Assembly: GCA_964441065.1 (NCBI GenBank)
Contig: CAYTWD010000001.1
Span: forward strand, 73,285-137,284
Length of the DNA stretch: 64,000 bases
Reading direction: 5' to 3'
From: an uncultured Candidatus Peribacteria bacterium
GTDB taxonomy: Bacteria > Patescibacteriota > Gracilibacteria > UBA1369 > 2-02-FULL-48-14
How positions within the stretch are numbered: position 1 is the stretch's first letter; each line of letters opens with the position of its first letter. Shown here in pieces: positions 1-64,000 of the stretch. The position numbers were made by a program, and so were the translations under genes. The notes beneath the pieces were generated by a model, which did not search any database, was not told the DNA's origin, and saw only the letters and a program-made list of their open reading frames with translations.

Positions 1-351
1 AATTTGTTCGGGCTTACAACCCATTTCAAACATTTTTTCCAAAGTTTTTGGAATTATATCTTTTGTTAGACTTCTCCATCCGGCATGAACCGCGGCGACA
101 ATGCCGTCTTCGGCGCTACCCAAAACCAGTGGAATACAGTCCGCGGTCTTAACCATAATTGTTATTTCGGGTTTATTACAAATTATCGCGTCGTGGCCGA
201 TTTCATCTTCGTGATATTTATCAAAAATCATAATATTATCTCCGTGGACTTGTTTCATGCCCTGAACCTCAAAAGGGAGTCCGAGCAAAACATCTTCTTT
301 AATAACTGCCGCTTCTATTCCCGACCCCAAATTTAATTTATGAATAATCAT
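1..351 (-). CDS. pgeF: PgeF/YfiH-family (DUF152, laccase-domain) protein, N-terminal part; the gene runs off the window start
   Basis: Hand translation of the minus strand from the ATG at 349-351 gives MIIHKLNLGSGIEAAVIKEDVLLGLPFEVQGMKQVHGDNIMIF..HDAIICNKPEITIMVKTADCIPLVLGSAEDGIVAAVHAGWRSL. The H-x-D, ADC-x-P and HAGWR motifs are the YfiH/PgeF signature. It is absent from the ORF track because it is open at the window edge. Confidence 0.7.
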   Translation of the reverse strand, partial: MIIHKLNLGSGIEAAVIKEDVLLGLPFEVQGMKQVHGDNIMIFDKYHEDEIGHDAIICNKPEITIMVKTADCIPLVLGSAEDGIVAAVHAGWRSLTKDIIPKTLEKMFEMGCKPEQI

Positions 352-407
352 TTTTTTGACAATGTCTCATCTAAAAGTCATACTAATTGTACCAATTTTA
401 AAAAAAT

Positions 408-1364
408 ATGAATAAGAAAAAAAATGTCCTTGCGATTTACTTCTTCGTAGCTATCGCGCTTTTAATTGGAGGCATGCTTTATCTGAGACAAGCAAACCTG
501 ATTGTGAACGCTCACGAGTCGATTGAAAATGCTGATCAGATAGATAAATTGCAAAAAGTGATGTTTTGGGCGGGAATAAATAAAGTTGTGTTAACAGGAA
601 TACCTTATGAAATGCTTCACTTTACGCCTGAGGCGGCTCCAACTTACACAAAATTGGATGAAAATAATGAGCTTATAAAGACAGCATCTGAAAATTACCC
701 GGGACAGTTTGATTATCTCTGCGGAATAAATCCTCAGGATTTTGACGTTCTTGAGAAGATTGAAACTTGCATGAAAGAAGGCGCGGTAGGAATTAAAATT
801 TATGATGGCTACAAGGCCTACCATACCCTAGCGCTAGACAATCCCGATATGCAGAAAATCTTCGCTAAAATTAATGAATTGGGAGGAATTGTTATGATGC
901 CTGTTAGCACGGAAAATTACGCACAGGAATTGGAAAACATGTTAAAGGTAAATACGGAATTGCCGGTTATTTGTTCTCATTACTGTCTTTCTTCAAAGAA
1001 CTTAGACAGGTTAAATTCCTTGATGAGTACGTATAAAAATCTTTATGTGGACACAAGTTTTGGTTTTATTGATTACGCACAAACCGGATTCCAGACAATA
1101 ACGGACAATAATACCGCTTTCAGACAATTCTTTAACGATTATCAAGACAGAATTCTTTTTGCCACTGATAATGTTATTACAGGTTTTGAAAACAAAGATA
1201 AGGATTGGCTTGATAGACTCTATTCGGATTATTTGTCTATTTTGACGAAAGATGACTTTAAATCCTTGTCAAAAAATGAAGCACAATATAAAGGTTTGGA
1301 CTTGTCTTCCGGGATATTAGACAAAGTCTTCTCAGATAATTGGAATAAACTGACCGGAAAATGA
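408..1364 (+). CDS. Membrane-anchored amidohydrolase-family (TIM-barrel metal-dependent hydrolase) protein
   Basis: 318-aa ORF with an N-terminal hydrophobic helix (VLAIYFFVAIALLIGGMLYL). GAVGIKIYDGY and the later ATDN segment resemble the amidohydrolase_2 fold. Family-level call only. Confidence 0.45.
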   Translation: MNKKKNVLAIYFFVAIALLIGGMLYLRQANLIVNAHESIENADQIDKLQKVMFWAGINKVVLTGIPYEMLHFTPEAAPTYTKLDENNELIKTASENYPGQFDYLCGINPQDFDVLEKIETCMKEGAVGIKIYDGYKAYHTLALDNPDMQKIFAKINELGGIVMMPVSTENYAQELENMLKVNTELPVICSHYCLSSKNLDRLNSLMSTYKNLYVDTSFGFIDYAQTGFQTITDNNTAFRQFFNDYQDRILFATDNVITGFENKDKDWLDRLYSDYLSILTKDDFKSLSKNEAQYKGLDLSSGILDKVFSDNWNKLTGK

Positions 1365-2173
1365 AAAAATTTTGGATAGTTGGACATCCGCTTTCTTTCT
1401 GTCTTTGTACACCCGTTTCAAACGGCGTATTTAAAGAATTAAACTTCGCGGGCGAATTCTCAACTCATGATGTGGCACCTGAAGATCTCGCAAATGTTAT
1501 GAAGAAAATTCGTAGTGGAGAATTGGCCGGAGCGGTTACAACAATGCCGCACAAAACACCCTCGCTCGGATTTTTAGACGAATCGACCAGCGACGCAGTC
1601 GCCATTAATGCCGTAAATTTGGTACTTGGAGAAAACGGCAAATTAAAAGGCTACAACACAGACTGGTTGGGCGCAATCGGAGCTGTAAAAACTCAAATTC
1701 CCGATATAAAAGGTAAACACATATTGGTTTTGGGGGCGGGAGGCGCGGCTCGCGCGGCGGCTTACGGTTTTTTAAAAGAAGGTGCAGTCGTTTCAATTTG
1801 GAATCGTACTTCCGAACGCGCAAAAGAATTCGCCGAAAAAATGGGAATCAAACAAATTCCCGACATGAGAAAATGGGATGGTGAGCCCGACATAATCGTG
1901 AACGCGACTTCTGCAAGTTATCAACCAAGCCAATCAACTCTAGTTCCATTTCCTCTCTGGAAAAATGTACAATTGGCAATGGACGCGGTTTATGGAAAAA
2001 CCAGTCTTTTTTTGGAAGAAGCAAATGCCGCAAAAGTAAAACATATTATCTCCGGTGATGTTTGGTTTTTGAATCAAGCCGTGCCACTTCTTGAAATAAT
2101 TACAGGAAAGAAAGCGCCGCTGGCGCTGATGCAAAATCTTACCGATGAGGCGGTAGACATTATAAAATCATAG
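1361..2173 (+). CDS. aroE: Shikimate 5-dehydrogenase
   Basis: 270 aa with AVTTMPHK, GYNTDWLG and the NAD(P) loop VLGAGGAARAAAYG. ATGA overlap with the upstream gene. Confidence 0.8.
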   Translation: MKKFWIVGHPLSFCLCTPVSNGVFKELNFAGEFSTHDVAPEDLANVMKKIRSGELAGAVTTMPHKTPSLGFLDESTSDAVAINAVNLVLGENGKLKGYNTDWLGAIGAVKTQIPDIKGKHILVLGAGGAARAAAYGFLKEGAVVSIWNRTSERAKEFAEKMGIKQIPDMRKWDGEPDIIVNATSASYQPSQSTLVPFPLWKNVQLAMDAVYGKTSLFLEEANAAKVKHIISGDVWFLNQAVPLLEIITGKKAPLALMQNLTDEAVDIIKS

Positions 2174-2656
2174 ATCCTCGAGAGTATTTTCACGAATCAA
2201 AAATTCCCAAGCGAATAAAATAATTCCCGTGACAATAAATACGTCTGATAAATTAAATATTGGCCACCAATATACTTTTATAAAATCCACAACTTGACCG
2301 GTTCTAAACCTATCGATCGAGTTCCCTATTCCTCCTCCTAAAAGCAATGCCAATCCCGTTAAATGCCATTTGTCTCGCCATAGTTTATTTTCAATAACAA
2401 GCCAAAATCCAAGCCCCAAAACCGCTATTGTTAAAAACCAAATTACCCAAGTTGGAGAATTATAACCAAGCCCAAAAACCACGCCTTTATTGTAAGACAA
2501 AACCAAACCAAAATCCTTCTGAGTTCCCTCTGACAAATTTGAAACCGCCCACATCTTTGTGATTTGATCGGCGGCCACCAAAATTACAAAAAAGGGACCG
2601 AAAAATTTCCAAATTCTATCCAACTCCGGCGACCTAGCAATTTTCATAAATTTCAA
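2168..2656 (-). CDS. lspA: Lipoprotein signal peptidase (signal peptidase II)
   Basis: 162 aa with four hydrophobic segments. The GNSIDR and VVDFI..FNLSD motifs are typical of LspA. Confidence 0.85.
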   Translation of the reverse strand: MKFMKIARSPELDRIWKFFGPFFVILVAADQITKMWAVSNLSEGTQKDFGLVLSYNKGVVFGLGYNSPTWVIWFLTIAVLGLGFWLVIENKLWRDKWHLTGLALLLGGGIGNSIDRFRTGQVVDFIKVYWWPIFNLSDVFIVTGIILFAWEFLIRENTLEDL

Positions 2657-2704
2657 TTACAAACCCAACATATAAGACCCATAAAATTTCGCAAACTTTC
2701 AGAG

Positions 2705-2733
2705 TTGACCGCCAGCTCATATTGAGGTATAAT
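2705..2733 (+). promoter_or_regulatory. Sigma70-like promoter for the giant-protein block
   Basis: TTGACC (2705-2710), a 17-nt spacer, then TATAAT (2728-2733), about 23 nt upstream of the ATG at 2756. Confidence 0.5.
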
Positions 2734-2755
2734 TAGACGATGATTTATAATCACT

Positions 2756-5700
2756 ATGGCAACTAGTAGACCAACAACAGGGGCAGATGATCCAAGTGTG
2801 CCTCAACAACCAGATAGAGTTGAATCTAATCCCGATCCCGCTAATGATTTTGCCGGAGATGAGCCCACTTTAGCTGGCGCTCAACCAGTTGTAGATGTAA
2901 AGAAGTCAATTAAAGATAGAGCTGGAGAAGTAATCGGCTTAATTGACGAAACGCTCGGAGCAACGGAATTTAAAAAGAATACAGCAAGAGTAGTAGGGGG
3001 AGCTAAACTGCTAAATGAATACTTGGCAAAGAATAATACTGCAACGGAAGCCGAGCAAAAAGCTTTTCTTGAACAAAAAGAATACAGTGCAGATGAGATC
3101 GCTGAAATTACTTCGGCGATAAAGAATATTGAAACTCACAAACGCGATCAAGAAGAGAAAAGGAAAGCCGAAGCTGAAGCAAGAAAAACGGCCACAGAAA
3201 ATGCTAAGAAAAAATCAAAACCCGAACATTTTCACCCTGAAAAACTTATTCTCGCGACAACTCTCGCAGTTCACGCCGGAACTTCTTTAATTGGAAGCGC
3301 GGCAGACGCGACTGTGTCCGTTGTAAAAGGCGGAGGACGACTAATTGTGGAAGAAGTTGTTGGATTAGGAAACAGTGCTGTTGATTTGGGTAAACAAGTT
3401 GGAAAAACATTGGTTTATCCTTTTGGACGAATCGGATTTGGCGCAAAAAATAGAGCTTCTCGAGCTTTGGATTGGGCGATTAATTTCCCAACTCCACCCG
3501 CAACCGTAAAAAAATCACACGCGCCGGTTCACAAAGACGAGGCAAAGGAAGAAAATGCTACTGAAACATCTACACCGTCTTCATCCACATCAACTTCAGA
3601 AAAGAAAAACATTTTCTCAAGAGGCTTGAGCGCGATTGCAAATGGAGTTTCTTCCGCAGCGAGTTCAGCTTGGGATTTAACAAAACGGGCTTGGTATAGA
3701 ACTAAACAAGGTGCATTGATTTTAGTTGCGACCCCGATTGCTTTAGTTGGAGGCGCGCTTGAAGGTGCGGCGCTTGCAATTCCACACGACATCATTGGTG
3801 TTCATTGGGAAGGCGAAGCATCGGTTAGTGAAACTGGCGCGGCATCTCGAAAAACCACAGACAAAGGCTTCCACATTGATGGCGGCGCGGCCGGCATTGT
3901 ACTTTCCGCGGGTAAAATGTTAAAAGACATTGTTTGGGATGCACCAATCCGAGCCTTTGAAGAACAATTGACTACTATAAAGGAGACGCCGGTTGAAGCG
4001 GATGAAGTGAAACCAGCGAAACCTGCTAAACCTGCTAAACCAGCCGAACCAGCTGCAAAACCTGCGGAGCCGGCGAAACCCGCTGAACCCGCAACAGGTG
4101 GTGGTGATGCAAAACACCCTGAAGAGCATCCTGAAGAACACCACGAAGATGACAAAAAGAAAAGTCTGGAGCCTATATATACAGACCGAAAAAAGAGTGT
4201 AGATGGAGGGAAAAAAGGAACAGGTTTCCTTGGCGCATTAAAAGTTGTGAGCGATGTTATGAGAGAAGATAACGTCTCTACAGCAGATTTTGAAAAAGCA
4301 GTCGACGCAATGGATGAAGCAATGGGTAAAACAGACGGCAGTTTGGCCGGAAGTCTTGCAAAAGGACTTAGATCATTATTCGGTCCCTCGGATATTCTTA
4401 ATTTCGATTACAAAACACTCGGCGCAAGAATGATGAAGTTAAAAACCAAAGAACGCGAACAGTTTTTCAGATCGCTTGATATGGTTGAGTTTAGAAAAGA
4501 GTTTAGGGTTTTGATTGAGACACCGGCAGCAGCGACGAACACTCTTACAAGACTTACCGCCGCAATGAAAACAGATGATGGAAAAGCTGAAGTAAAAAGA
4601 CAAATCGCCAATTTGGTGAATCACACCGGCCCATTGGATCCCGGTGAATTAGGAGCATTACTTGATGCTCTTCAAGAAAAACTTGGGATTAGAGTAGAGC
4701 CTCCCGTATCTACACCAGAAACACCACAAAGGTCACTATGGGTTGCACTCCAACAGGTAAGGGCAAATTTTGCACCTGAGACTATTACTCCACCTCCTGC
4801 GACTCCTCTGCCGGCAAACACCAGACTTCGTGATCTCTTCCATGGCCCTGAAAGCACAACAATAGATATTAATTATAAGGCATTGGGTGAACAGATATTT
4901 AATTTGAAAGAAGGAGATAGAGCTAAATTCATCAATTCGTTTGATGACGCTAAATTTACTACAGAGTTTGCCATGCTATCATCAACACCTCCAGCTAACG
5001 CTGCAGCCAATTTAAGTAATTTGTTGGACAACGATGACGATGGATCAATTAAGAGAACAGCTAAAACTGAGTTTATGAATCTCCTTAAAACAGATCGTAA
5101 ATTAACAGACACAGAAGTTTCATCAAGAATTGATATTTTAGAAAGAAAACTTGGTTTATTGCCTCGTCCCACTCCACCAGCAACATTAACAAGTCAGCAA
5201 GCTCGAGTATTAGAATTGCTTAGCCATGTTCGTGCAGCTTTATCACTTAATACAAATATCGATAAAATTTTTGCACCTGAAACCGCTCAAACTTTTAATT
5301 ATGCAAAATTGGGTGAGAATATTAACAAAATAAAGACCCCACAACAAAGAGATAAATTCTTACAAAATTACGATAAAAATGAATTTGAAACTTACTTTAG
5401 ATCAATACTTAACCCGGCCGCAATAGATCAAAACACAAAAAGTAATCTTAAAACGGTAAAAGAAAGAATTGCTTCACTGATGGGTTATCCTGATGAGGCG
5501 GAAGTTAGTGCAAATGAATTTGCAACTAGAATAAGTAATTTTGTTGCTACTTTAACACCACCCGCCCCAACTGTAAGGCCAGGAATTTGCAAAGATATTG
5601 AAGATATTAGTACTGCCATGGTGGGCCCGGGACCGGTATATAATCCAGACAAGCTCAAAGCAATTTATCATCCTGAGAAATCTGTGCAAAGAATTAAGAT

Positions 5701-6094
5701 TGAAACAGGAAATTTTGGAGATCAATTATCCAATCTTCGTGACGAAGCTGAAGTTCTAGGATTTCTTAGAGGTTTCTCCCCAAGTATGATTAGTAATTCA
5801 TATTCCTATTTACCAAGACTACTGAGTGACAGTGATGTACCGGGTATTGTTGCTACAAATAAGGCTGATTTACAAAGGGACATCAGACAATTTTTAGATG
5901 ATTCAAAAGATAAAACAGGATTAGATTTTATAATAAATGAAATGAAAGGGAAACTAGCATTAGTCAGGACTGGTACACCACATCATTCCGAATTTACACA
6001 GACAGATCAGTCAAAAATTAATACAATCGTTACTTTTTTAAATACACAAGCAAAAGTTGCTGCAGATAATGCACATTTAATATTTGTACCCTAG
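2756..6094 (+). CDS. Giant repetitive protein, function unknown (1112 aa)
   Basis: Uninterrupted 3.3-kb ORF. It has a disordered Pro/Asp-rich N-terminus, a PAKPAKPAKPAEPAAKPAEPAKPAEPA tract, an HPEEHPEEHHEDD tract, and four tandem modules of about 145 aa each ending in a Pro-rich linker. I recognise no family. Confidence 0.8.
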   Translation: MATSRPTTGADDPSVPQQPDRVESNPDPANDFAGDEPTLAGAQPVVDVKKSIKDRAGEVIGLIDETLGATEFKKNTARVVGGAKLLNEYLAKNNTATEAEQKAFLEQKEYSADEIAEITSAIKNIETHKRDQEEKRKAEAEARKTATENAKKKSKPEHFHPEKLILATTLAVHAGTSLIGSAADATVSVVKGGGRLIVEEVVGLGNSAVDLGKQVGKTLVYPFGRIGFGAKNRASRALDWAINFPTPPATVKKSHAPVHKDEAKEENATETSTPSSSTSTSEKKNIFSRGLSAIANGVSSAASSAWDLTKRAWYRTKQGALILVATPIALVGGALEGAALAIPHDIIGVHWEGEASVSETGAASRKTTDKGFHIDGGAAGIVLSAGKMLKDIVWDAPIRAFEEQLTTIKETPVEADEVKPAKPAKPAKPAEPAAKPAEPAKPAEPATGGGDAKHPEEHPEEHHEDDKKKSLEPIYTDRKKSVDGGKKGTGFLGALKVVSDVMREDNVSTADFEKAVDAMDEAMGKTDGSLAGSLAKGLRSLFGPSDILNFDYKTLGARMMKLKTKEREQFFRSLDMVEFRKEFRVLIETPAAATNTLTRLTAAMKTDDGKAEVKRQIANLVNHTGPLDPGELGALLDALQEKLGIRVEPPVSTPETPQRSLWVALQQVRANFAPETITPPPATPLPANTRLRDLFHGPESTTIDINYKALGEQIFNLKEGDRAKFINSFDDAKFTTEFAMLSSTPPANAAANLSNLLDNDDDGSIKRTAKTEFMNLLKTDRKLTDTEVSSRIDILERKLGLLPRPTPPATLTSQQARVLELLSHVRAALSLNTNIDKIFAPETAQTFNYAKLGENINKIKTPQQRDKFLQNYDKNEFETYFRSILNPAAIDQNTKSNLKTVKERIASLMGYPDEAEVSANEFATRISNFVATLTPPAPTVRPGICKDIEDISTAMVGPGPVYNPDKLKAIYHPEKSVQRIKIETGNFGDQLSNLRDEAEVLGFLRGFSPSMISNSYSYLPRLLSDSDVPGIVATNKADLQRDIRQFLDDSKDKTGLDFIINEMKGKLALVRTGTPHHSEFTQTDQSKINTIVTFLNTQAKVAADNAHLIFVP
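4009..4092 (+). repeat. In-frame (P-A/E-K/P) low-complexity tandem repeat inside the 1112-aa protein
   Basis: aaaccagcgaaacctgctaaacctgctaaaccagccgaaccagctgcaaaacctgcggagccggcgaaacccgctgaacccgca encodes KPAKPAKPAKPAEPAAKPAEPAKPAEPA. Confidence 0.85.
4379..5990 (+). repeat. Four divergent tandem protein modules of about 430-460 nt inside the 1112-aa protein
   Basis: Modules start near 4379, 4835, 5267 and 5663. Shared pattern: (F/I)xxPE/S..(F/I)(D/N)YKxLGxxxxxLKxxxxxxFxxxxDxxxFxxxF....P(A/P)....., ending in PPxxTP-type linkers. The fourth module is the most divergent. Confidence 0.6.
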
Positions 6095-6169
6095 GCTGAA
6101 TCAGTACAAACATTTGACAAACCCCTCCTTTTAGTCTAACGTTCAAAGCCTTTCTAGCTTTGTTCAGAT

Positions 6170-9100
6170 ATGGCAAAAGATAGTCCAACCGATGGAAGAT
6201 TACTTGAGAATATTTTCTATGGTACGCCAGTTTATGGAGAAATTAGAACTCCGGATGGACGTATTTTGACGGAAGTTCATAGAGGCAGATTAGATGACGC
6301 AAGAAGACACGAGCAAACCACGGCACTTCAAGGAGAAATTGTTAACGCGCTTAAAGGTATTCACGGTGGACAAACAATGGTTTCGCGAGATGCTTTTTTA
6401 AATAGAGGTGCAGAAGTTGCAGAAGCTTTGGGTCAAGTTTCAGGTGCTTTTCAAGAGATGCGCGGAGGACAAAGAGAAATGATTGAATCCAGCAGATTGC
6501 TGGCTAATATTTCCGGACAAGGTTTTGATGCAGTAAATAATACACTGCGTGGAGTTGAAGCAGGTTTATCCGGAGTAGGTTCAACTCTCACAATAATGGA
6601 AGGAATTGCAAGATCTACCGATACAAAACTCGGCAAAGCAAATGAAACTTTGGGTGACATAGATCATTCTGCGAATAAACTGAGAATGGAAACAAGACGT
6701 GGCTTGGGAGATGTAAATGCAAATCTCGGTGGTGTTAATAGAAATCTTGAAGGTATAAAAGGTCCAAAATTAGACAGCAAAACTTTAAGAGATGCCTTAG
6801 TTGATGAAGAAGTTTTCTTTTTAACACTTAGCGCATATACGAAGGGTTTACTTAATGAAGAGGGTCAGAGGTGTTTAACCGGATTTATTTATTCGAAATT
6901 TGGTGGAAACGAGCGTCGGGAAGATTCAAAATCTGTTACGGGTTTCACTTCAACTCGAGAAGAAGTTGAAAGTTATATGATGAGCAAGATTAAAGAGAAG
7001 CACGAAGCTAGTTTAAGAGGTGCAATAAGTCAACGAAGTAGAGATTTAATAGATGCCCAGTATGATAAAATGATGGCGGAGTCTGAGGAAGTTGTATCTA
7101 TCCTTTCTAACCCATCCGAACTTCTTTCGAGCACAGACGCAATTTATAAATTGCAAATATTGGAGGGAGTTCAACAAGCAACAGGAGATGAAAATCTTCT
7201 CTCTTTCACTCAGTCCGCTCGAGCATTGGTTGCAATGGCTGAACAAGCAAAGAGAAGTCCTATTCCACAAGAATTTCTTGTTGATTTAACAAACTTGAAC
7301 TTGTTGAGTCCTGAGCTTCAACATTCAATAAAAAGAAATGATCGAAGATCTCGTTTAAGTGGAACGATGGTCGATTTAACATTGAATGGTATAGATGCTC
7401 TTCGACAGGGTGATTATGCGATTGCTCAAAGAGAAAGAATTGAAGGTCTTACAGAGCAACTTCTTGGACATTCTGAAATTGGAACAATACAAAGATCCGC
7501 ACAACTTGAACTGATGAAGCACCAGTTGAGGGTTAATATTGGTGTTTCCAGAATTTTGAATACTGTTGCCGCAGTTGAACTTAGAAATGAAAGACACTTG
7601 GACTCAATTTCAAAATCATCGTTAGAAGCTCGTGATCATTTGGCAGGGCTGGTAAGCATCGGGACTGAATCTAAGGAGGAACTTGCAAGAATTGCTATTC
7701 TACAAGAGAAGACGGGAATGAGTCTTGGGGAAATTAGGGATATTATTCAGGTTTCTGAAGGACACTTGGCCAGAGGAGAAGGCCATTTAGAAAATATTGC
7801 CCAATTGGAGGCGAGTTCAGGAATGAGATTGGAAGAAATTAGAGATATAGTTTCAATCTCACAGGATCACTTAGCTAGAAGTGCAGGGCATCTTGGAGAT
7901 ATAGCGAGTATTGGTGCAGAGTCTAGAGACGAGCTTACAAGAATGAGAACATTGCAAGAGAGAAGTGGGATGGATTTGGAACAAATTAGAGGAATAATCG
8001 GAACTTCATCAGATCATTTGGCAAATATAGTGCTAATTGAGGCAAGCTCAGGCATGAGACTATTAGATATTCGTGAGTTACTTGCTAGAGCAGATGCCAG
8101 ATCAGAATCAATGGAAGGCATTCAGTTGAGATCAGAATCACATTTAAGAGGAATGCTTGGGGCGATGGGATTTATCGCAGAAGGGATGGTTAATTTGGAA
8201 GAAATTGGAACTCAAATTGTTGAAGTTATGGGAGTGAGCGCAGTAGCAAATTTCAGAGTTTTAGATGAAGTCTCGCATCAAATTGACCGTGCTCGTCAGG
8301 AAACTTCAGCACAATTGATGACTATCAATGACACAATCCATCAACTTGTTAGGGGTATTTATGCGACAAACACTCAACTCGAAAGAATTGTACATTTAAC
8401 TGAAGAAAGTTTACAAAATACCGCTCTGCAAAGAGTAAGACAAGGATTTTTGTTACTTGAAACAGCTGAAAGTGAAGATGATTATCTTGATGCAATTGCA
8501 GTATTTAAAAAAGGAATTGAGGATGATCCAACTGTGATTGAAAATCACTTGGGAATTGCTCTTGCATCCGAAGGCATTGGAGATAAAAAAGAAGCAAAAA
8601 AAAGATATAGAAGTGCAGCAAGATTGGCACCCGAAGATAAATCACAAGCAACATCAAGTGCTTGGCAAAATTTGGCACGAATTAATTTTGAAGAAGACGA
8701 TTTTCCAAATGCAATTAAACACTGCAAATTAGCTCTAAAATCCAACCCTAAAAGCTTTGAAATGAGACTGATATTATGTAGGGCACTTGCTTTGTCTGGC
8801 ATGGAAGATGAAGCTCTGGATTTGATGTTTACAGTATATAAAGAGGATCCAACTTATTTAACTAAATTTAAAAATGATAAGGCATTTAATTTTTCATTAT
8901 TGGCAGAGCTCTATAAAAAAATTCTTAAAGAAATTCCAGCATTAAAAATGAAGAAAGAGGAGTCAAAATTTATTTTTGACGAACTTTTGAGGATCGGTGA
9001 ATATGAAGCGATATCACCTGTACTTATATCGATTTTAAAGAAAAGCCCAAAGAGTTTTTTGAAAATAATGCAAACTAATTCAGACTTTCCAGATTCAGTA

Positions 9101-9385
9101 AAAAAATCCATCCAAACAATTATTGAAAAAGATTTTGTTGAAGGATCAGAGTCTAATTCTGCTGAAGATTATTATGCATTGTGCATGTTAGCACTAAGAT
9201 TCGGCATTGAGGATGATTTTCTAATTTTCAATTTATTTATTACAGGTGCTAAACATGACATATCTTATCAGGCTAAAGACAAGGAATCTTTTATAGCAAA
9301 TATGAAGGCAGTCGATAATGATTTCTATCTAGGATTGATTAAAAAAATGACTTATTTATATCCTGAACTTCAATGGCTAAAATAA
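6170..9385 (+). CDS. Giant repeat protein with C-terminal TPR-like region, function unknown (1071 aa)
   Basis: Uninterrupted 3.2-kb ORF. The N-terminal third is Gly/Asn-rich and helical. Central imperfect repeats follow the pattern HLA(R/N)..GHL..IA..(G/E)A(E/S)S...L..(I/M)R.LQE.(T/S)GM.L.(E/Q)IR.II. The C-terminal part has TPR-like helices (AIAVFKKGIEDDP.., AWQNLARINFEEDDFPNAIKHCKLALKSNP). Confidence 0.8.
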   Translation: MAKDSPTDGRLLENIFYGTPVYGEIRTPDGRILTEVHRGRLDDARRHEQTTALQGEIVNALKGIHGGQTMVSRDAFLNRGAEVAEALGQVSGAFQEMRGGQREMIESSRLLANISGQGFDAVNNTLRGVEAGLSGVGSTLTIMEGIARSTDTKLGKANETLGDIDHSANKLRMETRRGLGDVNANLGGVNRNLEGIKGPKLDSKTLRDALVDEEVFFLTLSAYTKGLLNEEGQRCLTGFIYSKFGGNERREDSKSVTGFTSTREEVESYMMSKIKEKHEASLRGAISQRSRDLIDAQYDKMMAESEEVVSILSNPSELLSSTDAIYKLQILEGVQQATGDENLLSFTQSARALVAMAEQAKRSPIPQEFLVDLTNLNLLSPELQHSIKRNDRRSRLSGTMVDLTLNGIDALRQGDYAIAQRERIEGLTEQLLGHSEIGTIQRSAQLELMKHQLRVNIGVSRILNTVAAVELRNERHLDSISKSSLEARDHLAGLVSIGTESKEELARIAILQEKTGMSLGEIRDIIQVSEGHLARGEGHLENIAQLEASSGMRLEEIRDIVSISQDHLARSAGHLGDIASIGAESRDELTRMRTLQERSGMDLEQIRGIIGTSSDHLANIVLIEASSGMRLLDIRELLARADARSESMEGIQLRSESHLRGMLGAMGFIAEGMVNLEEIGTQIVEVMGVSAVANFRVLDEVSHQIDRARQETSAQLMTINDTIHQLVRGIYATNTQLERIVHLTEESLQNTALQRVRQGFLLLETAESEDDYLDAIAVFKKGIEDDPTVIENHLGIALASEGIGDKKEAKKRYRSAARLAPEDKSQATSSAWQNLARINFEEDDFPNAIKHCKLALKSNPKSFEMRLILCRALALSGMEDEALDLMFTVYKEDPTYLTKFKNDKAFNFSLLAELYKKILKEIPALKMKKEESKFIFDELLRIGEYEAISPVLISILKKSPKSFLKIMQTNSDFPDSVKKSIQTIIEKDFVEGSESNSAEDYYALCMLALRFGIEDDFLIFNLFITGAKHDISYQAKDKESFIANMKAVDNDFYLGLIKKMTYLYPELQWLK
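7634..8100 (+). repeat. Four imperfect tandem units of 35-49 aa inside the 1071-aa protein
   Basis: HLA-type unit starts at 7634, 7763, 7868 and 8015. GMSLGEIRDII, GMRLEEIRDIV, GMDLEQIRGII and GMRLLDIRELL recur. Confidence 0.6.
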
Positions 9386-9403
9386 CTTTTTAATTTTATT
9401 AAT

Positions 9404-10933
9404 ATGAGTAATAAAAACACACTCACTACCGATCTCAAAGTTTTACGAGAGCAAAGAATTAACGATGATTTATTTGGAGTTAAGTTTGGAGTCGAGGTGA
9501 ATGATGAAGAAGGAAAACCGGTTCAATGGCAACCATTCAAACTAAACGCAGATGGTGAAATTATTATAGACTCCATGACAGATGATGAGGGCAAATTTGA
9601 AGGGCAAAAGGTTTTAAATATCAGAAAAGGGACGCAGAGGAAGGTGGAATTGGTTTTAGAAAGTGGAGAGGTTATCGCAACTGTAAATATTCCTCAAGTG
9701 AAAGACAATGGGTCTTCAGATCTGGCGCAGTCAGATAGGCTGGCTCAGGAAGTACAACATATAGAGCTCAATATTCAGAATGGAGAAGTAAAATTATTAA
9801 AGGAAGGTGTGTACAAGATAGATAGTGATATTCTTATAGATGAGGATAGTCGTTTAATTATCGAACCAGGAACTCGGTTAGAGTTCTCAGAAGGTGCTGG
9901 GATTTTCTCCAGAGGCAAATTAATTGTGGTAGGAACTAAAGAAAAACCAATTATATTTACAAACGATAAAGAGCAAGGGAAATCCTGGAGAAATATATGT
10001 CTTGTTGGAAAGGGATCGGTTGGTAGTTCATTAAAACATTGCATAGTTGAAAATGGCAGGGGAGGACGAGAGATTCAAATGAGATCAGGTACATATAGAC
10101 TATACGACAGCATTAACCATGACGTAGATAAAGGATCTGGATATGGAGCTGGAATTTTTATTGCATACACGGGTTTAGTAGATTTTGAGGGTGGTGATGA
10201 CACGTTAATTTGTATGGACCATGTGGTATTAAGAAATAATGCCTGTACATGGGGTGGTGGGATTCAAATCATTTATGGCTCGTTGAAGATATCAAATTCA
10301 GAAATTATTAATAATCAATCAAGTGGTGATGCTGGAGGTATCGGTATTGATAATTCAAGGGTAAAAATTATTGATTCAGTTGTCAAATGCAATGCTGGTG
10401 AAAATGGTGGCGGTATAAATGTAGGATCCCAGTCAATTATAAAAATGATAAACAGTACTGTAACTGAAAATAGGACAACTGGTAAACAAGGTATGGGCGG
10501 TGGAATTAGAATTGGAGGGGGAAATTCAAGATTTGAAATACGAGATTCAGAAGTAAGCCAAAATGCCTCATATTTTGATGCTGGTATTTCCAGTCACGGT
10601 GCGAGAAGTATTATTATTGCTAAAACAAGAGTCGTTAACAACACTGCAGAAGATGGGCCCAGCTCTATAGGATTTATGGATGACACATTTATAACTTTAG
10701 ATGATGTGGAAATATCTGGAAATCATGCAAATGGAGTAGGAGGCAGCGGTCACACAATTTGCACACATTTCGCATCATATAACCCAAATTTAACAATCAA
10801 AAATCTAAGAGTCATAGACAACATAAATGATGTAAACAAAGGCACGATTCAAGATGCACATGGTATTTTTAAAGAGGCTGTTAGAGACGGGCGTTGTGTA
10901 ATGACAGGCAACACATCAAGAAATTTCAATTAA
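9404..10933 (+). CDS. Right-handed parallel beta-helix (PbH1) repeat protein with a distinct N-terminal domain of about 100 aa
   Basis: 509 aa. Repeated N-x-(S/A/T)..GGGI coils (NNQSSGDAGGIGIDNSRVKIIDSVV, NAGENGGGINVGSQSIIKMINSTV, GMGGGIRIGGGNSRFEIRDSEV) are typical of pectin-lyase-fold proteins. Confidence 0.7.
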   Translation: MSNKNTLTTDLKVLREQRINDDLFGVKFGVEVNDEEGKPVQWQPFKLNADGEIIIDSMTDDEGKFEGQKVLNIRKGTQRKVELVLESGEVIATVNIPQVKDNGSSDLAQSDRLAQEVQHIELNIQNGEVKLLKEGVYKIDSDILIDEDSRLIIEPGTRLEFSEGAGIFSRGKLIVVGTKEKPIIFTNDKEQGKSWRNICLVGKGSVGSSLKHCIVENGRGGREIQMRSGTYRLYDSINHDVDKGSGYGAGIFIAYTGLVDFEGGDDTLICMDHVVLRNNACTWGGGIQIIYGSLKISNSEIINNQSSGDAGGIGIDNSRVKIIDSVVKCNAGENGGGINVGSQSIIKMINSTVTENRTTGKQGMGGGIRIGGGNSRFEIRDSEVSQNASYFDAGISSHGARSIIIAKTRVVNNTAEDGPSSIGFMDDTFITLDDVEISGNHANGVGGSGHTICTHFASYNPNLTIKNLRVIDNINDVNKGTIQDAHGIFKEAVRDGRCVMTGNTSRNFN

Positions 10934-10942
10934 TCATCCAAT

Positions 10943-12506
10943 ATGAAAAATATACCCACGACTGATCTAAAAATCCTACGAGAGCAAAGAATTAACGATG
11001 ATTTGTTTGGTGTTAAGTTTGGTGTTGAAGTGAAAGATGCAGAAGGGAAACTGGTTCAATGGCAACCATTCAAACTCAACACAGATGGTGAAATTATTAT
11101 AGACTCAATGACAGATGATGAGGGCAAATTTGAAGGACAAAAAGTTTTAAATATTAGAAAAGGTACGCAGAGGAAAGTCGAGTTGGTTTTAGAAAGTGGT
11201 GAAGTTGTAGCAATTATAAGTATTCCTATTGAGAATGAAGGTGAAGTTGTCACCGGAGAAAATCTAAGACCTGAAGTAGAGTTAATCGACAATCTTGAAT
11301 TAAGTGTTAAAGCAGGAGAAACTAAAACTTTGAAGGAAGGAATTCATAAGATTGAAAAAGATATTCTTGTAGAAAAAGGAGGTAGGCTAGTAATTGAACC
11401 TGGTGCAAAATTAGAGTTCTCAGAAGAGGCTGGAATAATTTCAATGGGGAAATTAATCGCGGTAGGAACTGCAGAAAAACAGATTATATTTACAAATGAT
11501 CCTGAAAAAGGAAAATCCTGGAGAAATATTTGTATTTTTGGAAGAAGAACAGTTGGTAGTAGGTTAGAACATTGTGTGATTACTAATGGGACGGGGATAT
11601 AGTCTGAATACAGATACCGAAACCTCTATAGAAACCTTTAGTCTAGAAGTGAGAAAAGATTTGCCTATAATGAACTTTGGTGGAGGGTTATTTATTTTAG
11701 CCACAGGTAAAATAAATCTCACCGATTCAGATATTGAAGACGGCGATATTATAAGAGTAGGTAATATTGAAGTTCATAGTAATAGTGCTTACTCTGGAGG
11801 AGGCATCGCTATAATTAATAGTTCAGTGAAAATTGATAATTCTAAGATTGAAGAAAATAAATCAAACCAAGATGGCGGTGGAATTATAATTTTGACTGCC
11901 AACGTAACAATAAAGAATTCATATATCTCAACGAATCAAACCTTAGATGGTGGTGGTGGTATTTGCTGTGAGCAAAATTCAAACTTAAGAATTGATTCAT
12001 CTACAATAAACAAAAACGCAAGCCATAATAATATAAGAAATGATAGCGGTGGTGGTATTGCAGTTAGTGATATATATAAATTGGAGATAGTTGATTCGAA
12101 AATTACTGGGAACAACTCTTTCTGGAGTGCTGGATTATCTATTTCTAAGTCCACGAATGTAGTTATCAAAAGATCCACTATATCACAAAATACTGCTGAT
12201 GATGCAGTAGGTGGAATGAGTATAAATTATGGTGAGTATATAATAATAGATGATGTAGAAATTTCTCAAAATGTAAGTAGAGGTCAACAAGGATTATCTA
12301 AATCTGCAACTGCAATACATATTCATTACCATCCCAATAGTCCTTACTATAATATAAGAAATTTAAGAATTTATGATAACATTAGTAATGTAAATAGATA
12401 TGGTGTGATGAATAGTGTAATTGATGGAGATATTGATGAAATAAAGGAAGCAGTTAACAAAGGCAACTGCATATTGAGAGGAAATATACCAAGAGATTTC
12501 GATTGA
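10943..12506 (+). pseudogene. Tandem paralog of the beta-helix protein, split into two ORFs (10943-11602 and 11586-12506) by a +1 frame change
   Basis: ORF a ends ..HCVITNGTGI* and ORF b starts MGRGYSLNT... The upstream paralog reads HCIVENGRGGRE straight through the same point. One extra base within ggga (11588-11591) explains the shift. It could be a true pseudogene, a sequencing error or a recoding site. Confidence 0.55.
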
Positions 12507-12529
12507 TTGAGTTCTTCCTTAAAACTCAA
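12507..12529 (+). terminator. Hairpin directly after the beta-helix paralog stop codon
   Basis: ttgagtt (12507-12513) pairs with aactcaa (12523-12529), giving a 7-bp stem and 9-nt loop. A T-run (catttttttt) follows about 10 nt later, so this is not a textbook intrinsic terminator. Confidence 0.3.
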
Positions 12530-12580
12530 ATTTCACCAATCATTTTTTTAGGCTATAATCCTCCAGCCTAATCATTTTAT

Positions 12581-13819
12581 ATGTCCCGCCGTCCGAAGTT
12601 TGATCATCTGTTATTGTTTGCGGTTCTTGCGATTGTTGTGATTGGGGTTGTGATGATTACGAGTATTGGAGTGCCGAAGTCGATTTCATTGTCTGCGCCG
12701 GATTTGCAGTATCCGGATTGTTCTGATGACGCGGTGGATTGTTATTTAGTTTTGAAGAAACATTTGATTCGTGTTGTGATTGGATTGGTTTTTATGCTCG
12801 GGGCTTTTAAGATGAATTTTAAACATTGGAAAAAGCTATCGGTAATTATTTATGGAGGAGGTTTGGCTTTGCTACTTGTGCTTTTTGCACTTGGGAAAGC
12901 GAATAATACTTTTGCAACAAGTTGGTTAAATTTTTCTTCAATTCCGCTTATTGACTCTCTTCAGCCGTCGGAGATTGCAAAGTTCGGTTTGGTGATTTAT
13001 TTAAGTATGATTTTTGCAGATAAACTTTCTCAAGAAAAAATTGAGGATTTTAAGGAGGGATTTGGTAAGTTTTGTTTGATTTCGGGCGCCGTGATTTTGC
13101 CGATTCTACTTCAGCCGGACATTGGTTCTGCTATGATTGTGGGATTTATTGCCGTGGCGATTTATTTTTTAGCGGGGGCGAACTGGAAACATCTTGCAAT
13201 CGGCGCCATGTTGGCGCTGATTTTCGCGCTTGCGGCCGGTAGTGTTAGCGAAAGAGTTTCACAAAGATTCACAGCATTTTTTGCTCCGACAGCGGAATGT
13301 GGAGAAGGTTTTTGTTGGCAAGCAAAGCAGGCAAATATTGCGATTGGAAGCGGCGGACCTTGGGGCAAAGGTTTGACTCAAGGAATTCAGAAATCATATT
13401 GGCTTCCGCAAGCAACTGACGATTTTATTTTTGCGGCTTCGGCGGAAGAATTGGGCTTTTTCAGAATTGCAATTTTGGTTTTACTATATGCAACTATCGC
13501 TTATCGAGGTTATAAAATTGCAAATCACGCTCCGAACAAATTCGCCATGTTGATGGCTACCGGATTAACGACGTGGATTTGTGTGCAGGCTTTCGTTAAT
13601 ATAATGGTAAACACATCGCTCTTCCCGATAACGGGAATTACTCTGCCATTTATGAGCTATGGTGGCTCGTCGATGGTGACATCATTGCTGGCGATGGGCG
13701 TGCTACTGAATATTTCAAAATATACAACTGAAAATGCCTATACTTTTGACAGGAGGGGGTACAGCGGGTCACGTTCTGCCCAACCTCGCTATAGCCGAAC
13801 TTATATCACAAGATACTAA
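12581..13819 (+). CDS. ftsW: SEDS-family peptidoglycan glycosyltransferase FtsW/RodA
   Basis: 412 aa and multi-pass. QPSEIAKF, LLQPDIGSA and PFMSYGGSS motifs are present. Confidence 0.85.
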   Translation: MSRRPKFDHLLLFAVLAIVVIGVVMITSIGVPKSISLSAPDLQYPDCSDDAVDCYLVLKKHLIRVVIGLVFMLGAFKMNFKHWKKLSVIIYGGGLALLLVLFALGKANNTFATSWLNFSSIPLIDSLQPSEIAKFGLVIYLSMIFADKLSQEKIEDFKEGFGKFCLISGAVILPILLQPDIGSAMIVGFIAVAIYFLAGANWKHLAIGAMLALIFALAAGSVSERVSQRFTAFFAPTAECGEGFCWQAKQANIAIGSGGPWGKGLTQGIQKSYWLPQATDDFIFAASAEELGFFRIAILVLLYATIAYRGYKIANHAPNKFAMLMATGLTTWICVQAFVNIMVNTSLFPITGITLPFMSYGGSSMVTSLLAMGVLLNISKYTTENAYTFDRRGYSGSRSAQPRYSRTYITRY

Positions 13820-14735
13820 AGTTTTTTATATTGGCTCCAAAGGCGGACTCGAAGGCGATTTGGTGCGGCGAGCCGGAATTCCTTTTGAATCTATTAGCGT
13901 TGGAAAGTTTCGTCGCTACTTTGATTTGCGGAATTTTCTTGATTTGTTTCGAATTCCAATTGGCGTGGCGCAGGCTTGGTGGAAACTCGGTAGACTGCGG
14001 CCGAATTTGGTTTTCAGCAAAGGAGGATTCGTTGCTTTTCCCGTTGTTGTTGCGGCTTGGATTCGTGGCATTCCGGTGCTGACGCACGAATCAGACGCGG
14101 TTTTAGGTTTGGCAACACGTTTGATCGCGCCTTTCGCGGATAAGGTTTTATTGGGCTTCGACATAGACTGTCCCCGGGGACACTTTGTTGGCAATCCGAT
14201 TAGGAAAGAGTTGCTGACCGGCAATGCAAAAAATGCTCAAAAAATTTGCGGATTCGACGGAAAGCGAAAAGTTCTACTTGTGATGGGTGGAAGCACGGGT
14301 TCCGAGCAGTTAAATAAAGTTGTCTCAGACGAGTTAAAAGAATTAATTAAGCACTTTGATGTTGTACACATAACCGGAAAGGGGAAGGGTCAGTCTACAA
14401 AAAGTCCGCATTATTATTCCGTACCATACATCCACGAAATGGCGGACTTCCTCGCGCTCGCTTCGCTCGCGCTCTCCCGTTCCGGGGCGAATGCTCTCGC
14501 GGAATTGGAAACTTTGCAAATCCCCACACTTTTATATCCGCTCGGCCTCGCTGGAAGTCGCGGAGACCAGCAGGCTAACGCCGCCGCAGTCTCAGCAAAT
14601 TCCACACTTTTCAAGATCGCCGACGAATCAAAATCCGCAATTTCTCAACTCTTAAAACTTCCGTCCCGCCCCGCTAAACAGAAATCAAATCTGGCGCTGG
14701 AAAAAATAGTGAAAATAATAAAAACCTATTTATGA
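13734..14735 (+). CDS. murG: UDP-GlcNAc:lipid I N-acetylglucosaminyltransferase MurG
   Basis: 333 aa. N-terminal LLTGGGTAGHVLPNLAIAE. VLLVMGGSTGSEQLN and the C-terminal GANALAEL..P..L.P motifs are present. Confidence 0.9.
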   Translation: MPILLTGGGTAGHVLPNLAIAELISQDTKVFYIGSKGGLEGDLVRRAGIPFESISVGKFRRYFDLRNFLDLFRIPIGVAQAWWKLGRLRPNLVFSKGGFVAFPVVVAAWIRGIPVLTHESDAVLGLATRLIAPFADKVLLGFDIDCPRGHFVGNPIRKELLTGNAKNAQKICGFDGKRKVLLVMGGSTGSEQLNKVVSDELKELIKHFDVVHITGKGKGQSTKSPHYYSVPYIHEMADFLALASLALSRSGANALAELETLQIPTLLYPLGLAGSRGDQQANAAAVSANSTLFKIADESKSAISQLLKLPSRPAKQKSNLALEKIVKIIKTYL

Positions 14736-15745
14736 AAATCGGATTTCAAGGCTGGTTTTTGTCTCAGCCCTTCACGGGAATCGGTCAGCATTCGCTTGGG
14801 CTAATCAAAGAACTCGCGAAAAAAGCTGACATCACCGCGATCAGCCCAAAACCGATAAAAATTCCGGGCGTAAAAGTAATTGTTATCAAGCCAAAACCCG
14901 GTCCATTAGGAAAATGGTATTGGGAAAGAATTCAAGCTCCGGCCGCCATGGCCACGCTCCAACTTGATATGGAATATTATCCTTATCCCAGTCCTCTTCC
15001 AAAAAAATCTCCACATAAGCGTGCTGTAACCGTGCACGATTTAATTTCGTGGAAAGACGCGCGTTATTTTGGCAATTCGCTCAAACAACTTTATCACAAA
15101 AAATCACGTCACAGCCTTCTTTATGTCGACAAAATTTTCTGTGTTTCGGAGTCGGTTCGTCACGAACTTTGCATTCCTTCCGCAAAAATTCTACCAAACG
15201 CGATTCCCGAAATTCCCAAAAAAATCAGATCAAAACCCGATTCAAATCTTCTGGTTTATCTCGGTGGTTACGACATCCGTAAAAATGTTCCCGAGCTTCT
15301 CAAAGCCTTCAAAAAAATCCAAGCCGATTTTCCAAAAATGAAACTAAAACTTATTGGAAAAGCACATCACAAATCCAAATATTATCCCAAACTTGATCTT
15401 CCAAAAAACGCCGCACCCACCGGAAATATTTCAGATGCAAAAGTCTATGAACTTCTTTCTTCCGCATTCGCGTTTTTGCATTTTTCAGATTCCGAAGGTT
15501 TTAATATTCCGCTTCTACAAGCCATGAGTGTGGGTTGTCCGGCCATCGTCACGGATATTCCTGTCAACCGCGAGGTTTCGCAAAATTCGGCTCTATTTAT
15601 TTCGCCAAAATCGACTCCGCTTGCTATAATAAAAAAGCTTCAAGATTCGGCTTTCCGCAAATCGGTTTCAGCCGAAGAAAAAGCAGCATCCAAAAAATAT
15701 TCATGGAAAAAATCAGCGGAAATATTTTTTAAAGAAATAAAATGA
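14732..15745 (+). CDS. GT4-family (GT-B) glycosyltransferase
   Basis: 337 aa. FSDSEGFNIPLLQAMSVGCPAIVTDIPVNREV matches the E-x7-E region of GT1/GT4 enzymes. ATGA overlap with murG. Confidence 0.75.
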   Translation: MKIGFQGWFLSQPFTGIGQHSLGLIKELAKKADITAISPKPIKIPGVKVIVIKPKPGPLGKWYWERIQAPAAMATLQLDMEYYPYPSPLPKKSPHKRAVTVHDLISWKDARYFGNSLKQLYHKKSRHSLLYVDKIFCVSESVRHELCIPSAKILPNAIPEIPKKIRSKPDSNLLVYLGGYDIRKNVPELLKAFKKIQADFPKMKLKLIGKAHHKSKYYPKLDLPKNAAPTGNISDAKVYELLSSAFAFLHFSDSEGFNIPLLQAMSVGCPAIVTDIPVNREVSQNSALFISPKSTPLAIIKKLQDSAFRKSVSAEEKAASKKYSWKKSAEIFFKEIK

Positions 15746-16272
15746 AATTCTGTTTTCCGGGTCAAAGGAAAGGTGAGGAAGTACTTTTGCTCCTAAAAAA
15801 GCATTGGATAAGTGATTTAAAAGTCATTTCAATTTTTATAATTTTTGGATTGATTCCGATAATTGCTTATCTTTTTTTCGTGATAAAATATTTTCCATCT
15901 AACATCGCTAACAACCAATTAATGGTCCTTTTTATTTTTTCATTTTATTTGCTCTGTGTTTTATTGCTGACTTTTATTTTTTGGCTAAATCACGAACTTG
16001 ATATAATTATTGTGACAAATTTAAGAGTTATTAATCATGATCAAATCGGGTTTTTAACGAGGCAAGTTTCCGAAGCAAATCTAGATCAAATTCAAGATAT
16101 TCGAGGAACTGAACGAGGTTTAATTGAGACGATTTTTCACTTTGGTAAAATTGAAATGAGAACCGCCGCGGACGTTGTTATTTTTAGTCTGCATGATGCT
16201 GAAAACCCTTTTGAAAATTCAAGAAAAGTTCTTGATATACGCGATAAATTTATACATAAATTTAAAAAATGA
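15742..16272 (+). CDS. Membrane protein with a bacterial PH-like (YdbT/DUF304-like) domain
   Basis: 176 aa. Two transmembrane helices are followed by a soluble domain (IIVTNLRVINHDQIGFLTRQVSEANLDQIQDI). Family call from topology and weak motif resemblance. Confidence 0.4.
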   Translation: MKFCFPGQRKGEEVLLLLKKHWISDLKVISIFIIFGLIPIIAYLFFVIKYFPSNIANNQLMVLFIFSFYLLCVLLLTFIFWLNHELDIIIVTNLRVINHDQIGFLTRQVSEANLDQIQDIRGTERGLIETIFHFGKIEMRTAADVVIFSLHDAENPFENSRKVLDIRDKFIHKFKK

Positions 16273-16742
16273 TAGAAAATATTTTCCTGATTATTTTTGC
16301 AATTACCGTCATAATTTTTATTTGGATTTTTTGGTTACGAAACGCCCTGGTTAAAGATTTAAGTGCGGCTTTACAGGTTAAATCAATTTTAAATAAAGAC
16401 TTTGAAAAACGCAGAGACACGATCCCTTATCTTTTGGAGTCTTTTAGAAGTTCAAAAGAACCCAACGATCTTTGGAGAAAACTTTTGGATTTAAGAGCCC
16501 AAATAAATCCACAGGAAAATGAAATTGAGCAGACTTTGCAAAGTTTTTTCACTCAATCGGAAGACATAAAAAACCTCAATTTCCTTGAAGCAAAAAAAAA
16601 TATTTCAGATTTAAATAAGCATATAGAAAGTTCAAAAATCGAAATGAAAGAAAAGGTTCAAGTTTACTCAATACTAAGAAAAAGATTCCCTTATTCGCTT
16701 GCTTCAGCTATATTCTCCCTCCCGGAACTTAGCATTTTATGA
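16269..16742 (+). CDS. LemA-like membrane-anchored protein
   Basis: 157 aa with an N-terminal transmembrane helix. LRNALV....FEKRRDTIPYLLESFR resembles the LemA RRxDLIPNLVE core. Confidence 0.45.
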   Translation: MIENIFLIIFAITVIIFIWIFWLRNALVKDLSAALQVKSILNKDFEKRRDTIPYLLESFRSSKEPNDLWRKLLDLRAQINPQENEIEQTLQSFFTQSEDIKNLNFLEAKKNISDLNKHIESSKIEMKEKVQVYSILRKRFPYSLASAIFSLPELSIL

Positions 16743-18097
16743 AGTATCACATCAAAACCTTCGGTTGCGCCATGAATTATTCAGATTCAGAGCGCGTTGC
16801 CAGCGTTCTTGAACGAATTGGATACACTCCAACTTCGAGCGAAAAATCAGCGGATATTCTCATTTACAACACCTGCCAGATCAAACAAAAAGCAGAAGAT
16901 AAACTTTTTGGTCTACGCAAACAAATCGCCGCACTAAAAAAAGACAACAAAAATCTGAAAGTGACCGTGACAGGTTGCATGGTTCGAACTTCTTCAACTC
17001 AAATTGATTCCAAAATTGACGATATTTTAAAACGTATGCCGGAAGTTGATTTTGTTTTTAGAATTGAAGATGTGGCAAAACTTCCGGATCTCTTAAAAAC
17101 AGTCGATCCAACAATGCAATTTGAAGATGATATTGAAGATGGAACTCTTGAAAACTACTTCAAAATTAATCCAAAAAAAACCTCAAACTCAGCAGTTTTT
17201 GTGCCGATTTCCAACGGTTGCGATAAATTCTGCACATATTGCATTGTGCCTTTCACGCGTGGTCGCGAAGCCAGCCGTGATTTCAATGAAATTGTTGAAG
17301 AATGTCGACGCCACGTTGAAGAAGGAGCGATCGAAATTACACTCGTTGGTCAAACCGTAAACTCCTACGGTCTTTCTTTTAACGATAAAAAATCCGGAAA
17401 ATTTGCAGAGTTTGGCAAAAGTCCTTTCGCAACTTTACTCCGAGAAATCGACAAACTTTATGAACTCGGTTTGCGTCGACTTCGTTTCACTTCTCCACAT
17501 CCGCGCGATTTTTTTGATGAGCTAATTCTGGCAATGGCGGAACTTCGCACAATCTGTCCTTATGTTCACATGCCTGTGCAAGCCGGCGACGACAGAGTTC
17601 TTCGTCGCATGAACAGAAATTATAAAACCGCCGAATACAAAGACATTATGAACAAGCTCAAAAAAGCGATTCCAAATATTGCAATCTCCACGGATATAAT
17701 TGTTGGATTTTGCGGCGAAACAGAAGAAGAATTCCAAAATACTTTGAATATGTATCGCGAAATGGAGTGGGATTTTTGTTTTAATAACCGTTATTCACCA
17801 CGAAAGGGAACCTACTCTCACAAAAAGCTGGAAGACACGGTCTCTCCTCAAGAAAAAGCTCGTCGTTGGCATGAATTGAATTCGCTTGTGAAAGAAATTT
17901 CGAATAGAAAACACAAAGCTTTCATCAATAAAAATGTGGAAGTTTTGGTCGAACAGCAAATCGGCCAACATTGCATCGGCCGCTCGCGTGAAAATAAAGA
18001 AGTACACTTTATGTCCGGCAGAAAAATGGTCGGCCAATTGGCAAATGTGCTAGTGAAAAATTCCGGCGACTGGCATTTGGATGCCGAACTTATTTAA
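16739..18097 (+). CDS. miaB: tRNA-i6A37 methylthiotransferase (radical SAM) MiaB
   Basis: 452 aa. IKTFGCAMNYSDSE (UPF0004 domain), the radical SAM motif CDKFCTYCIVPFTRGRE, and a C-terminal TRAM-like region. Confidence 0.9.
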   Translation: MKYHIKTFGCAMNYSDSERVASVLERIGYTPTSSEKSADILIYNTCQIKQKAEDKLFGLRKQIAALKKDNKNLKVTVTGCMVRTSSTQIDSKIDDILKRMPEVDFVFRIEDVAKLPDLLKTVDPTMQFEDDIEDGTLENYFKINPKKTSNSAVFVPISNGCDKFCTYCIVPFTRGREASRDFNEIVEECRRHVEEGAIEITLVGQTVNSYGLSFNDKKSGKFAEFGKSPFATLLREIDKLYELGLRRLRFTSPHPRDFFDELILAMAELRTICPYVHMPVQAGDDRVLRRMNRNYKTAEYKDIMNKLKKAIPNIAISTDIIVGFCGETEEEFQNTLNMYREMEWDFCFNNRYSPRKGTYSHKKLEDTVSPQEKARRWHELNSLVKEISNRKHKAFINKNVEVLVEQQIGQHCIGRSRENKEVHFMSGRKMVGQLANVLVKNSGDWHLDAELI

Positions 18098-18488
18098 CAG
18101 AGTTCATGACTTCGTATCCGGCTTTTATACAATCCTCCTGATTTTCTGTTATGGCAGGCACTATTTCAACAATAGTGAGACCTTCCGCGGGATCTCCAAA
18201 ATCTTTAATTATTCGTCGAACAAAATCTTTGCCGTCGATTTTTTCTTTTGTAACGACTGCTCCATTTTCACCATCTTCATAAGTAAAATCTTTTCCCATT
18301 TCGCCCTTTCCACCCGCATCCAAATACAACCCGCAATATTCATCTGACTTCATAACTAACTCACGAGTTTCTGCGTAATAATCCCAAATCTTAGTGTCGT
18401 AAGTTGCCGAGTACGAAGAAAACTCAACAGTCTTCATGCAACCTGTAAGTAGCAATCCCGCCGCAAAAATTAGGAACATCTTTTTCAT
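18090..18488 (-). CDS. Small lipoprotein, function unknown
   Basis: 132 aa with signal peptide plus lipobox MKKMFLIFAAGLLLTGC. Confidence 0.6.
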   Translation of the reverse strand: MKKMFLIFAAGLLLTGCMKTVEFSSYSATYDTKIWDYYAETRELVMKSDEYCGLYLDAGGKGEMGKDFTYEDGENGAVVTKEKIDGKDFVRRIIKDFGDPAEGLTIVEIVPAITENQEDCIKAGYEVMNSVK

Positions 18489-18560
18489 AAATTTACACTA
18501 AACCTCTTTTCTCTCACTTTCAAATTAATCGCATGTGCAATGCTTGTTCGACATGATTCT

Positions 18561-18585
18561 CTTATTGCAACCGTGTTACAATAAG
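18561..18585. promoter_or_regulatory. Palindromic site 1, cTTATTGcAAC-cgt-GTTACAATAAg
   Basis: 11-bp arms with one mismatch and a 3-nt spacer, about 75-95 nt upstream of the lipoprotein gene start at 18488. Confidence 0.4.
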
Positions 18586-18625
18586 CAGGTTAGCATTGTA
18601 TTGTTGTTGAAAATCTCATCAGGTT

Positions 18626-18650
18626 GATATTGTAACTGAGTTACAATAAG
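18626..18650. promoter_or_regulatory. Palindromic site 2, gaTATTGTAAC-tga-GTTACAATAag
   Basis: Same half-site as site 1 (9-bp perfect arms, 3-nt spacer). Centres are 65 bp apart. Confidence 0.4.
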
Positions 18651-18712
18651 AAAAACTACATGAATCGGGCTATTTTAGGCGAGAGAGATTGACCAACTTT
18701 CACATTGAGGTC

Positions 18713-18736
18713 TAATCCGTGCGCGGGCACAGATTA
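18713..18736 (-). terminator. Hairpin immediately after the stop codon of the TrmB-like gene
   Basis: taatc-c-gtgc-gcgg-gcac-a-gatta forms 9 bp with one internal mismatch. No U-tract follows, so its role as a terminator is uncertain. Confidence 0.3.
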
Positions 18737-19522
18737 CTAATCCATTGGTTTTGCCTGCTCCCAACAAAGAGGAAATATCACGTTTCTATAGAAAAAGGCG
18801 ATGTCAGCGTTTTCTATAAGCGTGCAGGTTATCTTACCCTCGGTAAACGATTTTATCGCAATCCAATTATTCCAAGAAAAAATACCGGCTTTCCATTCCA
18901 ATTTTTCGGGAAGTATGCGAACTTCAATCTTGTATTCTTTAGCCTTTTTATTAACTCTATTTGCAAAAGCACACGGTGGAAATATAAGTTTTGTATAAAT
19001 ATTTTTTGCTGCACGACGTTTGAAGTAATTTTCAAGATAATCCGGGCCAACGAGTTTTGAGAATAGGTCAACATAAGTAAATACGAGCACGCCACTTTTT
19101 GAATCCAGTGTTTCTTCAAGCATTTTCTTGAATCCATCCACATCTTCATAAAATTTTACAACAGGACGATTAGAATCCGGAGATTGAATGCTCGAAAGAA
19201 GCTGGCTTACATAATCAAGATTTGTTTTGATTAGTTTCAGCTCATTTTCTTTTTTTTGAACGAGATGATGAAGTGAATCCGGATTGTCCGCCACGATAAG
19301 GCGTTTTTTCCCTTTCCGAGTTTCATAAAGAAGCCCTTTTTTTATTAACTGCTCAATCGCACTATGAGCGGTTACCCGATTACATTTGAGTTGGCGCGCG
19401 ATTTCCTGAACCGTCGATCGACCAACTTTTAGTGAATGTATGTAAATTTCAGCTTCCCGTTGATTGCACCCAAATTGTTTAAGTAATGACTCAATGCGTA
19501 AAATATCGGATTCATTTAGCAT
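18737..19522 (-). CDS. TrmB-family HTH transcriptional regulator (paralog 1 of 3)
   Basis: 261 aa. The N-terminal winged HTH (REAEIYIHSLKVGRSTVQEIARQLKCNRVTAHSAIEQLIKKGLL) and the shared motif YE(D/G)(V/L)(D/N)G(F/I)K align with the ORFs at 39916 and 48596. Confidence 0.75.
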   Translation of the reverse strand: MLNESDILRIESLLKQFGCNQREAEIYIHSLKVGRSTVQEIARQLKCNRVTAHSAIEQLIKKGLLYETRKGKKRLIVADNPDSLHHLVQKKENELKLIKTNLDYVSQLLSSIQSPDSNRPVVKFYEDVDGFKKMLEETLDSKSGVLVFTYVDLFSKLVGPDYLENYFKRRAAKNIYTKLIFPPCAFANRVNKKAKEYKIEVRILPEKLEWKAGIFSWNNWIAIKSFTEGKITCTLIENADIAFFYRNVIFPLCWEQAKPMD

Positions 19523-19523
19523 A

Positions 19524-19544
19524 ATGTAGAATGATTTTCTACAT
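19524..19544. promoter_or_regulatory. Inverted repeat ATGTAGAA-tgatt-TTCTACAT abutting the TrmB-like start codon
   Basis: Perfect 8-bp arms in the divergent intergenic region between 19522 and 19688. A second inverted repeat, ATTTACATA (19590-19598) / TATGTAAAT (19620-19628), lies in the same region. Confidence 0.35.
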
Positions 19545-19687
19545 ATATTATATAGTCGAAATATATGAATTTCAATCTTAAATATTCAAATTTACATAAA
19601 TATTGTATATCAAATGTCATATGTAAATTGACATCATTTTTTCTAAGCCTAAAATGTTAACTTAAAACAAACTATTTAGACAAAGTT

Positions 19688-20680
19688 ATGAATATGACTC
19701 CAAAATCTCAATTTGTTCAAAAATTTCAAGAGCTGCTTCTAACAAGCCCACGATATAATCTTAAGCATGTAATGGCGGAAAACTGTGATTACGCAGACAC
19801 GGCGGTAAAATCTAAGAATTGTTATTACTCCTTCGGAGTTTTTTATTGCGAAGATGTATATTACAGTCGCTATTCCAGAAAATGCACCGATTGTAACGGT
19901 GTCACGTTTTGCGTTGGATGTGAATTGTGCACGGAATGCCTAGCTTGTTTAAATTGCTACCAATCCGCTTATTGCCAAAATTGCCAAGAATGTAAGGATT
20001 GTAAATTCTTGATTGATTGCTTCGGATGTAGCGAGTGTTTTGCTTGCGTTGGTCTTTATCAGAAAAAATATTGCATATTTAACGAGCAACTTACTAAAGA
20101 AGATTACACACAGCGTTTGTCTCAGATAGACTTAGCTCGTTCGGATCATCGTAAATTTATTCACCAAAGAATTGAAGAGCTTCGCAAAATTTCGCCGCAA
20201 CTCAATTTACATCAATTCCGAACTGAGGATTGTATAGGAGAAAATATAACCGAGAGTAAAAACTGCTACCAATGTTTTGACACTTTTGCTTCTGAAGATT
20301 GTTTGTATACAATCGAAGCAAACGCAAATAAAGATTGTTGTGATTTAACCGTATGCTTTGAAACAGAATTGTCATATAGCTGTGTTCAATCCCCGCTCTG
20401 CTATAACTGTAATTTTTTATTCCAAGTTGATAACTCCAGCAATTCCGAATTTTGCGCATATTCAAGGCGATTAAAAAATTGTTTTGGATGTGTTTACTTG
20501 GAAGATAAAGAATATTACATACTGAACAAGCCATATTCGCCGGAAAATTATGAGTGGGAAGTTGAGCGGATTAAAAATGAGTTAAAACAATCAAGCGAGT
20601 ATAATATGAAAATTTTTCTCGTTTCGGACTATGAAAAATGCAGAATTGAAACCGAAACGGATCCTGTTATTAAAATTTAA
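19688..20680 (+). CDS. Cys-rich repeat core protein, a stand-alone version of the central part of the 44888-54218 family
   Basis: 330 aa, 34 Cys by hand count. There are two Cys-ladder blocks (for example CTDCNGVTFCVGCELCTECLACLNCYQSAYCQNCQECKDCKFLIDCFGCSECFACVGL). They end in YCIFNEQLTKEDY and YYILNKPYSPENY, the same block terminators seen twice in each large paralog. Confidence 0.8.
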   Translation: MNMTPKSQFVQKFQELLLTSPRYNLKHVMAENCDYADTAVKSKNCYYSFGVFYCEDVYYSRYSRKCTDCNGVTFCVGCELCTECLACLNCYQSAYCQNCQECKDCKFLIDCFGCSECFACVGLYQKKYCIFNEQLTKEDYTQRLSQIDLARSDHRKFIHQRIEELRKISPQLNLHQFRTEDCIGENITESKNCYQCFDTFASEDCLYTIEANANKDCCDLTVCFETELSYSCVQSPLCYNCNFLFQVDNSSNSEFCAYSRRLKNCFGCVYLEDKEYYILNKPYSPENYEWEVERIKNELKQSSEYNMKIFLVSDYEKCRIETETDPVIKI

Positions 20681-20691
20681 TTTTGATTTTT

Positions 20692-20973
20692 ATGACTCAA
20701 ACTTTGCCAATCAATAGTGTGTGCCAAGAAGCTCAGTGTGGTAAAAACTTTATAGTTATTCCTCAAGAAATGAAGTTTTATGAGAACAAGAAATTGCCTT
20801 TGCCAGATTACTGTCCCGCTTGTAGGCATAAACAGAGAATGGCACTTAGAACCGAAAGAACTTTATATAAAAGAAGCTGTGACAAATGCCAACAGTCAAT
20901 TTTGTCTGTGTATCCACAAGAATCTCCTTACAAAATTTATTGTCAAAAGTGTTTTTGGGAAAATATAGGCTAA
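20692..20973 (+). CDS. Stand-alone double zinc-ribbon module, the same module that caps the large Cys-rich paralogs
   Basis: MTQTLPINSVCQEAQCGKNFIVIPQEMKFYENKKLPLPDYCPACRHKQRMALRTERTLYKRSCDKCQQSILSVYPQESPYKIYCQKCFWENIG. The ORF track starts at TTG 20683, but ATG 20692 is the more likely start. Confidence 0.75.
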   Translation: MTQTLPINSVCQEAQCGKNFIVIPQEMKFYENKKLPLPDYCPACRHKQRMALRTERTLYKRSCDKCQQSILSVYPQESPYKIYCQKCFWENIG

Positions 20974-23018
20974 CTTACAATAGCCTTAATCCTTCTCACT
21001 CCGCTCGAACTCGCTTCCTCTTTCACGATTTTAAAGGAACCAAGTTCGCCGGTGTGATCAACGTGAGGGCCGCCGCAAATTTCTTTCGAAAAATCTCCCA
21101 TAAAATAAACCTTAACTTTTCCGCCCAGTTCGCCTTCATATTTATCAACGAAAATTCCCGTCGCGTTAATTTTTCTAGCCTCTTCAACAGTCATTTCTTT
21201 GAAGGAAACAGGATAATCGGCCTTAATTGCATCGTTCACGAATTTCTCAACTTTTGCCAACTCCTCGGCGGTCAATTTTCTGTCGAAATTAAAATCAAAT
21301 CGAAGCCTTTCTTGAGTAATATTTGATCCGCGTTGCTCAATGTGATTTCCAAAAAGTCTGCGCAAACTTTCAAGCATCAAATGAGTTGCCGTGTGTAATT
21401 TTCTACTTTCATGACTGTGATCCGCAAGTCCACCGGCGAATTTCTGCTCGGCTCCTGCTCGCGATTTTTCTTGATGTGCTTGATAGGCTTTATCGAAGCC
21501 TTCGCGGTCAACTTCAACTCCGCGTTCTTTCATAATCTCCACAGTCATTTCAAGCGGAAAACCAAAACTTTCGTAATAAAGAAAAGCTCGATCTCCGCGC
21601 AAAGTCCAACCCGATTCCCTCAAAAAATTCGCTTTTTCTCTCACCAGCCGAAGAGAATCTTCGGCCAATTCCTTACCTGCGGCTTCCCCCTTAAATTCAG
21701 CGCGCAATTTTCCCATCAAAGGCCTTAAAGTTTTATTGAAAACTTCCAAACATTCCGCGGAAGAAATCACAGTTGAAACCGCATTCAGTGCTTTTTCAAG
21801 CTGTGAAACCGTATTCTCGCTACTCAAAATTTCAAGCGCTTCTTTCACTCTTTCCACATCTTTTTCAATTTCAATTTCGCCGGCCGTTAAAGCATTTTGA
21901 AACTGTTCTTCTTCTTTTTTCAACTCGTCTAAAATTCTTTTTTCATATTTAATAAGTTCCTTGTAATAATCTCCGTAAATTCCCAAAAACAGTCTTGCGA
22001 TTTGAACCGTAAAACCTTCTGAAATTCCCATTTTTCTGCCGTGCCTTATCGCTCGACGGATAATTTTTCTAAGTACATAGCCCTGATCATTATTCGATGG
22101 AGTGACTCCACGATCGTCGCCCAAAATAAATACAGCGGCGCGCAAATGATCAGCCAAAATTCTTCCACCAACTTCATCATAATTCTTCGCGATTTCTTTG
22201 ATTCTTTTTATTACCGGCTCAAAAAGTTCGGTCTCAAAAGGCGTTTTTTTCTCTTGTAAAAGCGCTGCGACTCGCTCAAGACCCATTCCCGTGTCCACAT
22301 TTTTTTGCTTCAAAGGTGTGAATGTCCCGTCTTCATTTTTGTTGTACTGCATGAAAACGTCGTTCCAAATTTCCACAAATCTTCCGCACTCGCAATTTGG
22401 ATGACACTCTCCACTCGCGATTGGATATTTTGCAATTGCCTCCGCCGAAGCCTCGGGTTTGTGTTCATTCATCGAAAGTCCCGGACATTTATCATAAAAC
22501 ATCTCGGTATCCGGACCGCATGGACCGGTTAAACCTGCAGGTCCCCACCAGTTTTTTTTCTTTTCATAAAAATAAACCGTCATCCCAAGTTCCCGCCAAA
22601 TTTCCGCCGCTTCGTCATCACGAGGCGCGTTTTCATCTCCTTCAAAACATGTCACCAAAATTCGATTTTTATCAATTCCCAACTCGTTCGTCAAAAATTC
22701 GTAAGACATTTTTATAGCCTCTTCTTTGAAATAATCTCCAAGCGACCAATTCCCCAGCATCTCAAAAAAAGTAAGATGTGATTCATCTCCAACTTCGTCA
22801 ATGTCATCCGTTCGCAAACATTTTTGAACATCCACAAGTCGCTTTCCTTCGGGATGTTTTTCTCCCAACAAATAAGGCACAAGCGGATGCATCCCCGCAG
22901 TCGTAAATAAAACAGTCGGATCATTTTCCGGAAGCAAACTTGAGCCTTTTATCTCTCTATGCTCATGTTTTTCAACGAAGAATTTAATGAATTTTTGTCT
23001 GAGTTCATCTGCTTTCAT
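20970..23018 (-). CDS. alaS: Alanine--tRNA ligase, short form ending after the editing domain
   Basis: 682 aa. FTTAGMHPLVPYLLG, NWSLGDYFK, the editing-domain HTATHLM and CGGPHV motifs are present. The protein ends ..GVRRIKAIVS, where canonical enzymes continue into the C-Ala domain. Confidence 0.9.
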   Translation of the reverse strand: MKADELRQKFIKFFVEKHEHREIKGSSLLPENDPTVLFTTAGMHPLVPYLLGEKHPEGKRLVDVQKCLRTDDIDEVGDESHLTFFEMLGNWSLGDYFKEEAIKMSYEFLTNELGIDKNRILVTCFEGDENAPRDDEAAEIWRELGMTVYFYEKKKNWWGPAGLTGPCGPDTEMFYDKCPGLSMNEHKPEASAEAIAKYPIASGECHPNCECGRFVEIWNDVFMQYNKNEDGTFTPLKQKNVDTGMGLERVAALLQEKKTPFETELFEPVIKRIKEIAKNYDEVGGRILADHLRAAVFILGDDRGVTPSNNDQGYVLRKIIRRAIRHGRKMGISEGFTVQIARLFLGIYGDYYKELIKYEKRILDELKKEEEQFQNALTAGEIEIEKDVERVKEALEILSSENTVSQLEKALNAVSTVISSAECLEVFNKTLRPLMGKLRAEFKGEAAGKELAEDSLRLVREKANFLRESGWTLRGDRAFLYYESFGFPLEMTVEIMKERGVEVDREGFDKAYQAHQEKSRAGAEQKFAGGLADHSHESRKLHTATHLMLESLRRLFGNHIEQRGSNITQERLRFDFNFDRKLTAEELAKVEKFVNDAIKADYPVSFKEMTVEEARKINATGIFVDKYEGELGGKVKVYFMGDFSKEICGGPHVDHTGELGSFKIVKEEASSSGVRRIKAIVS

Positions 23019-23030
23019 GTGACGATTTTA

Positions 23031-24092
23031 TCATAAACAATCTTTTTCTCCAGTAATTTCCATATCGTCGCCAACAGATAACTCAGATTGCATAACAGAA
23101 CTAGGATCAATCTCAGCAATCACTCCAAAAGTTGCTTTTGGAGTATCAGGTCTTCTCGGCCTGTTTTTAGTCAACCATTTTCCGGGTTCAGCAGTAACTT
23201 GAGCATTTTCAGGATCAATGTTAGGTACAGGACATCTTACACACATTTCACCAAATTTTAGCCTTAAATCACCAATTTCCGCGCTATCAACTAAATCCTC
23301 AAGATTTGTAAGAATTTGGTCCAGTACAATATTTGGACGGAATGAGCCCTGAAAAACTTCTCTTCGATCATATCCATGCTCTTTAAGTAAACCCTTATTC
23401 AACCAATCAAGTGTTGATTTACTGGTTATTAATAGTTGACCACCATCACTATATAGAATTCTGGAATGATCACCTCTTCTATGTCTTTCTTCAACTTGTC
23501 TTTCAAAGTCTGAATTTCGAACAATAACTTCGACTTCATCCGGATTAAAACTGCCATTACGTGAGGGCCATTTTTTTAAAAAGTCACGTATCCATTCCGT
23601 TACAGATCCATTTTCCACCACACCTGACACTAATTCACCGTCATCAAACATTCTTGTAAGCACGGGCTCACCACTTTTCCCATGTAAATCCTCGGCCTTT
23701 AATGTAAACTTAGTATCATCAGGAGCAATATAATCCATTGTCCCAAATTGTCTTCCGCCCGCCTTTATCAATGAAAGCTGTGGAGCATTTCTTTGGCTAA
23801 ATCTTACAAAGTCAAATTTCACATCATTACATTCACCCGGTTTTCTAAGAGCTAACATCGCCATCCTATCTTTAAATCCATCAATTGTTTCCAATCCATC
23901 TTTGCCAATCTTCAATGATGCTTCTCTTGATCCGGCCAAGGCCTTTAAAGGGTGAATTCTCAAACTCAAAATTCTTGCACGCACACCCTTTATATCTTCG
24001 GGTATTCCAGCCAAGGTTTCTCTATAATCTTTTAATTCGTTTTCCGCACTTTTCCTAGATGCCATCAGTGCCTCTCTGTATTCAAGCGACAT
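23031..24092 (-). CDS. MOSC-domain protein (YcbX-like, MOSC_N plus MOSC)
   Basis: 353 aa. FRPNIVLD and CVRCPVPNIDPE match the MOSC FRPN / C-x-R-C core. Confidence 0.65.
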   Translation of the reverse strand: MSLEYREALMASRKSAENELKDYRETLAGIPEDIKGVRARILSLRIHPLKALAGSREASLKIGKDGLETIDGFKDRMAMLALRKPGECNDVKFDFVRFSQRNAPQLSLIKAGGRQFGTMDYIAPDDTKFTLKAEDLHGKSGEPVLTRMFDDGELVSGVVENGSVTEWIRDFLKKWPSRNGSFNPDEVEVIVRNSDFERQVEERHRRGDHSRILYSDGGQLLITSKSTLDWLNKGLLKEHGYDRREVFQGSFRPNIVLDQILTNLEDLVDSAEIGDLRLKFGEMCVRCPVPNIDPENAQVTAEPGKWLTKNRPRRPDTPKATFGVIAEIDPSSVMQSELSVGDDMEITGEKDCL

Positions 24093-24177
24093 ATCTATAA
24101 ATTATAGTTACCAAACATATCACTCTCGGCTTCCTTTGTCTAGACATTCAGGTATAATTATTCGGCAATAAACGCCC

Positions 24178-25776
24178 ATGGAAGAGAAGAAATCAAATTT
24201 TAAGGAGAAACTCGTAAAAGCGGCTTACAAGACGCAACTTTATGTTTCAGAAAGTTTGTTGATCGCCAGCGTTTTGCTTGCTGTCCTGATTTTTTTCTTT
24301 TTCCTATACATGCGAGGTCAAAAACTTCCGGATTTAGCCTCAATTTTACCGGCAGAGGAAACTTTTGCCTTCGCGACTTTTTCCATGAAAGATTACTTGG
24401 CTTCGGCTGATGCTTTACCATCAGACAGTCCTTTCGCCGTTTCAAAATTGCAAATTCCTTTTGAATATTATCTTGGTTCCACTCCTTCAAAATTGGATTT
24501 TATTGACGACAAACTTGGACTCGCCTTTGTTTCGGAAGAGCCTGTGATTTTTTTCAAAATTAAATCCAAAAACAAAGCTCTCGATTATTTAAAAACCCTT
24601 TTGGTTCCGGGTGAGGAACTCACTGAAGATGAAAATGTTTATTCTTACCCAACTTCGCACCCTTTTTCTTTTGCCTTTACCAAAAATCTTTTGGCATTTT
24701 CTCTAAAGCCGGAAATTCTAAAGGAAATCCTGGATGATAATCAAAAAATCAGTGAGACTGAAAATTATCAAAATCTACGTTCACGTTTGCAATATTTTTC
24801 GTCCTCTTTTTTCTACTCTAATTTGCCAAAAACCAGACTTTACATCACTCAAGCTTTCGCAAAAATCGGTCTTAACGAACCGGGTTTCATGGAATCTCTT
24901 TTTCAGATTTTTTCATCTTTTGGAGGCACAATCACAATGAGCGACACAGGTTGGAATATGGAAACTTTTACGGCGGTCGATAAAAGTAGAATTGGAGGAA
25001 AAGCTTTCTTTAGCTATGACACGAAATACGAACAAAAATTTCTGCCTTATTTGAGCGACAATTTTTTGTTCGAATGGGGCGGACACAACGTTAAAGCCCA
25101 AGTTTTCAGAATAATTGATCTCTTAAATAATTTACATTCAAGCTCAGCACTCATTTTTGAATCGTCAATAAAGGCGATAGCGCTTAAATATTTTGGAGAA
25201 GGAATTGATTTGGAAAAAGAAATTTATCCACTTCTGGATGGTGAATACTTATTTGCTATGGGGCCGGAATCAGACGTTTTAATTCTTGAACTTAATCCTG
25301 ATGAAGCCACCGAAGTTTATAAACTCCGCGATTTATTTTCCAGAACCTTTCTTTACAAATATGAAAGACAAGTTGAAGTGGAAATCGACGGTAATAAAAT
25401 CAATGAAACTCAGGCCACTCTATTGCCTTTAACTCAGATTGAAAAAACTTATGAAAATCACAATTATGTTGAATGGAAAGCCGGAGAAAAATCTGTCGCC
25501 GCGGTTGCAATTTTAGATGACAAAGTGATTGTTTCGACAAGTGAAAAAGATCTTTTTGACATTTTAGACAAAATGGACGGTCGGGCAGAAAAACGCTCAA
25601 TCCGCACTTTCGGCCAGTTATTAGCAGGTTCGGACGAAATTTCGGTTCTTCACACTGATCTTCTCCCCGAAGGAAATATTTTAAAAGAACTCTTTAAGGG
25701 CTTTAAAAATTTTGCAACAACACGTAAAGTGTTCGATGACGGTATATTCACTAGACACTCACTTCTGTTCAAATGA
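24178..25776 (+). CDS. Membrane-anchored hypothetical protein
   Basis: 532 aa with a single N-terminal transmembrane helix (LLIASVLLAVLIFFFFLY). I recognise no family. ATGA overlap with the next gene. Confidence 0.6.
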   Translation: MEEKKSNFKEKLVKAAYKTQLYVSESLLIASVLLAVLIFFFFLYMRGQKLPDLASILPAEETFAFATFSMKDYLASADALPSDSPFAVSKLQIPFEYYLGSTPSKLDFIDDKLGLAFVSEEPVIFFKIKSKNKALDYLKTLLVPGEELTEDENVYSYPTSHPFSFAFTKNLLAFSLKPEILKEILDDNQKISETENYQNLRSRLQYFSSSFFYSNLPKTRLYITQAFAKIGLNEPGFMESLFQIFSSFGGTITMSDTGWNMETFTAVDKSRIGGKAFFSYDTKYEQKFLPYLSDNFLFEWGGHNVKAQVFRIIDLLNNLHSSSALIFESSIKAIALKYFGEGIDLEKEIYPLLDGEYLFAMGPESDVLILELNPDEATEVYKLRDLFSRTFLYKYERQVEVEIDGNKINETQATLLPLTQIEKTYENHNYVEWKAGEKSVAAVAILDDKVIVSTSEKDLFDILDKMDGRAEKRSIRTFGQLLAGSDEISVLHTDLLPEGNILKELFKGFKNFATTRKVFDDGIFTRHSLLFK

Positions 25777-27869
25777 ATCTCAAATTAGACATTGGCCCGG
25801 AGATTTTGGGAGAAGAAGACATGCCTGTTGTCTCCGAACATTTGTTGAATCTTAAATCTGCCGATGGAGAAAAAAAATCACAGGCGCATGAAAATGTGAC
25901 TCTCGATACAAAAGAAGAAATCAGATCGCAAAGAACTGCTTCCGGCCGAATTTGCATTGTTGGAGAAATTTCAGCTGATAAGCAGGGTCTTGGAAGAATT
26001 GGAATGATTGCAGCCGCAGTATTTTTAATCATACTTTTAAATCTCGGTCAGGTTTTATTTCTTGGGAAAACGAAAGGTAACGAAGCCCTTGCCTCAGCCG
26101 CTCAAGCCTTTACCTCCTTGAAAGGCGCGGGTCAGTCTGTAATTTTAGGAGAAAATGGCGCAGACATGATTCTTTTTGACCAAGCGGAAAAACTTTTTGC
26201 GGATGCGGAGGAGAAAAGTAAATTTCTACTCGTTCATGAATCCGAATGGTTGGCTGAACCAAACGAAGTCAAAAGTCTAAGAAATATTCTTTCCGCAGGA
26301 ACCTTAATTGCGGAAGTAGGTCAACATATTTCAGCCTCAAAAACCGCTTTCTCCAGCCTACCAAAAGAAGGCTCCCTAACTGAATATTTAGACCAAATTT
26401 CAATAAATAATCTTGAGCCCGCTTCCGAAAAACTGAATCAAATTAACACACTTCTCGCTGAGGTTGATCTGAGCTCAACAGGTTATGAAACAAAATTTAT
26501 TGATTTCAGAGAAAAAGTTAAGGCACTTTCGGCAATGTTTCAAATGTGGGTTCAAAATAAAGACGCCGTTCTCACTCTACTCGGCAATCGCTATCCACAG
26601 CGCTATCTTGTACTTTTGATGAACAATGACGAAATGCGTCCGGGAGGCGGATTTATTGGAAGTTTTGTTTTGGTTGATATAAATGACGGTCGTCTCACAA
26701 ATTATGAATTCCATGACGTTTACGAATACGACGGTATTTTTCAACAAATTCTCGAAGTTCCAATTCATGAACTGAAATCTCTTACTAGTGCTTGGAAAAT
26801 GCGTGATAGTAATATTTCTCCCGATTTCACTTACTCCGCGCAAAAAGCCGCTTGGTTTCTTGAGCAAGAAGGCGGCCCAGGAGTTGATGGCGTAATCGGA
26901 GTCAATCTTTCCGCAATGCAAGCGATGCTTGAAGAAACCGGTCCGCTTGTTGTGCCCTCTTTAACAAAAGCAATTTCCGCGGAAACCTTGCCAACTCTTT
27001 TGAGTACACTCGTTGAATCAAAATACTACGGAGCTTCTTCCCCAAAACAAATTTTAAATGAACTCGTAAAATCATTCATTGAAAAGGTTAAAGATACTGA
27101 AATTGACCGAAAGCTCGCTGCGCGAGTTATGCTTGAAGCCGGGAAAAAACAAATTCTTGCTTACTCCAAATTTCCTGAAGTTGAAGCGCTAATCACTCAG
27201 TTGCACTTAGACGGAGCAATGCCAAAACTTTCAACTGTGAGTGATGATTATTTCATGCCGATTTTCACAAACATTGGCGCGAACAAAAGCGATCGTTACA
27301 TGCAAACGTCAATCAATCACGACACACAAATTCTAAATGATGGTGGAGTTATTGGCACGGTGTCAATTTCTCGAACTCACAGCTTCAGTGATTCAACACT
27401 TTCTTGGATAAAACAAATCGCTAAAGATTACGGTTTCACAAAATGGAATTCTGATCTCGAAAAAGTGCTTGGGAACTCCCCAAATAAAACAGGAATTCGT
27501 ATTTACCTTCCGGAAGGCTCAAAAATCCTTTCAACTTCCGGCGTTCTCCGTGACGACGTTCAATTCTACTACGATCCACTCGAAGAAGTTTCTTATTTTT
27601 ACACCGAACTGAGCGTAAATCCGGCTGAAACAAAATCATTTTCAATTCAATATTCACTTCCTCAGTCTTTCAAAGGTGATTTCAAAGAATACAATTTCCA
27701 TGTATACAAGCAACCGGGTCTAAAAAGCATAAACTTTACAAAAACTTTTACTTCCGAACGCACCTTGCTTTCAAGCTATCCAATTCCAAGTTCCACAGAT
27801 CCACTTTATAATTACGTACTAAAAAATAACTTCGAGTCGGATACGGACATGAAGTTGCTTTACCATTAG
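25773..27869 (+). CDS. DUF4012-domain membrane-anchored protein
   Basis: 698 aa. A transmembrane helix is followed by LLMNNDEMRPGGGFIGSF, which resembles the DUF4012 core N-x-E-x-R-x-(T/G)GG-x-(I/P)G-(S/A). Confidence 0.65.
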   Translation: MNLKLDIGPEILGEEDMPVVSEHLLNLKSADGEKKSQAHENVTLDTKEEIRSQRTASGRICIVGEISADKQGLGRIGMIAAAVFLIILLNLGQVLFLGKTKGNEALASAAQAFTSLKGAGQSVILGENGADMILFDQAEKLFADAEEKSKFLLVHESEWLAEPNEVKSLRNILSAGTLIAEVGQHISASKTAFSSLPKEGSLTEYLDQISINNLEPASEKLNQINTLLAEVDLSSTGYETKFIDFREKVKALSAMFQMWVQNKDAVLTLLGNRYPQRYLVLLMNNDEMRPGGGFIGSFVLVDINDGRLTNYEFHDVYEYDGIFQQILEVPIHELKSLTSAWKMRDSNISPDFTYSAQKAAWFLEQEGGPGVDGVIGVNLSAMQAMLEETGPLVVPSLTKAISAETLPTLLSTLVESKYYGASSPKQILNELVKSFIEKVKDTEIDRKLAARVMLEAGKKQILAYSKFPEVEALITQLHLDGAMPKLSTVSDDYFMPIFTNIGANKSDRYMQTSINHDTQILNDGGVIGTVSISRTHSFSDSTLSWIKQIAKDYGFTKWNSDLEKVLGNSPNKTGIRIYLPEGSKILSTSGVLRDDVQFYYDPLEEVSYFYTELSVNPAETKSFSIQYSLPQSFKGDFKEYNFHVYKQPGLKSINFTKTFTSERTLLSSYPIPSSTDPLYNYVLKNNFESDTDMKLLYH

Positions 27870-27883
27870 TTTACTCGTTTGGA

Positions 27884-29569
27884 CTAAAAATTCTTCCTCT
27901 TAAACATTGTCTCCAGCCCGTCAAAAGTCAAAGTCACAAATGCGGGACGACCGTGTGGGCAATGACTGCAATGTTTAGTTTTTTCCATGTCGCGAATCAA
28001 AGCCTCCATTTCGCTGATCGTCAAATTATCCCCAAATTTTATTGCACCTCGGCAAGCGGTGTAAGTCAGTAAGGTCTCACGAAAATCTTTGACTGGATTT
28101 GAATTCAAATCACTTATAATTTCATTCAAAAATACATCCGGGTTGCGCACTCCAAACGGTGTTGCCCTCACCAAGAAAGTTCGGCCACCAAATTCTTCCA
28201 ATTCAAAACCCAAAGCTTCAAAATCCTTCAAGTTATCTTTAACAATTCTGTAGCCGTCTTTTCCAAGTTCCAATTCAAGCGGCACCAAAAGCGACTGTTT
28301 CTCAATTTTTTCACTTGCCAAATTTTCCATCAAACGGGCATATCTGACTCTTTCGTGCGCGGCGTGCTGATCAATCAAAATCAATCCCTCTTCACTTTCA
28401 GCAACAATATATGAATTTGCAACTTGTGCAATCGGTCGCATGTAAACTTTTTCAAATTCTATTAGTTTTGGCGTCGGCGATTCAGGTCGAATTGATTGTG
28501 CCTGTCTCTCAAAATTTACAGGAGCTGGAGTAAAAACCTCAACTTTTCTCTCGCCAATTATCGGATTCAACATATTCGCCTCAAGAGCGTGATGAATCGT
28601 AGACATTACGACTCTAAAAACTTCCTGTTGGTTCAAAAACCTGATCTCAAGTTTTCGCGGGTGAACATTCACGTCAATTAAATTCGGATCAATTTCCATA
28701 TTGATTAAATACCAAGGAAATTTCTCGTGCATCAGGAGTGAATGGAAGGCATCTTTAACGGCGTGAGAAACCATTCTGTCTTCGATTGGTCGGCCGTTTA
28801 CAAATAAGAATTGATATTTTTTACTCGATCGAGAAAGTTCCGGTTTACCAACAAAGCCGCTTAGAATTAAATTCGACTGTTGATAATTTATTGGAATTAG
28901 TGAGTCTGCCGCCGTGCCATATAAAGAACGAATCCTTTCTTTTAAAGACTGGCGCGAAGGCAAATCAAAAACTTCTTCATTATTATTTTTGAGTTTAAAA
29001 GAAATTTCCGGGTGAGCCAAAGCCACATTCGCAAGCACATCAAAAATATGACCGTATTCGGTTTTTTCCTGCTTCATATATTTTTTTCTGACAGGCGTGT
29101 GCTGAAAAAGTCCCAAAATCGAAATGTCTGTTCCTTTCAAACAAGCGCTTTCTTCAAAACGCATTTCTTTTCCTCCGTCAATTTCAATCAAGGTGCCAAT
29201 TCTGTCTTCATTAGTTTGTAAACTAACTTGAGCAATACTTGCGATACTAGCGAGCGCCTCGCCTCTGAAACCCAAGCTTTTCACGCAAAACAAGTCTTCA
29301 ATAGATTTAATTTTACTTGTCGCGTGTTTTTTAAAGCAAAGTCGAGCGTCGTCTGAGCTCATTCCCATCCCATTATCAATAACCCGAATTTTTTTTAATC
29401 CGCCTTCCTCAATTTCAACCGAAATTTTATCAGCGCCTGCATCAATGCTATTTTCCAGAAGTTCCTTTAAAGCGGAAGCCGGTCTTTCAATAACTTCACC
29501 GGCGGCAATTTGGCTTATCAATTCTTCGCTTAAGACAGTGATTTTTTGCATACCCTTTAATTTAATCAC
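27884..29569 (-). CDS. mutL: DNA mismatch repair protein MutL
   Basis: 561 aa. IAAGEVIERPASALKELLENSIDAGA (GHKL ATPase), GFRGEAL and the C-terminal CPHGRP motif are present. Confidence 0.9.
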   Translation of the reverse strand: MIKLKGMQKITVLSEELISQIAAGEVIERPASALKELLENSIDAGADKISVEIEEGGLKKIRVIDNGMGMSSDDARLCFKKHATSKIKSIEDLFCVKSLGFRGEALASIASIAQVSLQTNEDRIGTLIEIDGGKEMRFEESACLKGTDISILGLFQHTPVRKKYMKQEKTEYGHIFDVLANVALAHPEISFKLKNNNEEVFDLPSRQSLKERIRSLYGTAADSLIPINYQQSNLILSGFVGKPELSRSSKKYQFLFVNGRPIEDRMVSHAVKDAFHSLLMHEKFPWYLINMEIDPNLIDVNVHPRKLEIRFLNQQEVFRVVMSTIHHALEANMLNPIIGERKVEVFTPAPVNFERQAQSIRPESPTPKLIEFEKVYMRPIAQVANSYIVAESEEGLILIDQHAAHERVRYARLMENLASEKIEKQSLLVPLELELGKDGYRIVKDNLKDFEALGFELEEFGGRTFLVRATPFGVRNPDVFLNEIISDLNSNPVKDFRETLLTYTACRGAIKFGDNLTISEMEALIRDMEKTKHCSHCPHGRPAFVTLTFDGLETMFKRKNF

Positions 29570-29590
29570 AATCTCAGCTAAAATAAAGCC

Positions 29591-30502
29591 ATGAATATAT
29601 TGTCGATCATAATAACAGTGTCTGGTCTCGCGCTATTTGAGACAGTTAGCAGTATCGACAACGCAATAATCAACGCCCAAGTTTTAAGCACAATGTCGGC
29701 AAAAGCAAAAAGATGGTTTTTATTTTGGGGACTTTTGTTCGCGGTTTTTGTTGTTAGAGGAGCCTTGCCATGGTTTATAGTTTGGATGGTTAATCCCGGA
29801 CTTGGCCCGATTGGCGCCTTTACTTCAACCTTCAGTAACGATCCCGCGATTCATGAATCAATAGAGAAATCAGCGCCAATTTTACTAATGGGAGGGGGAG
29901 TATTCCTCTTATTTTTATTTTTCAACTGGCTTTTTTTGGAACAGAAAAATATTGGTTTAAAGGGAGAAAAATTTTTTTTACGCAATGGGGTTTGGTTTTA
30001 CGCCGTCGTTTCAATTCTACTTTCGGTTATAGTTTGGTATTCTCTGAAAATTAATCCTGTGATGGCTTTTTCAGCTGTAATTGGATCAACCGGATTTTTT
30101 ATCACTCACGGTTTTAAACAAAATGCGGAACAGGCCGAGAAAAGATTAATAGGAGGGCACATGTCAGACGTCAGCAAAATTTTATTTCTCGAAATTATTG
30201 ATATTTCATTCTCAATTGATGGAGTTTTGGGAGCATTTGCCTTCACTCTTTCTGTTCCGCTTATTTTACTTGGAAACGGACTTGGAGCATTTGTAGTGAG
30301 AGAATTGACAATCGGCAATATTGAGCGGATTAAAAAATATATTTACCTCGCGAATGGAGCAATGTATTCAGTTTTTTTCCTTTCCCTTGTTATGATTGGC
30401 CACGCTTTCGGTTTACCTGTCCCAGAATGGGCCTCACCAATTCTAACTTTCGGAGCAGTTTGGTACTTTTTTATGAAATCTAAAAAAACTCAATTAACAT
30501 GA
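29591..30502 (+). CDS. DUF475/TerC-like integral membrane protein
   Basis: 303 aa, multi-pass. ETVSSIDNAIINAQVL and a second ..IDISFSIDGVLGAFA half are typical of the two-repeat TerC/DUF475 fold. Confidence 0.5.
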   Translation: MNILSIIITVSGLALFETVSSIDNAIINAQVLSTMSAKAKRWFLFWGLLFAVFVVRGALPWFIVWMVNPGLGPIGAFTSTFSNDPAIHESIEKSAPILLMGGGVFLLFLFFNWLFLEQKNIGLKGEKFFLRNGVWFYAVVSILLSVIVWYSLKINPVMAFSAVIGSTGFFITHGFKQNAEQAEKRLIGGHMSDVSKILFLEIIDISFSIDGVLGAFAFTLSVPLILLGNGLGAFVVRELTIGNIERIKKYIYLANGAMYSVFFLSLVMIGHAFGLPVPEWASPILTFGAVWYFFMKSKKTQLT

Positions 30503-31422
30503 ATAAAAAACTTTTAATCGCTACGGTCTTATCTCTAGGAATAGTTGGAGGAACTTCTCTATATTATTTCAATTCAGCAGATGAAAGCCCGGTCGAAACT
30601 CCAGTAGAAAATACCGGCGAATCCAATTCGCGCCCCGCAGGAAAAGACGCATATTTTGTTCAAAATCCAAGCAACTCGGCAAATCTTTATGTGAAAATTG
30701 TTCATCCGACAACTCGTATTGAAGGAAAACTTCCCACGGTATTTTTAATTCCGGGTTCAAGTGGTGACAGTTCGGAATTTTTAAAGCCGGGGAAAAAATC
30801 AGCGCAAACTTTAGCAGACGAGGGTTTTGCTGTAGTAGTTTTTGATCCTGACGGAAGAGGAAAAAGTGAAGGCGAAGAAGATTATGACGGCTTCGTTCAA
30901 CAAGATGGTTTGAAGGCCATAATCGATTATGTTTCCACACTTCCTGAAATTGACTCCGAGAAAATGGGAATAGCCTCATATTCTTTTGGGGTTACAATGG
31001 CTTCAGGCGCGCTTTCACGTTATCCGGATTTGCCCATTAAGTTTTTGTCTGATTTTGAAGGACCCGCGAATAGGGATGATACCGCGGGTTGTGATGGCTC
31101 CGGTCTGGGTCATTTAAAAGAAGTAGCCGAATGTGACGATGAAAATTTCTGGGCGCAAAGAGAAGCCGTGTCTTTTATATCCAAAATCAAAGTTCCTTAC
31201 TGGAGAATTCAAACACTTAAAGATCACGCGCAGCCAGATTATCACCACACGGTTTTGATGATAAATGCGGCATTGTCAGGCTCCTCAACAAACGTGCTTT
31301 TAAATGAGGAAGAAGTCAAAACCCAATTTAGTGAGAATGATCTTCCGCGAATGGTACCCGACACAGTTGATATAAACTTAATGAAAGTCCTTGCAGATCA
31401 CATTAATAAGATGCTGGAGTAG
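30499..31422 (+). CDS. Secreted or anchored alpha/beta-hydrolase
   Basis: 307 aa with an N-terminal signal-like helix. VFLIPGSSGD and the nucleophile elbow SYSFG are present. Confidence 0.5.
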   Translation: MNKKLLIATVLSLGIVGGTSLYYFNSADESPVETPVENTGESNSRPAGKDAYFVQNPSNSANLYVKIVHPTTRIEGKLPTVFLIPGSSGDSSEFLKPGKKSAQTLADEGFAVVVFDPDGRGKSEGEEDYDGFVQQDGLKAIIDYVSTLPEIDSEKMGIASYSFGVTMASGALSRYPDLPIKFLSDFEGPANRDDTAGCDGSGLGHLKEVAECDDENFWAQREAVSFISKIKVPYWRIQTLKDHAQPDYHHTVLMINAALSGSSTNVLLNEEEVKTQFSENDLPRMVPDTVDINLMKVLADHINKMLE

Positions 31423-31457
31423 GGGGTTGACCACCAAATCTAAAGTAGTAAAATGAC

Positions 31458-32657
31458 TTGGTGAGTAAAATTAATTCAGACGCAAAAAAAGAGCGACATA
31501 AGAAACTCTTTGAGGGGCACTACCAAACCCGTTTGGGTCACGTTTGGTTCCTTGCAATAAGAGCTGTGAAGAAGGTTTGGGATTTCATTACTCCTTCGAG
31601 GAAAATCTTACCTTCGTTTCGTCATCCACTTGACGGAATGCCCGCTCCAAAAAGACTTTACACGACCGTTGCCGCTTGGAGCATGGTAATTTTACTTATG
31701 ACTTCTGTAAATATCAGTAGCGCAAACTATGATGAAGGAGCTTATTTTGCATCTGATGAATTGGGCTTGCAGGAAGGTTTTGATGTGATTACTGATGAAG
31801 AGGGCTACATTATTAAATCATCTCCACTCGAAGGGGAGGCCCTTTTTGCACAAAATAGAGCCGAACAAATTGAGCATGAGGTTCAACCTGGTGACACTCT
31901 ATCTGTAATTGCTTACAGGTACGGTCTCAAAAGTAGCACGATAAAATATGCAAATCCCACAATTGGAAGTGGCGATTATCTTAAAATAGGTCAAAAATTA
32001 AACATTCCTGCAAAAGACGGATACTACGTTAAGGTAAAAGCTGGAGATTCGATAGCAAAACTTGTTGAAAAATATAAGGGTGATCTTAATAAAACCAAAG
32101 AATTCAACAAAATTACTGAGGATTCTGATTTGATTGCAGATACAAGCCTCTTAATTATTGATGGTAAACCTGAAATAACATACATTGCCACCCAATCCTC
32201 AGGTGGCGGAGCTTCGAGCAGACCCTCTGTGTTTCAATACGATATTCCTCCAAATGCTCAAGGCTGGATTTTACCGACCCATGGTCTTGTAACTCAAATT
32301 TTCCACGGTGGGCACTTCGGATATGACGTCGCGGATCGTTCACAACCGCCCATTGTTGCTGCTGCGGACGGGCTTGTTATTAAAGCTAGCTCAGGAAGTT
32401 ATGGAGGCGGTTATGGAAATCACATAATTATTGACCACGGCAACGGCTACACAACTCTTTATGCTCATGCCGAAGCGCTTTATGTGAATCTTGGCGACCA
32501 TGTTAAACAAGGTCAGGTTATTGCAAAAATGGGTCGAACAGGGCGTGTTCGTGGCGCGACAGGGATTCATTTGCATTTTGAAGTCTCATACAAAGGAAAA
32601 AAACTTCCGATAAGTGCACTTGGGTCTGAATTCACAGGTTACGGTACAAAATGGTAA
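31458..32657 (+). CDS. LysM-domain M23 metallopeptidase
   Basis: 399 aa with a GTG start. Two LysM-like segments (VQPGDTLSVIAYRYGL.., VKAGDSIAKLVEKY..) and the M23 motifs GNHIIIDHGNGYTTLYAH and HLHFEV are present. Confidence 0.8.
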   Translation: MVSKINSDAKKERHKKLFEGHYQTRLGHVWFLAIRAVKKVWDFITPSRKILPSFRHPLDGMPAPKRLYTTVAAWSMVILLMTSVNISSANYDEGAYFASDELGLQEGFDVITDEEGYIIKSSPLEGEALFAQNRAEQIEHEVQPGDTLSVIAYRYGLKSSTIKYANPTIGSGDYLKIGQKLNIPAKDGYYVKVKAGDSIAKLVEKYKGDLNKTKEFNKITEDSDLIADTSLLIIDGKPEITYIATQSSGGGASSRPSVFQYDIPPNAQGWILPTHGLVTQIFHGGHFGYDVADRSQPPIVAAADGLVIKASSGSYGGGYGNHIIIDHGNGYTTLYAHAEALYVNLGDHVKQGQVIAKMGRTGRVRGATGIHLHFEVSYKGKKLPISALGSEFTGYGTKW

Positions 32658-32872
32658 AACTTTTAATCCGACTTTATCAGAAAACGATTTCTCCTGATCA
32701 TTCTTGGCTCAGGCATTATTTTCCGGGTGGATTTTGCAGGTTTACCCCAAGTTGCAGCGCCTATACGTATGAAGCGATAAAAAAGCACGGAAATATTAAA
32801 GGCATTTTGATGGGAATTTGGCGTGTTATTCGCTGTAATCCTTGGTCGCGCGGCGGTATTGATTTGCCGTAA
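32651..32872 (+). CDS. yidD: Membrane protein insertion efficiency factor YidD
   Basis: 73 aa. LIRLYQKTISP...CRFTPSCSAYTYEAIKKHG...RVIRCNPW..GG.D. Confidence 0.85.
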   Translation: MVKLLIRLYQKTISPDHSWLRHYFPGGFCRFTPSCSAYTYEAIKKHGNIKGILMGIWRVIRCNPWSRGGIDLP

Positions 32873-32908
32873 AATAAAGTGTAAAGTCACCCGGGTTTCC
32901 TATCAATT

Positions 32909-34471
32909 ATGACTGAAGACATAAGAAAAATCGCCAGAGTTTTGATCAGCGTGTCTGATAAAAGTGAACTAATTTCCTTAGCCGAGGCTTTGAAAAAGCA
33001 CGGCGCGGAAATTTTATCTACAGGAGGAACCGCAAAATTTCTGAAAGAGAATGGTTTTGAAGTAACAGATGTTTCTGATTACACCGAATTTCCTGAAATG
33101 ATGGGGGGAAGACTCAAAACCCTTCACCCAAAAATTCACGGCGGAATTTTGATGAGACGCGGACTAGATGAAGCAGAAGCCGAGAAAAACGGCATCAAAC
33201 CAATAGACATGGTTGTGATAAATCTTTACCCTTTCCGCGAAACAATTTCAAAAGACGGCGTAACTGAAGAAGAAGCTATAGAACAGATAGACATTGGTGG
33301 TCCGGCAATGCTTCGTTCGGCTGCAAAAAATTTCAAATCCGTGACTCCGCTCACCGCGATTAATGATTACAAATTAATAATCGAAGAACTCGAAAAATTT
33401 GGTGGAATTACTTTGGAAACACGAAAAAAACTAGCGATTGAAGTCTTTGATAAAACCTCAAGTTACGATTCTGCGATTGCGGAATATTTAAGATATAAAG
33501 GCGAACCGGTTGAACTTCTGAACTTGCATTATGAAAAAGTCATGAGTCTTCGTTACGGGGAAAATCCACACCAAAAAGCCGCATTTTTCCGTGATCCAAC
33601 AGATCATTTCCCAAATGTAACAAACGCAAAAGTTTTACAGGGGAAACAACTGTCTTACAACAATATTATAGACACCGATGCGGCACTCGAGCTTGTGAAA
33701 GATTTTGATAAGGCCGCGGCGGCCGTGATTAAACACACTAATCCTTGCGGTTGTGCTACTGCTGAAAAAATAACCGACGCATTCACTCTCGCTTTTGAAG
33801 TTGATCCAAAATCAGCTTTCGGCTGTGTAATTGCTTTAAACCGACAATGCACAAAAGAAATCGCAGAATACATTCAAACAAATAAAATTTTCGTTGAAAT
33901 AATTGTCGCAACAAAATTTGAAAAAGCCGCTCTCGAGATTCTCTCCAAAAAAGAAAATTTAAGACTTCTTGAAACCGGCGATTTACGCAAAAATCCAAAC
34001 CAGCGCAATATCAAAACGGTCAGCGGTGGAATTCTTGTTCAAACAGCAGATCAATATATTGTCACAGAAAAAGATCTAAAAACTGTCACAAAAAAAGAGG
34101 CAACAGTAGATCAAATTGAAGCTATGCTTTTCGCGCGTGTTCTTGTTAAGCACGTGAAATCAAACTCTGTGGTCTTCGCAAAAACTCACGACAAAGGCGG
34201 TTGTGTTGCCACCGGAATTGGAGCCGGCCAAATGTCTCGAGTTGATGCGGTTATGCTAGCTCGTATGAAAGGCGGTGACAGAATCCCCGGCTCGGTTATG
34301 TCTTCAGACGCATTCTTCCCATTCGCCGACAGCGTTGAAGAAGCGAAAAATGCCGGCGTGACCGCGATAATCCAACCGGGAGGTTCAATACGTGATGCTG
34401 AAGTGATTGCAAAGGCGGATGAGCTGGGAGTGGCAATGATTGTTACGGGTATCAGGAGTTTTAAGCACTAA
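32909..34471 (+). CDS. purH: Bifunctional AICAR transformylase / IMP cyclohydrolase
   Basis: 520 aa. ALISVSDK-type MGS domain (VLISVSDKSELISLAEAL), GGRLKTLHPKIHGGIL, DIGGPAMLRSAAKN, and a C-terminal ..QPGGSIRD. Confidence 0.95.
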   Translation: MTEDIRKIARVLISVSDKSELISLAEALKKHGAEILSTGGTAKFLKENGFEVTDVSDYTEFPEMMGGRLKTLHPKIHGGILMRRGLDEAEAEKNGIKPIDMVVINLYPFRETISKDGVTEEEAIEQIDIGGPAMLRSAAKNFKSVTPLTAINDYKLIIEELEKFGGITLETRKKLAIEVFDKTSSYDSAIAEYLRYKGEPVELLNLHYEKVMSLRYGENPHQKAAFFRDPTDHFPNVTNAKVLQGKQLSYNNIIDTDAALELVKDFDKAAAAVIKHTNPCGCATAEKITDAFTLAFEVDPKSAFGCVIALNRQCTKEIAEYIQTNKIFVEIIVATKFEKAALEILSKKENLRLLETGDLRKNPNQRNIKTVSGGILVQTADQYIVTEKDLKTVTKKEATVDQIEAMLFARVLVKHVKSNSVVFAKTHDKGGCVATGIGAGQMSRVDAVMLARMKGGDRIPGSVMSSDAFFPFADSVEEAKNAGVTAIIQPGGSIRDAEVIAKADELGVAMIVTGIRSFKH

Positions 34472-34567
34472 ATTACAGGTTTGCACGGGCAGATTTTGAG
34501 CGCAGGCAGAATGCATTTGACACAATTCTTTATTTGGATGTAAGTTAAGATCCTTTTAATAAAAATC

Positions 34568-35281
34568 ATGGCAAAAGTAGATGAATTCAGAGTAGCCTCA
34601 GAAGGTGCAACTGCAACACAACCAAAAGAAGTACCTGCTCTTCTTGATGTCCAACAGGATACAGGCGAACAAGTCGTAGCAGTTTCTAAAGCAACAGAAT
34701 CGATAGAAGTAGATTCTAGACTGACGGAATTCTACGAAATGTACGGGAGATGGAGCGCAGTAAGTAAATCAAGACTAGATTGGCCGAGAGTTCAAGATGC
34801 AATGCTCGCAGATGACGGAGCACTTCTTGAACGAGTGAAGGAAATCCCAAAAGGCTCTGAAGGAGAAGACCCTGTTATGTTCGGAGCTGATAGAGATGGG
34901 AACATTCTTTTCGCAAATGGAGGAAAGCACGCAATCCTCACTGGTATGCCGTTTGCACAAACAGTTCAAAAGGCAAAAGAATTGGGACTTATACTATTTT
35001 CATGTGTATTGCATGGTAATTATAATGATGAAGGGAAAAAGACTTCTGACTATGCTCAAATGAGTGAAGAAATGCACCTGTATCAAGAATTCACGAATTC
35101 AGATATTGTAGAACCTGAATTAGATCAAAATGAGGCATCTATATGGCTTCCAAAGAGCGATCTGTTAGGACTAATTTGGGTTATGTCATATTCAAAATAC
35201 AATTACAGTTTTGGTGTTCAGTCGAAGTATTTATCGATCCGTACTCGTGGAGTACGTTTAATGCTACGTGCAAAGGCTTAG
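34568..35281 (+). CDS. Hypothetical protein, possibly DUF4256-like
   Basis: 237 aa. The arrangement LDWPRVQDAMLADDGALL..., a Gly/Glu-rich loop and a C-terminal RG.R..LR weakly recalls DUF4256. Low certainty. Confidence 0.35.
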   Translation: MAKVDEFRVASEGATATQPKEVPALLDVQQDTGEQVVAVSKATESIEVDSRLTEFYEMYGRWSAVSKSRLDWPRVQDAMLADDGALLERVKEIPKGSEGEDPVMFGADRDGNILFANGGKHAILTGMPFAQTVQKAKELGLILFSCVLHGNYNDEGKKTSDYAQMSEEMHLYQEFTNSDIVEPELDQNEASIWLPKSDLLGLIWVMSYSKYNYSFGVQSKYLSIRTRGVRLMLRAKA

Positions 35282-35346
35282 TCCTCAAAGCAAAAACTTC
35301 CCCTCGACAAAATCCGAAAAGTTGATAGTATAGCTAAAATAAAGCT

Positions 35347-36375
35347 ATGAGCAACGATATTAAAGATTTTGCAATCGCCACACTGGGGAGCCATACAGCT
35401 CTTCAAATACTCAAGGGTGCCAAAGAAGAGGGAATGAAAGCTATAGCAATTTGCACGAAGGAAACAAGAAAGCCATACGACAGTTACGGAGTCGCGGATG
35501 AAATTATAGAAATTGATTCCTTCGATAATTTTTTTGAAATCGAAAAGATTTTGATGGAGAAAAATGCAATTGTGATTCCACACGGGAGCTTTGTTAGCTA
35601 TCTTGGTCCTGAAAAAATCAAAAATAACTTGAAGGCGATGCATTATGGCTCAAAGGGAATTTTGATTTGGGAATCCGATCGTTCAATGGAAAGAGTGTGG
35701 CTTAAAGACGCGGGTTTAGATCTCCCTAAAATTTATAAAACACCTGAGGAAATCGACGGTCCGGCTATTGTTAAATTTCACGGAGCAAAGGGCGGATTCG
35801 GTTATTTTATAGCGCATTCACCTGAAGAATTCCACGAACGCATAAAAAAATTTAAAGATCCCGAAGATTACGTAATTCAAGAATATGTGGTTGGTGTTCC
35901 AATGTATGTTCATTATTTTCAATCAGCGCTCACAGGAGAACTCGAAATTATGAGCTTCGACAAACGTTATGAATCCAATGCCGATTCAATCGGACGAATC
36001 GCCGCAAAAGATCAAATTGCTGCAGATATTCAAACGAGTTACACAATTACCGGAAACATGCCGATTGTTGTGCGTGAATCAATGCTTCCAATGTTTTTTC
36101 AAATTGGCGAAGATGTTGTTAAAGCTTCGAGAAAACTCGAGGGCGTGCCAAAAGGTCTTTACGGACCGTTCTGTCTTGAAGGAATTATTGATCCAAATTT
36201 GAACTTCCGTGTTTTTGAAATTTCTGCAAGAATTGTTGCCGGAACGAATCCTTACACAAACGGTTCGCCTTACACTTGGTTGAAATACAACGAACCAATG
36301 TCCACGGGTCGCCGCATAGCTCGCGAAATTAAAACTGCAATCCAAACCGGTCGTTTACAAGATATTTTAGGATGA
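35347..36375 (+). CDS. purP: Archaeal-type FAICAR synthetase (formate- and ATP-dependent AICAR formyltransferase) PurP
   Basis: 342 aa. It aligns end to end, from memory, with Methanocaldococcus PurP: IATLGSHTALQILKGAKEEG, IPHGSF, WESDRS, IVKFHGAKGGFGYF, DKRYESNADS, ITGNMPIVVRESMLP, GPFCLEG, RIAREIK. Confidence 0.85.
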   Translation: MSNDIKDFAIATLGSHTALQILKGAKEEGMKAIAICTKETRKPYDSYGVADEIIEIDSFDNFFEIEKILMEKNAIVIPHGSFVSYLGPEKIKNNLKAMHYGSKGILIWESDRSMERVWLKDAGLDLPKIYKTPEEIDGPAIVKFHGAKGGFGYFIAHSPEEFHERIKKFKDPEDYVIQEYVVGVPMYVHYFQSALTGELEIMSFDKRYESNADSIGRIAAKDQIAADIQTSYTITGNMPIVVRESMLPMFFQIGEDVVKASRKLEGVPKGLYGPFCLEGIIDPNLNFRVFEISARIVAGTNPYTNGSPYTWLKYNEPMSTGRRIAREIKTAIQTGRLQDILG

Positions 36376-37517
36376 AATACACAATAGCCGTTCTCGGAGG
36401 TCACAGCGCATTAGACGTTTGCGCCGGAGCAAAAAAACACGGCTTCAAAACGCTCGCGGTTTGCCAAAAAGGTAGAGAAAAAACTTACGCCGAATATTAT
36501 AAAACTCGTGGAAAACTCGGCTGCATTGATGAGGTTCTTACTGTGGAAAAATTTTCCGACATCACAAAACCCGAAATCCAAAAAGAACTCAAAAAAAGAA
36601 ATGTAATTTTCATTCACAATCGTTATTTCTGGGTTTATTGCAATTTTGATGAAGTTGAGGACATAAAGAAATTTACTGCACCAATCTATGGTAATCGTAA
36701 ATTTGTTAAATTTGAGGAGAGAAATATAGGGAGAAATCAATATTGGTTGCTTCAACAAGCAAAAATAAGGACTCCAAAAGTAATAAGAGATGGACTTGTA
36801 GGTTTTGCTAACGAAAAAGATCTGAGAAAAGTATTAGACGACCACTTTGTTGTAAAAAAAGGTGGTCCTTTGATAGTAAAGGTTAATGAAGCACAACGAA
36901 AATACGAAAGAGCCTTCTTTATTATCAACTCGGAACACGATTACTTTGAAATAAGTGAAAGAATGATAAAAAATGGAGTAATAAATAGAGATATACTAAA
37001 TTCTGCATTAATTGAAGAGTTTGTAATTGGGGCACAGGTCAATTTCAACTTTTTTTACTCAACAATTAGTCAGAGATTAGAGTTGATGGGAACCGATGCT
37101 CGAAGACAAACAAGTTTAGATGGTTTCTTGAGACTTGATGCTGAAAGACAGTTAGAGTTATTAAAAAAAGGTTATAGACCATCAATGATTGAAACTGGGC
37201 ATTATTCAGTTACTATTAAAGAATCTCTAATAGAAAAAGCCTATGAAATCGGTGAGAAATTTGTGAAAGCAACAAAGGAGCATTATGGCCAATCCATAAT
37301 CGGTCCATTCGCACTTCAGGGTGCTGTTGCCTCTGAAAATGGCCGTGAAGAACTAGTAATTTTCGATGTCTCAATGCGAATTCCGGGCTCACCGGGAACA
37401 AAATTCACTCCATACACAAGTTATCTTTGGGGCGAACCCATGAGCTACGGCGAAAGAATCGCGATCGAAATTAAAGAGGCGATTAAGGCTAAGAAGCTGG
37501 ATCTAGTTTTGACATAA
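36372..37517 (+). CDS. Second, more divergent PurP-family ATP-grasp paralog
   Basis: 381 aa. IAVLGGHSALDVCAGAKKHGF, IGPFALQG, VFDVSMRIPGSPG and ERIAIEIKEAI parallel the PurP motifs. ATGA overlap with purP. Confidence 0.7.
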   Translation: MKYTIAVLGGHSALDVCAGAKKHGFKTLAVCQKGREKTYAEYYKTRGKLGCIDEVLTVEKFSDITKPEIQKELKKRNVIFIHNRYFWVYCNFDEVEDIKKFTAPIYGNRKFVKFEERNIGRNQYWLLQQAKIRTPKVIRDGLVGFANEKDLRKVLDDHFVVKKGGPLIVKVNEAQRKYERAFFIINSEHDYFEISERMIKNGVINRDILNSALIEEFVIGAQVNFNFFYSTISQRLELMGTDARRQTSLDGFLRLDAERQLELLKKGYRPSMIETGHYSVTIKESLIEKAYEIGEKFVKATKEHYGQSIIGPFALQGAVASENGREELVIFDVSMRIPGSPGTKFTPYTSYLWGEPMSYGERIAIEIKEAIKAKKLDLVLT

Positions 37518-37662
37518 AATTTAGGAATTTTACTTTTTCAGCTTTCTCCCTTGCCGCATCAGCGATCCATTTATTAAAAGTAGTTCCTTCTTCTTTTGCT
37601 AGTTTTCCGATTCTAGTTTTTTCCTCCTTTGTAAATGGAACTAAAACTTTTTTAAGCTTCAT
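37489..37662 (-). CDS. Small ribbon-helix-helix-like protein (57 aa, below the ORF-track cutoff)
   Basis: Hand translation gives MKLKKVLVPFTKEEKTRIGKLAKEEGTTFNKWIADAAREKAEKVKFLNFMSKLDPAS. The pattern beta-strand (VLVPFT), helix (EEKTRIGKLAKEEG), helix (FNKWIADAAREKA) is CopG/RHH-like. It overlaps the 3' end of the purP paralog by 29 nt. Confidence 0.3.
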   Translation of the reverse strand: MKLKKVLVPFTKEEKTRIGKLAKEEGTTFNKWIADAAREKAEKVKFLNFMSKLDPAS

Positions 37663-37760
37663 AAAAATAGGTGAGTATGTATTTACTTTATAGTATATCT
37701 GCTTAATTAAAACAAATAATCCACCTGTAAAATTATTGTATAATTCTACAGATAAGACTT

Positions 37761-37774
37761 TACCGCCGGCGGTA
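37761..37774. promoter_or_regulatory. GC-rich perfect 14-bp palindrome TACCGCCGGCGGTA nested in a larger inverted repeat
   Basis: The palindrome lies at 37761-37774. The outer arms CACCTGTAA (37722-37730) and TTACAGGTG (37778-37786) bracket it. It sits in the AT-rich spacer between the RHH-like ORF and hicB. Confidence 0.3.
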
Positions 37775-37941
37775 ATATTACAGGTGATGTTTTGCCAAAT
37801 ATGTTTTATATAAATCGTATGTCAATGCAATTCTTTGCCTTCCTGAAAAATTCAGGAATCTTTCAGGACTTTGTAAGTTCTGAACGCTATCCTTATTACT
37901 TAATCCATAATATAATCTATATGAAAACATATATTGATTTC

Positions 37942-38169
37942 ATGAAAAAGAAACAACTTTTCACAGTTATAATTGAAGAAGACAACAATGGCTTCTTTGC
38001 TTATTGCCCACAGTTACAAGGTTGTTATACTCAAGGTGAAACTTACGAAGAGGCACTCTTGAATATTAAAGATGTGATAAAACTACATACGGAAGACAGG
38101 ATTGAGGAGGGGCAAACTTGGAGAAGCCCAAAGTCCATAAATGTCACTTCATTAGAGGTAAGCATTTAA
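37942..38169 (+). CDS. hicB: HicB-family antitoxin (UPF0150 fold)
   Basis: MKKKQLFTVIIEEDNNGFFAYCPQLQGCYTQGETYEEALLNIKDVIKLH matches the HicB N-terminal domain. The ORF-track start at 37792 adds an implausible leader. Confidence 0.7.
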   Translation: MKKKQLFTVIIEEDNNGFFAYCPQLQGCYTQGETYEEALLNIKDVIKLHTEDRIEEGQTWRSPKSINVTSLEVSI

Positions 38170-38171
38170 TT

Positions 38172-38216
38172 ATGGTCAAATTACCCAGATTAAATGCCAA
38201 AGATTTTACATCCTAA
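38172..38216 (+). pseudogene. hicA: Truncated hicA toxin remnant
   Basis: Two nt after the hicB stop, ATG GTC AAA TTA CCC AGA TTA AAT GCC AAA GAT TTT.. encodes MVKLPRLNAKDFTS*. This is the conserved HicA start (M.KLPR.SGKE) followed by a premature TAA. Confidence 0.4.
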
Positions 38217-38259
38217 AATCATTAAACAGATATTTAGAGATGCTGAGTTAAATTAACTC

Positions 38260-39780
38260 CTACTCCAATCCTTTCCCAAGCTTCCTAACCAGCTTCCACG
38301 TTTTTTCACGTATCGATTCAACGGTTTTCCAGCCCGCTCTGTAACACAAAACGTGTTGCTCCAAATCATTTCCAATTTTTCCACGAGCATTGTCTGAAAT
38401 CCCCAAGGTTTTACCTGTTGGCAAACCTGGATAAACGTCTAACATTGCATTAATTGATCCGTCAGCAAGTCTCATATTAAATGAGTCTTGATCAACAGCA
38501 TTTCCATCACTTGTGTTCAAAAAGTAAGCACCATTTTTCATTTTTCCAATCAACTCTTTGTTAACAAGTCCGTGAGCTTTGTGTGGTGCGACGCAAAGAC
38601 TAATGACATCCGAATCTTCAAATAATTCATCCAAATTCGCATATTCAAATCTTGGATCCAAAGTGTTTGGCGAATAGTATTTCACTTTCATTCCAAGCGT
38701 TTCTGCAATTTCCGCGGTTCGAGTTCCAATTCTTCCCAAACCAACAATCCCAAAAGTTTTATCTGCCAAATTCTCTTCAATATGAGCAAGCTCACTCACA
38801 TCAATTATTCGGTCATTCGGCAATAGATCCAGCCAAATCGGAGCTTTTTTTGTGTCGCAAATAAAGAATCCATCTTCCGTACAATCAGACATATTTTCAG
38901 TCGGAACCATCTCCATTTGAAATCCATCTCTCAAGATTTTTTCCAATCTCGCTTTTCCGGGCATTTTTGCATCCAAAATAGTAATTTTCTTGCCTTTCAA
39001 TAATTGCTCCGGAATTACTTCCTCAGGTTTTTTATTACCATTTATAAGCTCGCCATAAGTATCGGCGCTTCTTCCGAGTTTGTGAAAATGATGACTGAAC
39101 CGACCTCGTCTTGTGGCTTTTTCATTCTGCAAAAATTTTCTAAATTTTTTGAAAAGTTCACCAATAGTTCCAATCACAAAGTCATCTTCCGTATAAGCTT
39201 TCTCATTCGTGGATTTATTTCTTATCATTAACTCAATCATTCCTCCAACATTTAATTCGGAAACCGAATCGGTCCCGTAATCAGGAATGGAATCAACATA
39301 AATCCCTGCATTTTTTGCCATCGCCACATTCATTCTGTGTTCAAATTCATGAGTCCAACAAATAATACTTTTCATGTCGCCTTTTTTAATCCACTCTTTT
39401 AAAACGGAATCGGGAATTTCAGTCCAACAAGTGACAACACCATCCGCATCTTTAGTTTGATTCAACATAAATTGAGCAGTTCGGTTTTCTCTAATATCCG
39501 CCTCGGTCCAACATTGAATATTTCCCATTTTTGCCAAATGTTCATCTGAAATTCTGTCTATATTTTCAGGCAAACTACTTGGCCACATTCTCACGTTCGC
39601 AGTCGAATCGGATTGAAAATTCTCAGGCAGAGTCCAAGCTTTTCCATTTTCTTGCCATTTCAAAGGCACGCAGTCAATTTCAGCCTTGCCGCTTTTCATT
39701 AATTCACCCAATCCCTCAACGTGCTCAGGGTAGAAAATAACCGTATCCAGAACCTCTAAATGTTTGTAACCTTCTTTCAT
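38260..39780 (-). CDS. Atypical D-isomer-specific 2-hydroxyacid dehydrogenase-fold protein with a large insertion and substituted catalytic residues
   Basis: 506 aa. The NAD loop FGIVGLGRIGTRTAEIA is present. Signature 3 reads MKNGAYFLNTSDGNAVD, with Asp where the invariant Arg sits. DVYPGLP replaces DV..EP. About 150 extra residues lie between the substrate-binding lobe and the NAD lobe. Confidence 0.6.
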   Translation of the reverse strand: MKEGYKHLEVLDTVIFYPEHVEGLGELMKSGKAEIDCVPLKWQENGKAWTLPENFQSDSTANVRMWPSSLPENIDRISDEHLAKMGNIQCWTEADIRENRTAQFMLNQTKDADGVVTCWTEIPDSVLKEWIKKGDMKSIICWTHEFEHRMNVAMAKNAGIYVDSIPDYGTDSVSELNVGGMIELMIRNKSTNEKAYTEDDFVIGTIGELFKKFRKFLQNEKATRRGRFSHHFHKLGRSADTYGELINGNKKPEEVIPEQLLKGKKITILDAKMPGKARLEKILRDGFQMEMVPTENMSDCTEDGFFICDTKKAPIWLDLLPNDRIIDVSELAHIEENLADKTFGIVGLGRIGTRTAEIAETLGMKVKYYSPNTLDPRFEYANLDELFEDSDVISLCVAPHKAHGLVNKELIGKMKNGAYFLNTSDGNAVDQDSFNMRLADGSINAMLDVYPGLPTGKTLGISDNARGKIGNDLEQHVLCYRAGWKTVESIREKTWKLVRKLGKGLE

Positions 39781-39915
39781 AAATTGTTGTTATTGAACAA
39801 TGCAATAATATGCCAAGATGTCAAATATGTATAGTATAATAAGTCAACTAGTAAGTCTACTATTGCAATTACAGATTAAAAATGCTAAAATAAAGTGTCG
39901 ATTAATTAAGTCAAC

Positions 39916-40659
39916 ATGAATCAAAAACTGCTCGAAAAATTGGGAATGACCGCTCGTGAAGTTAAACTTTATCTAAAACTTTTGGAATTGGGTTCAAGCC
40001 CGGCAAACAACTTATCAAGACGTTTGGAAGAGAACAGGACTTCAACATACAGTCTACTTCAATCACTTCAAAAGAAGGGTTTTGTGACATACTCGCTCAA
40101 GCGAAACGTGAAATATTTTTACCCGATTGATCCGGGAATTCTTGTTGATCAATACGTCCACACTGCGAATAATCTTCAGTCCGCCCTTCCTGAACTGCTC
40201 GCTGTTTTTAATAAGTCCACCAACAAACCAAGAATTGCATTTTATGAAGGAGTGAACGGGATAAAACAACTTTGCGAGACGCTTCTTGAAGTACCCGGTT
40301 CCACCCGCTTTAGTTTTATGGGAGTTGATGAATCCACAATTCATCCGGAAATTAAAGAGTATTTTGAGACCGATTTTCTAAATAGACGAGTCGCCGCAGA
40401 TATTAAATATAAAGCGATTGTAACAGGTTTAATTCCCTTTGCTTCCGGCTACAAAAAAACTCATGAAGCTCAACTTCGCGAGCTGAAATGGGTCGATCCC
40501 AAAAAATTTCCAATGAATATTCAAATCGACATTTATCCTCACAATAAAGTTGCAATTTATTCTTACAATAAAGACGAAATGATGGGCATTGTTATTGAAC
40601 ACGAATCTTTCTACTCAACAATGAGATCGGTTTTTCAGATTGCGTGGAGTGGCCTTTAA
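39916..40659 (+). CDS. TrmB-family HTH transcriptional regulator (paralog 2 of 3)
   Basis: 247 aa. REVKLYLKLLELGSSPANNLSRRLEENRTSTYSLLQSLQKKGFV and FYEGVNGIKQL are present. Confidence 0.75.
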   Translation: MNQKLLEKLGMTAREVKLYLKLLELGSSPANNLSRRLEENRTSTYSLLQSLQKKGFVTYSLKRNVKYFYPIDPGILVDQYVHTANNLQSALPELLAVFNKSTNKPRIAFYEGVNGIKQLCETLLEVPGSTRFSFMGVDESTIHPEIKEYFETDFLNRRVAADIKYKAIVTGLIPFASGYKKTHEAQLRELKWVDPKKFPMNIQIDIYPHNKVAIYSYNKDEMMGIVIEHESFYSTMRSVFQIAWSGL

Positions 40660-41828
40660 ATCACTCCCACTTTTCTTAAACTAATTAAACTTAAACCGCA
40701 AAAAATAAATAGCAATCCTGCGGATGCGAGTAAAGCATTTTGAATTCCCCATAAATCGCAAATCGTTCCCAAAAGTGGCGAGAAAATAAAGAAAATTCCG
40801 CGCGAAAAAAAGCTACGAATTGAAAGCACCGTCGCTCGTCTGTCATTGCTGATTATTTGCTGAACATAATCATAAAATAATGGCATGGTTAAACCCCAAA
40901 GTGAACTTGTGATTACCAATAAAGGAATCGCCCAAAGTGTTTTAATATTTGCCAATAATATCCAATCCAAAATAGCAAAAAGTGGAAGTAATATAATGCA
41001 AAGTTTTTGACCAAGAAAATCCTCAATTTCCTTTCCATACTTAGACCCCAAAGCAGATCCGACATTCATCGCGCCAATAACAAATCCAAAATAAAAAATC
41101 GGCAGTTCAATAAATTCCATATATTTTTGATAAAGCCAAAAAGTTATGAAGAAAAATCCGAATGGAATTGACGAGTAAATGATAAATAATCCCAATTTTT
41201 TATTTTCAAGAAAAGTTTCTCTAAATATTTTTTTGAAGTGCGACCACTTTTCGGCTTCCATCTCATGTTCTTTTGGCTCAATCAAAGTCAGATTAAGCAA
41301 AAACCAGATTATCCAAGTGATTATTGTTAAATGAAATGGAAACCTCATAGAAACCACGGCCATCATTGCACCAAGCACATTGCCCACCAATGATCCAAAT
41401 CGACCATAGAAGAATATATTACCCTGAACCTTCTTATATTTTTCGCTTTTTTCGCCCTCCACAAGGCTTTCAAAGGCCATTGCTTCGGTTGTGCCGGAAG
41501 TTAAACTGCTACCAATACCAATAATTATTTCGCCAACCAAAAACCAAAAATATAAATTCGAGTACACGAATATTAAAAGACCCAAAAGTTGGATCAAAGA
41601 GCCAACTATTAAAGTCTTTTTTCTACCGATTCTATCGGAAAAATAACCTGATGGAATTTCAAAGATCACAAGCATTGCCGCGAAAGCACCTTCAAGCATC
41701 AAAATTTCTCTCATTGAAAATCCAAGCCCGCTAAAGAAAGGAATCATTATCGGAATGAAGAAAACCAGCTCTGAAAAGAACTGCATCAAATATAATTTCG
41801 GTATATTTTGAAGGATTTTTGAGTTCAT
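40656..41828 (-). CDS. MFS transporter
   Basis: 390 aa with about 12 hydrophobic segments. The loop 2-3 motif GYFSDRIGRKKTL is present. Confidence 0.75.
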   Translation of the reverse strand: MNSKILQNIPKLYLMQFFSELVFFIPIMIPFFSGLGFSMREILMLEGAFAAMLVIFEIPSGYFSDRIGRKKTLIVGSLIQLLGLLIFVYSNLYFWFLVGEIIIGIGSSLTSGTTEAMAFESLVEGEKSEKYKKVQGNIFFYGRFGSLVGNVLGAMMAVVSMRFPFHLTIITWIIWFLLNLTLIEPKEHEMEAEKWSHFKKIFRETFLENKKLGLFIIYSSIPFGFFFITFWLYQKYMEFIELPIFYFGFVIGAMNVGSALGSKYGKEIEDFLGQKLCIILLPLFAILDWILLANIKTLWAIPLLVITSSLWGLTMPLFYDYVQQIISNDRRATVLSIRSFFSRGIFFIFSPLLGTICDLWGIQNALLASAGLLFIFCGLSLISLRKVGVI

Positions 41829-41837
41829 TTTTTGAGA

Positions 41838-42593
41838 TTATTCTCCCTCACCATAAAAGTACTTACCGTAAGTATTTGCAAGTGCTTCATATGCCCTATC
41901 AAACCCATCGTTTAAATCAACTTTACCACCTAAAATAATGCTTTCACCGTCTGTAACAAGCATAGGTATCCCACGTAAACCATGACCATATTGTGAAAAT
42001 CTTTTTTTAGATCCAACAAATCTACCTGATACATTCTCAGCATATTCAATTTCATCTTTAGCGATTGGTTTGCAAAGAAGAGCGCCTATATCAAGCGAAA
42101 TTTGTTTTGCGATTTTATCAGCCATATTTTTTGAGCCCACAAAAATTGTGAATATTTTCCCATCTTCAATATCTCCACCATTCATACATTTATGGCAGAT
42201 GTTATTATCAGTTAGATAATCAGAAACTTTCTGCACATCCTTAATTGCGACATTTAAATGTAATTTGTGGCCTACAGCTATATTTTTTTCATCTAAAAAT
42301 TCAGTAGTTTCACCTTTTTTCCCAAGATCAAACCTTCCATATGATTTAAGTTTTTCAGTCCATATTTTATCTTTAATCTTCCACTCCGACTTATTTTTTG
42401 GCAAGTCTGGATTTTCTTTACCATTAGAGTTTGGATATTGATCCTCAAGGTTTTGCAGTGTAGCCAATTTTGCTTTATATCTTGTTCTCCCAACAATGTT
42501 CTGAGTATTTTTTGGTACATCTAACCACCATCTCTTTTTTTCCGTTACAGGTTTCGGGCTTACTCTCTCCCACCATTTATCAACATTAGTCAT
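41838..42593 (-). CDS. Hypothetical protein with a KLHLNV...GKIFTIF motif pair
   Basis: 251 aa and soluble, 5 nt downstream of the ATPase gene. VGHKLHLNVAIKD ...(32 aa)... DGKIFTIFVGS recalls the GWK(L/I)H(V/I)S ... GKF(I/V)T(I/V)YP pattern I associate with HopA1 / LanKC-N lyase-like domains. This is from memory and unverified. Confidence 0.55.
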   Translation of the reverse strand: MTNVDKWWERVSPKPVTEKKRWWLDVPKNTQNIVGRTRYKAKLATLQNLEDQYPNSNGKENPDLPKNKSEWKIKDKIWTEKLKSYGRFDLGKKGETTEFLDEKNIAVGHKLHLNVAIKDVQKVSDYLTDNNICHKCMNGGDIEDGKIFTIFVGSKNMADKIAKQISLDIGALLCKPIAKDEIEYAENVSGRFVGSKKRFSQYGHGLRGIPMLVTDGESIILGGKVDLNDGFDRAYEALANTYGKYFYGEGE

Positions 42594-42598
42594 ATTTT

Positions 42599-44842
42599 CT
42601 AAATCAAAGGCATTTCAAACTCTGCGGCTTCTTCAATAACTTCATTCTTCGCCACAATCTCACCGGGTTCTTCAATTTTTCCTTCGTCCCATTTCTTCAA
42701 CATTTCTTCAACTTCTTCACGAGGATGGCAGTAGGCCGCGCGCGAAATTTCAATAATCTCACGAGTTTTATCTTCGGGATTATATTTGATGTCTAAAGTG
42801 CGACCGGAAAAGGCCTCGGAAAGTTCACCTTGCACAGACATTTTTGTATAAAATTCTCGAACCCCCAAGTTAATAATATCTCGAACATTGAAAATCGGAG
42901 TGTATTCTTCGGCAAGAATAACAGCATCTTCGGCACCCACACGGAAGTTCACAATTGTACCAACGTTACCAAAAACCGTTTTTCTAACAAGATCGGAAAG
43001 CTGACCAACATATTGGTGGGCAATCGTCATGTTCAATCTGTATTTTCTGGCTTCAGACAAAATCTCCGAAAAAGTATTTGTGGCAAAATTCTGGAACTCA
43101 TCCACGTAGAAATAAAAATCGCTACGTTCGTCTTCGCGCATGTCCGCACGAGCCATCGCCGCCTGATAAATTTTCGTGATAATCATGGCACCCACCAATT
43201 GAGCGTTTTCCTCACCAAGAAGCCCTTTTGAGACTTTCATGAGAAGAATTTTTTTGTTGTCCATTATGTCGCGAATATTGAAAGTATTCACCGGCTGACC
43301 GATAATATTTCGAATCATATTTGTTGAAACCAACTGTCCGACTTTATTCAAAAGCGGTGTGATCGCCTCGCTATCAAATTTTTCACTCCATCCGGCAAAT
43401 TCATTAACCCAGAAATTTTTAACAACGGAATCCTGAATCCTCGCCACAATTTTTTGACGGTAATTTTTATCGGAAAGCATTTTCAAAATCGAAAGCACAG
43501 TCGTGTTTGGTGAGTCTAGAAGCGCCAAAGTCGTGTATCGTAAAACGTGCTCCAATCGATCAGACCAGTTTCCACCGAAGAGTTTTTTGAAAATATCAAT
43601 GAAACCAATTGTGATCTGCATTTTGAATTTTTCATCAACTTTTTCGAGCGGATTAAAGGCTATAGGGAACTCAGTATCAGAAGGATCAAACAAAATCACG
43701 TCCTTCATTCGTTCCTCCGGAATCATTCTCAAAATGTTATCAACAAGATCTCCGTGCGGATCCAAAACACCAATTCCTTTTCCCGCTTTAATATCGGACT
43801 GAATCAAAAGTTCAAGCATTTTTGATTTACCGGTACCGCTCTTCCCCACAACATATAAATGTCTTCTTCTGTCTTCGCGCTTGATACCAAAGTGCTGAAA
43901 ATTGTTGTGATAATTCGTCATACCAAACATACAAACGTCTTGTCCGCCGGTCGGTAAATCCTTCGGTGGCTCATGTTTTTTCGCCATAACATGCACAACG
44001 TGTGGAACGTGATCCGCATTTGGAATATGAAAGAATGTCGCCAATTCGTGATCACTAACAATCGCGCCGTTATCAATATGTCGGCTTTGATATTCTCGCA
44101 AAAAAGCAGCTCCTTTTTTGACTTTTTCCAATTCAAAATTATTCGCGTCGGTTTTATTAAATTGAAAAAATGCTTTTGAAAGCGCTAGCAAATTCTTTCT
44201 TGCCTCATCTTCTTTATCTGAAACAGCGCCAAATCTAATTTGAACTTTAAAAGGTTCATGCTCCGATTTATGAATGAAAAGCGATTCCTCTTCTTTGTAA
44301 TATTCCGCTTTTTCTTTCATTCGCACGTAATTCTTCAATCGGAATCTTCTCAAAAATCTATTAAGTCTCATCCTGAATTTTCGCAAGAAATGATATTTCC
44401 AATCTTCATCAATCGGTACGGTTAAAATCTGCACCCAAGCATGATCATTTCTTCCCAATTTTGAAATCACAGAGAAAATTGAAGAAAGCGAATCCACTTC
44501 AAATTCATCGTATGCTTTGAAGGGATAAATATCGCTCATCGCGAATCTTGCGGTTGTTCCCAACAGGATATGTTTTTTGGGATCGTAAACTGTCGTGTAG
44601 TCTTTTACAGGTCTAATTTCCGCGTCAGGGTAGCTTGAATAAATCAAACCCTCCACAAGTTTTGTGATGTCCGGCTCGCAACCGATAAAGAAATATGTGT
44701 ACTGATTGTAACCAAAAAGTTCAAAAGATAAATGCTTGTGATGCGCAGTTTTATGCAAATTCTGCAAAAACTGTAGAAACAGACTTTCTTTTTTCGGATT
44801 TTCGGCCGTTCCCTGTGGGACTATTACATGTAAAAAATCCAT
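42599..44842 (-). CDS. Soluble VirD4/TraD-like (type IV coupling-protein-like, HerA/FtsK superfamily) P-loop ATPase
   Basis: 747 aa. Walker A is VVGKSGTGKSKML and Walker B is FYFYVDEFQNFAT. The arginine-finger-like region is TIAHQYVGQL. The N-terminal 300-aa domain has no transmembrane helices. Confidence 0.7.
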   Translation of the reverse strand: MDFLHVIVPQGTAENPKKESLFLQFLQNLHKTAHHKHLSFELFGYNQYTYFFIGCEPDITKLVEGLIYSSYPDAEIRPVKDYTTVYDPKKHILLGTTARFAMSDIYPFKAYDEFEVDSLSSIFSVISKLGRNDHAWVQILTVPIDEDWKYHFLRKFRMRLNRFLRRFRLKNYVRMKEKAEYYKEEESLFIHKSEHEPFKVQIRFGAVSDKEDEARKNLLALSKAFFQFNKTDANNFELEKVKKGAAFLREYQSRHIDNGAIVSDHELATFFHIPNADHVPHVVHVMAKKHEPPKDLPTGGQDVCMFGMTNYHNNFQHFGIKREDRRRHLYVVGKSGTGKSKMLELLIQSDIKAGKGIGVLDPHGDLVDNILRMIPEERMKDVILFDPSDTEFPIAFNPLEKVDEKFKMQITIGFIDIFKKLFGGNWSDRLEHVLRYTTLALLDSPNTTVLSILKMLSDKNYRQKIVARIQDSVVKNFWVNEFAGWSEKFDSEAITPLLNKVGQLVSTNMIRNIIGQPVNTFNIRDIMDNKKILLMKVSKGLLGEENAQLVGAMIITKIYQAAMARADMREDERSDFYFYVDEFQNFATNTFSEILSEARKYRLNMTIAHQYVGQLSDLVRKTVFGNVGTIVNFRVGAEDAVILAEEYTPIFNVRDIINLGVREFYTKMSVQGELSEAFSGRTLDIKYNPEDKTREIIEISRAAYCHPREEVEEMLKKWDEGKIEEPGEIVAKNEVIEEAAEFEMPLI

Positions 44843-44887
44843 AGAGTAATTATACCTTATTATAGCATCCGCGTCAACCTGCTAATA

Positions 44888-46501
44888 TCAGTAAATTTCA
44901 TTCAAATAACATGCTTCACAATACACTTTTTCAGGTCTATCCCAAAGTTGCCTTGGTCTTCTTCTCGCCATTCTATCCAAATGCCTTTCATCAGGACATT
45001 TTCTTGGAATTGGCAAATTCATCTTCCTGTAAAATGCCAATTCTTGAGGAATAATTTTATATAATTTGCCGCTACTTTCACACTTTAAAATCTGCTTTGT
45101 GATTTCATCACCAACTTCAGTTATATTATCTTGCATATTCAAATAAGCTCCTTGGTAATTATTTACTTTATCATCTTCATGCCATTTATAACTGCGCGCC
45201 AAAGCCTCCTCTTTACTAAGTGGAAACCATTCATTCGCCAAACTTTCATTATATGCGAATGCGCTTAGACTTATTGGAAAAAACTCACCCCATTCGCCCG
45301 TTTTTTTAAGATGCTCAATAATTTGAGGCAACAGTTTTTCATATTCTTCTTTGCTGTATTGCTTATTCAAAATGCAATATTGCTTCTGTTTTAAACCCAC
45401 ACATCCGAAGCAGTTCTTTGTTGAAAAACAATGATCACAATAACTAAGATCCGCACAATTACTCCAACATAAATTACAAAATTTTAAGTTATAAATATCA
45501 TATCCACAGGCCTGACATTCATAAGTTTCACTTGCATTCGATCCCCAATAACTGTGATCCATCGAATTCTTAACCTTAACCTCCAAATTATTTGAATATT
45601 TCACGTCTTCGCAATCAAAACACTCAAAAATTTCCACACAATTTCTGGAATTATTTATATAATCACCGCTAACATTTTCATTCATTGTCCCATAGAAATT
45701 TTTCACAATCATCGATTTTTTCATTTCCATAAATTTTTCAACGGCATCTTTATAAGATTCATATGAACCCAAATTCAATTCTCTTTTAAATTTTTCATAT
45801 TCTTCTTTTGTAACTTGTTTATTAAAAATATGATATTCAACATTTTTTAAACCCCAAGAAAAAATACAATTTTTCACACCTATACAATTTTTTAAAAACA
45901 TTGAATCCGAGCAATTTCTACATTCTTCAGAGTAAATTAAGTTATAACAATACTGGCAATCCACTGTTTCGTAGCAGAGTTCATCATGCAGAGCATTCTC
46001 ATTATCTATACAATCTTTGCAAAAATTTATCCAAGAACCGTAATAACAATCTTCGCAATGATTTGTTGAAAAAACTAAATAACAATTTTTATTTCTACTC
46101 GCGCAATTACAATATTGTGAATTTTCCATTGGCTGTTGTTGTTGCAATGCCAACCTCGGAACCTTGTTTCTAAGCTCCTCATATTGTTCAAAAAAACTGC
46201 GAGAAAAATCAAAATCCATTCCGTGGCTTAGTGGATCCCACTTATCGCTCCACCACTCTTCAATATCGTAAACAGGATATGGTTTATCGGTAGACGCTGA
46301 AGAAATAATTTGCTTCCCGCTCAAATCACATTTTCTATGATAAAGATGTCTTTCATTTCTAAACGCCAATCTTCTCCGCATTCTTTCTTCCGGACACAAA
46401 GTTGGCAAAGGAACTCCCATTTTTTCATAAAAAGCCTGATCTTCCTCAGAAATAACGAACTCTTTTCCCGAAACGGCACATGTTTTTTTAATTGAAGGCA
46501 T
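44888..46501 (-). CDS. Cys-rich double-zinc-ribbon-capped family protein, paralog P1
   Basis: 537 aa with the family architecture. The N-terminal ribbon ligands are degenerate (CAVSGK, CPEER). The last zinc knuckle is deleted at the C-terminus (..LWDRPEKVYCEACY). Confidence 0.8.
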   Translation of the reverse strand: MPSIKKTCAVSGKEFVISEEDQAFYEKMGVPLPTLCPEERMRRRLAFRNERHLYHRKCDLSGKQIISSASTDKPYPVYDIEEWWSDKWDPLSHGMDFDFSRSFFEQYEELRNKVPRLALQQQQPMENSQYCNCASRNKNCYLVFSTNHCEDCYYGSWINFCKDCIDNENALHDELCYETVDCQYCYNLIYSEECRNCSDSMFLKNCIGVKNCIFSWGLKNVEYHIFNKQVTKEEYEKFKRELNLGSYESYKDAVEKFMEMKKSMIVKNFYGTMNENVSGDYINNSRNCVEIFECFDCEDVKYSNNLEVKVKNSMDHSYWGSNASETYECQACGYDIYNLKFCNLCWSNCADLSYCDHCFSTKNCFGCVGLKQKQYCILNKQYSKEEYEKLLPQIIEHLKKTGEWGEFFPISLSAFAYNESLANEWFPLSKEEALARSYKWHEDDKVNNYQGAYLNMQDNITEVGDEITKQILKCESSGKLYKIIPQELAFYRKMNLPIPRKCPDERHLDRMARRRPRQLWDRPEKVYCEACYLNEIY

Positions 46502-48144
46502 TAGTAAACCAATTTTAAATAACAGTCGTCACAATATACTTTTTCTTGGCGTTCAGGTTCAAAAGTGCTTTCTATTTCAATCTGACAACCATAACATTTT
46601 CGTTTCCAAAGGCTTTGAGGGTTTCTCATTGAAAGTCTGTCTTTGTGCCTTTGATTTGGACATCGCAGAGGTATTGGCAACTTCATTTTTCTATAAAACT
46701 CCAACTCTTGTGGAATTAATTTATAAAGTTTCCCGCTTACTTCACATTTTAAAATTTGCTTTAAAATTTCGTCGCTAACTTCATTAATATTTTTTGGAAT
46801 TTCAGCATGTGGGCCTTGATATGAACTAATTTCATCCTCATCTTTCCAATGATAACCCAACTTTAAGGCCTCCTCTTTTTCCAGTGGAAAATATTCATTT
46901 GCAACAGTCTCGTTATATCCAAATGCAGATTTATTAATTGGAAAAAACTCACCCCATTCGCCGGTCTTCTTCATATGATCAATAATTCGTGCCACAAGTT
47001 TTTCGTATTCTTCTTTTGAATATTGTTTATTTAAAATGCAATACTCTGAATTTTTCATTCCACTGCATCCAAATAAGTTTTTTGAATTATGACAATTATG
47101 AGAGTAGAAACTATCAGATAGTTTATTGCAAAACATTGAGAAAAGCAGATTTCTATTTTGATATGCCGCCAAATATTCATAACAAAGTTCATTCTCCTCA
47201 GTGAAATTATTGTCGTAACAATCCTTCAAATCAACCACTTGCATACAATAGGCAACGTCTTCACATTTATCTGTAAAATACGAATTTTTAGCATTTTTTG
47301 ACTGAAAAATATAATTTCCGCTTACATTTTCCACATTTCTACTCTGCATAAATCTGTGAGGGATTTCCAATTTTAATTTCTGCAACTCAGTTTTTAATTT
47401 TTGAGTGACTTCGGGATCGCACAAATTCAATTTTCTTTTAAACTCCTCGTAATCTTCTTTACTTAATTGCTTGTTAAAAACGCAATATTGCTTTTTTCTA
47501 AGACCCGCGCATCCAATGCAGTCACTGCATCCTTGCAAATCATAACAATAAATCAGATGATCTGAAGTGTGACAGTCTTGGCAGTAAAAACACTCGTAAA
47601 GTTTTCTTGAATCTACACATTCATAAGAATACTGACATTCTCGAACGACTAATGTATCAAGGCATTCAAGTGAGTAATAAGGGGAACCATAATAACATTT
47701 GTCAGAATATACGGATCCAAAAATCAAATAAGAATCTTTCACATTACCAACGTAATTACAAAAACTGCTATTTTCCGAATTCCATACTGACAGTGCAAGT
47801 TGCGGCACGTCTTGATAAAGTTCCTTAAATTGTTCAAAAAAAGGTCGATTAAAATCAAAATCACGCCCGTAATCGAGAGGATCCCACTTGTCACTCCACC
47901 ATTCATCAACATCATAAACGGTAATCTCACCGTCTTCCGAATAATTTGAAATTAAACTTTTTCCACTTAGGCCGGATTTTCTGTGATAAAGACTGCGTTC
48001 GTTTCTATGTGCGTATCTTCTCCGTCTTCTCTCCTCCGGACACAAAGTTGGCAATGGAACTCTTACTTTTTCATAAAAAGCTTGATCCGCATCTGTGATC
48101 ACGAACTCTTTTCCTGAAACGGTACATGTTTTTTTAATTTCCAT
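46501..48144 (-). CDS. Cys-rich double-zinc-ribbon-capped family protein, paralog P2
   Basis: 547 aa, 30 Cys by hand count. A TAATG junction joins it to P1, and it starts 3 nt after the csaA stop. Confidence 0.8.
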   Translation of the reverse strand: MEIKKTCTVSGKEFVITDADQAFYEKVRVPLPTLCPEERRRRRYAHRNERSLYHRKSGLSGKSLISNYSEDGEITVYDVDEWWSDKWDPLDYGRDFDFNRPFFEQFKELYQDVPQLALSVWNSENSSFCNYVGNVKDSYLIFGSVYSDKCYYGSPYYSLECLDTLVVRECQYSYECVDSRKLYECFYCQDCHTSDHLIYCYDLQGCSDCIGCAGLRKKQYCVFNKQLSKEDYEEFKRKLNLCDPEVTQKLKTELQKLKLEIPHRFMQSRNVENVSGNYIFQSKNAKNSYFTDKCEDVAYCMQVVDLKDCYDNNFTEENELCYEYLAAYQNRNLLFSMFCNKLSDSFYSHNCHNSKNLFGCSGMKNSEYCILNKQYSKEEYEKLVARIIDHMKKTGEWGEFFPINKSAFGYNETVANEYFPLEKEEALKLGYHWKDEDEISSYQGPHAEIPKNINEVSDEILKQILKCEVSGKLYKLIPQELEFYRKMKLPIPLRCPNQRHKDRLSMRNPQSLWKRKCYGCQIEIESTFEPERQEKVYCDDCYLKLVY

Positions 48145-48147
48145 AAT

Positions 48148-48480
48148 TTAAAATAATTTTGAACCCAAAGGCACTTCTTTATCCGGTTGCGCCAAAATAA
48201 CATCACCATTTTCATCAGGAAATCCAAGGGTCAGAACTTCGGAAATGAATGGACCGATTTGACGAGGTGGAAAGTTGGTGACGCCCATAACCATTCTCCC
48301 AATTAAATTCTCTTTTGAATAATGTTTTGTTATTTGAGCGGATGATTTTTTCAAACCAATTTCAGCCCCAAAATCGATCGTAAGTTTATAAGCCGGCTTT
48401 CTGGCCTCGGGGAAGCTTTCAACTTCCACAATTCGCCCCGCATGTATGTCTAATTTATTGAAATCTTCAATCGTCGTCAT
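48148..48480 (-). CDS. csaA: CsaA-type tRNA-binding domain protein (Trbp111/EMAPII-like OB fold)
   Basis: 110 aa. FNKLDIHAGRIVEVESFPEARKPAYKLTIDFG.EIG.KKSSAQIT......LIGRMVMGVTNFPPRQIG.F.SEVL.LG aligns along its whole length with B. subtilis CsaA as I remember it. Confidence 0.8.
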   Translation of the reverse strand: MTTIEDFNKLDIHAGRIVEVESFPEARKPAYKLTIDFGAEIGLKKSSAQITKHYSKENLIGRMVMGVTNFPPRQIGPFISEVLTLGFPDENGDVILAQPDKEVPLGSKLF

Positions 48481-48551
48481 AATTATTTTTTAATAGAGCC
48501 AAATTATAGCATTTCTTGTAAAATTGTACATAATTGGAGCTTGTAATTTGT

Positions 48552-48569
48552 ATTATAACAGGTTATAAT
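48552..48569. promoter_or_regulatory. Inverted repeat ATTATAAC-ag-GTTATAAT in the divergent csaA / TrmB-like intergenic region
   Basis: Perfect 8-bp arms, 27 nt upstream of the TrmB-like ATG at 48596. The right arm also reads as a -10-like TATAAT. Confidence 0.35.
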
Positions 48570-48595
48570 AACTGTAGAAACTTTTTTACAACAAT

Positions 48596-49354
48596 ATGCT
48601 TTCTGAAGAATTAATTAGGCTCGGACTGTCAAAAGAAGAGGCGAAAGTCTATTTAACTGTCTTGGAATTGGGAGGCTCTTTTGCAAGCGCGATTGCCAGA
48701 AAATCGAATACGCCGCGTGTAAATTGTTATTATATTTTGGAAAGCCTGAGAGAGAAGGGACTGATAACTTCAAATTTAAAAGGAAATGTAAAATTCTTTG
48801 TTGCTGAACCGCCTCAAGTTTTTGTGAATCAAGTTGAAGAAAAATTTATTCGAGCGCAGAAAATTCTTCCCGAATTGCTATCAGTAACTAACGCTCTCGC
48901 CTTCAAGCCAATTATCCGTTCTTATGAAGGCCTTGACGGTATTAAACAAATTTTTGAGCAGACTCTTGAGGCAAAATCAGAAGTGCTGGGCTACACAAAT
49001 CTTGAAGCGCTGGCTAATCTTTTGCCTGATTACTTACCCGGATATATTAAAAAAATGGTGAAAAAAAGAATAAAGATTCGTCTACTTTCACCTTCAACCG
49101 ATGCCGCAAGAAAATTTATTAAAAAATTCTATCCGAAAAATTTCCCCGAAGAATTAGTCGAAATTTTATTTGTAAACCCAAATGAATTCGCCTTCGAAAA
49201 TCAAATCTCAATTTACGATAACTTCGTCGCAATCATGTCTCTTAATCCGCAGGAATTGATGGGTGTCCATATGCAATCAGGTGTATACGCGCGTACTCAA
49301 AAGGCGATTTTTGACCTTTCTTGGCTAGGCGCGACTTCATTCGTGGCTCAGTAA
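48596..49354 (+). CDS. TrmB-family HTH transcriptional regulator (paralog 3 of 3)
   Basis: 252 aa. EEAKVYLTVLELGGSFASAIARKSNTPRVNCYYILESLREKGLI and SYEGLDGIKQIF are present. Confidence 0.75.
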   Translation: MLSEELIRLGLSKEEAKVYLTVLELGGSFASAIARKSNTPRVNCYYILESLREKGLITSNLKGNVKFFVAEPPQVFVNQVEEKFIRAQKILPELLSVTNALAFKPIIRSYEGLDGIKQIFEQTLEAKSEVLGYTNLEALANLLPDYLPGYIKKMVKKRIKIRLLSPSTDAARKFIKKFYPKNFPEELVEILFVNPNEFAFENQISIYDNFVAIMSLNPQELMGVHMQSGVYARTQKAIFDLSWLGATSFVAQ

Positions 49355-51000
49355 ACCTCCGCCAAATAACAAGATTCACAGTACACTTTTTCAGGTCTAT
49401 CCGGCGAATAACTGGTCTCAATTTCCTTCGAGCATTTCGCACAATTTCTTGTCCAAGTTCTATTTGGATTTCTGGAATGAATTCGCATTTCATTTCTAGT
49501 TTCAGGAGCAAAATGAGGGATTGGAATACCAATTTGTCTATATAATTTCAACTCTTGTGGAGTAATTCTGTAAGGTCTTCCGGTTTTTTCACATGTAAAA
49601 GTTTGAGACAAAATTTCATCGCTTACATCGTGAATTGAATCAGGAATATTCTGTGTTTTTATGTCACGAATTTCTTCATCATGCCATTTTAAACCCTCAG
49701 CTAAAATCTCTTCTTTTGTTCTAGGAACAAAATCTTGAGCAACAGTTTCATTATAGGCAAAATAAGAATATTTCATTGGCAAAAATTCTCCCCATTCACC
49801 GGTTTTTCGCATATGTTCAATTATTCTTGCTTTCAAAATTTCATATTCCTCTTTTGAATATTGTTTATTAAAAATACAGTAATTTAAATGATGCATATTT
49901 GAGCATCCAAAAACATTATTACAGTATGCGACGGTGTCTGAATAAAGAACATTGCTTCCGTACCAAATGAATGAAGAGAACGCGCCATTTGTAACTCCCG
50001 GAACTCCAATCACCTCATATTCCAACTCTGATTTATGACCAATATGACTACAACTCATAGCGTCTTTCAAAACCCATCCGCCCAAAAATACATCCTTTAA
50101 ATCTTCAGCAGGACCATAAATATCGAAACAATTTTCACAATTTTTATCATCTTTAAGTTTATCGCCAACGCAATTTTCACAATTTAAAATATCCGCGTAT
50201 AAAACGGGTACGCTTAGTTTAAATTTATTAAATTCCTCTCGCATTTTTTCAACACCGCTCCAAGAATCAAGTCGCATTTCTTTTAATTTTGAAGAGTATT
50301 CTTCCGGTGAATATTGCTTATTGAAAATTTGATATTTTTCCCCACGAAGCCCAACGCATCCAATACAATTTTCACAACTTCTACAATCAAATAAAAATGC
50401 AGAATCGCGGCAATTATGGCTATTTTGAGCGTATTTTAAGTTGTAACAATGCGAACAATCTATACAATCGTAACTTAATTCAGCATGATTAACCCAGTAC
50501 AAATCGGAAACGTCTCTACACCAAAAACAAAAAACTGAATTTAATGCGTCTTCATTAAAATCTCCACCGAAAACCAAGTAAGAATTTTTATTGTCTGTTG
50601 TTAAATTGCAATATTCACTATTCTCACCGTTAGAATTCAAAAGTGAGAGATGAGGAACGGCTTTTCGCAACTCATCAAATTGTTCAAAAAAAGGCCTGTT
50701 AAAATCAAAATCTCGCCCGTAATCCAGTGGATTCCACTTATCGCTCCACCAAACATCTTGCGCGAGAACTTTGATTTTTTTATCGGGTGAATAAATCGAA
50801 ATTATTTCTTTACCTGTTAAATCGCATTTATCTTTGTAAATTTTCCTCTCATTTCTGTGTGTAAATCGACGTTGATGTCTGTGCTCAATACACAAATTCG
50901 GCAGAGGAAATCCGCCCATTTTCTTCAAATGTTCCTGCTCCCATTCATTCACAATGAATTCTTTTGAGCAAATTCGGCAGTTTTGTTTGATTTCTTTCAT
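49348..51000 (-). CDS. Cys-rich double-zinc-ribbon-capped family protein, paralog P3
   Basis: 550 aa with the family architecture. The N-terminal ribbon is CRIC...CIEH, and the first C-terminal ribbon is degenerate (CEKTG ... FAPETR). Confidence 0.8.
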   Translation of the reverse strand: MKEIKQNCRICSKEFIVNEWEQEHLKKMGGFPLPNLCIEHRHQRRFTHRNERKIYKDKCDLTGKEIISIYSPDKKIKVLAQDVWWSDKWNPLDYGRDFDFNRPFFEQFDELRKAVPHLSLLNSNGENSEYCNLTTDNKNSYLVFGGDFNEDALNSVFCFWCRDVSDLYWVNHAELSYDCIDCSHCYNLKYAQNSHNCRDSAFLFDCRSCENCIGCVGLRGEKYQIFNKQYSPEEYSSKLKEMRLDSWSGVEKMREEFNKFKLSVPVLYADILNCENCVGDKLKDDKNCENCFDIYGPAEDLKDVFLGGWVLKDAMSCSHIGHKSELEYEVIGVPGVTNGAFSSFIWYGSNVLYSDTVAYCNNVFGCSNMHHLNYCIFNKQYSKEEYEILKARIIEHMRKTGEWGEFLPMKYSYFAYNETVAQDFVPRTKEEILAEGLKWHDEEIRDIKTQNIPDSIHDVSDEILSQTFTCEKTGRPYRITPQELKLYRQIGIPIPHFAPETRNEMRIHSRNPNRTWTRNCAKCSKEIETSYSPDRPEKVYCESCYLAEVY

Positions 51001-52634
51001 TGTATTTCAGCCAGATAACATTTTTCACAATACACTTTCTCTTTTCGTTCTGGAGCATATGTTGTTTTAATTTCTACTCCACATTTCAAGCAATTTCGAT
51101 CCCAAAGTTTTCGTGGGTTTTCAAGAGAAAGTCTTTCTTTGTGTCTGCATTCAAAGCATTTTTTTGGTATTGGTAAGCCCATTTTTCGGTAGAATTTTAA
51201 TTCTTGCGGAATAATTTTGTAATTTTTATGACACACAATACAGGCCAAAATTTCGTTTAAAATATTGTCACCAACTAAACCAATATCATTTGGAATTGAA
51301 TAAGTTTGCGCTAAATAAGATTTTTTATCTTCATCACGCCATTGCATATTTCTGCTCAAAGCTTCATCCTTGCTCAGCGGATAAAAATCGTTAGCTTTTG
51401 ATTCGTTGTATCCAAAAACACTTAATTCGAAAGGAAAAAATTCACCGTATTCATTTTTGCTAAGCATTTTCTCTTTTATTTTCACCAACATTTTTTTGTA
51501 CTCATTTTCACTATATTGTTTGTTTAATATGCAGAATTTATTTCCTTTCAAACTCATGCAACCAAAGGAATCGTGTGAGCTTTGGCAATTATCACAATAT
51601 TCAAGATTACTCGACTGGTAACAAAGATTGCAGAATTTACTAAAAGTTAGATCGATTGCCGCCTGCGCTTCATATAAACATTCACCGTTAGCAATTCTTG
51701 TATTGTCCATTGAGTCTTTCATTTCCATACAGTCCAAAAGATACCTGCCGTCTTCCACGTTCCATACATTATAGCAGTGACTCGCATTCTTTGAATTCAC
51801 AATGTAATTACCGGTACAATTTTCGCTGTTTTTATCCCAAAAATATTTCACAGGTATTTCAAGCCGCAGTTGTTTATATTTTTCTAAAAACTCATTTCTA
51901 AAATCTGGATTAGAATTTAATTTTTTTAGAGTTTTTTCATATTCTTCTTTTGAAACCTCTGCATTTAAAATCATAAATTCTTTTCTTCTCAAGCCAGCGC
52001 AACCGATCAAATTATTTGAAGCACGACAGTCAAAGCAAAGATATGAAAAAGTTAAATTCAGGCAGTTTTCCAGATAAGAGGAGTTATAACAATTATCGGA
52101 ATCGTTACAAAAGTAACAATTTTCAACATTTGAACACATGTAAAGATCCATACTGTCCTTACATATTTGGGCGAAGTCGACATAATAAACATCCTCACAT
52201 ATTCTTAATGAATTCCCCATATAACAATTTCTATTTTTCCCACTATGAACCGTGTAATCCGAATTTTCGCTCATGGTTTGATACATCGCAATTCTAGGTA
52301 CTTTCGACCGCATTTCAGCAAATTGTTCAAAAAATGGTCTGTCGAAATCAAAATCAATTCCGTATTTAATCGGGTCAAATTTATCACTCAAAAAACAATC
52401 TTTGCAGTACACCGGAAAGGGCTTATCACTCGAATAAATTGAAATAATAGTATTTTGGCACATGTCACAAGAACGTTTGTAAAAAATTCTGTCATTTCTA
52501 AAAACCAATCGTCTTTGATTTCTACAATCCGGGCAAAGTGACGGAGTGGGAACTTCAAATTTCTTAAAAAATTCAAAATCCCCAGATTCAAGATTGAAGT
52601 TTTGCCTGCACACTTTACAGCTTTTTGTTTCCAT
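50997..52634 (-). CDS. Cys-rich double-zinc-ribbon-capped family protein, paralog P4
   Basis: 545 aa, 37 Cys by hand count. All four terminal CxxC...CxxC ribbons are intact. ATGA junction with P3. Confidence 0.8.
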   Translation of the reverse strand: METKSCKVCRQNFNLESGDFEFFKKFEVPTPSLCPDCRNQRRLVFRNDRIFYKRSCDMCQNTIISIYSSDKPFPVYCKDCFLSDKFDPIKYGIDFDFDRPFFEQFAEMRSKVPRIAMYQTMSENSDYTVHSGKNRNCYMGNSLRICEDVYYVDFAQICKDSMDLYMCSNVENCYFCNDSDNCYNSSYLENCLNLTFSYLCFDCRASNNLIGCAGLRRKEFMILNAEVSKEEYEKTLKKLNSNPDFRNEFLEKYKQLRLEIPVKYFWDKNSENCTGNYIVNSKNASHCYNVWNVEDGRYLLDCMEMKDSMDNTRIANGECLYEAQAAIDLTFSKFCNLCYQSSNLEYCDNCQSSHDSFGCMSLKGNKFCILNKQYSENEYKKMLVKIKEKMLSKNEYGEFFPFELSVFGYNESKANDFYPLSKDEALSRNMQWRDEDKKSYLAQTYSIPNDIGLVGDNILNEILACIVCHKNYKIIPQELKFYRKMGLPIPKKCFECRHKERLSLENPRKLWDRNCLKCGVEIKTTYAPERKEKVYCEKCYLAEIQ

Positions 52635-54218
52635 TTAGTATACAGAAGCCAAATAACACGTCTCGCAGTATACAATCTCGGGTCTGTCTGGGGAATAGCT
52701 GGTTTTTATTTCTGTTCCGCATTTTGCGCATGCGCGGGACCAAAGTTTTCTGGGATTTTTCCAACGTAATAATTCTTTTTCTCTGCATTCGTGACAGCAA
52801 GTCGGATTTTGTTGGCCTAATTTATCGTAAAGTGCTTTTTCCTGCTTGATTATTTGGAATTTTTTACCGCATTCAACACAATTTAATGCGCTGATTTCAT
52901 TTGGAATTATATTTACATCTTTCCACGCATAATTTTTTGCCAAACATTCTTCTTTTGATAAAGTAAAATAATCTTGAGCGATACTTTCGTTATATGCGTG
53001 AGGTGAAATAAAAGCCGGGAAGAACTCGCCATATTCTCCGGTTTTTCGCATGTGTTCAATTATTTGCAAACGCAATTTTTCATATTCTTCTTTTGAATAT
53101 TTTTTGTTCAAAATGCAGTATTCGTTTTTTGTATGGAAACCGTCACAGCCAAACGAATTGGATAGATAAAAACATGAATATAAATACTCTGAAAAAGGTG
53201 AGGCGCAAGTACAATACGAGAATTTTGTCATATAATTTTTTTCACCGCCGCTACACATTTCGTAACAAAGTTCTATTTCTTTATCGTGCATGCACATATC
53301 CATGCAATCTTTAACACCCGCGCATTCCACCAAATATTTTGAATCCTGAACCTCAAAGCTATCAAAAGACTCATAAGTATTTTTACAATTATATAAGTAA
53401 TCTCCGGTTGAATTTTCACAATTGAACTGAACCACGGCGCGTTTTGGAAGTATTGAAGAAAATGCCATAAATTCCTTAAGAATTTCATCGGGATTTTTTG
53501 ATTTGTATTCATTCATAATTTTCTCAAATTCTTCCTTGCCAACTTCTTTATTTTTAAAACAGTAATTTTTATTTCTGAGCCCGAAACACATAAAAGAATT
53601 TTGCATGTTTGAACAATCCTCCAAGTATGATGAAAATGAACAAGATTTGCAATTTAATAAAAAGCCGGAAAAATAACAGGAATCACAATTTGTTGAATTA
53701 AAAACCAGCTCGCATTTGTTAAGAATATTACTGTTAATACAATCTTTGCAGTTCTGACTTTTTCTTGTGTAAATACAGCCTTCCGATAAATATGTGCCTG
53801 GACTCATGTATGTATTTTTTGAGAAAGCCAAAAATGAATTATAGTCTGAATTTTCATTATTTAATTGAAGCAAATTGGCTTTTGGGAGAGCATTCATTAA
53901 CTCTTTAAATTGTTCAAAAAAAGATCGATTAAAATCAAAATCTCGGCCGTAACTTTCAGGATTCCATTTTTCACTCCACCAACAATTTGTGCAGTAAACG
54001 GGAAAAACCGTATCAGCATCAAAAAAAGAAATCATGTTTTTTTTGCAAAAATCACATTCTCTTTTGTACAGATTTTTCTCGTTTCTCATCATCAACCTTC
54101 TTTGAAGTCGGCATTCTCCGCAAAATTTTGGCTCAGGAACGTTAATTTTTTCATAAAAAGAAGAATCTCCTTCTGTAATTTCAAATTCTCTCGAGCAATT
54201 TTTACAATTTTTAATCAT
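52635..54218 (-). CDS. Cys-rich double-zinc-ribbon-capped family protein, paralog P5
   Basis: 527 aa. All four terminal ribbons are intact. Its stop codon directly abuts the P4 start (TAAATG). Confidence 0.8.
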   Translation of the reverse strand: MIKNCKNCSREFEITEGDSSFYEKINVPEPKFCGECRLQRRLMMRNEKNLYKRECDFCKKNMISFFDADTVFPVYCTNCWWSEKWNPESYGRDFDFNRSFFEQFKELMNALPKANLLQLNNENSDYNSFLAFSKNTYMSPGTYLSEGCIYTRKSQNCKDCINSNILNKCELVFNSTNCDSCYFSGFLLNCKSCSFSSYLEDCSNMQNSFMCFGLRNKNYCFKNKEVGKEEFEKIMNEYKSKNPDEILKEFMAFSSILPKRAVVQFNCENSTGDYLYNCKNTYESFDSFEVQDSKYLVECAGVKDCMDMCMHDKEIELCYEMCSGGEKNYMTKFSYCTCASPFSEYLYSCFYLSNSFGCDGFHTKNEYCILNKKYSKEEYEKLRLQIIEHMRKTGEYGEFFPAFISPHAYNESIAQDYFTLSKEECLAKNYAWKDVNIIPNEISALNCVECGKKFQIIKQEKALYDKLGQQNPTCCHECREKELLRWKNPRKLWSRACAKCGTEIKTSYSPDRPEIVYCETCYLASVY

Positions 54219-54389
54219 ACATTCAGAATGTAAAAAAATACTTAATAATCCAGTTATAGCGGCTTCTAAGAAGATTGATTATTAAGACGACAATAAAAAT
54301 ATGAATGATTTGCATGCAAGCATCTTAGCATTCCATGGGTTGCCACAAAAGTCCTTTATCTGTAAAATGAGCGGGATTTACCGATTTAT

Positions 54390-55658
54390 ATGAAAGTTTT
54401 ACTACTTGCGGCAGGCAGAAGCAAAAGAGCAAAACCGATAGAAGACAAAAATTTTCTTCGATTCTGCGGGAAATATTTAATTAAACATCAACTTGAAGCT
54501 TTAAAATCAGCCGGTTTTGAAGACATAATTGTGATTGGAGGCGCGCACAATTTGGAAAAACTTTCAAAAGTGGCTGAGAAATATAATACAAAAGTTGTTG
54601 AACAGAAAAATTTGGAGGAAGGTATGGCTGGCGCGATTTTGTCTGTTGAGGATTTGGTTGATAATGAAGATTTGTTTATTGTAAGCGGAAATGACGTGGT
54701 TGATGACAGCGCTTACGAAGCAATGAAAAATGTTTCCGGTGCCGATTCTTATTTGTTGGCTTATCAAGTTTCTGAATATTTTCCTGGCGGTTATTTAAAA
54801 ATCGATTCAGAAATAATTACCGGAATTATTGAGAAGCCCGGAGCAGGAAACGAGCCCTCGAATTTAGTGAACTTGGTTCTGCATTTACACAAAAACCCCA
54901 AAAGATTATTTGAAGTTTTGAAAGAAGTATCTTCTGAAAAAGACGATAGGTATGAACTTGCTTTGGATGCCTTGATGGGAGAAAGAAAATTTGTAGCTGT
55001 TCCATATAATGGGTTCTGGCAGGCTTTAAAATTCCCACAACATGTTTTGAACTTGAATAAATTTTTCTTATCTAAATTGGAATACTCCGTTGCAAGCGAT
55101 GCGGAAATTTCCAAAACCGCGGTAATTAATGGCAATGTTGTAATTGAAAGTGGCGTCAAGATTTTTGATCACGCGGTAATTCAAGGCCCAGCGTACATTG
55201 GAAAAGATTCCATTGTTGGAAATAACGCCTTGCTTAGGGAATCTTCCATTGGAAAACGCTGCGTTATCGGTTTTAACACCGAAGTCGCTCGTTCCTATGT
55301 TGGCGATGATACTTGGTTTCACTCAAATTACATTGGAGACAGCGTGATTGGAAATAATTGTGGATTTGGCGCGGGAGCGATTTGTGCGAATTTGCGCTTG
55401 GATGAAAAAGAAATAGGTGAAACTAAAATGAATAAATTAGGTGCGGTTTTAGGCGATAATATTAGAATCGGCGTTAATACAAGTTTGATGCCGGGAATTA
55501 AAATCGGATCGAATACAATGATTACTTCAGGTTTGGTTATTACCCAGGATATTGAAACCGACAAATACGTTAGTGGTAAAACGGAACTAAAAATTGACGA
55601 TAATAAAGCCACTATTGACCCAGAGGCCAGAAACGCTATGATGCGTAAGCTTAAATAA
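54390..55658 (+). CDS. Sugar-phosphate nucleotidyltransferase fused to a left-handed beta-helix (hexapeptide) domain (GlmU / G1P-nucleotidyltransferase-like)
   Basis: 422 aa. N-terminal VLLLAAGRSKRAKP (G-x-G-x-R). The C-terminal half has hexapeptide repeats (IGKDSIVGNNALLRESSIGKRCVIGFNTEV...). Confidence 0.7.
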   Translation: MKVLLLAAGRSKRAKPIEDKNFLRFCGKYLIKHQLEALKSAGFEDIIVIGGAHNLEKLSKVAEKYNTKVVEQKNLEEGMAGAILSVEDLVDNEDLFIVSGNDVVDDSAYEAMKNVSGADSYLLAYQVSEYFPGGYLKIDSEIITGIIEKPGAGNEPSNLVNLVLHLHKNPKRLFEVLKEVSSEKDDRYELALDALMGERKFVAVPYNGFWQALKFPQHVLNLNKFFLSKLEYSVASDAEISKTAVINGNVVIESGVKIFDHAVIQGPAYIGKDSIVGNNALLRESSIGKRCVIGFNTEVARSYVGDDTWFHSNYIGDSVIGNNCGFGAGAICANLRLDEKEIGETKMNKLGAVLGDNIRIGVNTSLMPGIKIGSNTMITSGLVITQDIETDKYVSGKTELKIDDNKATIDPEARNAMMRKLK

Positions 55659-55664
55659 GAAAAT

Positions 55665-56342
55665 ATGAAAAAATCAATTGCAGCAATAGGGCTTTTATCA
55701 CTACTTTTGACATCTTGCGGCGGTCAAAAATATGAAGCTAGCGCGCAAGCTTACGAAATCCTTCCGGCGGACGATGCAACAGGTTGGCCTGTTGTTAAAA
55801 TGAATTCCGTTTTGAGCGAAAATTTGTACTTTAAAATGCGTTATGATCCAAAAGGTTGGGAGATTAAAGATTCAAATGGGAAATACATCACAAATTTATA
55901 TTTTAGAGACGTTAATTATAAAGGTGATGCCTGTGTGGTTTTACCGGGAACAAAAGGTTACAAACTTGAAAAAGAATATTCGGTTTCTCAATGGGCTTAT
56001 AAGAGCGATCGAACTTCAGGAATTGATTATGAATTCAAAAATCCCGTAACAGGAATTATTGAAATGCGAGTTTTTGAAACTGCAAGTAACGGGGAAGCGC
56101 TTCCATCTGCATTATTTGAATTACACTTGCCAACAGACGGCCAAGATCAAGCAAAATGTTATGACGATTATCAACAGTTAATTGGTACTTACTCTTTTGA
56201 TCATTACGACGGAACGCCGGAAGAACTAAAGGCGATTTTGCAAAATCTCGAAGAAATAAAAAAGCAAAATGAGGAAGCTGAAAAAGCAAAGGAACTTGAA
56301 CAATTCATTCCAAAAACCGATACTGGATCTACTGCGAACTAG
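55665..56342 (+). CDS. Lipoprotein, function unknown
   Basis: 225 aa. Lipobox: MKKSIAAIGLLSLLLTSCGG. Confidence 0.6.
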   Translation: MKKSIAAIGLLSLLLTSCGGQKYEASAQAYEILPADDATGWPVVKMNSVLSENLYFKMRYDPKGWEIKDSNGKYITNLYFRDVNYKGDACVVLPGTKGYKLEKEYSVSQWAYKSDRTSGIDYEFKNPVTGIIEMRVFETASNGEALPSALFELHLPTDGQDQAKCYDDYQQLIGTYSFDHYDGTPEELKAILQNLEEIKKQNEEAEKAKELEQFIPKTDTGSTAN

Positions 56343-56614
56343 AACTCAAACTCAACATCTCCGTTGACTTTGCACTGGCAACCCAGTCTTTGTTCAGGGC
56401 TCGCGCTTCTAATTGAAAGTGTAGCCTCTTCTTGCTCAGTTCTCGGGCTTAAGTTTTCCATTCCGGAGTTGATTTGAATCAAACAAGTAGAACAAATTCC
56501 ATCTTCACAACCAAAAGGAATTCCAAGATTATTTTGAGTCGCTACATCTTTTAATTTTGCTCCGGCCTCACATTCCACTGATATTGAAAGACTTTTATTT
56601 GTTACTTTTGGCAT
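56339..56614 (-). CDS. 2Fe-2S ferredoxin
   Basis: 91 aa. CEDGICSTC followed by ...LGCQC gives the spacing C-x4-C-x2-C...C. Confidence 0.7.
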   Translation of the reverse strand: MPKVTNKSLSISVECEAGAKLKDVATQNNLGIPFGCEDGICSTCLIQINSGMENLSPRTEQEEATLSIRSASPEQRLGCQCKVNGDVEFEF

Positions 56615-56615
56615 A

Positions 56616-57485
56616 TTATAAATATGAATTAATGATTGGATCTATGTCTATATTTTCAATTAAATGGTCTACCAGCGGCTTATCTTTTAACATTAAAAGT
56701 TCTTCTTCATAAAGCCAACGATCTTCTTTGTAATAAACTCCAACCGGAATTTTTTCACCCCATTCTTCGGTTAATTTGAAGGCAGCCATTCTATCTGTCG
56801 GATCGTGATTTTCAGCATCCAGCTTATGAATTCTCTGTTGATACCATTGATAAGTATTTACTTTATTGAAAGTCACACAAGGTTGCAAAACATCGATTAG
56901 TGAAAATCCTTTATGTTGGATTCCTTCGATTATTAATTTTTTGAGATACATAATATCTCCGGCATAACCGCGCGCGATAAATGTCGCACCTGCGGAAAGA
57001 GCCAAGGAAAGTGGACGAATCGGTACTTCAATAACTCCTTCCGGTGTCGATTTTGTTTTAAAACCGTGATCGCTGGTAGGTGAAGTTTGCCCCTTAGTTA
57101 AGCCGTAAACTTGGTTATTTTGCACAATATAAGTCACATTGTAATTTCTTCGCGAAGAGTGAATTAAATGCGCGACTCCAATTCCGTAACCGTCGCCGTC
57201 TCCACCAATAATTATCACATTCATTTTGTGATTTGCCATTTTCATTGCGGTTGCGACGGGCAGCGCTCGGCCGTGCAATGAGTGAAATCCATAAACTTTC
57301 ACGAGGTGAGGAGTTTGAGATCCGCATCCGATTCCGGAAACAATCATTGTTTCTTCGGGATTTATTTTCAGTTCAAACAGTGCTTGTTTTAAAGCCACAA
57401 GAATTCCAAAATCACCACAACCGGGGCACCAATTACATTTGGAACCCGTGTCTAAATCCGTTAATAATTTTAAATTGTTTGACAT
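56616..57485 (-). CDS. 2-oxoacid:ferredoxin oxidoreductase, beta (TPP-binding) subunit
   Basis: 289 aa. NWCPGCGDFGIL and GGDGDGYGIG are present. Confidence 0.85.
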   Translation of the reverse strand: MSNNLKLLTDLDTGSKCNWCPGCGDFGILVALKQALFELKINPEETMIVSGIGCGSQTPHLVKVYGFHSLHGRALPVATAMKMANHKMNVIIIGGDGDGYGIGVAHLIHSSRRNYNVTYIVQNNQVYGLTKGQTSPTSDHGFKTKSTPEGVIEVPIRPLSLALSAGATFIARGYAGDIMYLKKLIIEGIQHKGFSLIDVLQPCVTFNKVNTYQWYQQRIHKLDAENHDPTDRMAAFKLTEEWGEKIPVGVYYKEDRWLYEEELLMLKDKPLVDHLIENIDIDPIINSYL

Positions 57486-59233
57486 ATTTTTTCTAAAATT
57501 TGTGCAGGATGAATTGGACGACCGTCGTAACGTAATAATTTATCCTGAATTAAAATACCAGTGTTTTGAGCAATTACACCGCCCATTTGCGAATCGAAAT
57601 TTGTTTCTAACATTAAAACTTTCTTAGCTCCATTCAAAATCTTTTTAACTTCCTCGGTTGGGAATGGCAAGACGCATTTTATCTGCAAGAAATTAACTTT
57701 TTTACCATGTTCTTCAGCCAAATCCAGAGCCTCCAAAATTGGTCCTTTTGTTGAGCCCCAACTCACGATTGTTAAATCGGCATCAACTGCACCGTGCAAC
57801 TGGATCATATCAATTTCTTTCAAAGATTCTCGCCTAAGAGTCTGCAATTTCCTGTCTCTTTTTTCCACCATTTTATTTCGATTTTCCGCGCCTTCATCCA
57901 AGTCACCCGTTTCATTGTGTTCGTCTGTTGAAACTGCATAAACACAATTTGGAGTTCCGGGAACCGCTCGTTTTGAAACACCACTTTCCGTGAATTCAAA
58001 GCGCTTATATGAACCATCCGGGATTTTCTCAGCCTCCGCTCGACTAATTAAAAGCCCACGATCCGGTTTGTAATTTTTATGATCAAAAGGAACTGTTGTC
58101 ATCACGGATTCCCCCAAATATTTATCGGTAATTATCATGCAAAGCATCTGATATTTCTCAGCCAAATCGAAAGCTTTTATTGTCATGTTGTAGCACTCAT
58201 CAACGTCACCTGGCGCAAACAAAACGCGTGGGAATTCGCCTTGTGAAGCGTGCATAACAAAGCGTAAATCCGCTTGGTCCGTCCATGTTGGCAAACCTGT
58301 TGAGGGGCCGGGTCGCATTCCTTCAACAACAACCAAAGGAGTCTCGGTAATTCCCGCCATTCCCAAAGCCTCAGTCATCAAAGCAAAACCTCCACCTGAG
58401 GTAGCGGTCATACTTCGCACTCCCATGTGAGCCGCGCCAATCGCCATATTCACGGCCGCGATTTCATCTTCGCTATGTTTCATCACAATTCCGTATTTCA
58501 CTCCGTATTTCGCAATCATCAACATTACCGAAGTTACCGGCGTCATTGGATAAGCCGCCATAAATTTCACACCCGCTTTAATCGCTCCAATCGCGATCGC
58601 CTCATTTCCGGAAAGCACAATTTTGGTTGTCGCGCCCGCAATCGGCTTAATATTTTCACCAATTTTCACTTTGTCTCCAAAGTTCGCAATCGCATAATCA
58701 TAACCTGTTCGCGCAACTTTCACGTTGTAATCCACAACCTCCTGCCCCTTCCTTCCAAAAGTATCAGCCAAAACTTTTTCCAAATATTTAAAGTCATATT
58801 TCATCATTCCAAAAGATGCGCCAAGAGCAACAGTATTTCTCATCAAAGCCTGCGCTCCTAACTCCTTAGTAATTTTCCCAAGCGGCACTGAGGCGTACAA
58901 AACATCCTCACGCTTTTCGCTCAAAATCACATTTTCTCCGTCGTAAATAATCACTCCACCCGGATTCATTTCATTCACATGCAAATCAACAGTCTCTTTA
59001 TTCAAAGCCAAAAGCATATCAACTTTATCACTGTGAGAATGCACAGGATTGCTACCAACTCGCACCATCGCGGTGTTGTGTCCGCCACGAATCAAAGACG
59101 GATATTCAACGTAACCAAAGGCATACAAACCGCTTTGAGTGCAGGCGCGCGAGAACATTTGACCCATCGTGGTGATTCCGTATCCGGCCTCGCCACCCAC
59201 CATCCAAGTGAAATGATTATGTTTTGTTGTCAT
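57470..59233 (-). CDS. 2-oxoacid:ferredoxin oxidoreductase, fused gamma-alpha subunit
   Basis: The protein reads MTTKHNHFTWMVGGEAGYGI... AYPMTPVTS. I chose the start at 59233 because it forms an ATGA junction with the upstream ferredoxin stop. The ORF track extends to 59287. Confidence 0.85.
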   Translation of the reverse strand: MTTKHNHFTWMVGGEAGYGITTMGQMFSRACTQSGLYAFGYVEYPSLIRGGHNTAMVRVGSNPVHSHSDKVDMLLALNKETVDLHVNEMNPGGVIIYDGENVILSEKREDVLYASVPLGKITKELGAQALMRNTVALGASFGMMKYDFKYLEKVLADTFGRKGQEVVDYNVKVARTGYDYAIANFGDKVKIGENIKPIAGATTKIVLSGNEAIAIGAIKAGVKFMAAYPMTPVTSVMLMIAKYGVKYGIVMKHSEDEIAAVNMAIGAAHMGVRSMTATSGGGFALMTEALGMAGITETPLVVVEGMRPGPSTGLPTWTDQADLRFVMHASQGEFPRVLFAPGDVDECYNMTIKAFDLAEKYQMLCMIITDKYLGESVMTTVPFDHKNYKPDRGLLISRAEAEKIPDGSYKRFEFTESGVSKRAVPGTPNCVYAVSTDEHNETGDLDEGAENRNKMVEKRDRKLQTLRRESLKEIDMIQLHGAVDADLTIVSWGSTKGPILEALDLAEEHGKKVNFLQIKCVLPFPTEEVKKILNGAKKVLMLETNFDSQMGGVIAQNTGILIQDKLLRYDGRPIHPAQILEKICQTI

Positions 59234-59481
59234 ATTAGTTGCTTCCCAGATCCAATTTGAATCAAATGTATTACGTTTACGGGGCAAGATTCAGCCGCCG
59301 CCATGTTGAGATCGAAGTCAGAATCGGAAATATCCAGTTCCTCCCAGCCGTCAGCTCCCATTTGAGAACCTATTATATCAGATTTTCCGTCCATTGCACT
59401 CATTGTCCAAAAATTCGGCGCGATATTCGCGCAGGCGTTACAACCAATACAGTCCGGCCTGTTATGTCTGATTTTATACAT
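59230..59481 (-). CDS. Small single-cluster (4Fe-4S / 3Fe-4S type) ferredoxin
   Basis: 83 aa. CIGCNACANIAP is followed by a distal ..AAESCPV. Confidence 0.65.
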   Translation of the reverse strand: MYKIRHNRPDCIGCNACANIAPNFWTMSAMDGKSDIIGSQMGADGWEELDISDSDFDLNMAAAESCPVNVIHLIQIGSGKQLI

Positions 59482-59489
59482 CCCGCATA

Positions 59490-60077
59490 TTATAAATGCC
59501 TTTTCCTCGATAGCAACCTTATCGCCTCAGGATAATATTTTTTCTCAAGAGCCTGAACTTTCTCTTTCAAACTTTCGCCAGTTTCACCTTCTTCAATCGC
59601 GACTTTCTTTTGGATTAAAATCTCTCCTCCATCAACTTCTGCAGTCACAAAATGAATCGTCATTCCACTTTCTTTTTCACCCGCGGCAATCACCGCAGAA
59701 TGCACATTTTGCCCATAAAAACCTTTCCCACCATATTTTGGAAGAAGCGCCGGATGCACATTTATAATTTTTCCTTCATATTTTTTCACAAATCCCGGAG
59801 TCAAAATCTTCATGTAACCAATTAAACAAACTAAATCTACTTCGCCCACAGCCGCCGCCAACTCCTCATCATATTCTTCTTTACTTTTACCGTTTGGATC
59901 AACAAAAACCGCCTTCACGCCATGCGTTCTCGCCTTCTCAAGCGCTCCGCAATTTTCCACATTACTAACAACCACCGCAACTTCCACATCCGGTAAAAGC
60001 CCCGCCTCCATTTCATCAAAAATAGCCTGTAAATCCGTGCCGCGAGTTGATGCTAATATTGCAATTTTATAAGTCAT
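59490..60077 (-). CDS. purN: Phosphoribosylglycinamide formyltransferase
   Basis: 195 aa. IAILASTRGTDLQAI, NVHPALLPKYGG and the HFVTAEVDGGEI motifs are present. Confidence 0.9.
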   Translation of the reverse strand: MTYKIAILASTRGTDLQAIFDEMEAGLLPDVEVAVVVSNVENCGALEKARTHGVKAVFVDPNGKSKEEYDEELAAAVGEVDLVCLIGYMKILTPGFVKKYEGKIINVHPALLPKYGGKGFYGQNVHSAVIAAGEKESGMTIHFVTAEVDGGEILIQKKVAIEEGETGESLKEKVQALEKKYYPEAIRLLSRKRHL

Positions 60078-60333
60078 AAATATCTTTTCTATGTTTAATT
60101 CTTAAAATCATTAGGATTTGAATATTACCAGAATTATCTATTTGAAAAATAGCCCGATAGTCACCAATGCGAAATCGGAACTTACTACCCAAACCCGTCA
60201 ATGATTTACAGAAAGGTTTTATATCCTTTTGTAGCGCAAAAAAATCTATTTTCTTTGCTATTCTCTGAGCAACGATGCGGTCAAGTTTCAGTAAGTCTTC
60301 TGCAGCCGTCTTGGTGTATGAAATTTTATACAT
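60067..60333 (-). CDS. RelE/ParE-family type II toxin
   Basis: 88 aa. FRFRIGDYRAIFQIDNSGNIQILMILRIKHRKDIY is the classic RelE/ParE C-terminal pattern. Confidence 0.8.
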   Translation of the reverse strand: MYKISYTKTAAEDLLKLDRIVAQRIAKKIDFFALQKDIKPFCKSLTGLGSKFRFRIGDYRAIFQIDNSGNIQILMILRIKHRKDIYDL

Positions 60334-60334
60334 A

Positions 60335-60583
60335 CTATTTTAAGCCCAACATTTCCATCATTTCTTCTTGAGTGTATACCCTGCCAGCTCTAACATCTGC
60401 CTCCGCCACCTCAAGTTCGGCAGATAGTCTTTCCATGGCAAACTTTTTTTCATCAATAGGGGTAAGCTCAAAAACAGGTATGTTTTTTCGTAAAACAATA
60501 TATTTCACGCCTTTCTTAGACTTCTTGGCGTAGCTTGCCATGTTGTCTCTGAAATCTTTCATTCCTACGAATTTAGTTACCAT
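60335..60583 (-). CDS. Cognate antitoxin (Phd/YefM-like N-terminus)
   Basis: 82 aa, ending 1 nt upstream of the toxin start. FRDNMASY.......YIVLRKNIPVFELTPI resembles Phd/YefM. Confidence 0.6.
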   Translation of the reverse strand: MVTKFVGMKDFRDNMASYAKKSKKGVKYIVLRKNIPVFELTPIDEKKFAMERLSAELEVAEADVRAGRVYTQEEMMEMLGLK

Positions 60584-60693
60584 ATTAAGTTTTTAGAGTA
60601 CTTTAAGTGTACATCATAAAACCAAAAAAACAATAGTTGCTGACCCAAGACAAAATAATTGACAGATATATAATAAAATGTTATAAAATAACT

Positions 60694-62172
60694 ATGTTTG
60701 AAGCGGTTTACAAAAAGGATGAAAAGCGCCCAAAAATATTTCCAATAGTTTACTCTGGTTTGGCTACAGGTCTCGCCGCGTATGGATTATATCATTTTAG
60801 TGGTGATCAAATCCTTAAGCGAGAAGTAGAATCCGACATGGAAAGTGGCAAAGTTGAACAACTTTCTGCAGATTTGACAGATTTAAGAGGAAGAATAAGA
60901 AAACAATTGGATGATGGTTTGTTACCTACCGACATTATGGAAGGAGTTGTTAAGATTAATGGTTTAAAAGATAATAAAACGATCAGTGCTTATAAATTAG
61001 ATCAGGATGGTAGTTATGGATATATGAGCGATGGTCATATAATAATTGCAAAACAAAAAGGTGATTATTATTCTGTAATAGAGCGAGATTTAGCTTTAAG
61101 CAATCCCCCATCTTCAACAGAAGTAACTTTTTATTCAATACCTGATGCCAAAAAGGAACCAGATTCAAATGTGTATTCTACAATCGCAGAGCGTATTGAT
61201 GTGGATGCAGTTGAAGTAATAAATCATCAACTGGACGATGAAATACAACAAATTGCAGATGAAATAAAAGAAATTGATACATCTACTCTTCGCAGACAAA
61301 AGTATCAGTATAAAAGACACTCCATGCCGAAAGCACCTGATTCATATGTAAAAACATTTGAAAATTCTTTTGAAAAGTTAAATGGCAAAAGGCACTTCAG
61401 ATATGAAATTTTAGATCCTTCTATGCCAAAGTATCATCGCGATTGGATACAAGATAAATCCGTTTCTTTATCAAAAGCCTTTGCGAATTTGAGTTACGCC
61501 ACCTCAACACAAAGTCCATATCGTTTGGCAGGAAAATTATCCAACATCCAATCCTCTACACTTTTTACTCTAGTTGTAGGTGGTAAAGAGCGTTATTCTT
61601 CAGGCCTTACTTTGGAAAATGAAATTGTGGTTTACAACGGTGAAGCTGTTGAGGCAACGACCTTTCATGAAATTATACACAGTCTTACTTGGCAGAATTA
61701 CAAAGGTGTACGCTGGTCAGTTTATGACGAAGGAAGTACTGAGATATTAAGTAAAATTGGCTATCCTGCAGTTTGTGGTAATTCTTATCCTGAAGATACA
61801 ATCCTTGTCGCCGCATTAGGATCCGAAATGTACATGGCCGCAATCACGGATCTGGATTATTACAAAAAAGTAACTGCGTTAGGATCGAAAAACTCTTCAA
61901 TTAGAGATCTAACCAGAAAATTTGCCAAAAGATGGAATATAAAATCAAATCTTGAAGAATTATATGACGTATTTGAGCCTACTCGTGGACGGCAGTCTAA
62001 TTTCCAAAAAGAGAAGAGGGATAAAGTATATAAACTTCGCGAAGTTATGAAAAGCAATGGAGTAAATTGGGGCGTTTTTTTGGAGGAAATATCTCCAGAA
62101 ACCGGGGAATTTTTATCATCTTGGCTTACACTAAACCCTGACGACTACTGTGGATACAGGTGGAAGCGGTAA
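60694..62172 (+). CDS. Membrane-anchored hypothetical protein with an HExxH motif
   Basis: The ATG at 60694 (MFEAVYKK...) is preferred over the TTG at 60637. It has one transmembrane helix (IFPIVYSGLATGLAAYGLY). TFHEIIHSLTW supplies a possible zinc-metalloprotease HExxH, with no third ligand identified. Confidence 0.5.
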   Translation: MFEAVYKKDEKRPKIFPIVYSGLATGLAAYGLYHFSGDQILKREVESDMESGKVEQLSADLTDLRGRIRKQLDDGLLPTDIMEGVVKINGLKDNKTISAYKLDQDGSYGYMSDGHIIIAKQKGDYYSVIERDLALSNPPSSTEVTFYSIPDAKKEPDSNVYSTIAERIDVDAVEVINHQLDDEIQQIADEIKEIDTSTLRRQKYQYKRHSMPKAPDSYVKTFENSFEKLNGKRHFRYEILDPSMPKYHRDWIQDKSVSLSKAFANLSYATSTQSPYRLAGKLSNIQSSTLFTLVVGGKERYSSGLTLENEIVVYNGEAVEATTFHEIIHSLTWQNYKGVRWSVYDEGSTEILSKIGYPAVCGNSYPEDTILVAALGSEMYMAAITDLDYYKKVTALGSKNSSIRDLTRKFAKRWNIKSNLEELYDVFEPTRGRQSNFQKEKRDKVYKLREVMKSNGVNWGVFLEEISPETGEFLSSWLTLNPDDYCGYRWKR

Positions 62173-62175
62173 GTC

Positions 62176-63105
62176 CTACTTAGAACAAGGATTACTTCCC
62201 AACTGAATCAGACCCATCTTTTTCGCAACTTTTTGACCTGTCGGAGTGACTGCCAAGCCGCCCAAAGCGGTTTCACGGATTTTGGGACTCATCATGTCGC
62301 CAATTGCGCGCATTGCGGAAACAATTTCGTCAAAAGGAACGAAACTTTCAATTCCCATGCAGGCCATATCTGAAGCCGCCATGCTGAAAACCGCGCCAAT
62401 TCCGTTTCGCTTAATACAGGGAACTTCCACAAGTCCGCCAATCGGATCACAGGCGAGTCCAAGCATATTTTTCAAAGCCAATGAAGCGCCGTGAAGCGAA
62501 GTTTCAGGTGATTTGCCGCGAATTTCTGTTAAAGCTGCCGCCGCCATCGCAGTCGCGCTACCAACTTCAGCCTGACATCCGCCCGCCGCTCCGGAAAGCG
62601 TCGCCGTATTCGCAATAATAATTCCAACTCCGGAAGCGGTTAACATCATTTGCACCAATTGTTCTTCGTTTAATTTGAATTTTTCCATCGCGCCGTAAAT
62701 CACACCCGGTATAACTCCCGCCGCGCCAGCCGTGGGGAAGGCCAAAATCACACCCATTCTTGCATTATTTTCTCCTGTTGCAATAGCTCCAAGCATTCCG
62801 CGAACCGCAGTTTCATTTAAAAGTAAACCGTCCTCAACTTTTTTCCAATTTTTAACCGCGCTTGCAAGTAAAGGCGTTGATTTCCCAACCATTCCGCTCG
62901 GGGAAATTTCAGGATTTTTAATTGCCGCGTCGATTCCTTTAAAAATTACTTTCAATCTATCGGAAAGTTTCTTGTAAATTTCTTCTTTTGTACTGCCTGA
63001 CATCTGTATTTCGTAGTTCAAAACCACCTCCCAAATTGGCATTTTGTGTTCCGCGCATCTCGCCAATAATTCCTGACCGTTTCTGAAAACGTATGATGCT
63101 GTCAT
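62176..63105 (-). CDS. sdaAA: L-serine ammonia-lyase (Fe-S dependent), alpha subunit
   Basis: 309 aa. GGCQAEVGSATAMAAA and ACDPIGGLVEVPCIKRN are present. Confidence 0.9.
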   Translation of the reverse strand: MTASYVFRNGQELLARCAEHKMPIWEVVLNYEIQMSGSTKEEIYKKLSDRLKVIFKGIDAAIKNPEISPSGMVGKSTPLLASAVKNWKKVEDGLLLNETAVRGMLGAIATGENNARMGVILAFPTAGAAGVIPGVIYGAMEKFKLNEEQLVQMMLTASGVGIIIANTATLSGAAGGCQAEVGSATAMAAAALTEIRGKSPETSLHGASLALKNMLGLACDPIGGLVEVPCIKRNGIGAVFSMAASDMACMGIESFVPFDEIVSAMRAIGDMMSPKIRETALGGLAVTPTGQKVAKKMGLIQLGSNPCSK

Positions 63106-63788
63106 TGTTCGATTTTGTTAAGAGATCTAACGAAAAGAATTCCCGGCTCCATTTCAAGAGTGAGAATTTCTTCAAGGGATAAACTTTGATCTATACTTAA
63201 AACGCTCAAAACTTTATTTTCTCCGGCCAAATAAGAACTCTGCATATTCACGATCCTAATGCCTTTTTCCCCGAGGAAAGTTGTTGTTTTTGCAAGCATT
63301 CCGGGCATATTTTCATTTTCAACGACAAGCGTGAAATATTGTTCAGCGCTACTTCCGGTCAGATAAATATCAAATCCGTCGATTTGCGAAATTTCAATAT
63401 TCCCGCCGCCGATTGAAGAGCCAATCAAAGTCATCTTTCTTTCCTCATTTTCAAGAGTAATTTTAACGGTATTTGGATGATAACCGCCTCCCAAATCTCC
63501 GGGTTCGAATTCGTATTCAAGATTTTTTTCTTTTGCTACTTCAAATGCGGTTTTAATTCTTTCATCGTTTGGAGGAAATTTCATAATTCCGCCAAGCAGT
63601 GCCTTATCTGTTGAATGACCTTTGTAGACCTCTCCAAAAGAACCGTGCAGTAAAAAGTGCACTTTTGTGGGGGTCGCGTCAAAAATCGCCCTCGCAAACT
63701 GACCAATCCTCGCGGCACCCGCTGTATGGGAACTCGATGGTCCCACCATTACCGGACCCGCAATGTCGAAGACTGAAAAGCTAGTCAT
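63102..63788 (-). CDS. sdaAB: L-serine ammonia-lyase (Fe-S dependent), beta subunit with C-terminal ACT domain
   Basis: 228 aa. FDIAGPVMVGPSSSHTAGAARIG is present. ATGA overlap with the alpha subunit. Confidence 0.9.
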   Translation of the reverse strand: MTSFSVFDIAGPVMVGPSSSHTAGAARIGQFARAIFDATPTKVHFLLHGSFGEVYKGHSTDKALLGGIMKFPPNDERIKTAFEVAKEKNLEYEFEPGDLGGGYHPNTVKITLENEERKMTLIGSSIGGGNIEISQIDGFDIYLTGSSAEQYFTLVVENENMPGMLAKTTTFLGEKGIRIVNMQSSYLAGENKVLSVLSIDQSLSLEEILTLEMEPGILFVRSLNKIEQ

Positions 63789-63910
63789 TTAGGGTTTTAA
63801 TCGCTCAAAGTATAGTTTAAATAAAGAAAAAGTCCATAGTAAGTGCTTTTTGGTCTACCTGTAAAAATATCATTCCAAAATATATTTAACGACTAGTCCA
63901 GTAATATTAG

Positions 63911-63938
63911 TTGCAAAGAAATTAAAGCCGGCTATAAT
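63911..63938 (+). promoter_or_regulatory. Sigma70-like promoter with no ORF behind it inside the window
   Basis: TTGCAA (63911-63916), a 16-nt spacer, then TATAAT (63933-63938). The downstream 60 nt contain the hairpin GATTTC-actaagac-GAAATC but no open frame. Confidence 0.3.
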
Positions 63939-64000
63939 GACATGATTTCACTAAGACGAAATCAGCCAGCACATTGACAACACAAAAACAAAAATAAAAA

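What the first reader, a model, noticed from the sequence alone, without database searches (positions are those of the whole stretch)
19688..20973. A sixth family member exists as a natural split: Cys-ladder core (330 aa) followed by the zinc-ribbon cap (93 aa) as separate genes
The ORF at 19688-20680 consists of the two Cys-ladder blocks, ending in YCIFNEQLTKEDY and YYILNKPYSPENY, with no ribbon caps. The next ORF, 20692-20973, starts 11 nt after the core's stop codon. It is exactly one two-ribbon cap (C-x4-C...FYENKKLPLPDYCPACRHKQR...YKRSCDKC...YCQKC).

In the five large paralogs the same pieces are fused, with the cap at both ends. This fused-versus-split relationship shows that cap and core are separable domains that work together. 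The gene order here is core first and cap second, so the split is not a simple frameshift of a P-type gene. The core has 34 Cys in 330 aa (about 10 percent) and is the most Cys-dense member.
Basis: seen in the sequence. Interest (0 to 1): 0.72.

Follow-up and report, generated by a model that had tools for sequence, protein, structure and literature searches.

The report
Split Cys-rich solenoid plus zinc-finger genes
Two adjacent genes in a Peregrinibacteria (CPR) genome encode the body and the zinc-finger end-piece of a protein that is made as one chain in some relatives, and this split is real, old and conserved, in a large protein family whose function is still unknown.

Summary
ORF 19688-20680 (330 aa, 34 Cys) matches the centre of five tandem ~540-aa paralogs at 44888-54218 (E 1e-36 to 1e-40). 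ORF 20692-20973 (93 aa) matches both of their zinc-finger ends. The split is not an artefact: 30 of 33 informative species genomes have the same core-then-cap arrangement. The cap always has its own ATG, in all three frame relations, and nine loci have ATGA overlaps. An independent assembly is identical across the junction, and both genes are under strong purifying selection. Fused 401-429-aa core+cap orthologs exist, scattered among split ones. All 14 keep a Met where the split cap gene starts, so they look like secondary re-fusions of an ancestrally split pair. A TrmB-like regulator with a GTAGAA-N5-TTCTAC palindrome is conserved divergently upstream. A confident AlphaFold model of a window paralog (pLDDT 89) shows the 'Cys ladder' as the interior stack of a beta-solenoid with 12-residue coils. 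The cap is two zinc fingers. The family has about 6,000 clusters, appears confined to CPR bacteria, and has no Pfam model for the core, no solved structure and no literature. The core-cap complex is inferred, not shown, and the function is unknown.

The parts
18737..19522 (-). TrmB-family winged-helix regulator, transcribed divergently from the core gene
   Evidence: Pfam PF01978 TrmB, E = 2.5e-8. An ortholog (50-85% identity) sits on the opposite strand upstream of the core in 27 related loci. MiaB, AlaRS and MOSC are not conserved there.
19524..19544 (.). Perfect palindrome ATGTAGAA-N5-TTCTACAT, the likely operator of the TrmB-like regulator. It lies between that gene's -10 box and its ATG.
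   Evidence: 8-nt arms, 100% complementary. It is the only exact copy in the window. GTAGAA-N5-TTCTAC is exact at the same position in 13 related loci and has 1-2 mismatches in 8 more.
19547..19575 (-). Promoter-like site for the regulator gene (TTGAAA-17-TATAAT)
   Evidence: 11 of 12 consensus matches. This is a consensus match only.
19628..19655 (+). Promoter-like site for the core-cap operon (TTGACA-16-TAAAAT)
   Evidence: 11 of 12 consensus matches, 32 nt upstream of the core ATG. An AATTGAC(A/G) element recurs upstream of the core in many related loci. No promoter-like site was found between core and cap.
19688..20680 (+). Core gene: 330 aa, two tandem homologous modules (helix + Cys-lined beta-solenoid + YxIxN..S.E(E/D)Y end motif). 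Acidic, pI 5.0.
   Evidence: There are 214 homologs, all unnamed or 'hypothetical'. No Pfam, NCBIfam or PDB sequence hit. dN = 0.09 against dS ~2 versus L001.
19775..20092 (+). Solenoid block 1 (about aa 30-135). It has 18 Cys in residues 66-120 at strict 3-residue spacing, which makes five 12-residue coils with 3-4 inward-facing Cys each.
   Evidence: Cys autocorrelation is non-zero almost only at multiples of 3. The 12-residue coil geometry comes from the paralog model. These Cys are 58-100% conserved in orthologs.
20219..20557 (+). Solenoid block 2 (about aa 178-290), a sparser Cys ladder
   Evidence: Homologous to block 1. The equivalent block in the Pd model has pLDDT 93-98 and 12-residue coils.
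20678..20694 (+). Junction: core stop TAA, an 11-nt AT-rich spacer, then the cap ATG in a different frame
   Evidence: It is identical in an independent Logan assembly. Equivalent junctions occur in 30 other genomes, with the cap start -4 to +62 nt from the core stop (+106 in one), including 9 ATGA overlaps. This genome has almost no Shine-Dalgarno motifs.
20692..20973 (+). Cap gene: 93 aa, basic (pI 8.95), two zinc fingers. Its 3' end overlaps the convergent alanyl-tRNA synthetase gene (20970-23018, minus strand) by 4 nt.
   Evidence: There are 37 stand-alone 89-121-aa homologs, including an exact match on an NCBI contig. pN = 0.088 against pS = 0.80 versus L001.
20722..20823 (+). Cap finger 1: C11-x4-C16 ... 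C41-P-x-C44-R, treble-clef type
   Evidence: Pfam PF13451 zf_Tbcl scores 23.1 bits against a cutoff of 24. Orthologous caps carry PF13451. The model shows a hairpin plus helix. It superimposes on phage 'zinc-ribbon domain' proteins at rmsd 0.7-0.8 A.
20878..20952 (+). Cap finger 2: C63-x2-C66-x17-C84-x2-C87
   Evidence: The pattern matches TIGR04272/PF23477. The paralog C-caps score 21-23 bits, below the cutoff of 27. A cap profile hits the second LIM finger of CRP1/CRP2 at E = 0.005.
44888..54218 (-). Array of five fused paralogs with the architecture cap-core-cap (527-550 aa). It is interrupted by a second TrmB-like gene on the plus strand (48596-49354).
   Evidence: AlphaFold model of 50997-52634: pLDDT 89.1, pTM 0.89. 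Similar arrays of 5-7 copies with TrmB-like genes occur in L043-L045.

Best explanation
The two ORFs are a genuine, conserved two-gene operon that encodes the two halves of one functional protein.

1. The core (330 aa) is two tandem beta-solenoid modules. The coils have 12 residues, and positions 1, 4, 7 and 10 point inward. Those positions are filled by a Cys/Ser stack, which is the 'Cys ladder'.
2. The cap (93 aa) is a basic double zinc finger: a PF13451-like treble clef followed by a CxxC-x17-CxxC finger.
3. Both genes are transcribed from one promoter upstream of the core.
4. The cap is translated from its own ATG, 11 nt after the core stop. Translation is probably coupled to termination of the core, which would give roughly equal amounts of the two products.
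5. The basic cap then binds the acidic core non-covalently. The result is the same architecture that some relatives make as a single 401-429-aa chain, and that the five P-type paralogs make with a cap at each end.
6. The split is old. It is probably ancestral for this ortholog clade, with several later re-fusions.
7. The pair belongs to a conserved three-part module: a divergently transcribed TrmB-like regulator, its GTAGAA-N5-TTCTAC operator, and the core-cap operon.

What is shown: homology, conservation of the split, purifying selection on both genes, the existence of fused orthologs, the conserved regulator and palindrome, and the solenoid and zinc-finger folds (from models).

What is inferred: co-transcription, translational coupling, the physical core-cap complex, the regulator-operator relationship, and the direction of evolution.

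The cellular role is unknown. My best guess is a cytoplasmic scaffold or binding protein. The zinc-finger module would contact a partner, possibly nucleic acid, and the Cys/Ser stack would be structural.
For: Homology of both pieces to the paralogs:
- The core hits at E = 1e-36 to 1e-40, and the cap hits both termini.

Conservation of the split:
- 30 of 33 informative species genomes are split and 3 are fused.
- All three frame relations occur (3, 8 and 19 loci).
- Every cap has its own ATG, -4 to +62 nt from the core stop (+106 in one locus).
- Nine loci have an ATGA overlap, and others have TAAtcATG or TGAtATG.
- A second subfamily also has an ATGA-overlapped split pair.

Not an artefact:
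- An independent Logan assembly is 100% identical over 3,040 bp including the junction.
- The NCBI record already calls the exact 93-aa protein.

Selection:
- Against L001, the core has dN = 0.091 and dS ~2. The cap has pN = 0.088 and pS = 0.80.

Fused orthologs:
- They are 401-429 aa and are interleaved with split forms on the core tree.
- All 14 have a Met 4-10 residues before the first cap Cys. None of the P-types shown has one there.

Expression signals:
- There is a single strong promoter-like site upstream of the core and none between the two genes.
- The genome lacks Shine-Dalgarno motifs in general, so the cap lacking one is normal.

Charge complementarity:
- The core has pI 5.0 and net charge -12. 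The cap has pI 8.95 and net charge +5.5.
- The pattern holds in 31 split loci.

Fold:
- The paralog model has pLDDT 89.1 and pTM 0.89, with 12-residue coils at pLDDT 93-98.
- The natural fused ortholog model has pTM 0.78. A high pTM for the whole chain suggests the caps are docked in a defined position.
- Cys spacing falls almost only on multiples of 3.

Regulator and operator.
Against: - No direct evidence of a core-cap contact. Model coordinates and PAE were not available, and no multimer prediction could be run.
- Core-only genes without an adjacent cap exist (L037, L039), so a core can apparently function alone in some lineages.
- The Cys-ladder blocks of the fused-ortholog model are low confidence, pLDDT 53-62. 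Block 1 of the paralog model is also weak, 54-71.
- The tree is neighbour-joining without support values, so the number and direction of fusion/fission events is uncertain.
- The promoter and operator assignments are consensus and conservation arguments only. The total number of promoter-like sites in the region is no higher than in shuffled sequence.
- No functional annotation exists anywhere in the family.
Confidence: 0.75

Rival explanations
1. The split is an assembly or sequencing error, or a recent inactivating frameshift, so the locus is a pseudogene of a fused core-cap gene.
For: Fused 401-429-aa orthologs exist. The two ORFs are in different frames and only 11 nt apart.
Against: - The same split is found in 30 other species genomes, with varied frames and spacers, and the cap always has an ATG.
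- An independent assembly has an identical junction.
- Purifying selection on the cap is as strong as on the core, and all 8 Cys are conserved.
- The core ends exactly where its split orthologs end.
Confidence: 0.02
2. The two ORFs are joined during translation, by a programmed ribosomal frameshift or stop-codon readthrough, to make a single fused protein.
For: The spacer is short. Three loci have the cap in frame with the core after a single stop codon (L004, L007, L009). Fused orthologs show that a single chain is functional.
Against: - The required shift differs between genomes (0, +1 or +2), and the spacing varies from -4 to +106 nt.
- In the window, the cap frame is open only from 20674, and there is no canonical slippery heptamer at ATT AAA ATT TAA.
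- Every cap has its own ATG.
- ATGA overlaps are the signature of termination-reinitiation, not of recoding.
Confidence: 0.03
3. Core and cap are adjacent and co-expressed but do not form a stable complex. The cap would be an independent small zinc-finger protein, for example a nucleic-acid binder or a factor shared by several solenoid paralogs, that merely travels with the core gene.
For: - Core-only genes lack any adjacent cap.
- Stand-alone zinc-ribbon proteins of the same fold occur in phages.
- The cap is basic, and JGI names it a 'Zn ribbon nucleic-acid-binding protein'.
Against: - All 30 informative split loci in the ortholog group keep the cap immediately downstream.
- The genes have fused repeatedly into one chain.
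- The five paralogs carry the same domain covalently at both ends.
- The high whole-chain pTM of the fused models argues for a fixed position of the cap.
Confidence: 0.12
4. This rival concerns the direction of evolution only. The fused core-cap gene is ancestral for the clade, and the split arose many times independently at a linker that already contained a Met.
For: The P-type paralogs are fused. Gene fission by a stop or frameshift mutation is mechanistically easy. The junctions are very diverse.
Against: - Split forms dominate, and fused forms are scattered in at least 8 places among them. Many more fissions than fusions would therefore be needed.
- All 14 fused orthologs keep a Met at the cap-start position in an otherwise poorly conserved linker, and no P-type shown has it.
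Confidence: 0.2

Closest known systems
Gene fission/fusion ('Rosetta stone') pairs with translational coupling, a general phenomenon in prokaryotic genomes
   Same: - Two adjacent genes correspond to consecutive segments of a single gene in other genomes.
- The stop and start codons overlap or lie close together.
- Both halves are under purifying selection.
   Different: - Both states of the same ortholog are sampled densely here: 30 split and 3 fused species genomes, plus 14 fused proteins.
- The fused forms retain the internal start Met, which points to repeated re-fusion rather than a single event.
Pfam PF13451 (zf_Tbcl, 'probable treble clef domain') and PF23477/TIGR04272 (CxxC-x17-CxxC domain), two uncharacterised zinc-finger families
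   Same: - Cap finger 1 has the CxxC...CPxCR pattern and scores 23.1 bits against PF13451.
- Finger 2 has exactly CxxC-x17-CxxC.
- Orthologous caps and the paralog caps carry these assignments.
   Different: - The window cap is just below the PF13451 cutoff and gives no reported hit to PF23477.
- Neither family has a known function, so membership says nothing about mechanism.
Beetle antifreeze protein TmAFP (12-residue-coil beta-helix with an internal Cys ladder). Recalled from my own knowledge (Liou et al. 2000, PDB 1EZG), not retrieved by any search here.
   Same: A narrow beta-solenoid with 12 residues per coil, with regularly spaced Cys filling the interior.
   Different: - TmAFP is small, secreted and disulfide-bonded, and has a TxT ice-binding face and a TCTxSxxCxxAx repeat.
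- These proteins have no signal peptide and no TCT motif.
- They have up to four inward Cys per coil, two solenoids per chain, and zinc-finger modules.
- Foldseek did not return TmAFP.
Left-handed beta-helix (hexapeptide-repeat) proteins: LpxA, LpxD, GlmU, gamma-carbonic anhydrase
   Same: These are the only structural neighbours Foldseek found for the solenoid, and they share the general parallel beta-helix architecture.
   Different: - The matches are weak: E = 6e-4 to 5e-2, TM at most 0.23, rmsd 11-20 A.
- There is no Hexapep Pfam hit.
- The coils have 12 residues, not 18, and no [LIV]-G-x4 motif is present.
LIM-domain second zinc finger (CRP1/CRP2/MLP)
   Same: Cap finger 2 aligns with the second LIM finger: C-x2-C-x17-C-x2-C with a conserved (I/V)YC (E = 0.005).
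   Different: - The match is marginal.
- The two cap fingers are separated by an 18-residue helix rather than the 2-residue LIM spacer.
- Finger 1 is not LIM-like.

Membership tests
Gene-fission (split-gene) pair of a fused ortholog | The two adjacent ORFs are homologous to consecutive, non-overlapping segments of single-chain proteins in other genomes | tested here: met
   The 401-429-aa orthologs align end to end with core + cap. The P-type paralogs contain both pieces.
Gene-fission (split-gene) pair of a fused ortholog | Both halves are intact and under purifying selection, so the locus is not a decaying pseudogene | tested here: met
   Core dN = 0.091 against dS ~2. Cap pN = 0.088 against pS = 0.80. 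The split is conserved in 30 genomes.
Gene-fission (split-gene) pair of a fused ortholog | The two products associate physically | not testable with these tools
   No multimer prediction, model coordinates or PAE were available. There is only indirect support from repeated fusion, charge complementarity and high whole-chain pTM.
Pfam PF13451 zf_Tbcl | Score at or above the gathering threshold (24 bits) | tested here: inconclusive
   The window cap scores 23.1 bits, E = 7.2e-5, which is 0.9 bit short. Many orthologous caps at 62-74% identity carry a precomputed PF13451 hit.
PF23477 zf_Tbcl_2 / TIGR04272 CxxC-x17-CxxC | CxxC-x17-CxxC spacing | tested here: met
   C63-x2-C66-x17-C84-x2-C87, read directly from the sequence.
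PF23477 zf_Tbcl_2 / TIGR04272 CxxC-x17-CxxC | HMM score at or above the curated cutoff (27 / 36 bits) | tested here: not met
   No hit is reported for the cap. The paralog C-caps score 21-23 bits (Pfam) and 17-19 bits (TIGR04272).
LIM domain | Two zinc fingers joined by a 2-residue spacer with the C2HC-C4 ligand pattern, and a Pfam LIM score of at least 22.9 bits | tested here: not met
   LIM scores 11.9 bits for the cap. The fingers are 18 residues apart. Only finger 2 resembles a LIM half.
Left-handed beta-helix / hexapeptide repeat (PF00132) | Hexapeptide [LIV]-G-x4 repeats giving 18-residue coils, with a Pfam Hexapep hit | tested here: not met
   No Pfam hit at E <= 1. The model has 12-residue coils. 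Foldseek TM is at most 0.23.
TmAFP-type 12-residue beta-helix antifreeze proteins | 12-residue coils with internal Cys | tested here: met
   The DSSP pattern repeats every 12 residues at pLDDT 93-98, and Cys/small residues occupy positions 1, 4, 7 and 10. This rests on a model only.
TmAFP-type 12-residue beta-helix antifreeze proteins | TCTxSxxCxxAx repeat with a TxT ice-binding face, in a secreted, disulfide-bonded protein | tested here: not met
   No such motif appears in any of the seven window proteins, and their N-termini show no signal-peptide-like sequence (sequences). The disulfide state cannot be tested here.
Metallothionein | Small (<10 kDa), about 30% Cys, with few or no aromatic residues | tested here: not met
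   The core is 330 aa, 10.3% Cys overall and rich in Tyr and Phe. Only residues 66-120 reach 33% Cys. Ser commonly replaces ladder Cys in relatives.
Programmed ribosomal frameshift site | A conserved slippery sequence and a constant frame relation between the two ORFs | tested here: not met
   All three frame relations occur, the spacers are variable, and there is no slippery heptamer.

The most novel reading that the evidence does not exclude
In the split/fused ortholog clade, the first solenoid has five consecutive 12-residue coils in which 3-4 of the four inward-pointing positions are Cys. That is 18 Cys within residues 66-120, 58-100% conserved among orthologs. The protein is cytoplasmic and comes from a probably anaerobic CPR bacterium, so these Cys may not be a passive packing stack or disulfides. 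They could instead coordinate a linear file of metal ions or iron-sulfur units along the solenoid axis, making a protein-sheathed metal chain used for storage, buffering or electron conduction. The separately encoded zinc-finger subunit would then act as a detachable end-piece, and the TrmB-like protein as the dedicated regulator. This would parallel the divergent smtB-smtA metallothionein arrangement, which I cite from my own knowledge.
Probability: 0.08. Interest if true: 0.85.

Novelty: new variant of a known kind. Interest (0 to 1): 0.45.

Why it matters
- **A dark protein family.** It has about 6,000 clusters at 50% identity. A single small CPR genome carries 6-8 copies, roughly 1% of its coding capacity. 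There is no Pfam model for the core, no solved structure and no literature.
- **Evidence for separate folding units.** The natural split, and its repeated re-fusion, is the strongest available evidence that the zinc-finger module and the solenoid body fold separately yet act together.
- **A ready construct.** The split marks a domain boundary at which the two pieces could be expressed separately for biochemistry and structure determination.
- **Testable handles.** The conserved TrmB-like regulator and its operator are a handle on when the system is expressed. The Cys-lined 12-residue solenoid is an unusual cytoplasmic fold worth solving.
- **Limits.** Gene fission itself is ordinary, and the split does not reveal the function.

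Tried and rejected
- **Genetic code 25 (TGA = Gly), as in some Gracilibacteria.** Irrelevant here. Both stops are TAA, the two ORFs are in different frames, and long ORFs read normally with table 11.
- **Curated families for the core.** Pfam, NCBIfam and PADLOC gave nothing for it. The only PADLOC hits were generic winged-helix matches for the regulator.
- **PDB sequence search.** Nothing for the core. The paralog and the cap profile gave only marginal LIM hits.
- **Foldseek with the fused-ortholog model (pLDDT 70.8).** No meaningful hit. The confident paralog model gave only weak left-handed beta-helix neighbours.
- **RNA genes.** No tRNA or Rfam hit in the window.
- **A second conserved operator at the core promoter.** The window has an ATGTCA-N9-TGACAT palindrome over the -35 box, but no conserved palindrome was seen there across loci. 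Only a conserved TTGAC -35-like element was found.
- **Spread of the GTAGAA palindrome.** It is not found upstream of the other TrmB-like genes or the paralog array in the window.
- **Literature.** The cysteine-rich proteins described for Peribacteria (PMC4736985) are large, secreted and a different family. No paper mentions PF13451 or TIGR04272.
- **Nine-residue (RTX-like) repeat.** I first read the ladder this way. The confident model showed 12-residue coils instead.
Full report
**1. The observation**

The two ORFs are as described.
- The core runs 19688-20680 on the plus strand. It encodes 330 aa and stops at TAA 20678-20680.
- Eleven AT-rich bases later, ATG 20692 opens a 93-aa ORF ending at 20973. 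It is in a different reading frame.
- The core has 34 Cys (10.3%). That is more than any of five long Cys-rich ORFs lying in tandem on the minus strand at 44888-54218, which have 5.1-7.8%.

BLASTP ties the pieces together.
- The core aligns with residues ~100-400 of all five paralogs at 29-33% identity, E = 2e-36 to 2e-40.
- The 93-aa protein aligns with both the first ~85 and the last ~85 residues of each, E = 1e-12 to 1e-21.
- The two halves of the core are homologous to each other (30% identity over 137 residues, E = 1e-16), so there really are 'two Cys-ladder blocks'.

The homology is far more than shared Cys composition.

**2. Is the split real?**

The organism is a CPR bacterium. The homologs come from Candidatus Peregrinibacteria, Peribacteria and 'Gracilibacteria' metagenome-assembled genomes.

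I scanned one genome per species with a core profile and obtained 36 loci. For each I located the core stop and the downstream cap.
- Of 33 informative ortholog loci, 30 are split and 3 are fused.
- The cap lies in frame 0 (3 loci), +1 (8 loci) or +2 (19 loci) relative to the core.
- The cap always has its own ATG, from -4 to +62 nt relative to the end of the core stop (+106 nt in one locus).
- Nine loci have the ATGA stop/start overlap, and others have TAAtcATG, TGAtcATG or TGAtATG.

No sequencing or assembly error could produce this pattern.

Further support:
- A Logan assembly of run SRR16481182 is 100% identical to window 20256-23295, junction included.
- The NCBI record on a 141-kb contig already calls the exact 93-aa protein.
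- Both genes are under strong purifying selection against the closest genome, L001. The core has dN = 0.091 and dS ~2. The cap has pN = 0.088 and pS = 0.80.
- All eight cap Cys are conserved in nearly all loci.

A programmed frameshift or readthrough is excluded by the variable frame relation and spacer, and by the absence of a slippery site. The missing Shine-Dalgarno motif before the cap is not informative, because almost no gene in the window has one.

**3. Fused versions of the same ortholog**

About 14 orthologs at 51-65% identity are 401-429 aa long and consist of core plus a C-terminal cap in one chain. They have no N-terminal cap, so they are the true fused counterparts of this pair, closer than P1-P5.

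- On a neighbour-joining tree of the core columns, they sit in at least eight separate places among split forms (no support values).
- All 14 carry a Met 4-10 residues before the first cap Cys, in a linker that is otherwise poorly conserved. That is exactly where the split cap genes start.
- None of the P-type proteins shown has a Met there.

The simplest reading is that the split is ancestral for this clade and the fused genes are repeated secondary re-fusions. The retained Met could alternatively mean that internal initiation persists. The reverse direction, many independent fissions, is not excluded.

A second, more distant subfamily also contains an ATGA-overlapped split pair (312 + 91 aa), inside a P-type array in L045. 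Core-only genes without any neighbouring cap also exist (L037, and three in L039).

The family is therefore modular, with four architectures: cap-core-cap, core-cap, core + cap as two genes, and core alone.

**4. What the pieces are**

Curated libraries:
- The core has no Pfam, NCBIfam, PADLOC or PDB-sequence match.
- The cap scores just below threshold on PF13451 zf_Tbcl (23.1 against 24 bits).
- The paralog C-caps score below threshold on PF23477/TIGR04272, the CxxC-x17-CxxC domain.
- Many orthologous caps do carry PF13451, and JGI calls some of them 'Zn ribbon nucleic-acid-binding protein'.
- A cap profile weakly matches the second finger of LIM domains (E = 0.005).

Structure models:
- An AlphaFold model of a natural fused ortholog was middling: pLDDT 70.8, pTM 0.78, with the ladder blocks at 53-62. 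It found nothing in the PDB.
- A model of window paralog 50997-52634, built on 140 sequences, is confident: pLDDT 89.1, pTM 0.89.
- Its second ladder block (residues ~275-370, pLDDT 93-98) is a beta-solenoid whose DSSP pattern repeats every 12 residues. Small or Cys residues occupy positions 1, 4, 7 and 10 of each coil.

This explains why Cys-Cys distances in the core fall almost only on multiples of three. In the window core, residues 66-120 form five such coils with 3-4 inward Cys each.

The ladder is a family-wide feature. Cys makes up 10.6% of core columns in orthologs and 8.8% in P-types. Ser is the commonest substitute, which favours a structural stack of small residues over obligatory metal ligands.

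Foldseek results:
- For the solenoid it finds only weak neighbours, all left-handed beta-helix enzymes (E = 6e-4 to 5e-2, TM at most 0.23).
- The cap's ribbon superimposes on stand-alone phage 'zinc-ribbon domain' proteins (probability 0.94-0.98, rmsd 0.7-0.8 A over 43 residues).

Charges: the core is acidic (pI 5.0, net -12) and the cap basic (pI 8.95, net +5.5). The contrast holds across 31 split loci.

**5. Context**

The only conserved neighbour is a TrmB-family regulator (18737-19522, minus strand).
- It is present divergently upstream of the core in 27 loci at 50-85% identity.
- MiaB, AlaRS and MOSC are not conserved there.

A perfect palindrome, ATGTAGAA-N5-TTCTACAT (19524-19544), lies between the regulator's -10-like box and its ATG.
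- GTAGAA-N5-TTCTAC is exact at the same place in 13 other loci and has 1-2 mismatches in 8 more.
- These genomes share only 50-60% protein identity, so such conservation in non-coding DNA marks a functional site, most likely the regulator's operator.

Promoter-like sites:
- TTGACA-16-TAAAAT at 19628-19655 precedes the core, with 11 of 12 consensus matches.
- TTGAAA-17-TATAAT at 19575-19547 precedes the regulator, also 11 of 12.
- No promoter-like site lies between core and cap.

Two further TrmB-like paralogs are in the window. One is embedded in the paralog array. Arrays of 5-7 P-type genes with TrmB-like genes recur in other genomes.

**6. Mechanism proposed**

The core and cap are made from one transcript. 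The cap is translated by reinitiation or coupling at the core stop, and the two products assemble non-covalently into the architecture of the fused forms.

This is inferred from:
- strict co-occurrence of the two genes;
- the coupling signatures at the junctions;
- repeated fusion into a single chain;
- charge complementarity;
- the high whole-chain pTM of the fused models.

It is not demonstrated. The cellular function remains unknown. I favour a cytoplasmic solenoid scaffold whose zinc-finger module contacts a partner, possibly nucleic acid, under the control of the dedicated regulator.

**7. Comparison and novelty**

Gene fission with translational coupling is a well-known phenomenon. The solenoid resembles the 12-residue Cys-ladder helix of beetle antifreeze protein only in geometry (my own knowledge, not a search result). 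It fails the defining features of hexapeptide-repeat, LIM and metallothionein families.

The family itself is large: 5,972 cluster representatives at E <= 1e-3 and 2,085 at E <= 1e-30, plus 5,148 hits for one paralog. It is uncharacterised, and I found no paper describing it.

I rate the finding a new variant of a known kind. It is solid and useful for dissecting a dark CPR family, but the split itself is not surprising.

Noticed in passing
window 19524-19544; same position in L001, L002, L004, L005, L007-L010, L013, L014, L023, L028, L034: The palindrome GTAGAA-N5-TTCTAC abuts the start of the TrmB-like gene. It is conserved exactly across genomes that share only 50-60% protein identity, so it is a likely operator. 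It is absent upstream of the other two TrmB-like genes in the window.
   Followed up: partly
window 18737-19522 (-), 39916-40659 (+), 48596-49354 (+): There are three paralogous TrmB-family regulators (25-33% identical to each other). Two of them sit next to Cys-ladder genes. TrmB-like genes also accompany the family in L039, L043, L044 and L045. Each Cys-ladder gene cluster seems to come with its own regulator.
   Followed up: partly
window 42599-44842 (-); L044 10768-13002: A VirD4/TraG-like coupling-protein ATPase (T4SS-DNA_transf, DUF87, TrwB) lies directly downstream of the last P-type paralog, on the same strand with a 45-nt gap. The same arrangement recurs in L044. This could be a shared operon or simply inherited synteny.
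   Followed up: no
window paralogs 44888-46501, 46501-48144, 49348-51000 (N- and C-terminal caps); caps in L023 and L030: Zinc ligands have been lost repeatedly in some caps. A recurring CD(L/F)(S/T)G(K/E) variant replaces CxxC in finger 2. Some caps therefore probably fold without one or both zinc ions.
   Followed up: no
L039 820-6972 (GCA_018655275.1, JABIJZ010000002.1): This cluster holds three core-only paralogs (314, 323 and 328 aa) with no caps. Between them are a 149-aa membrane protein, two small Cys-rich proteins (159 and 186 aa) and two TrmB-like genes.
   Followed up: no
L036 4001-8167 (CAWGXL010000011.1): Four or more core-like segments follow each other head to tail with no cap hit nearby. 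This may be a multi-solenoid polyprotein or a tandem run of core-only genes.
   Followed up: no
L045 4309-5519 (-): A split pair from a different subfamily (312-aa core + 91-aa cap, ATGA overlap) sits inside an array of six P-type genes. The core is 44% identical to P0098 and 34% to the window core.
   Followed up: partly
whole window (43 gene starts examined): Almost no gene has a Shine-Dalgarno-like motif in the 25 nt before its start codon. Upstream regions are AT-rich instead, which suggests SD-independent initiation in this organism.
   Followed up: no
window 20970-20973: The cap gene and the convergent alanyl-tRNA synthetase gene (20970-23018, minus strand) overlap by 4 nt at their 3' ends. 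A terminator-like hairpin spans the overlap on the minus strand (20986-20967). At 682 aa this AlaRS is short for a bacterial enzyme.
   Followed up: no
window 19613-19635: A second palindrome, ATGTCA-N9-TGACAT, overlaps the -35 box of the core promoter-like site. I did not find it conserved in the related loci.
   Followed up: partly

Follow-up and report, generated by a model that had tools for sequence, protein, structure and literature searches.

Why would a CPR bacterium that encodes a folate-dependent AICAR transformylase also carry, less than 1 kb away, two adjacent genes of the PurP family? Comparative surveys in the literature regard purP as a signature of archaea, restricted to them, and it was present in 0 of the 1,266 complete bacterial genomes surveyed (PMC6486802). 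Our literature search found no paper linking purP with CPR or Patescibacteria. The locus lies in the 64,000-nucleotide stretch of DNA analyzed here (the window), and its relevant features are as follows.

32909 to 34471, plus strand: purH, full-length bifunctional AICAR transformylase/IMP cyclohydrolase (682 bits on NCBIfam NF002049, cut-off of 402; Pfam MGS and AICARFT_IMPCHas).
34568 to 35281, plus strand: ORF of 237 amino acids with no family match, inserted locally between purH and purP-A and outside the conserved module.
35347 to 36375, plus strand: purP-A, 342 amino acids, ATP-grasp protein of the PurP cluster Ib ("PurP II") type.
36372 to 36375, plus strand: ATGA start/stop overlap between purP-A and purP-B.
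36372 to 37517, plus strand: purP-B, 381 amino acids, ATP-grasp protein of the PurP cluster II ("PurP III") type.
36672 to 37181, plus strand: divergent center of purP-B (residues ~101 to 270, lid region) with an insertion of ~20 residues, delimited by its identity profile against genome G091.
59490 to 60077, minus strand: purN, folate-dependent GAR formyltransferase (Pfam Formyl_trans_N; TIGR00639, 170.5 bits, cut-off of 150.1).

Two PurP paralogs of different type

Both ORFs matched the two Pfam domains of the family over their full length, with E values of 3e-39 (PF06849) and 4e-68 (PF06973) for purP-A and of 8e-37 and 1e-60, respectively, for purP-B. At the structural level, purP-A aligned end to end with PF1517 of Pyrococcus furiosus (PDB 2r84, E value of 1e-108), to which it is 58% identical over the full length, and with MJ0136 of Methanocaldococcus jannaschii (2r7k, 5e-101); purP-B aligned end to end with the same two structures (6e-57 for 2r7k). 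These sequence matches put the PurP-family identity of both ORFs far beyond chance. Their best NCBIfam PurP scores, 421 bits for purP-A and 237 bits for purP-B, were under the respective equivalog cut-offs of 580 and 556, in a set of narrow models derived from archaea with cut-offs from 556 to 603. Coordinates, domains, and structure alignments thus agree with the initial annotation, which had described two tandem PurP-family genes with an ATGA overlap. This overlap can be read directly (...GGA TGA/ATG AAA) and suggests translational coupling, and the same adjacent or overlapping I-to-II order was seen repeatedly in CPR and Nano-/Woesearchaeota loci.

The downstream gene had been taken for a more divergent paralog of the upstream one. 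The divergence is clear, as the two proteins are only 33% identical, but purP-B is not a simple local paralog, since it belongs to the ancient cluster II type, of which archaea have one for each cluster Ib member. When the residues that Brown et al. 2011 (PMC3261824; MJ0136 numbering throughout) gave as diagnostic were read across the family, all full-length members fell into one cluster or the other, purP-A into cluster I and purP-B into cluster II. The formyl-contacting residues His27 and Arg314, invariant in all archaeal PurP-like proteins, correspond to H16 and R295 in purP-A and to H11 and R336 in purP-B. Cluster I is recognized by Asn258 at the AICAR carboxamide and by a glycine-rich P-loop, (K/R)GG(K/R)G. 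Both are found in purP-A, as N237 and the loop GAKGGFG, whose fourth position is a Phe (cluster I sequences in the wider data set vary here), and the protein has equivalents of His27, Ser94, Lys156, Asn258, Ser266, and Arg314. As expected of cluster II, which is characterized by His258 and by a basic, glycine-poor loop two residues longer that replaces the P-loop, purP-B has neither cluster I feature. It carries H277 at position 258 and the glycine-free loop NEAQRKYERAFF, two residues longer than the cluster I P-loop. His258 and the motif ER(A/G)FF were present in 123/123 cluster II sequences of the set.

Across the family, clusters I and II share the same residue, with conservation of 90% or more, at 25 positions, among them His27, Lys156, Glu200, Arg228, Glu265, Ser266, and Arg314, all retained by purP-B, and 11 positions are fixed but unlike between cluster I and cluster II. 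The ATP-grasp core (Lys156 of the IVK motif, Glu200, Arg228, Glu265, Glu/Asp310, and Ser312) shows at least 90% conservation in cluster I and in cluster II alike, and purP-A and purP-B both have it. In the comparison with G091, a genome of the same genus, dN/dS was ~0.03 for purP-A and ~0.07 to 0.12 for purP-B; dN far below dS for each gene indicates that both are maintained. More distant pairs were compared by identity only, because dS is saturated there.

The window's purP-B is a mosaic. Against the G091 protein, its termini are 97 to 100% identical and its center 17 to 70%, and the DNA at positions 36787 to 37005 gave no alignment to G091 at all. This center is 85% identical to the sequence P0122, and of 119 close homologues, 93 have the lid insertion of ~20 residues.

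The window pair is the anciently diverged combination of cluster Ib and cluster II already described in many archaea, for example, as PF1517 (PDB 2r84 to 2r87) and PF0421, and found adjacent in Sulfolobales, Pyrobaculum islandicum, and Korarchaeum (Brown et al. 2011, PMC3261824; GBE 2019, PMC6486802). The paralog types, diagnostic residues, loop lengths, one-to-one co-occurrence, adjacency, and purine-gene context are the same, and function is equally without proof on both sides. The differences are that the window's host is a CPR bacterium, that the pair sits in a module with a full-length purH of bacterial type, and that purP-B of this lineage has Tyr in place of Ser94 and usually the lid insertion as well. 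MJ0136 itself (2r7k; cluster Ia, or PurP I) shares with the pair the ATP-grasp fold family and with purP-A His27, Ser94, Lys156, Asn258, Ser266, Arg314, and the glycine-rich loop. Unlike the pair, it is a single gene product that works alongside PurO, with neither a cluster II partner nor PurH; purP-A belongs to cluster Ib instead, and purP-B has neither Asn258 nor the P-loop.

Distribution of the pair and its neighborhood

The PurP family was detected in 90 of the 301 genomes of the class, with two copies, nearly always adjacent, in 86 of them. In the order to which the window's genome belongs, it was found in 37/39 genomes, again nearly always as an adjacent pair, and the order genomes without the pair were also devoid of purH and purC. 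The order M23-purH-purP-A-purP-B is conserved among relatives, and purH was also present in 85 of the 86 pair-holding genomes of the class (86/301). The pair is, hence, a stable, lineage-wide trait and not a peculiarity of the window's genome, in conflict with the published view of purP as an archaea-only gene.

Outside the class, the pair appeared in only 9 genomes from other Patescibacteria classes (401 genomes of the phylum were sampled in all). In another CPR class it is located within a purA-purB-purK-purE-purC-guaA operon, and in DPANN loci it adjoins purA, guaA, and purF. Some genomes departed from the rule. Three near-complete genomes of the class had cluster II but lacked cluster I, purH, and purC. 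Among CPR genomes, in a search that covered the pair and purH, one that is 100% complete (G580) had the pair without purH, and three others (G458, G504, and G518) had it together with a transformylase-only PurH fragment.

The neighboring purine genes were as initially annotated. A complete bifunctional purH ends 875 nt before the start of purP-A, its score well above the cut-off, and purN at 59490 likewise scored above the TIGR00639 cut-off. The window's PurH aligned over its full length with solved PurH structures, and its dN/dS against G091 was ~0.04. The 237-amino-acid ORF that separates purH from purP-A had no match in Pfam, NCBIfam, PHROG, or PADLOC. In G091, purH and purP-A directly adjoin each other, and none of the other relatives examined has the ORF at this position either; it has two paralogs elsewhere in the window's genome, on contigs C24 (43% identity) and C9 (38%). 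A promoter and terminator scan of positions 32500 to 38300 gave counts no better than those of shuffled sequence, so the evidence for an operon is the gene spacing alone.

Candidate roles of the pair beside PurH and the folate pathway

That the window encodes two alternative routes for the formylation of AICAR, as originally suggested, is a reasonable reading of genes that do coexist, but no protein of cluster Ib or II has a demonstrated activity. FAICAR synthetase activity (EC 6.3.4.23) was positive only for MJ0136, of cluster Ia, and PF1517 and PF0421 of P. furiosus reportedly lacked AICAR formyltransferase activity when tested (PMC3261824). Our data establish which genes these are, their paralog types, their conservation across the lineage, and their place in the trees; what follows on enzymatic activity, on a hetero-oligomer, and on why a cell would keep both routes, we infer. 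On balance, we think it probable that the Ib and II pair, obtained as a unit by an old exchange with archaea, synthesizes FAICAR and feeds the cyclohydrolase of PurH. An ancestor of the Peregrinibacteria/Gracilibacteria lineage would have come by the two genes together in an exchange with archaea, among which their closest relatives are DPANN Nano-/Woesearchaeota with the same I-to-II order, and the pair would then have been inherited with purH as a purH-purP-A-purP-B module. PurP-A would most likely convert AICAR, formate, and ATP into FAICAR, as suggested by the retention of all the formate-, AICAR-, and ATP-contacting residues of the M. jannaschii enzyme. PurP-B may be a conserved, specialized partner that perhaps joins PurP-A in a hetero-oligomer. 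Ring closure to IMP would fall to the cyclohydrolase domain of PurH, and the transformylase domain of the same protein would supply a parallel route dependent on 10-formyl-THF.

Precedents exist for such an arrangement. In Methanosarcinales (Brown et al. 2011), full-length purH and purN also accompany the Ib and II pair, with the same apparent redundancy; these are archaeal hosts with folates and methanopterin-type cofactors, unlike the window's host, a small-genome bacterium with an ordinary folate pathway. Escherichia coli PurT, which exists beside PurN, is likewise of the ATP-grasp type and, with formate and ATP, duplicates a folate-dependent formylation, although it is a single protein of another ATP-grasp subfamily that acts on GAR and not on AICAR, and the window's genome has no PurT. 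Some results weigh against FAICAR synthesis by the pair: both window proteins are under the NCBIfam equivalog cut-offs, the genome shows no source of formate and has no fhs, and a genome that looks folate sufficient, with an unimpaired PurH transformylase, leaves no evident gain from a second route. In addition, the three genomes with cluster II but without cluster I, purH, or purC argue against an obligate complex of PurP-A and PurP-B dedicated to de novo synthesis.

It is conceivable, if unlikely, that the pair, or cluster II on its own, does something other than making FAICAR, such as closing the IMP ring or ligating another acid to a different aminoimidazole or purine intermediate. The inactivity of the P. 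furiosus cluster Ib and II proteins as AICAR formyltransferases (PMC3261824) would fit, as would the remodeled substrate and ATP-loop region of cluster II, with its 11 fixed differences, the genomes with cluster II but no purC, purH, or cluster I, and those with the pair but no purH (G580) or only the transformylase fragment (G458, G504, and G518). Nevertheless, full-length PurH is kept with the pair nearly without exception in the class (85/86), and PurP-A conserves all the ligand-contact residues of MJ0136. Regarding purP-B in particular, there is a rather small chance that it is a catalytically distinct enzyme, for example, the one responsible for the IMP-forming ring closure that lacks an assigned enzyme in Crenarchaeota, Thaumarchaeota, and Pyrococcus, in which case the two proteins alone would take AICAR to IMP. 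The three near-complete genomes with cluster II only, the purH-less pair-holder, and the three with a transformylase-only fragment are hints in this direction. Within the window's class this reading is unsupported, because 85 of the 86 pair-holders keep a full-length PurH.

A hedge against folate limitation, also raised in the initial annotation, would have an organism unable to make or reliably obtain folate formylate AICAR with free formate. We regard this as decidedly unlikely. It is compatible with the folate-independent chemistry of PurP (PMC3261824), with the absence of fhs from the genome, and with the published Peribacteria genomes reported to lack folate biosynthesis (PMC4736985). The window's genome, though, has folK and folP above curated cut-offs, clustered with pabB-like, pabC-like, and PTPS/QueD-like genes, and glyA and folD are present as well. 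The folate and formyl-THF genes looked for were, therefore, found in part (the biosynthesis cluster and folD) and in part not (fhs). Folate auxotrophy was rejected on account of folK, folP, and the pabB- and pabC-like genes. A search of the same genome for purT, fhs, and PFL found none of the three; without PFL, no source of formate was evident, and purine synthesis is not free of folate anyway, because GAR is formylated by PurN only. We also considered PurP as a substitute for a missing Fhs, which predicts an anticorrelation between the pair and fhs. As fhs was detected in only 4/301 genomes of the class and is absent from the other 297 with or without the pair, the idea gains nothing from its absence here, and neither does the hedge.

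The proposal that PurH serves only through its cyclohydrolase half, with all AICAR formylation left to the PurP pair, fared no better, and we hold it to be quite improbable. Retention of purH in 85/86 pair-holders is consistent with a pair that needs a cyclohydrolase, and in some archaea PurP is accompanied by a PurH2 that has only the cyclohydrolase (PMC3261824). But no decay was seen in the transformylase active site: the catalytic Lys-His motif KHTNPCG is intact in a protein that aligns throughout with solved PurH structures. Moreover, in every comparison between pair-holding genomes the transformylase domain was slightly more conserved than the cyclohydrolase domain (94 versus 91%, 79 versus 74%, and 61 versus 55%), and a cyclohydrolase-only purH was seen in no genome of the class.

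The function of cluster Ib and II proteins has been in question since 2008 to 2011, with the proteins from thermophiles inactive in vitro. A putatively translationally coupled pair from a mesophilic bacterium, located beside purH, is a handy object for coexpression and complementation tests. The natural variants (pair with PurH, pair without PurH, and cluster II alone) are available for comparison, and the window, with both the pair and an intact PurH, is less decisive in this respect than the purH-less lineages.

Origin of the pair

The family tree separates clusters I and II with 99% support. In the cluster I tree, the CPR sequences form a clade (94/94) nested inside nodes of 99/96, 100/95, and 100/100; the first of these unites CPR and Nano-/Woesearchaeota with PF1517 of the Thermococcales, and MJ0136 falls outside, at a 100/100 node, which places purP-A in cluster Ib. 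purP-B falls in the cluster II clade, where CPR, Nano-/Woesearchaeota, and Thermoplasmatota form a group supported by 100/100 with Micrarchaeota (98/81) and an assemblage that includes Aenigmarchaeota (100/98) as sisters. Within the 100/100 group, CPR sequences branch at the base and are paraphyletic. Every representative outside the CPR clade that could be named was archaeal; the look-up gave organism names for about one-third of the representatives, with the deep cluster II ones among the nameless rest.

The phylogeny thus contains no deep bacterial clade outside archaea, with CPR nested within archaeal diversity in both paralog trees. Because these reciprocally rooted trees place the bacterial sequences beside Nano-/Woesearchaeota that have the same gene order, one of them a single-cell genome, an old transfer of the pair as one unit between archaea and CPR is supported by the sequence data. 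The horizontal transfer from archaea proposed at the outset fits the trees in this form, as an old and lineage-wide event, and not as something specific to the window's genome. The nodes that would tell which of the two, CPR or Nano-/Woesearchaeota, was the donor had supports of 51/79 and 72/32, so the genes may have moved either way, and a single bacterial clade in cluster I gave a borderline p-AU of 0.051, compatible with one transfer or more. Genome contigs were scanned with a profile of 7 sequences. The neighbors of the DPANN loci are purine genes, which are domain neutral and so do not confirm independently that those loci are archaeal. The case adds a well-resolved example to the gene traffic between CPR and DPANN, two groups of ultra-small organisms.

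The opposite view, in which PurP I and II were ancestral in Bacteria or CPR, inherited vertically, and lost elsewhere with no archaeal transfer, appears very improbable. A large and coherent bacterial clade with conserved synteny, the basal and paraphyletic CPR sequences in the shared cluster II clade, and the borderline rejection of a single bacterial clade in cluster I could be taken in its favor. Against it, several strongly supported archaeal-branching nodes (Methanococcales, Nitrososphaerales, Heimdallarchaeota, Thermococcales, Micrarchaeota, and Aenigmarchaeota) stand between CPR and the root under reciprocal rooting, the pair is found in just 9 genomes of the other classes among the 401 sampled from the phylum, and no purP was present in the 1,266 complete bacterial genomes (PMC6486802).

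A recent tandem duplication in this bacterium or its close relatives, with a fast-diverging downstream copy, might be suspected from two adjacent, co-oriented, overlapping genes with 33% identity and from the long terminal branch of the window's purP-B (0.40), but it is refuted by the family tree, in which the two lie on opposite sides of the deepest split, each grouping with archaeal sequences of its own type and carrying the cluster-specific residues defined in archaea, and the long branch stems from the divergent center, closest to another cluster II lineage. There is equally next to no chance that an archaeal fragment was misbinned or misassembled into a bacterial genome: CPR and DPANN do live together, and bins of both often come from the same samples, and purP-B is mosaic, but the pair lies in the middle of a 141-kb contig among bacterial-type genes such as the LysM/M23 peptidase and purH, its GC content is not deviant, and dozens of independent genomes, some of them single contigs of 1.3 to 1.5 Mb, repeat the arrangement.

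Two purP genes of different type

The window carries two genes of the PurP family, purP-A and purP-B, together with purH and purN:

purP-A: 35347-36375, plus strand, ORF of 342 aa
purP-B: 36372-37517, plus strand, ORF of 381 aa
divergent center of PurP-B: 36672-37181, residues ~101 to 270, lid region with an insertion of ~20 residues
purH: 32909-34471, plus strand, full length and bifunctional (682 bits against a cut-off of 402)
purN: 59490-60077, minus strand, above the PurN equivalog cut-off

The initial annotation was right in every detail about this locus: ORF, domain, NCBIfam and structure matches confirmed the coordinates, the PurP family of both ORFs, their ATGA overlap (read in the sequence as ...GGA TGA / ATG AAA), the complete purH upstream, which ends 875 nt before the start of purP-A, and purN. 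The PurP-family domains PF06849 and PF06973 span the full length of both proteins, and all NCBIfam PurP models were matched by PurP-A (421 bits) and PurP-B (237 bits), both under the narrow equivalog cut-offs of 556 to 603. PurP-A aligned end to end with Pyrococcus furiosus PF1517 (2r84; E value of 1e-108) and Methanocaldococcus jannaschii MJ0136 (2r7k; 5e-101), and PurP-B aligned with MJ0136 at 6e-57. The rest of the de novo purine pathway was found in the genome, with purF and purD adjoining folD, and purC, purE and a purB-like gene located together.

Archaeal PurP proteins form three groups, cluster Ia (PurP I), Ib (PurP II) and II (PurP III). Cluster Ia includes MJ0136, the sole member with demonstrated FAICAR synthetase activity, while PF1517 belongs to Ib and PF0421 to II; members of Ib and II are found together one to one, often adjacent, and neither P. 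furiosus protein was active in vitro. His27 and Arg314 (MJ0136 numbering) are invariant across all PurP groups; cluster I is characterized by Asn258 and a (K/R)GG(K/R)G loop, and cluster II by His258 and a glycine-poor loop two residues longer (PMC3261824, Brown et al. 2011; PMC6486802, GBE 2019). We scored these signature residues in 63 representatives and later in 213 sequences, and all full-length members but one fell cleanly into cluster I or II. The exception, a MAG protein labeled "bacterium" (L087), has Pro at position 258 and is grouped with cluster II. PurP-A is of cluster I (N237, loop GAKGGFG) and PurP-B of cluster II (H277, loop NEAQRKYERAFF). In the representative tree they lie on opposite sides of the cluster I/II split (99% support), which rules out a recent tandem duplication and identifies the tandem as the ancient Ib+II pair.

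Across the family, both clusters share the identical residue, conserved to at least 90%, at 25 positions (including His27, Lys156, Glu200, Arg228, Glu265, Ser266, Ser312 and Arg314), and 11 positions are fixed within each cluster and different between them (G163E, E199Q, Y208N, H210N, E230Q, N258H, E297Q, E310D and three more). At the level of sequence, this pattern is that of two specialized functional proteins rather than of an enzyme and a decaying copy. Compared to a genome of the same genus (G091), dN/dS was ~0.03 for purP-A, ~0.03 for purH and ~0.07 to 0.12 for purP-B, all rough values with dS near saturation. PurP-B is a mosaic, its termini being 97 to 100% identical to the G091 protein and its central lid region 17 to 70%. 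The center is closest (85%) to a homologue from a different lineage (P0122), and its ~20-residue insertion was found in 93 of 119 homologues. The mosaic is consistent with recombination between lineages, a chimeric assembly appearing less likely.

The pair lies in a conserved module with purH

The window's genome (1.19 Mb in 46 contigs, 96% complete) is one of many with this arrangement, and the closest homologues of the pair carry the names Patescibacteria, Peregrinibacteria, Peribacteria or Gracilibacteria. Of 301 class genomes, 90 have the PurP family and 86 of these have two matches; where coordinates were listed for both, the matches are 1 to 2 kb from each other. In the order to which the window belongs, 37 of 39 genomes have it. 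The gene order M23 peptidase-purH-purP-A-purP-B is conserved at family and order level and also in named MAGs of Peregrinibacteria, Peribacteria and Gracilibacteria, sometimes with unrelated insertions between the genes. purH was present in 178/301 class genomes (without the pair in 93) and in 85 of the 86 pair-holders, the one without it being a 91%-complete MAG. The order's two genomes without the pair have neither purH nor purC and have lost de novo purine synthesis. The pair tracks the presence of this pathway. Among 401 sampled genomes of the phylum, only nine outside the class had the pair.

One such insertion is found in the window, where ~820 bp with a 237-aa ORF (34568-35281) are cleanly inserted between purH and purP-A. 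Searches of Pfam, NCBIfam, PHROGs and PADLOC gave no match to this ORF, and it was not found in G091 or the other relatives examined. Paralogs on two other contigs of the same genome (C24, 43% identity; C9, 38%) indicate that it may be a multicopy, lineage-specific or mobile gene family. Directly 3' of purP-B is a HicB-like antitoxin ORF (37792-38169; PF15919, PHROG 497), followed on the minus strand by a 506-aa protein (38260-39780) whose D-2-hydroxyacid dehydrogenase NAD-binding domain is confined to the C-terminal third, behind a poorly matched N-terminal region of ~330 residues. Paralogs of a TrmB-like regulator, 24 to 33% identical, number at least eight in the genome, one at 39916-40659 in the window and others at seven further sites. 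In two genomes of the class (G043 and G168), the matched genes hold 8 to 36 in-frame TGA codons each, so the class includes lineages with recoded TGA; at least G043 also has PurP and purH.

Phylogeny and origin of the pair

A profile of both proteins gave 836 representatives (clustered at 50% identity); among those with names, every one outside the clade of Patescibacteria-type bacteria (CPR) is from an archaeon (Nitrosocosmicus, Nitrososphaerales, Heimdallarchaeota, Diapherotrites, Aenigmarchaeota and Micrarchaeota). With a cluster II profile, 80 named genome loci were obtained, including Micrarchaeota, Woese-/Nanoarchaeota (one a single-cell genome), Thermoplasmatota, MAGs labeled Methanosarcinales, a number of CPR genomes and a single Spirochaetota MAG. 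DPANN loci were counted as archaeal by record title, their neighbors purA, guaA and purF being domain neutral. Each cluster was used as the root of the other's tree, the cluster I tree being a careful IQ-TREE run.

In the cluster I tree, the CPR clade of the class (94/94) is joined first, with weak support (51/79), by a Nano-/Woesearchaeota group as sister; next come two CPR genomes from other classes (92/92 and 98/87), then PF1517 (99/96) and further archaeal lineages (100/95 and 100/100). In the cluster II tree, CPR, Nano-/Woesearchaeota and Thermoplasmatota form one clade (100/100), with Micrarchaeota (98/81) and an Aenigmarchaeota-containing group (100/98) as sisters and deeper lineages below. 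The two trees agree, and an adjacent I-to-II gene order is common to CPR and Nano-/Woesearchaeota, Micrarchaeota having II to I. These results support a transfer of the two genes as one unit between archaea and CPR, in a family rooted in Archaea. A single bacterial clade was only borderline rejected by the AU test (p-AU of 0.051). The archaeal transfer that had been proposed for these genes found support as an old, lineage-wide exchange of the whole pair with DPANN-type archaea, since both paralog trees nest CPR among archaea.

Nine pair-carrying MAG loci titled "uncultured Methanosarcinales archaeon" (L037, L039, L045, L052, L056, L070, L080, L084 and L086) may be mislabeled, as their PurP sequences interleave with Woese-/Nanoarchaeota in both trees. 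The Spirochaetota-labeled MAG (L082; CAVYGN010000002.1, a 1.9-Mb contig, 5372-7122) has a cluster II gene beside a cluster I gene truncated to 209 aa. Both are nested among Woesearchaeota sequences, and a bacterium outside the CPR may have received them by recent transfer, one partner then decaying.

The window's pair is of the same kind as the archaeal Ib+II pair, and the combination of purH, purN and two purP-like genes has been described in Methanosarcinales (PMC3261824). A previous survey found purP in 0 of 1,266 bacteria (PMC6486802), and we found no link of purP to CPR or Patescibacteria within the searchable literature. Relative to that literature, what is new is the bacterial host; automated annotation in public MAGs already names the PurP proteins.

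Possible roles of the pair

The data suggest two specialized, translationally coupled PurP paralogs, whose biochemical role we infer from sequence. All contacts that MJ0136 makes with formate, AICAR and ATP are conserved in PurP-A, which probably uses ATP to convert formate to formyl phosphate and then formylates AICAR. PurP-B would act with it, perhaps as a hetero-oligomer, which would account for the inactivity of the P. furiosus proteins when expressed singly. IMP would then be made by the PurH cyclohydrolase domain, with the folate-dependent transformylase presumably retained in parallel, as Escherichia coli keeps PurN and PurT side by side.

A plausible reason for having both routes is the recycling of formate, otherwise unusable by the cell because there is no Fhs (neither fhs nor PFL was found in the window's genome). 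Retention of purH for its cyclohydrolase half alone, as had been suggested, is at odds with an intact transformylase motif (KHTNPCG) and with a transformylase half slightly more conserved among pair-holders than the cyclohydrolase half (94 versus 91%, 79 versus 74% and 61 versus 55% identity). A hedge against folate limitation, also put forward in the initial annotation, found no support either. Published Peribacteria genomes were reported without folate biosynthesis (PMC4736985). The window's genome has folD, glyA and a folate cluster (C3:19638-24143) of folK (108 bits against a cut-off of 54), a PTPS/QueD-like gene, folP (221 against 163) and pabC-like and pabB-like genes; with PurN present and no purT found in the genome, purine synthesis requires folate in any case. 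Nor does compensation for the lack of Fhs explain the pair, as fhs is absent from 297/301 class genomes irrespective of it.

Three genomes of the class (G026, G039 and G111, each 99% complete) keep a cluster II PurP and have no cluster I gene, purH or purC. The gene is intact with the cluster II signature residues retained, and in two of them it lies at:

L003: G039, contig C2, 9562-10719
L004: G111, contig C2, 8957-10132

These three near-complete genomes are evidence against an obligate complex of the two proteins. The neighbors of the lone gene include a PfkB-family kinase and phosphoglucose isomerase. Its occurrence in these genomes hints at a cluster II role outside de novo purine synthesis. 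From other CPR lineages, one genome (G580, 100% complete) has the pair with no purH match. In a genome of another CPR class (G458), the only PurH-related gene (L094; C6:4533-5462) encodes a transformylase-only protein of 310 aa among cell wall genes (PBP and MreB), and an operon (L097; C17:4400-13360) contains, in this order, purP-I, purA, purP-II, purB, purK, purE, purC and guaA.

Follow-up and report, generated by a model that had tools for sequence, protein, structure and literature searches.

The passages of a 2025 survey that deal with VirD4-like ATPases (PMC12102498) describe these proteins as widespread across Patescibacteria, counting 5,713 T4CP homologues in 2,918 genomes, only 148 of them near virB4, and state that exaptation of the orphan homologues for a different function 'cannot be ruled out'. 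The ATPase described here is one of these "orphan T4CPs". It lies in a 7.8-kb string of six minus-strand ORFs within the window (the whole stretch of 64,000 nt analysed), behind genes for cysteine-rich proteins.

The string runs from csaA, for a tRNA-binding OB-fold protein (48148–48480), through the Cys-rich paralogs P2 (46501–48144, 547 aa) and P1 (44888–46501, 537 aa) and a soluble VirD4/VirB4-superfamily P-loop NTPase of 747 aa (42599–44842; the ATPase), to a 251-aa protein (41838–42593) and an MFS transporter (40656–41828). A preliminary description gave these coordinates exactly, and its gaps of 3, −1, 45, 5 and 9 nt are all correct. Profile scores upheld its family assignments for csaA (177 bits against NCBIfam tRNA-binding/CsaA), the transporter (MFS_1, 105 bits), the TrmB-like regulators (TrmB HTH, 51–54 bits) and the ATPase (T4SS-DNA_transf, TrwB_AAD_bind, TraG-D_C and DUF87). 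As it noted, TrmB-like genes lie on the plus strand at both ends of the string, one divergent (48596–49354) and one convergent (39916–40659, overlapping the MFS gene by 4 nt). It had recognized two Cys-rich paralogs, both present, but the window holds five intact copies. The other three lie directly upstream on the minus strand in a tight array headed by P5 (52635–54218, 527 aa), with P4 (50997–52634, 545 aa) at a 0-nt gap and P3 (49348–51000, 550 aa) overlapping P4 by 4 nt. The 3′ end of P3 overlaps that of the first TrmB-like gene by 7 nt, and this regulator stands between the two arrays, divergent from csaA-P2-P1.

The Cys-rich proteins are soluble, net acidic and about 550 aa long, with neither hydrophobic segments nor a signal peptide. 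Two homologous Arg-rich Zn-ribbon modules, one at each terminus, enclose two homologous, Cys-laddered, solenoid-like halves, A and B. Cys-Cys spacing has a period of 3 and is enriched only at multiples of 3 in a 12-residue unit, CxxCxxSxxLxx; strands lie 10–12 residues apart in the AF2 model of P2 (pLDDT 83, pTM 0.85), a confident model with no structural relative in PDB or BFVD (viral). Arg clusters in both end modules are invariant (R39, R42, R43, R47 and R499, R503, R507). P5 (7.8% Cys) keeps 16/16 end-module cysteines, P2 has Cys at just 2/8 Zn-ligand positions of its N-terminal module, and P1 has lost end-module cysteines and carries a 17-aa deletion in the C-terminal module. Most Zn ligands are gone in several paralogs, and Cys positions are interchangeable among them. 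The paralogs are about 40% identical to each other, P2-type relatives are 52–74% identical, and the paralogs are old and constrained. All named matches come from Peregrinibacteria/Peribacteria/Gracilibacteria-type records. Neighbouring genes in the arrays are separated by a median of 4 nt, and not one opposite-strand match occurs among 1181 long HSPs, indicating that the arrays behave like operons. The window also contains a truncated, frame-broken copy (19688–20973, plus strand) lacking the N-terminal module and linker; a 330-aa ORF represents the two central halves and a 96-aa ORF in another frame the C-terminal Zn module.

We compared ATPase loci fetched from 80 species-level Peribacteria/Peregrinibacteria genomes, taking upstream counts over the 69 loci with at least 1.8 kb of upstream sequence. 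Of these 69, 55 carry one or more co-oriented Cys-rich genes 5′ of the ATPase, confirming in many genomes the adjacency seen in the window; 47 have one within 700 bp (tblastn), and in 46 a Cys-rich gene is the adjacent upstream ORF (ORF order). The co-oriented array is kept down to about 60% ATPase identity. Unsupervised ORF clustering returned Cys-rich (61/81 loci) and TrmB-like (29/81) genes as the sole recurrent families, whereas genes downstream of the ATPase are nearly all unrelated among loci and rare or singleton in 46. The complete Ca. Peribacter riflensis gene table has the same layout, genes 666 to 658 (550–570 aa) being followed by gene 657, a 748-aa COG0433 ATPase (PMC4736985 supplement). 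The conserved core is a chromosomal module of Peribacteria/Peregrinibacteria-type Patescibacteria, and its pairing of a Cys-rich array with an ATPase is conserved and previously undescribed; as the preliminary description had supposed, PADLOC, Pfam, PDB and the literature yielded no described system.

The TrmB-like regulators are likewise bound to the arrays as recurrent neighbours, counterparts of the gene at 48596–49354 (43–80% identical) occupying the same place in many genomes. An operator-like palindrome, TGTAGAAACTTTTTTACA (48573–48590; 0 expected by chance), stands 5 nt 5′ of its start codon, and such palindromes are found in 29/68 TrmB-like 5′ regions versus 2/68 controls. A promoter-like TGTACA-16-TATAAT element with TG (48503–48530, minus strand) faces csaA-P2-P1; several related genomes have a TTTACA-N17-TAnnAT-like element at the same place, and the layout of palindrome plus promoter recurs across TrmB-to-array intergenic regions. 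The second TrmB-like gene, with the variant palindrome TGTCGATTAATTAAGTCAACA at 39896–39916, is divergent from a 2-hydroxyacid-dehydrogenase-like gene and has no array attached. The third (18737–19522, minus strand; palindrome TGTAGAATGATTTTCTACA at 19525–19543) is transcribed divergently to the broken Cys-rich copy.

The ATPase, too, has its own promoter-like element, conserved across genomes. The string had been thought to lack an obvious internal promoter; however, the 45-nt spacer between P1 and the ATPase contains TTGACG-17-TATAAT (44849–44877, minus strand), which matches 11 of 12 positions and is the top sigma-70-like match in 39.5–55 kb, its −10 element stopping 6 nt 5′ of the ATPase ATG. 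Promoter scores of at least 9/12 occur in 29/34 Cys-rich-to-ATPase spacers versus 2/36 Cys-rich-to-Cys-rich spacers (Fisher p=3e-12), that is, in 85% of genomes as against 6% of comparable spacers. A separate ATPase promoter means that co-transcription of array and ATPase is not required. The transcription units of the window are most likely P5-P4-P3, csaA-P2-P1 and ATPase-251aa-MFS.

We are highly confident in this anatomy, in which Cys-rich arrays, a divergent TrmB-like regulator and a separately promoted ATPase behind one array make up the module, and we consider it probable, with less assurance, that the ATPase and the Cys-rich proteins are functionally coupled. Our best explanation, to which we give a probability of roughly 45%, is that the module is conserved and the ATPase acts with the Cys-rich proteins, selection having kept the two adjacent because they work together. 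More tentative is our proposal that these proteins serve the ATPase as clients or adaptors. They would form an interchangeable repertoire, with the constant Arg-rich Zn-ribbon end modules as handles and the variable Cys-laddered solenoid cores conferring specificity; after binding them, a hexameric ATPase would either remodel them or pass them on. A TrmB-like repressor would switch the arrays, and the ATPase would be expressed from its own promoter. Counting against this explanation, no translocon, relaxase or pilus genes lie near the module in the loci examined, and proteins that fold stably and are stapled by metal would make odd secretion substrates; the findings given next in favour of a historical adjacency weigh against it as well.

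Alternatively, the adjacency may be historical, the family having arisen 5′ of a housekeeping ATPase that evolves slowly and having gone on expanding there by tandem duplication, with both acting independently. We hold this to be rather doubtful, although it would agree with the ATPase's own promoter-like element and with the location of most arrays elsewhere: viewed from the arrays, only 9 of the 37 whose 3′ end can be seen terminate at the ATPase. The paralog beside the ATPase, moreover, is not a dedicated orthologue (same-position best hits 30.8% versus 29.7% expected), and one sub-clade (L021, L023, L027, L033, L037) has no adjacent array. VirD4-like ATPases also reach well beyond the lineages with the Cys-rich family, so that the ATPase is probably not dependent on that family, whose range is judged from named matches. 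An accident of history, however, does not readily account for a co-oriented array that persists while the rest of the ATPase's surroundings has been reshuffled, and chance should bring the two together in this orientation in well below 1% of genomes (a rough estimate rather than a computed one).

It is unlikely that the substrate shared by both partners is nucleic acid, with the Cys-rich proteins binding DNA or RNA through their end modules, as bridging or nucleoid proteins, regulators or sensors of foreign nucleic acid, and the ATPase serving as a DNA translocase. The invariant Arg clusters would suit such a role, as would the resemblance of the ATPase to the TrwB, HerA and FtsK-type DNA pumps, the weak PADLOC matches (mad8 and HerA) and the presence of tRNA-binding csaA in this unit, both in the window and at two other loci. 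The proteins, however, are net acidic, several have shed most of their Zn ligands, no nuclease, methylase, relaxase or defence genes were found near the module in the loci examined, csaA is not conserved at the locus, and the annotation labels pointing this way are superfamily tags assigned automatically.

The preliminary description had instead combined tRNA-binding, Zn proteins, translocase, lyase and exporter in a single six-gene operon, an RNA- or export-related system. Short gaps, the lack of a predicted internal terminator and the ATPase-251aa-MFS order shared with L001 speak for it, but the comparative data largely refute it and we consider it highly improbable: csaA occurs at this place in only 2/80 fetched loci (L008, L018), the 251-aa and MFS genes accompany the ATPase in only one (L001), and the conserved promoter-like element lies inside the string. 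The string is a composite rather than one operon, and csaA and the genes for the lyase-like protein and the transporter are lineage-specific passengers. The lyase motif survives as a weak similarity of the 251-aa protein to the lyase domain of class III lanthipeptide synthetases (K110, H112, K135 and R191 invariant), but in the sole context examined a relative stands alone between rplK and nusG, away from the ATPase. The broken Cys-rich copy does meet alaS, which had been taken to hint at a tRNA connection, but merely by a 4-nt convergent stop overlap; with no tRNA or Rfam matches, and csaA not conserved, this is a coincidence. That the module is what remains of a mobile element, a conjugative system or an anti-phage defence island is equally improbable, since against the T4CP-type signature of the ATPase, its distant homologues in Bacillus phages and the weak PADLOC matches stand core chromosomal flanks, the absence of integrase, relaxase or VirB4 genes near the module in the loci examined, a search of 2.9 million viral contigs that gave no Cys-rich family member and a single ATPase match at 25% identity, and ATPase identities of 60–97% across the fetched Peribacteria/Peregrinibacteria genomes, which fit vertical descent.

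The proteins of the module have partial counterparts among known systems. The C-terminal ~30 aa of P2 and P3 resemble the zf_Tbcl/CxxC-x17-CxxC treble-clef (PF23477, TIGR04272), PF13451 is present in some homologues, and BFVD gives local matches of ~38 aa to 'zinc-ribbon domain proteins' (rmsd 0.5–0.6); the scores, however, fall under curated cut-offs (22 vs 27 bits; 19 vs 36), and the models cover less than 7% of the protein and have no known function attached. Beetle antifreeze proteins of the TmAFP type are Cys-laddered beta-helices with 12 residues per turn. The 12-residue unit of the Cys-rich proteins would be analogous, judging from sequence and AF2 strand spacing rather than coordinate geometry, but these proteins have no detectable sequence or Foldseek similarity to TmAFP, are cytoplasmic with no signal peptide, and carry Cys positions that are replaceable between paralogs.

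The best full-length Foldseek matches of the ATPase are to TrwK/VirB4 (E 3e-13, ~870 aligned columns), which likewise pair an N-terminal domain with a C-terminal ATPase and lack a transmembrane segment. TM-scores are only ~0.25 with a mediocre model (pLDDT 68), however, no VirB4-specific Pfam or NCBIfam model matches, and the reference genome's gene table has a separate VirB4-like gene elsewhere. T4CPs (VirD4/TrwB/TraD/TraG) are approached through matches above gathering cut-offs to T4SS-DNA_transf, TrwB_AAD_bind and TraG-D_C, through invariant Walker A (GKSGTGKS, 333–340) and Walker B (DE, 581–582) motifs, through a helical insertion (residues 404–514) modelled inside the nucleotide-binding domain, and through Foldseek matches to TrwB (1e-8) and DotL (2.5e-7), besides HerA. 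Unlike T4CPs, the ATPase has a ~300-aa soluble domain (PF26449 in homologues) in place of the N-terminal transmembrane domain, scores far under every NCBIfam equivalog cut-off (e.g. 52 vs 250 bits) and has no relaxase or VirB4 gene nearby; its range of identities across the fetched genomes would also be unusual for a T4CP. The ATPase belongs with the orphan T4CPs of Patescibacteria, NCBI annotating it as exactly such a protein. Whereas the passages of PMC12102498 on these homologues name no partner genes, the ATPase here comes with Cys-rich arrays and a TrmB-like regulator, a specific partner family tied to one orthogroup of orphan T4CP-like ATPases in Peribacteria-type genomes.

Only two gene families recur around the 747-aa VirD4/VirB4-superfamily ATPase of the window (42599-44842, minus strand). 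From species-representative genomes we fetched 80 loci encoding this ATPase together with 10 kb of flank to either side, and analysed the neighbourhoods in two ways, by a tblastn map and by unsupervised ORF clustering, with results that agree. The recurrent families are the Cys-rich proteins (235 members, 61 of 81 loci) and the TrmB-like proteins (38 members, 29 loci). At least one co-oriented Cys-rich gene (range 1-6) lies upstream of the ATPase gene in 55 of the 69 loci with at least 1.8 kb of upstream sequence, and in 46 loci the adjacent upstream ORF is itself a Cys-rich gene. In 46 loci the downstream neighbour comes from a rare or singleton family, and this neighbour often runs convergently; the ATPase gene is thus the last of the conserved unit. 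Counterparts in MAGs labelled Peribacteria, Peregrinibacteria, Gracilibacteria or Patescibacteria share 60-97% identity with the ATPase of the window. One sub-clade of loci (L021, L023, L027, L033 and L037) has a different synteny, without an adjacent array. In three genomes (loci L001, at 9290-9628, L017 and L018) a small opposite-strand ORF of ~112 aa separates the final Cys-rich gene from the ATPase gene; its sequence may be that of a PemK/MazF-type toxin.

The gene table published for Ca. Peribacter riflensis, whose genome is complete, gives an identical layout, in which genes 666 to 658 (550-570 aa), with a TrmB gene embedded among the array, are followed by gene 657, a 748-aa COG0433 ATPase (PMC4736985). 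One gene of this array was annotated by the authors as "C-rich... Zinc finger... transcription factor??". Supplementary file 2 of the same paper lists at least three COG0433-type ATPases (748, 825 and 869 aa) and a VirB4-like protein of 716 aa (genes 268, 304, 599 and 657), and among the COG0433-type ATPases listed there only the 748-aa one comes after a Cys-rich array (PMC4736985). The "cysteine-rich proteins" discussed in that 2016 paper are a different matter: they are large and secreted, and its Table S4 omits the array (PMC4736985).

Seen from the Cys-rich family, which we used as the query to fetch 79 metagenome loci, the arrays consist of 1-10 copies that are always co-oriented (none of 1181 long HSPs on the other strand), and no recurrent partner besides TrmB-like genes was found among these loci. 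The ATPase stands at the array end in only 9 of the 37 arrays with a visible 3′ end, so each genome has several arrays, one of them abutting the ATPase. The abutting paralog is not a dedicated orthologue (same-position best hits 30.8% versus 29.7% expected). The paralog types are old and conserved, relatives of the P2 type being 52-74% identical versus ~40% between paralogs, and more than 7,000 database entries belong to the family, which lacks annotation. Two metagenome arrays, of seven tandem ORFs in L147 (1911-15239) and four in L150 (4699-11695), each ORF of ~580 aa, are intact only when UGA is read as sense (tables 25 or 4), and therefore the family reaches UGA-recoded lineages; no ATPase follows either array. 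Viral-contig scans found no member of the family.

In the window, six minus-strand ORFs had been described as one operon: csaA (48148-48480), P2 (46501-48144), P1 (44888-46501), the ATPase, a 251-aa protein (41838-42593) and an MFS transporter (40656-41828). Their coordinates and the gaps of 3, -1, 45, 5 and 9 nt came out the same when recomputed, and domain scans mostly upheld the labels csaA, MFS, TrmB-like and VirD4/TraD-like ATPase, leaving P1, P2 and the 251-aa protein essentially without family assignment. Two Cys-rich paralogs had been reported; both are real, but the count was incomplete, as the window holds five intact copies, of which P3, P4 and P5 (49348-54218) make up another tight array, immediately upstream of the divergent TrmB-like gene (48596-49354, plus strand). 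Both flanking 250-aa genes, this one and that at 39916-40659 (plus strand), do encode a TrmB-type N-terminal winged-helix HTH (PF01978, 50.8 and 53.5 bits; cut-off 25.6). Characterised TrmB proteins also have a sugar-binding C-terminal domain, which is absent from the matches, and equivalog scores are 34-45 bits versus cut-offs of 600-650.

A single operon is not what the spacers and the neighbourhoods of other genomes point to. Neighbouring Cys-rich genes are separated by a median of 4 nt (20 nt or less in 83 of 126 gaps), and the spacer that leads from the last of them to the ATPase gene has a median length of ~70 nt. A promoter-like element matching at least 9 of 12 positions, often reading TGGTATAAT, is found in 29 of 34 such spacers versus 2 of 36 comparable Cys-rich/Cys-rich spacers (Fisher p=3e-12). 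The preliminary description saw no obvious internal promoter; yet the top sigma-70-like match of 39.5-55 kb, TTGACG-17-TATAAT (11/12), sits inside the 45-nt P1/ATPase gap. Another sigma-70-like match, of 10/12 and with an extended -10, precedes csaA. In the intergenic regions between TrmB-like genes and arrays, an operator-like palindrome, TGTAGAA-N-TTCTACA or a variant of it, abuts the TrmB-like start, and a promoter-like element, TTTACA-N17-TAnnAT, faces the array. The strict palindrome occurs only twice in the window, at 19525-19543 and 48573-48590 (0 expected by chance), and a variant at 39896-39916 precedes another of its TrmB-like genes; none was found before the ATPase gene. Taken with the spacing, the promoter-like elements make the transcription units P5-P4-P3, csaA-P2-P1 and ATPase-251-aa gene-MFS likely. 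The second of these would use the array promoter, with an insertion of csaA behind it. Terminator prediction gave nothing between the proposed units, so read-through is possible.

Of the combination first proposed, the adjacency of Cys-rich genes and ATPase recurs, but csaA was found beside the ATPase only in loci L008 and L018, and the 251-aa gene and the MFS gene only in L001, the window's closest relative. These three genes are passengers and are not to be counted as parts of a system. The conserved module is the set of Cys-rich arrays, the TrmB-like regulator and the separately promoted ATPase (probability about 0.9). Our literature searches turned up no description of it, in line with the preliminary view that no such system had been described, and searches on the Cys-rich family, on DUF8128 and on Peregrinibacteria with VirD4 gave nothing. 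The original observation is partly confirmed and its interpretation partly supported.

A third TrmB-like gene (18737-19522, minus strand) is paired with a truncated, frame-broken Cys-rich copy (within 18737-20973), which makes a divergent TrmB-like/Cys-rich pair the apparent basic unit of the family. The broken copy appears to be a pseudogene in decay. Read-through of a recoded stop between its parts (19688/20683) was rejected because the two ORFs lie in different frames and the standard genetic code (code 11) gives a clean reading of the whole window. Its contact with alaS, from which a tRNA connection had been suspected, is merely a 4-nt convergent stop overlap, and tRNA and Rfam scans of the 64-kb window gave zero matches. 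The alaS ORF itself (20970-23018) encodes 682 aa only; bacterial AlaRS is typically ~870 aa, so its C-terminal portion may be lacking or be encoded at another place.

The remaining window is ordinary core chromosome (FtsW, MurG, PurH, two PurP-like proteins, PurN, MutL, AlaRS, 2-oxoacid:ferredoxin oxidoreductase and serine dehydratase), and no T4SS, pilus or competence genes were found in it. Two tandem genes at 35347-37517 carry DUF1246 and DUF1297, presumably the mark of a FAICAR synthetase of the PurP type, which is most familiar from archaea; 12 related loci also have the pair downstream of the ATPase gene (ORF cluster c3). A HicB-like antitoxin ORF (37792-38169, 125 aa) has no obvious HicA partner among nearby ORFs of at least 60 aa. 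The gene for a 506-aa protein (38260-39780) is transcribed away from the TrmB-like gene at 39916; in this protein a D-2-hydroxyacid dehydrogenase NAD-binding domain occupies only the C-terminal third and the long N-terminal region is unannotated. Two neighbouring ORFs at 2756-9385 (1112 and 1071 aa) have no Pfam match save a few TPR repeats in the second.

Among the passengers, the csaA product is a bona fide CsaA/tRNA-binding OB-fold protein (NF007495, 177.5 bits, cut-off 117; TIGR02222, 157.9, cut-off 119.65), and the MFS protein (390 aa) scores 105 bits with PF07690 (cut-off 33.4) and has 56 overlapping hydrophobic 19-residue windows above threshold. The family of the 251-aa protein is small (251 representative sequences), with one relative standing alone between rplK and nusG. 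Residues K110, H112, K135 and R191 (K-x-H...K...R) are invariant in it; they may correspond to the catalytic residues of phospho-Ser/Thr lyases (OspF/SpvC, LanKC/RamC). A weak sequence similarity links the protein to class III lanthipeptide synthetases (LanKC/RamC), namely to their lyase domain: RamC_N matches 10 of 40 family members (best E 0.0048), and the family profile matches the LanKC lyase domain with an E of only ~1. Its C-terminal ~150 aa, which carry the invariant residues, recur inside giant proteins of 807 to 7,844 aa (P0242, P0261 and P0310 among our homologues), a behaviour common for effector or toxin domains.

The Cys-rich proteins are net acidic, contain 4.4-9.5% Cys and have no detected signal peptide or transmembrane segment. 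They are internally duplicated: the Zn module at the N-terminus is homologous to the one at the C-terminus (E 1e-9 to 1e-18), and so is one half of the central region to the other (E 1e-10 to 1e-19). Arg clusters are invariant in both end modules; the end-module CxxC pairs are all kept in P4 and P5, and many are lost in P1, P2 and P3. The central region repeats a 12-residue unit, CxxCxxSxxLxx, with Cys-Cys spacings that are multiples of three enriched 2.2- to 4.2-fold and other spacings depleted 0.1- to 0.5-fold. An AF2 model places strands 10-12 residues apart, which suggests that the core may be a tight solenoid with Cys ladders. The model of P2 is confident (pLDDT 83, pTM 0.85), and Foldseek gave no significant match for it in the PDB or BFVD.

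That the adjacency of array and ATPase reflects function is somewhat favoured, because it survived the reshuffling of everything else around it. The Cys-rich proteins would then be clients or adaptors of the ATPase, which we regard as tentative; the fuller picture, of lineage-specific, metal- or Cys-stapled beta-solenoid cargo or adaptors serviced by an exapted, membrane-free T4CP-like hexameric motor, is frankly speculative. A merely historical adjacency of arrays and ATPase, against which the same persistence counts, is rather improbable. That the Zn modules serve in nucleic-acid handling and the ATPase pumps DNA seems unlikely; the invariant Arg clusters of these modules speak in its favour. 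A RiPP/lanthipeptide-like cluster of lyase, exporter and Cys-rich "precursors" was rejected because the Cys-rich proteins are ~550 aa long and the lyase-like and MFS genes are not conserved here.

If the cargo or adaptor reading is true, the module would represent a new system for protein handling or delivery and give a first assigned role to the orphan T4CPs of Patescibacteria, and it may be tied to the symbiotic lifestyle of Peribacteria and Gracilibacteria. According to a 2025 survey, thousands of VirD4-like ATPase genes in Patescibacteria are not attached to any secretion system, and most of the T4CP homologues lie away from virB4, perhaps after exaptation (PMC12102498). For one of the orphan orthogroups, a very conserved one in Peribacteria-type genomes, the module provides candidate partners; it also supplies testable DNA elements (two predicted promoters and one predicted palindrome), and its Cys-rich proteins have a predicted fold, a Cys-laddered 12-residue solenoid between Zn modules, that merits structure determination.

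Compared with known systems, the Cys-rich proteins have a motif layout similar to that of the zf_Tbcl_2/CxxC-x17-CxxC domain, but score below its gathering threshold (22.2 and 21.0 bits versus 27; TIGR04272, 18.6 versus 36). No multi-component match to one known anti-phage defence system came from PADLOC, which left csaA, the 251-aa protein, MFS and the Cys-rich proteins unmatched and gave the ATPase alone weak matches (mad8, HerA); PADLOC and PHROGs together added to these PHROG families of unknown function, a viral-contig scan gave a single distant ATPase match, and tblastn against phage genomes returned uninformative 21-24% identities to Bacillus phage proteins of unknown function. The ATPase matches PF02534 (39 bits, cut-off 20.1), PF10412 (27.9, 20.5), PF12696 (23.1, 22) and also DUF87, and its N-terminal domain is PF26449 in homologues. 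Sequence searches of the PDB with the ATPase, both as a single sequence and as a profile, matched only the Walker A stretch of TrwB. On a mediocre model (pLDDT 68), Foldseek matched TrwK/VirB4 (E 3e-13), TrwB and HerA (1e-8) and DotL; the likeness to VirB4 comes with a TM-score of ~0.25, and no CagE/TrbE/VirB model matched. With type IV coupling proteins (VirD4/TrwB/TraD) it shares the P-loop domain, with an invariant Walker A (GKSGTGKS) and Walker B (DE). Unlike them it has no N-terminal membrane anchor (top 19-residue Kyte-Doolittle mean 1.00, no window above 1.6), no relaxase or VirB4-type T4SS within 10 kb on either side in the 80 loci or within the 64-kb window (in agreement with the literature on Patescibacteria at large, PMC12102498), and a best curated equivalog score (NCBIfam NF045973) of 52.4 bits versus a cut-off of 250. 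The feature has a known kind of ATPase at its centre, and the variant formed around it is undescribed.
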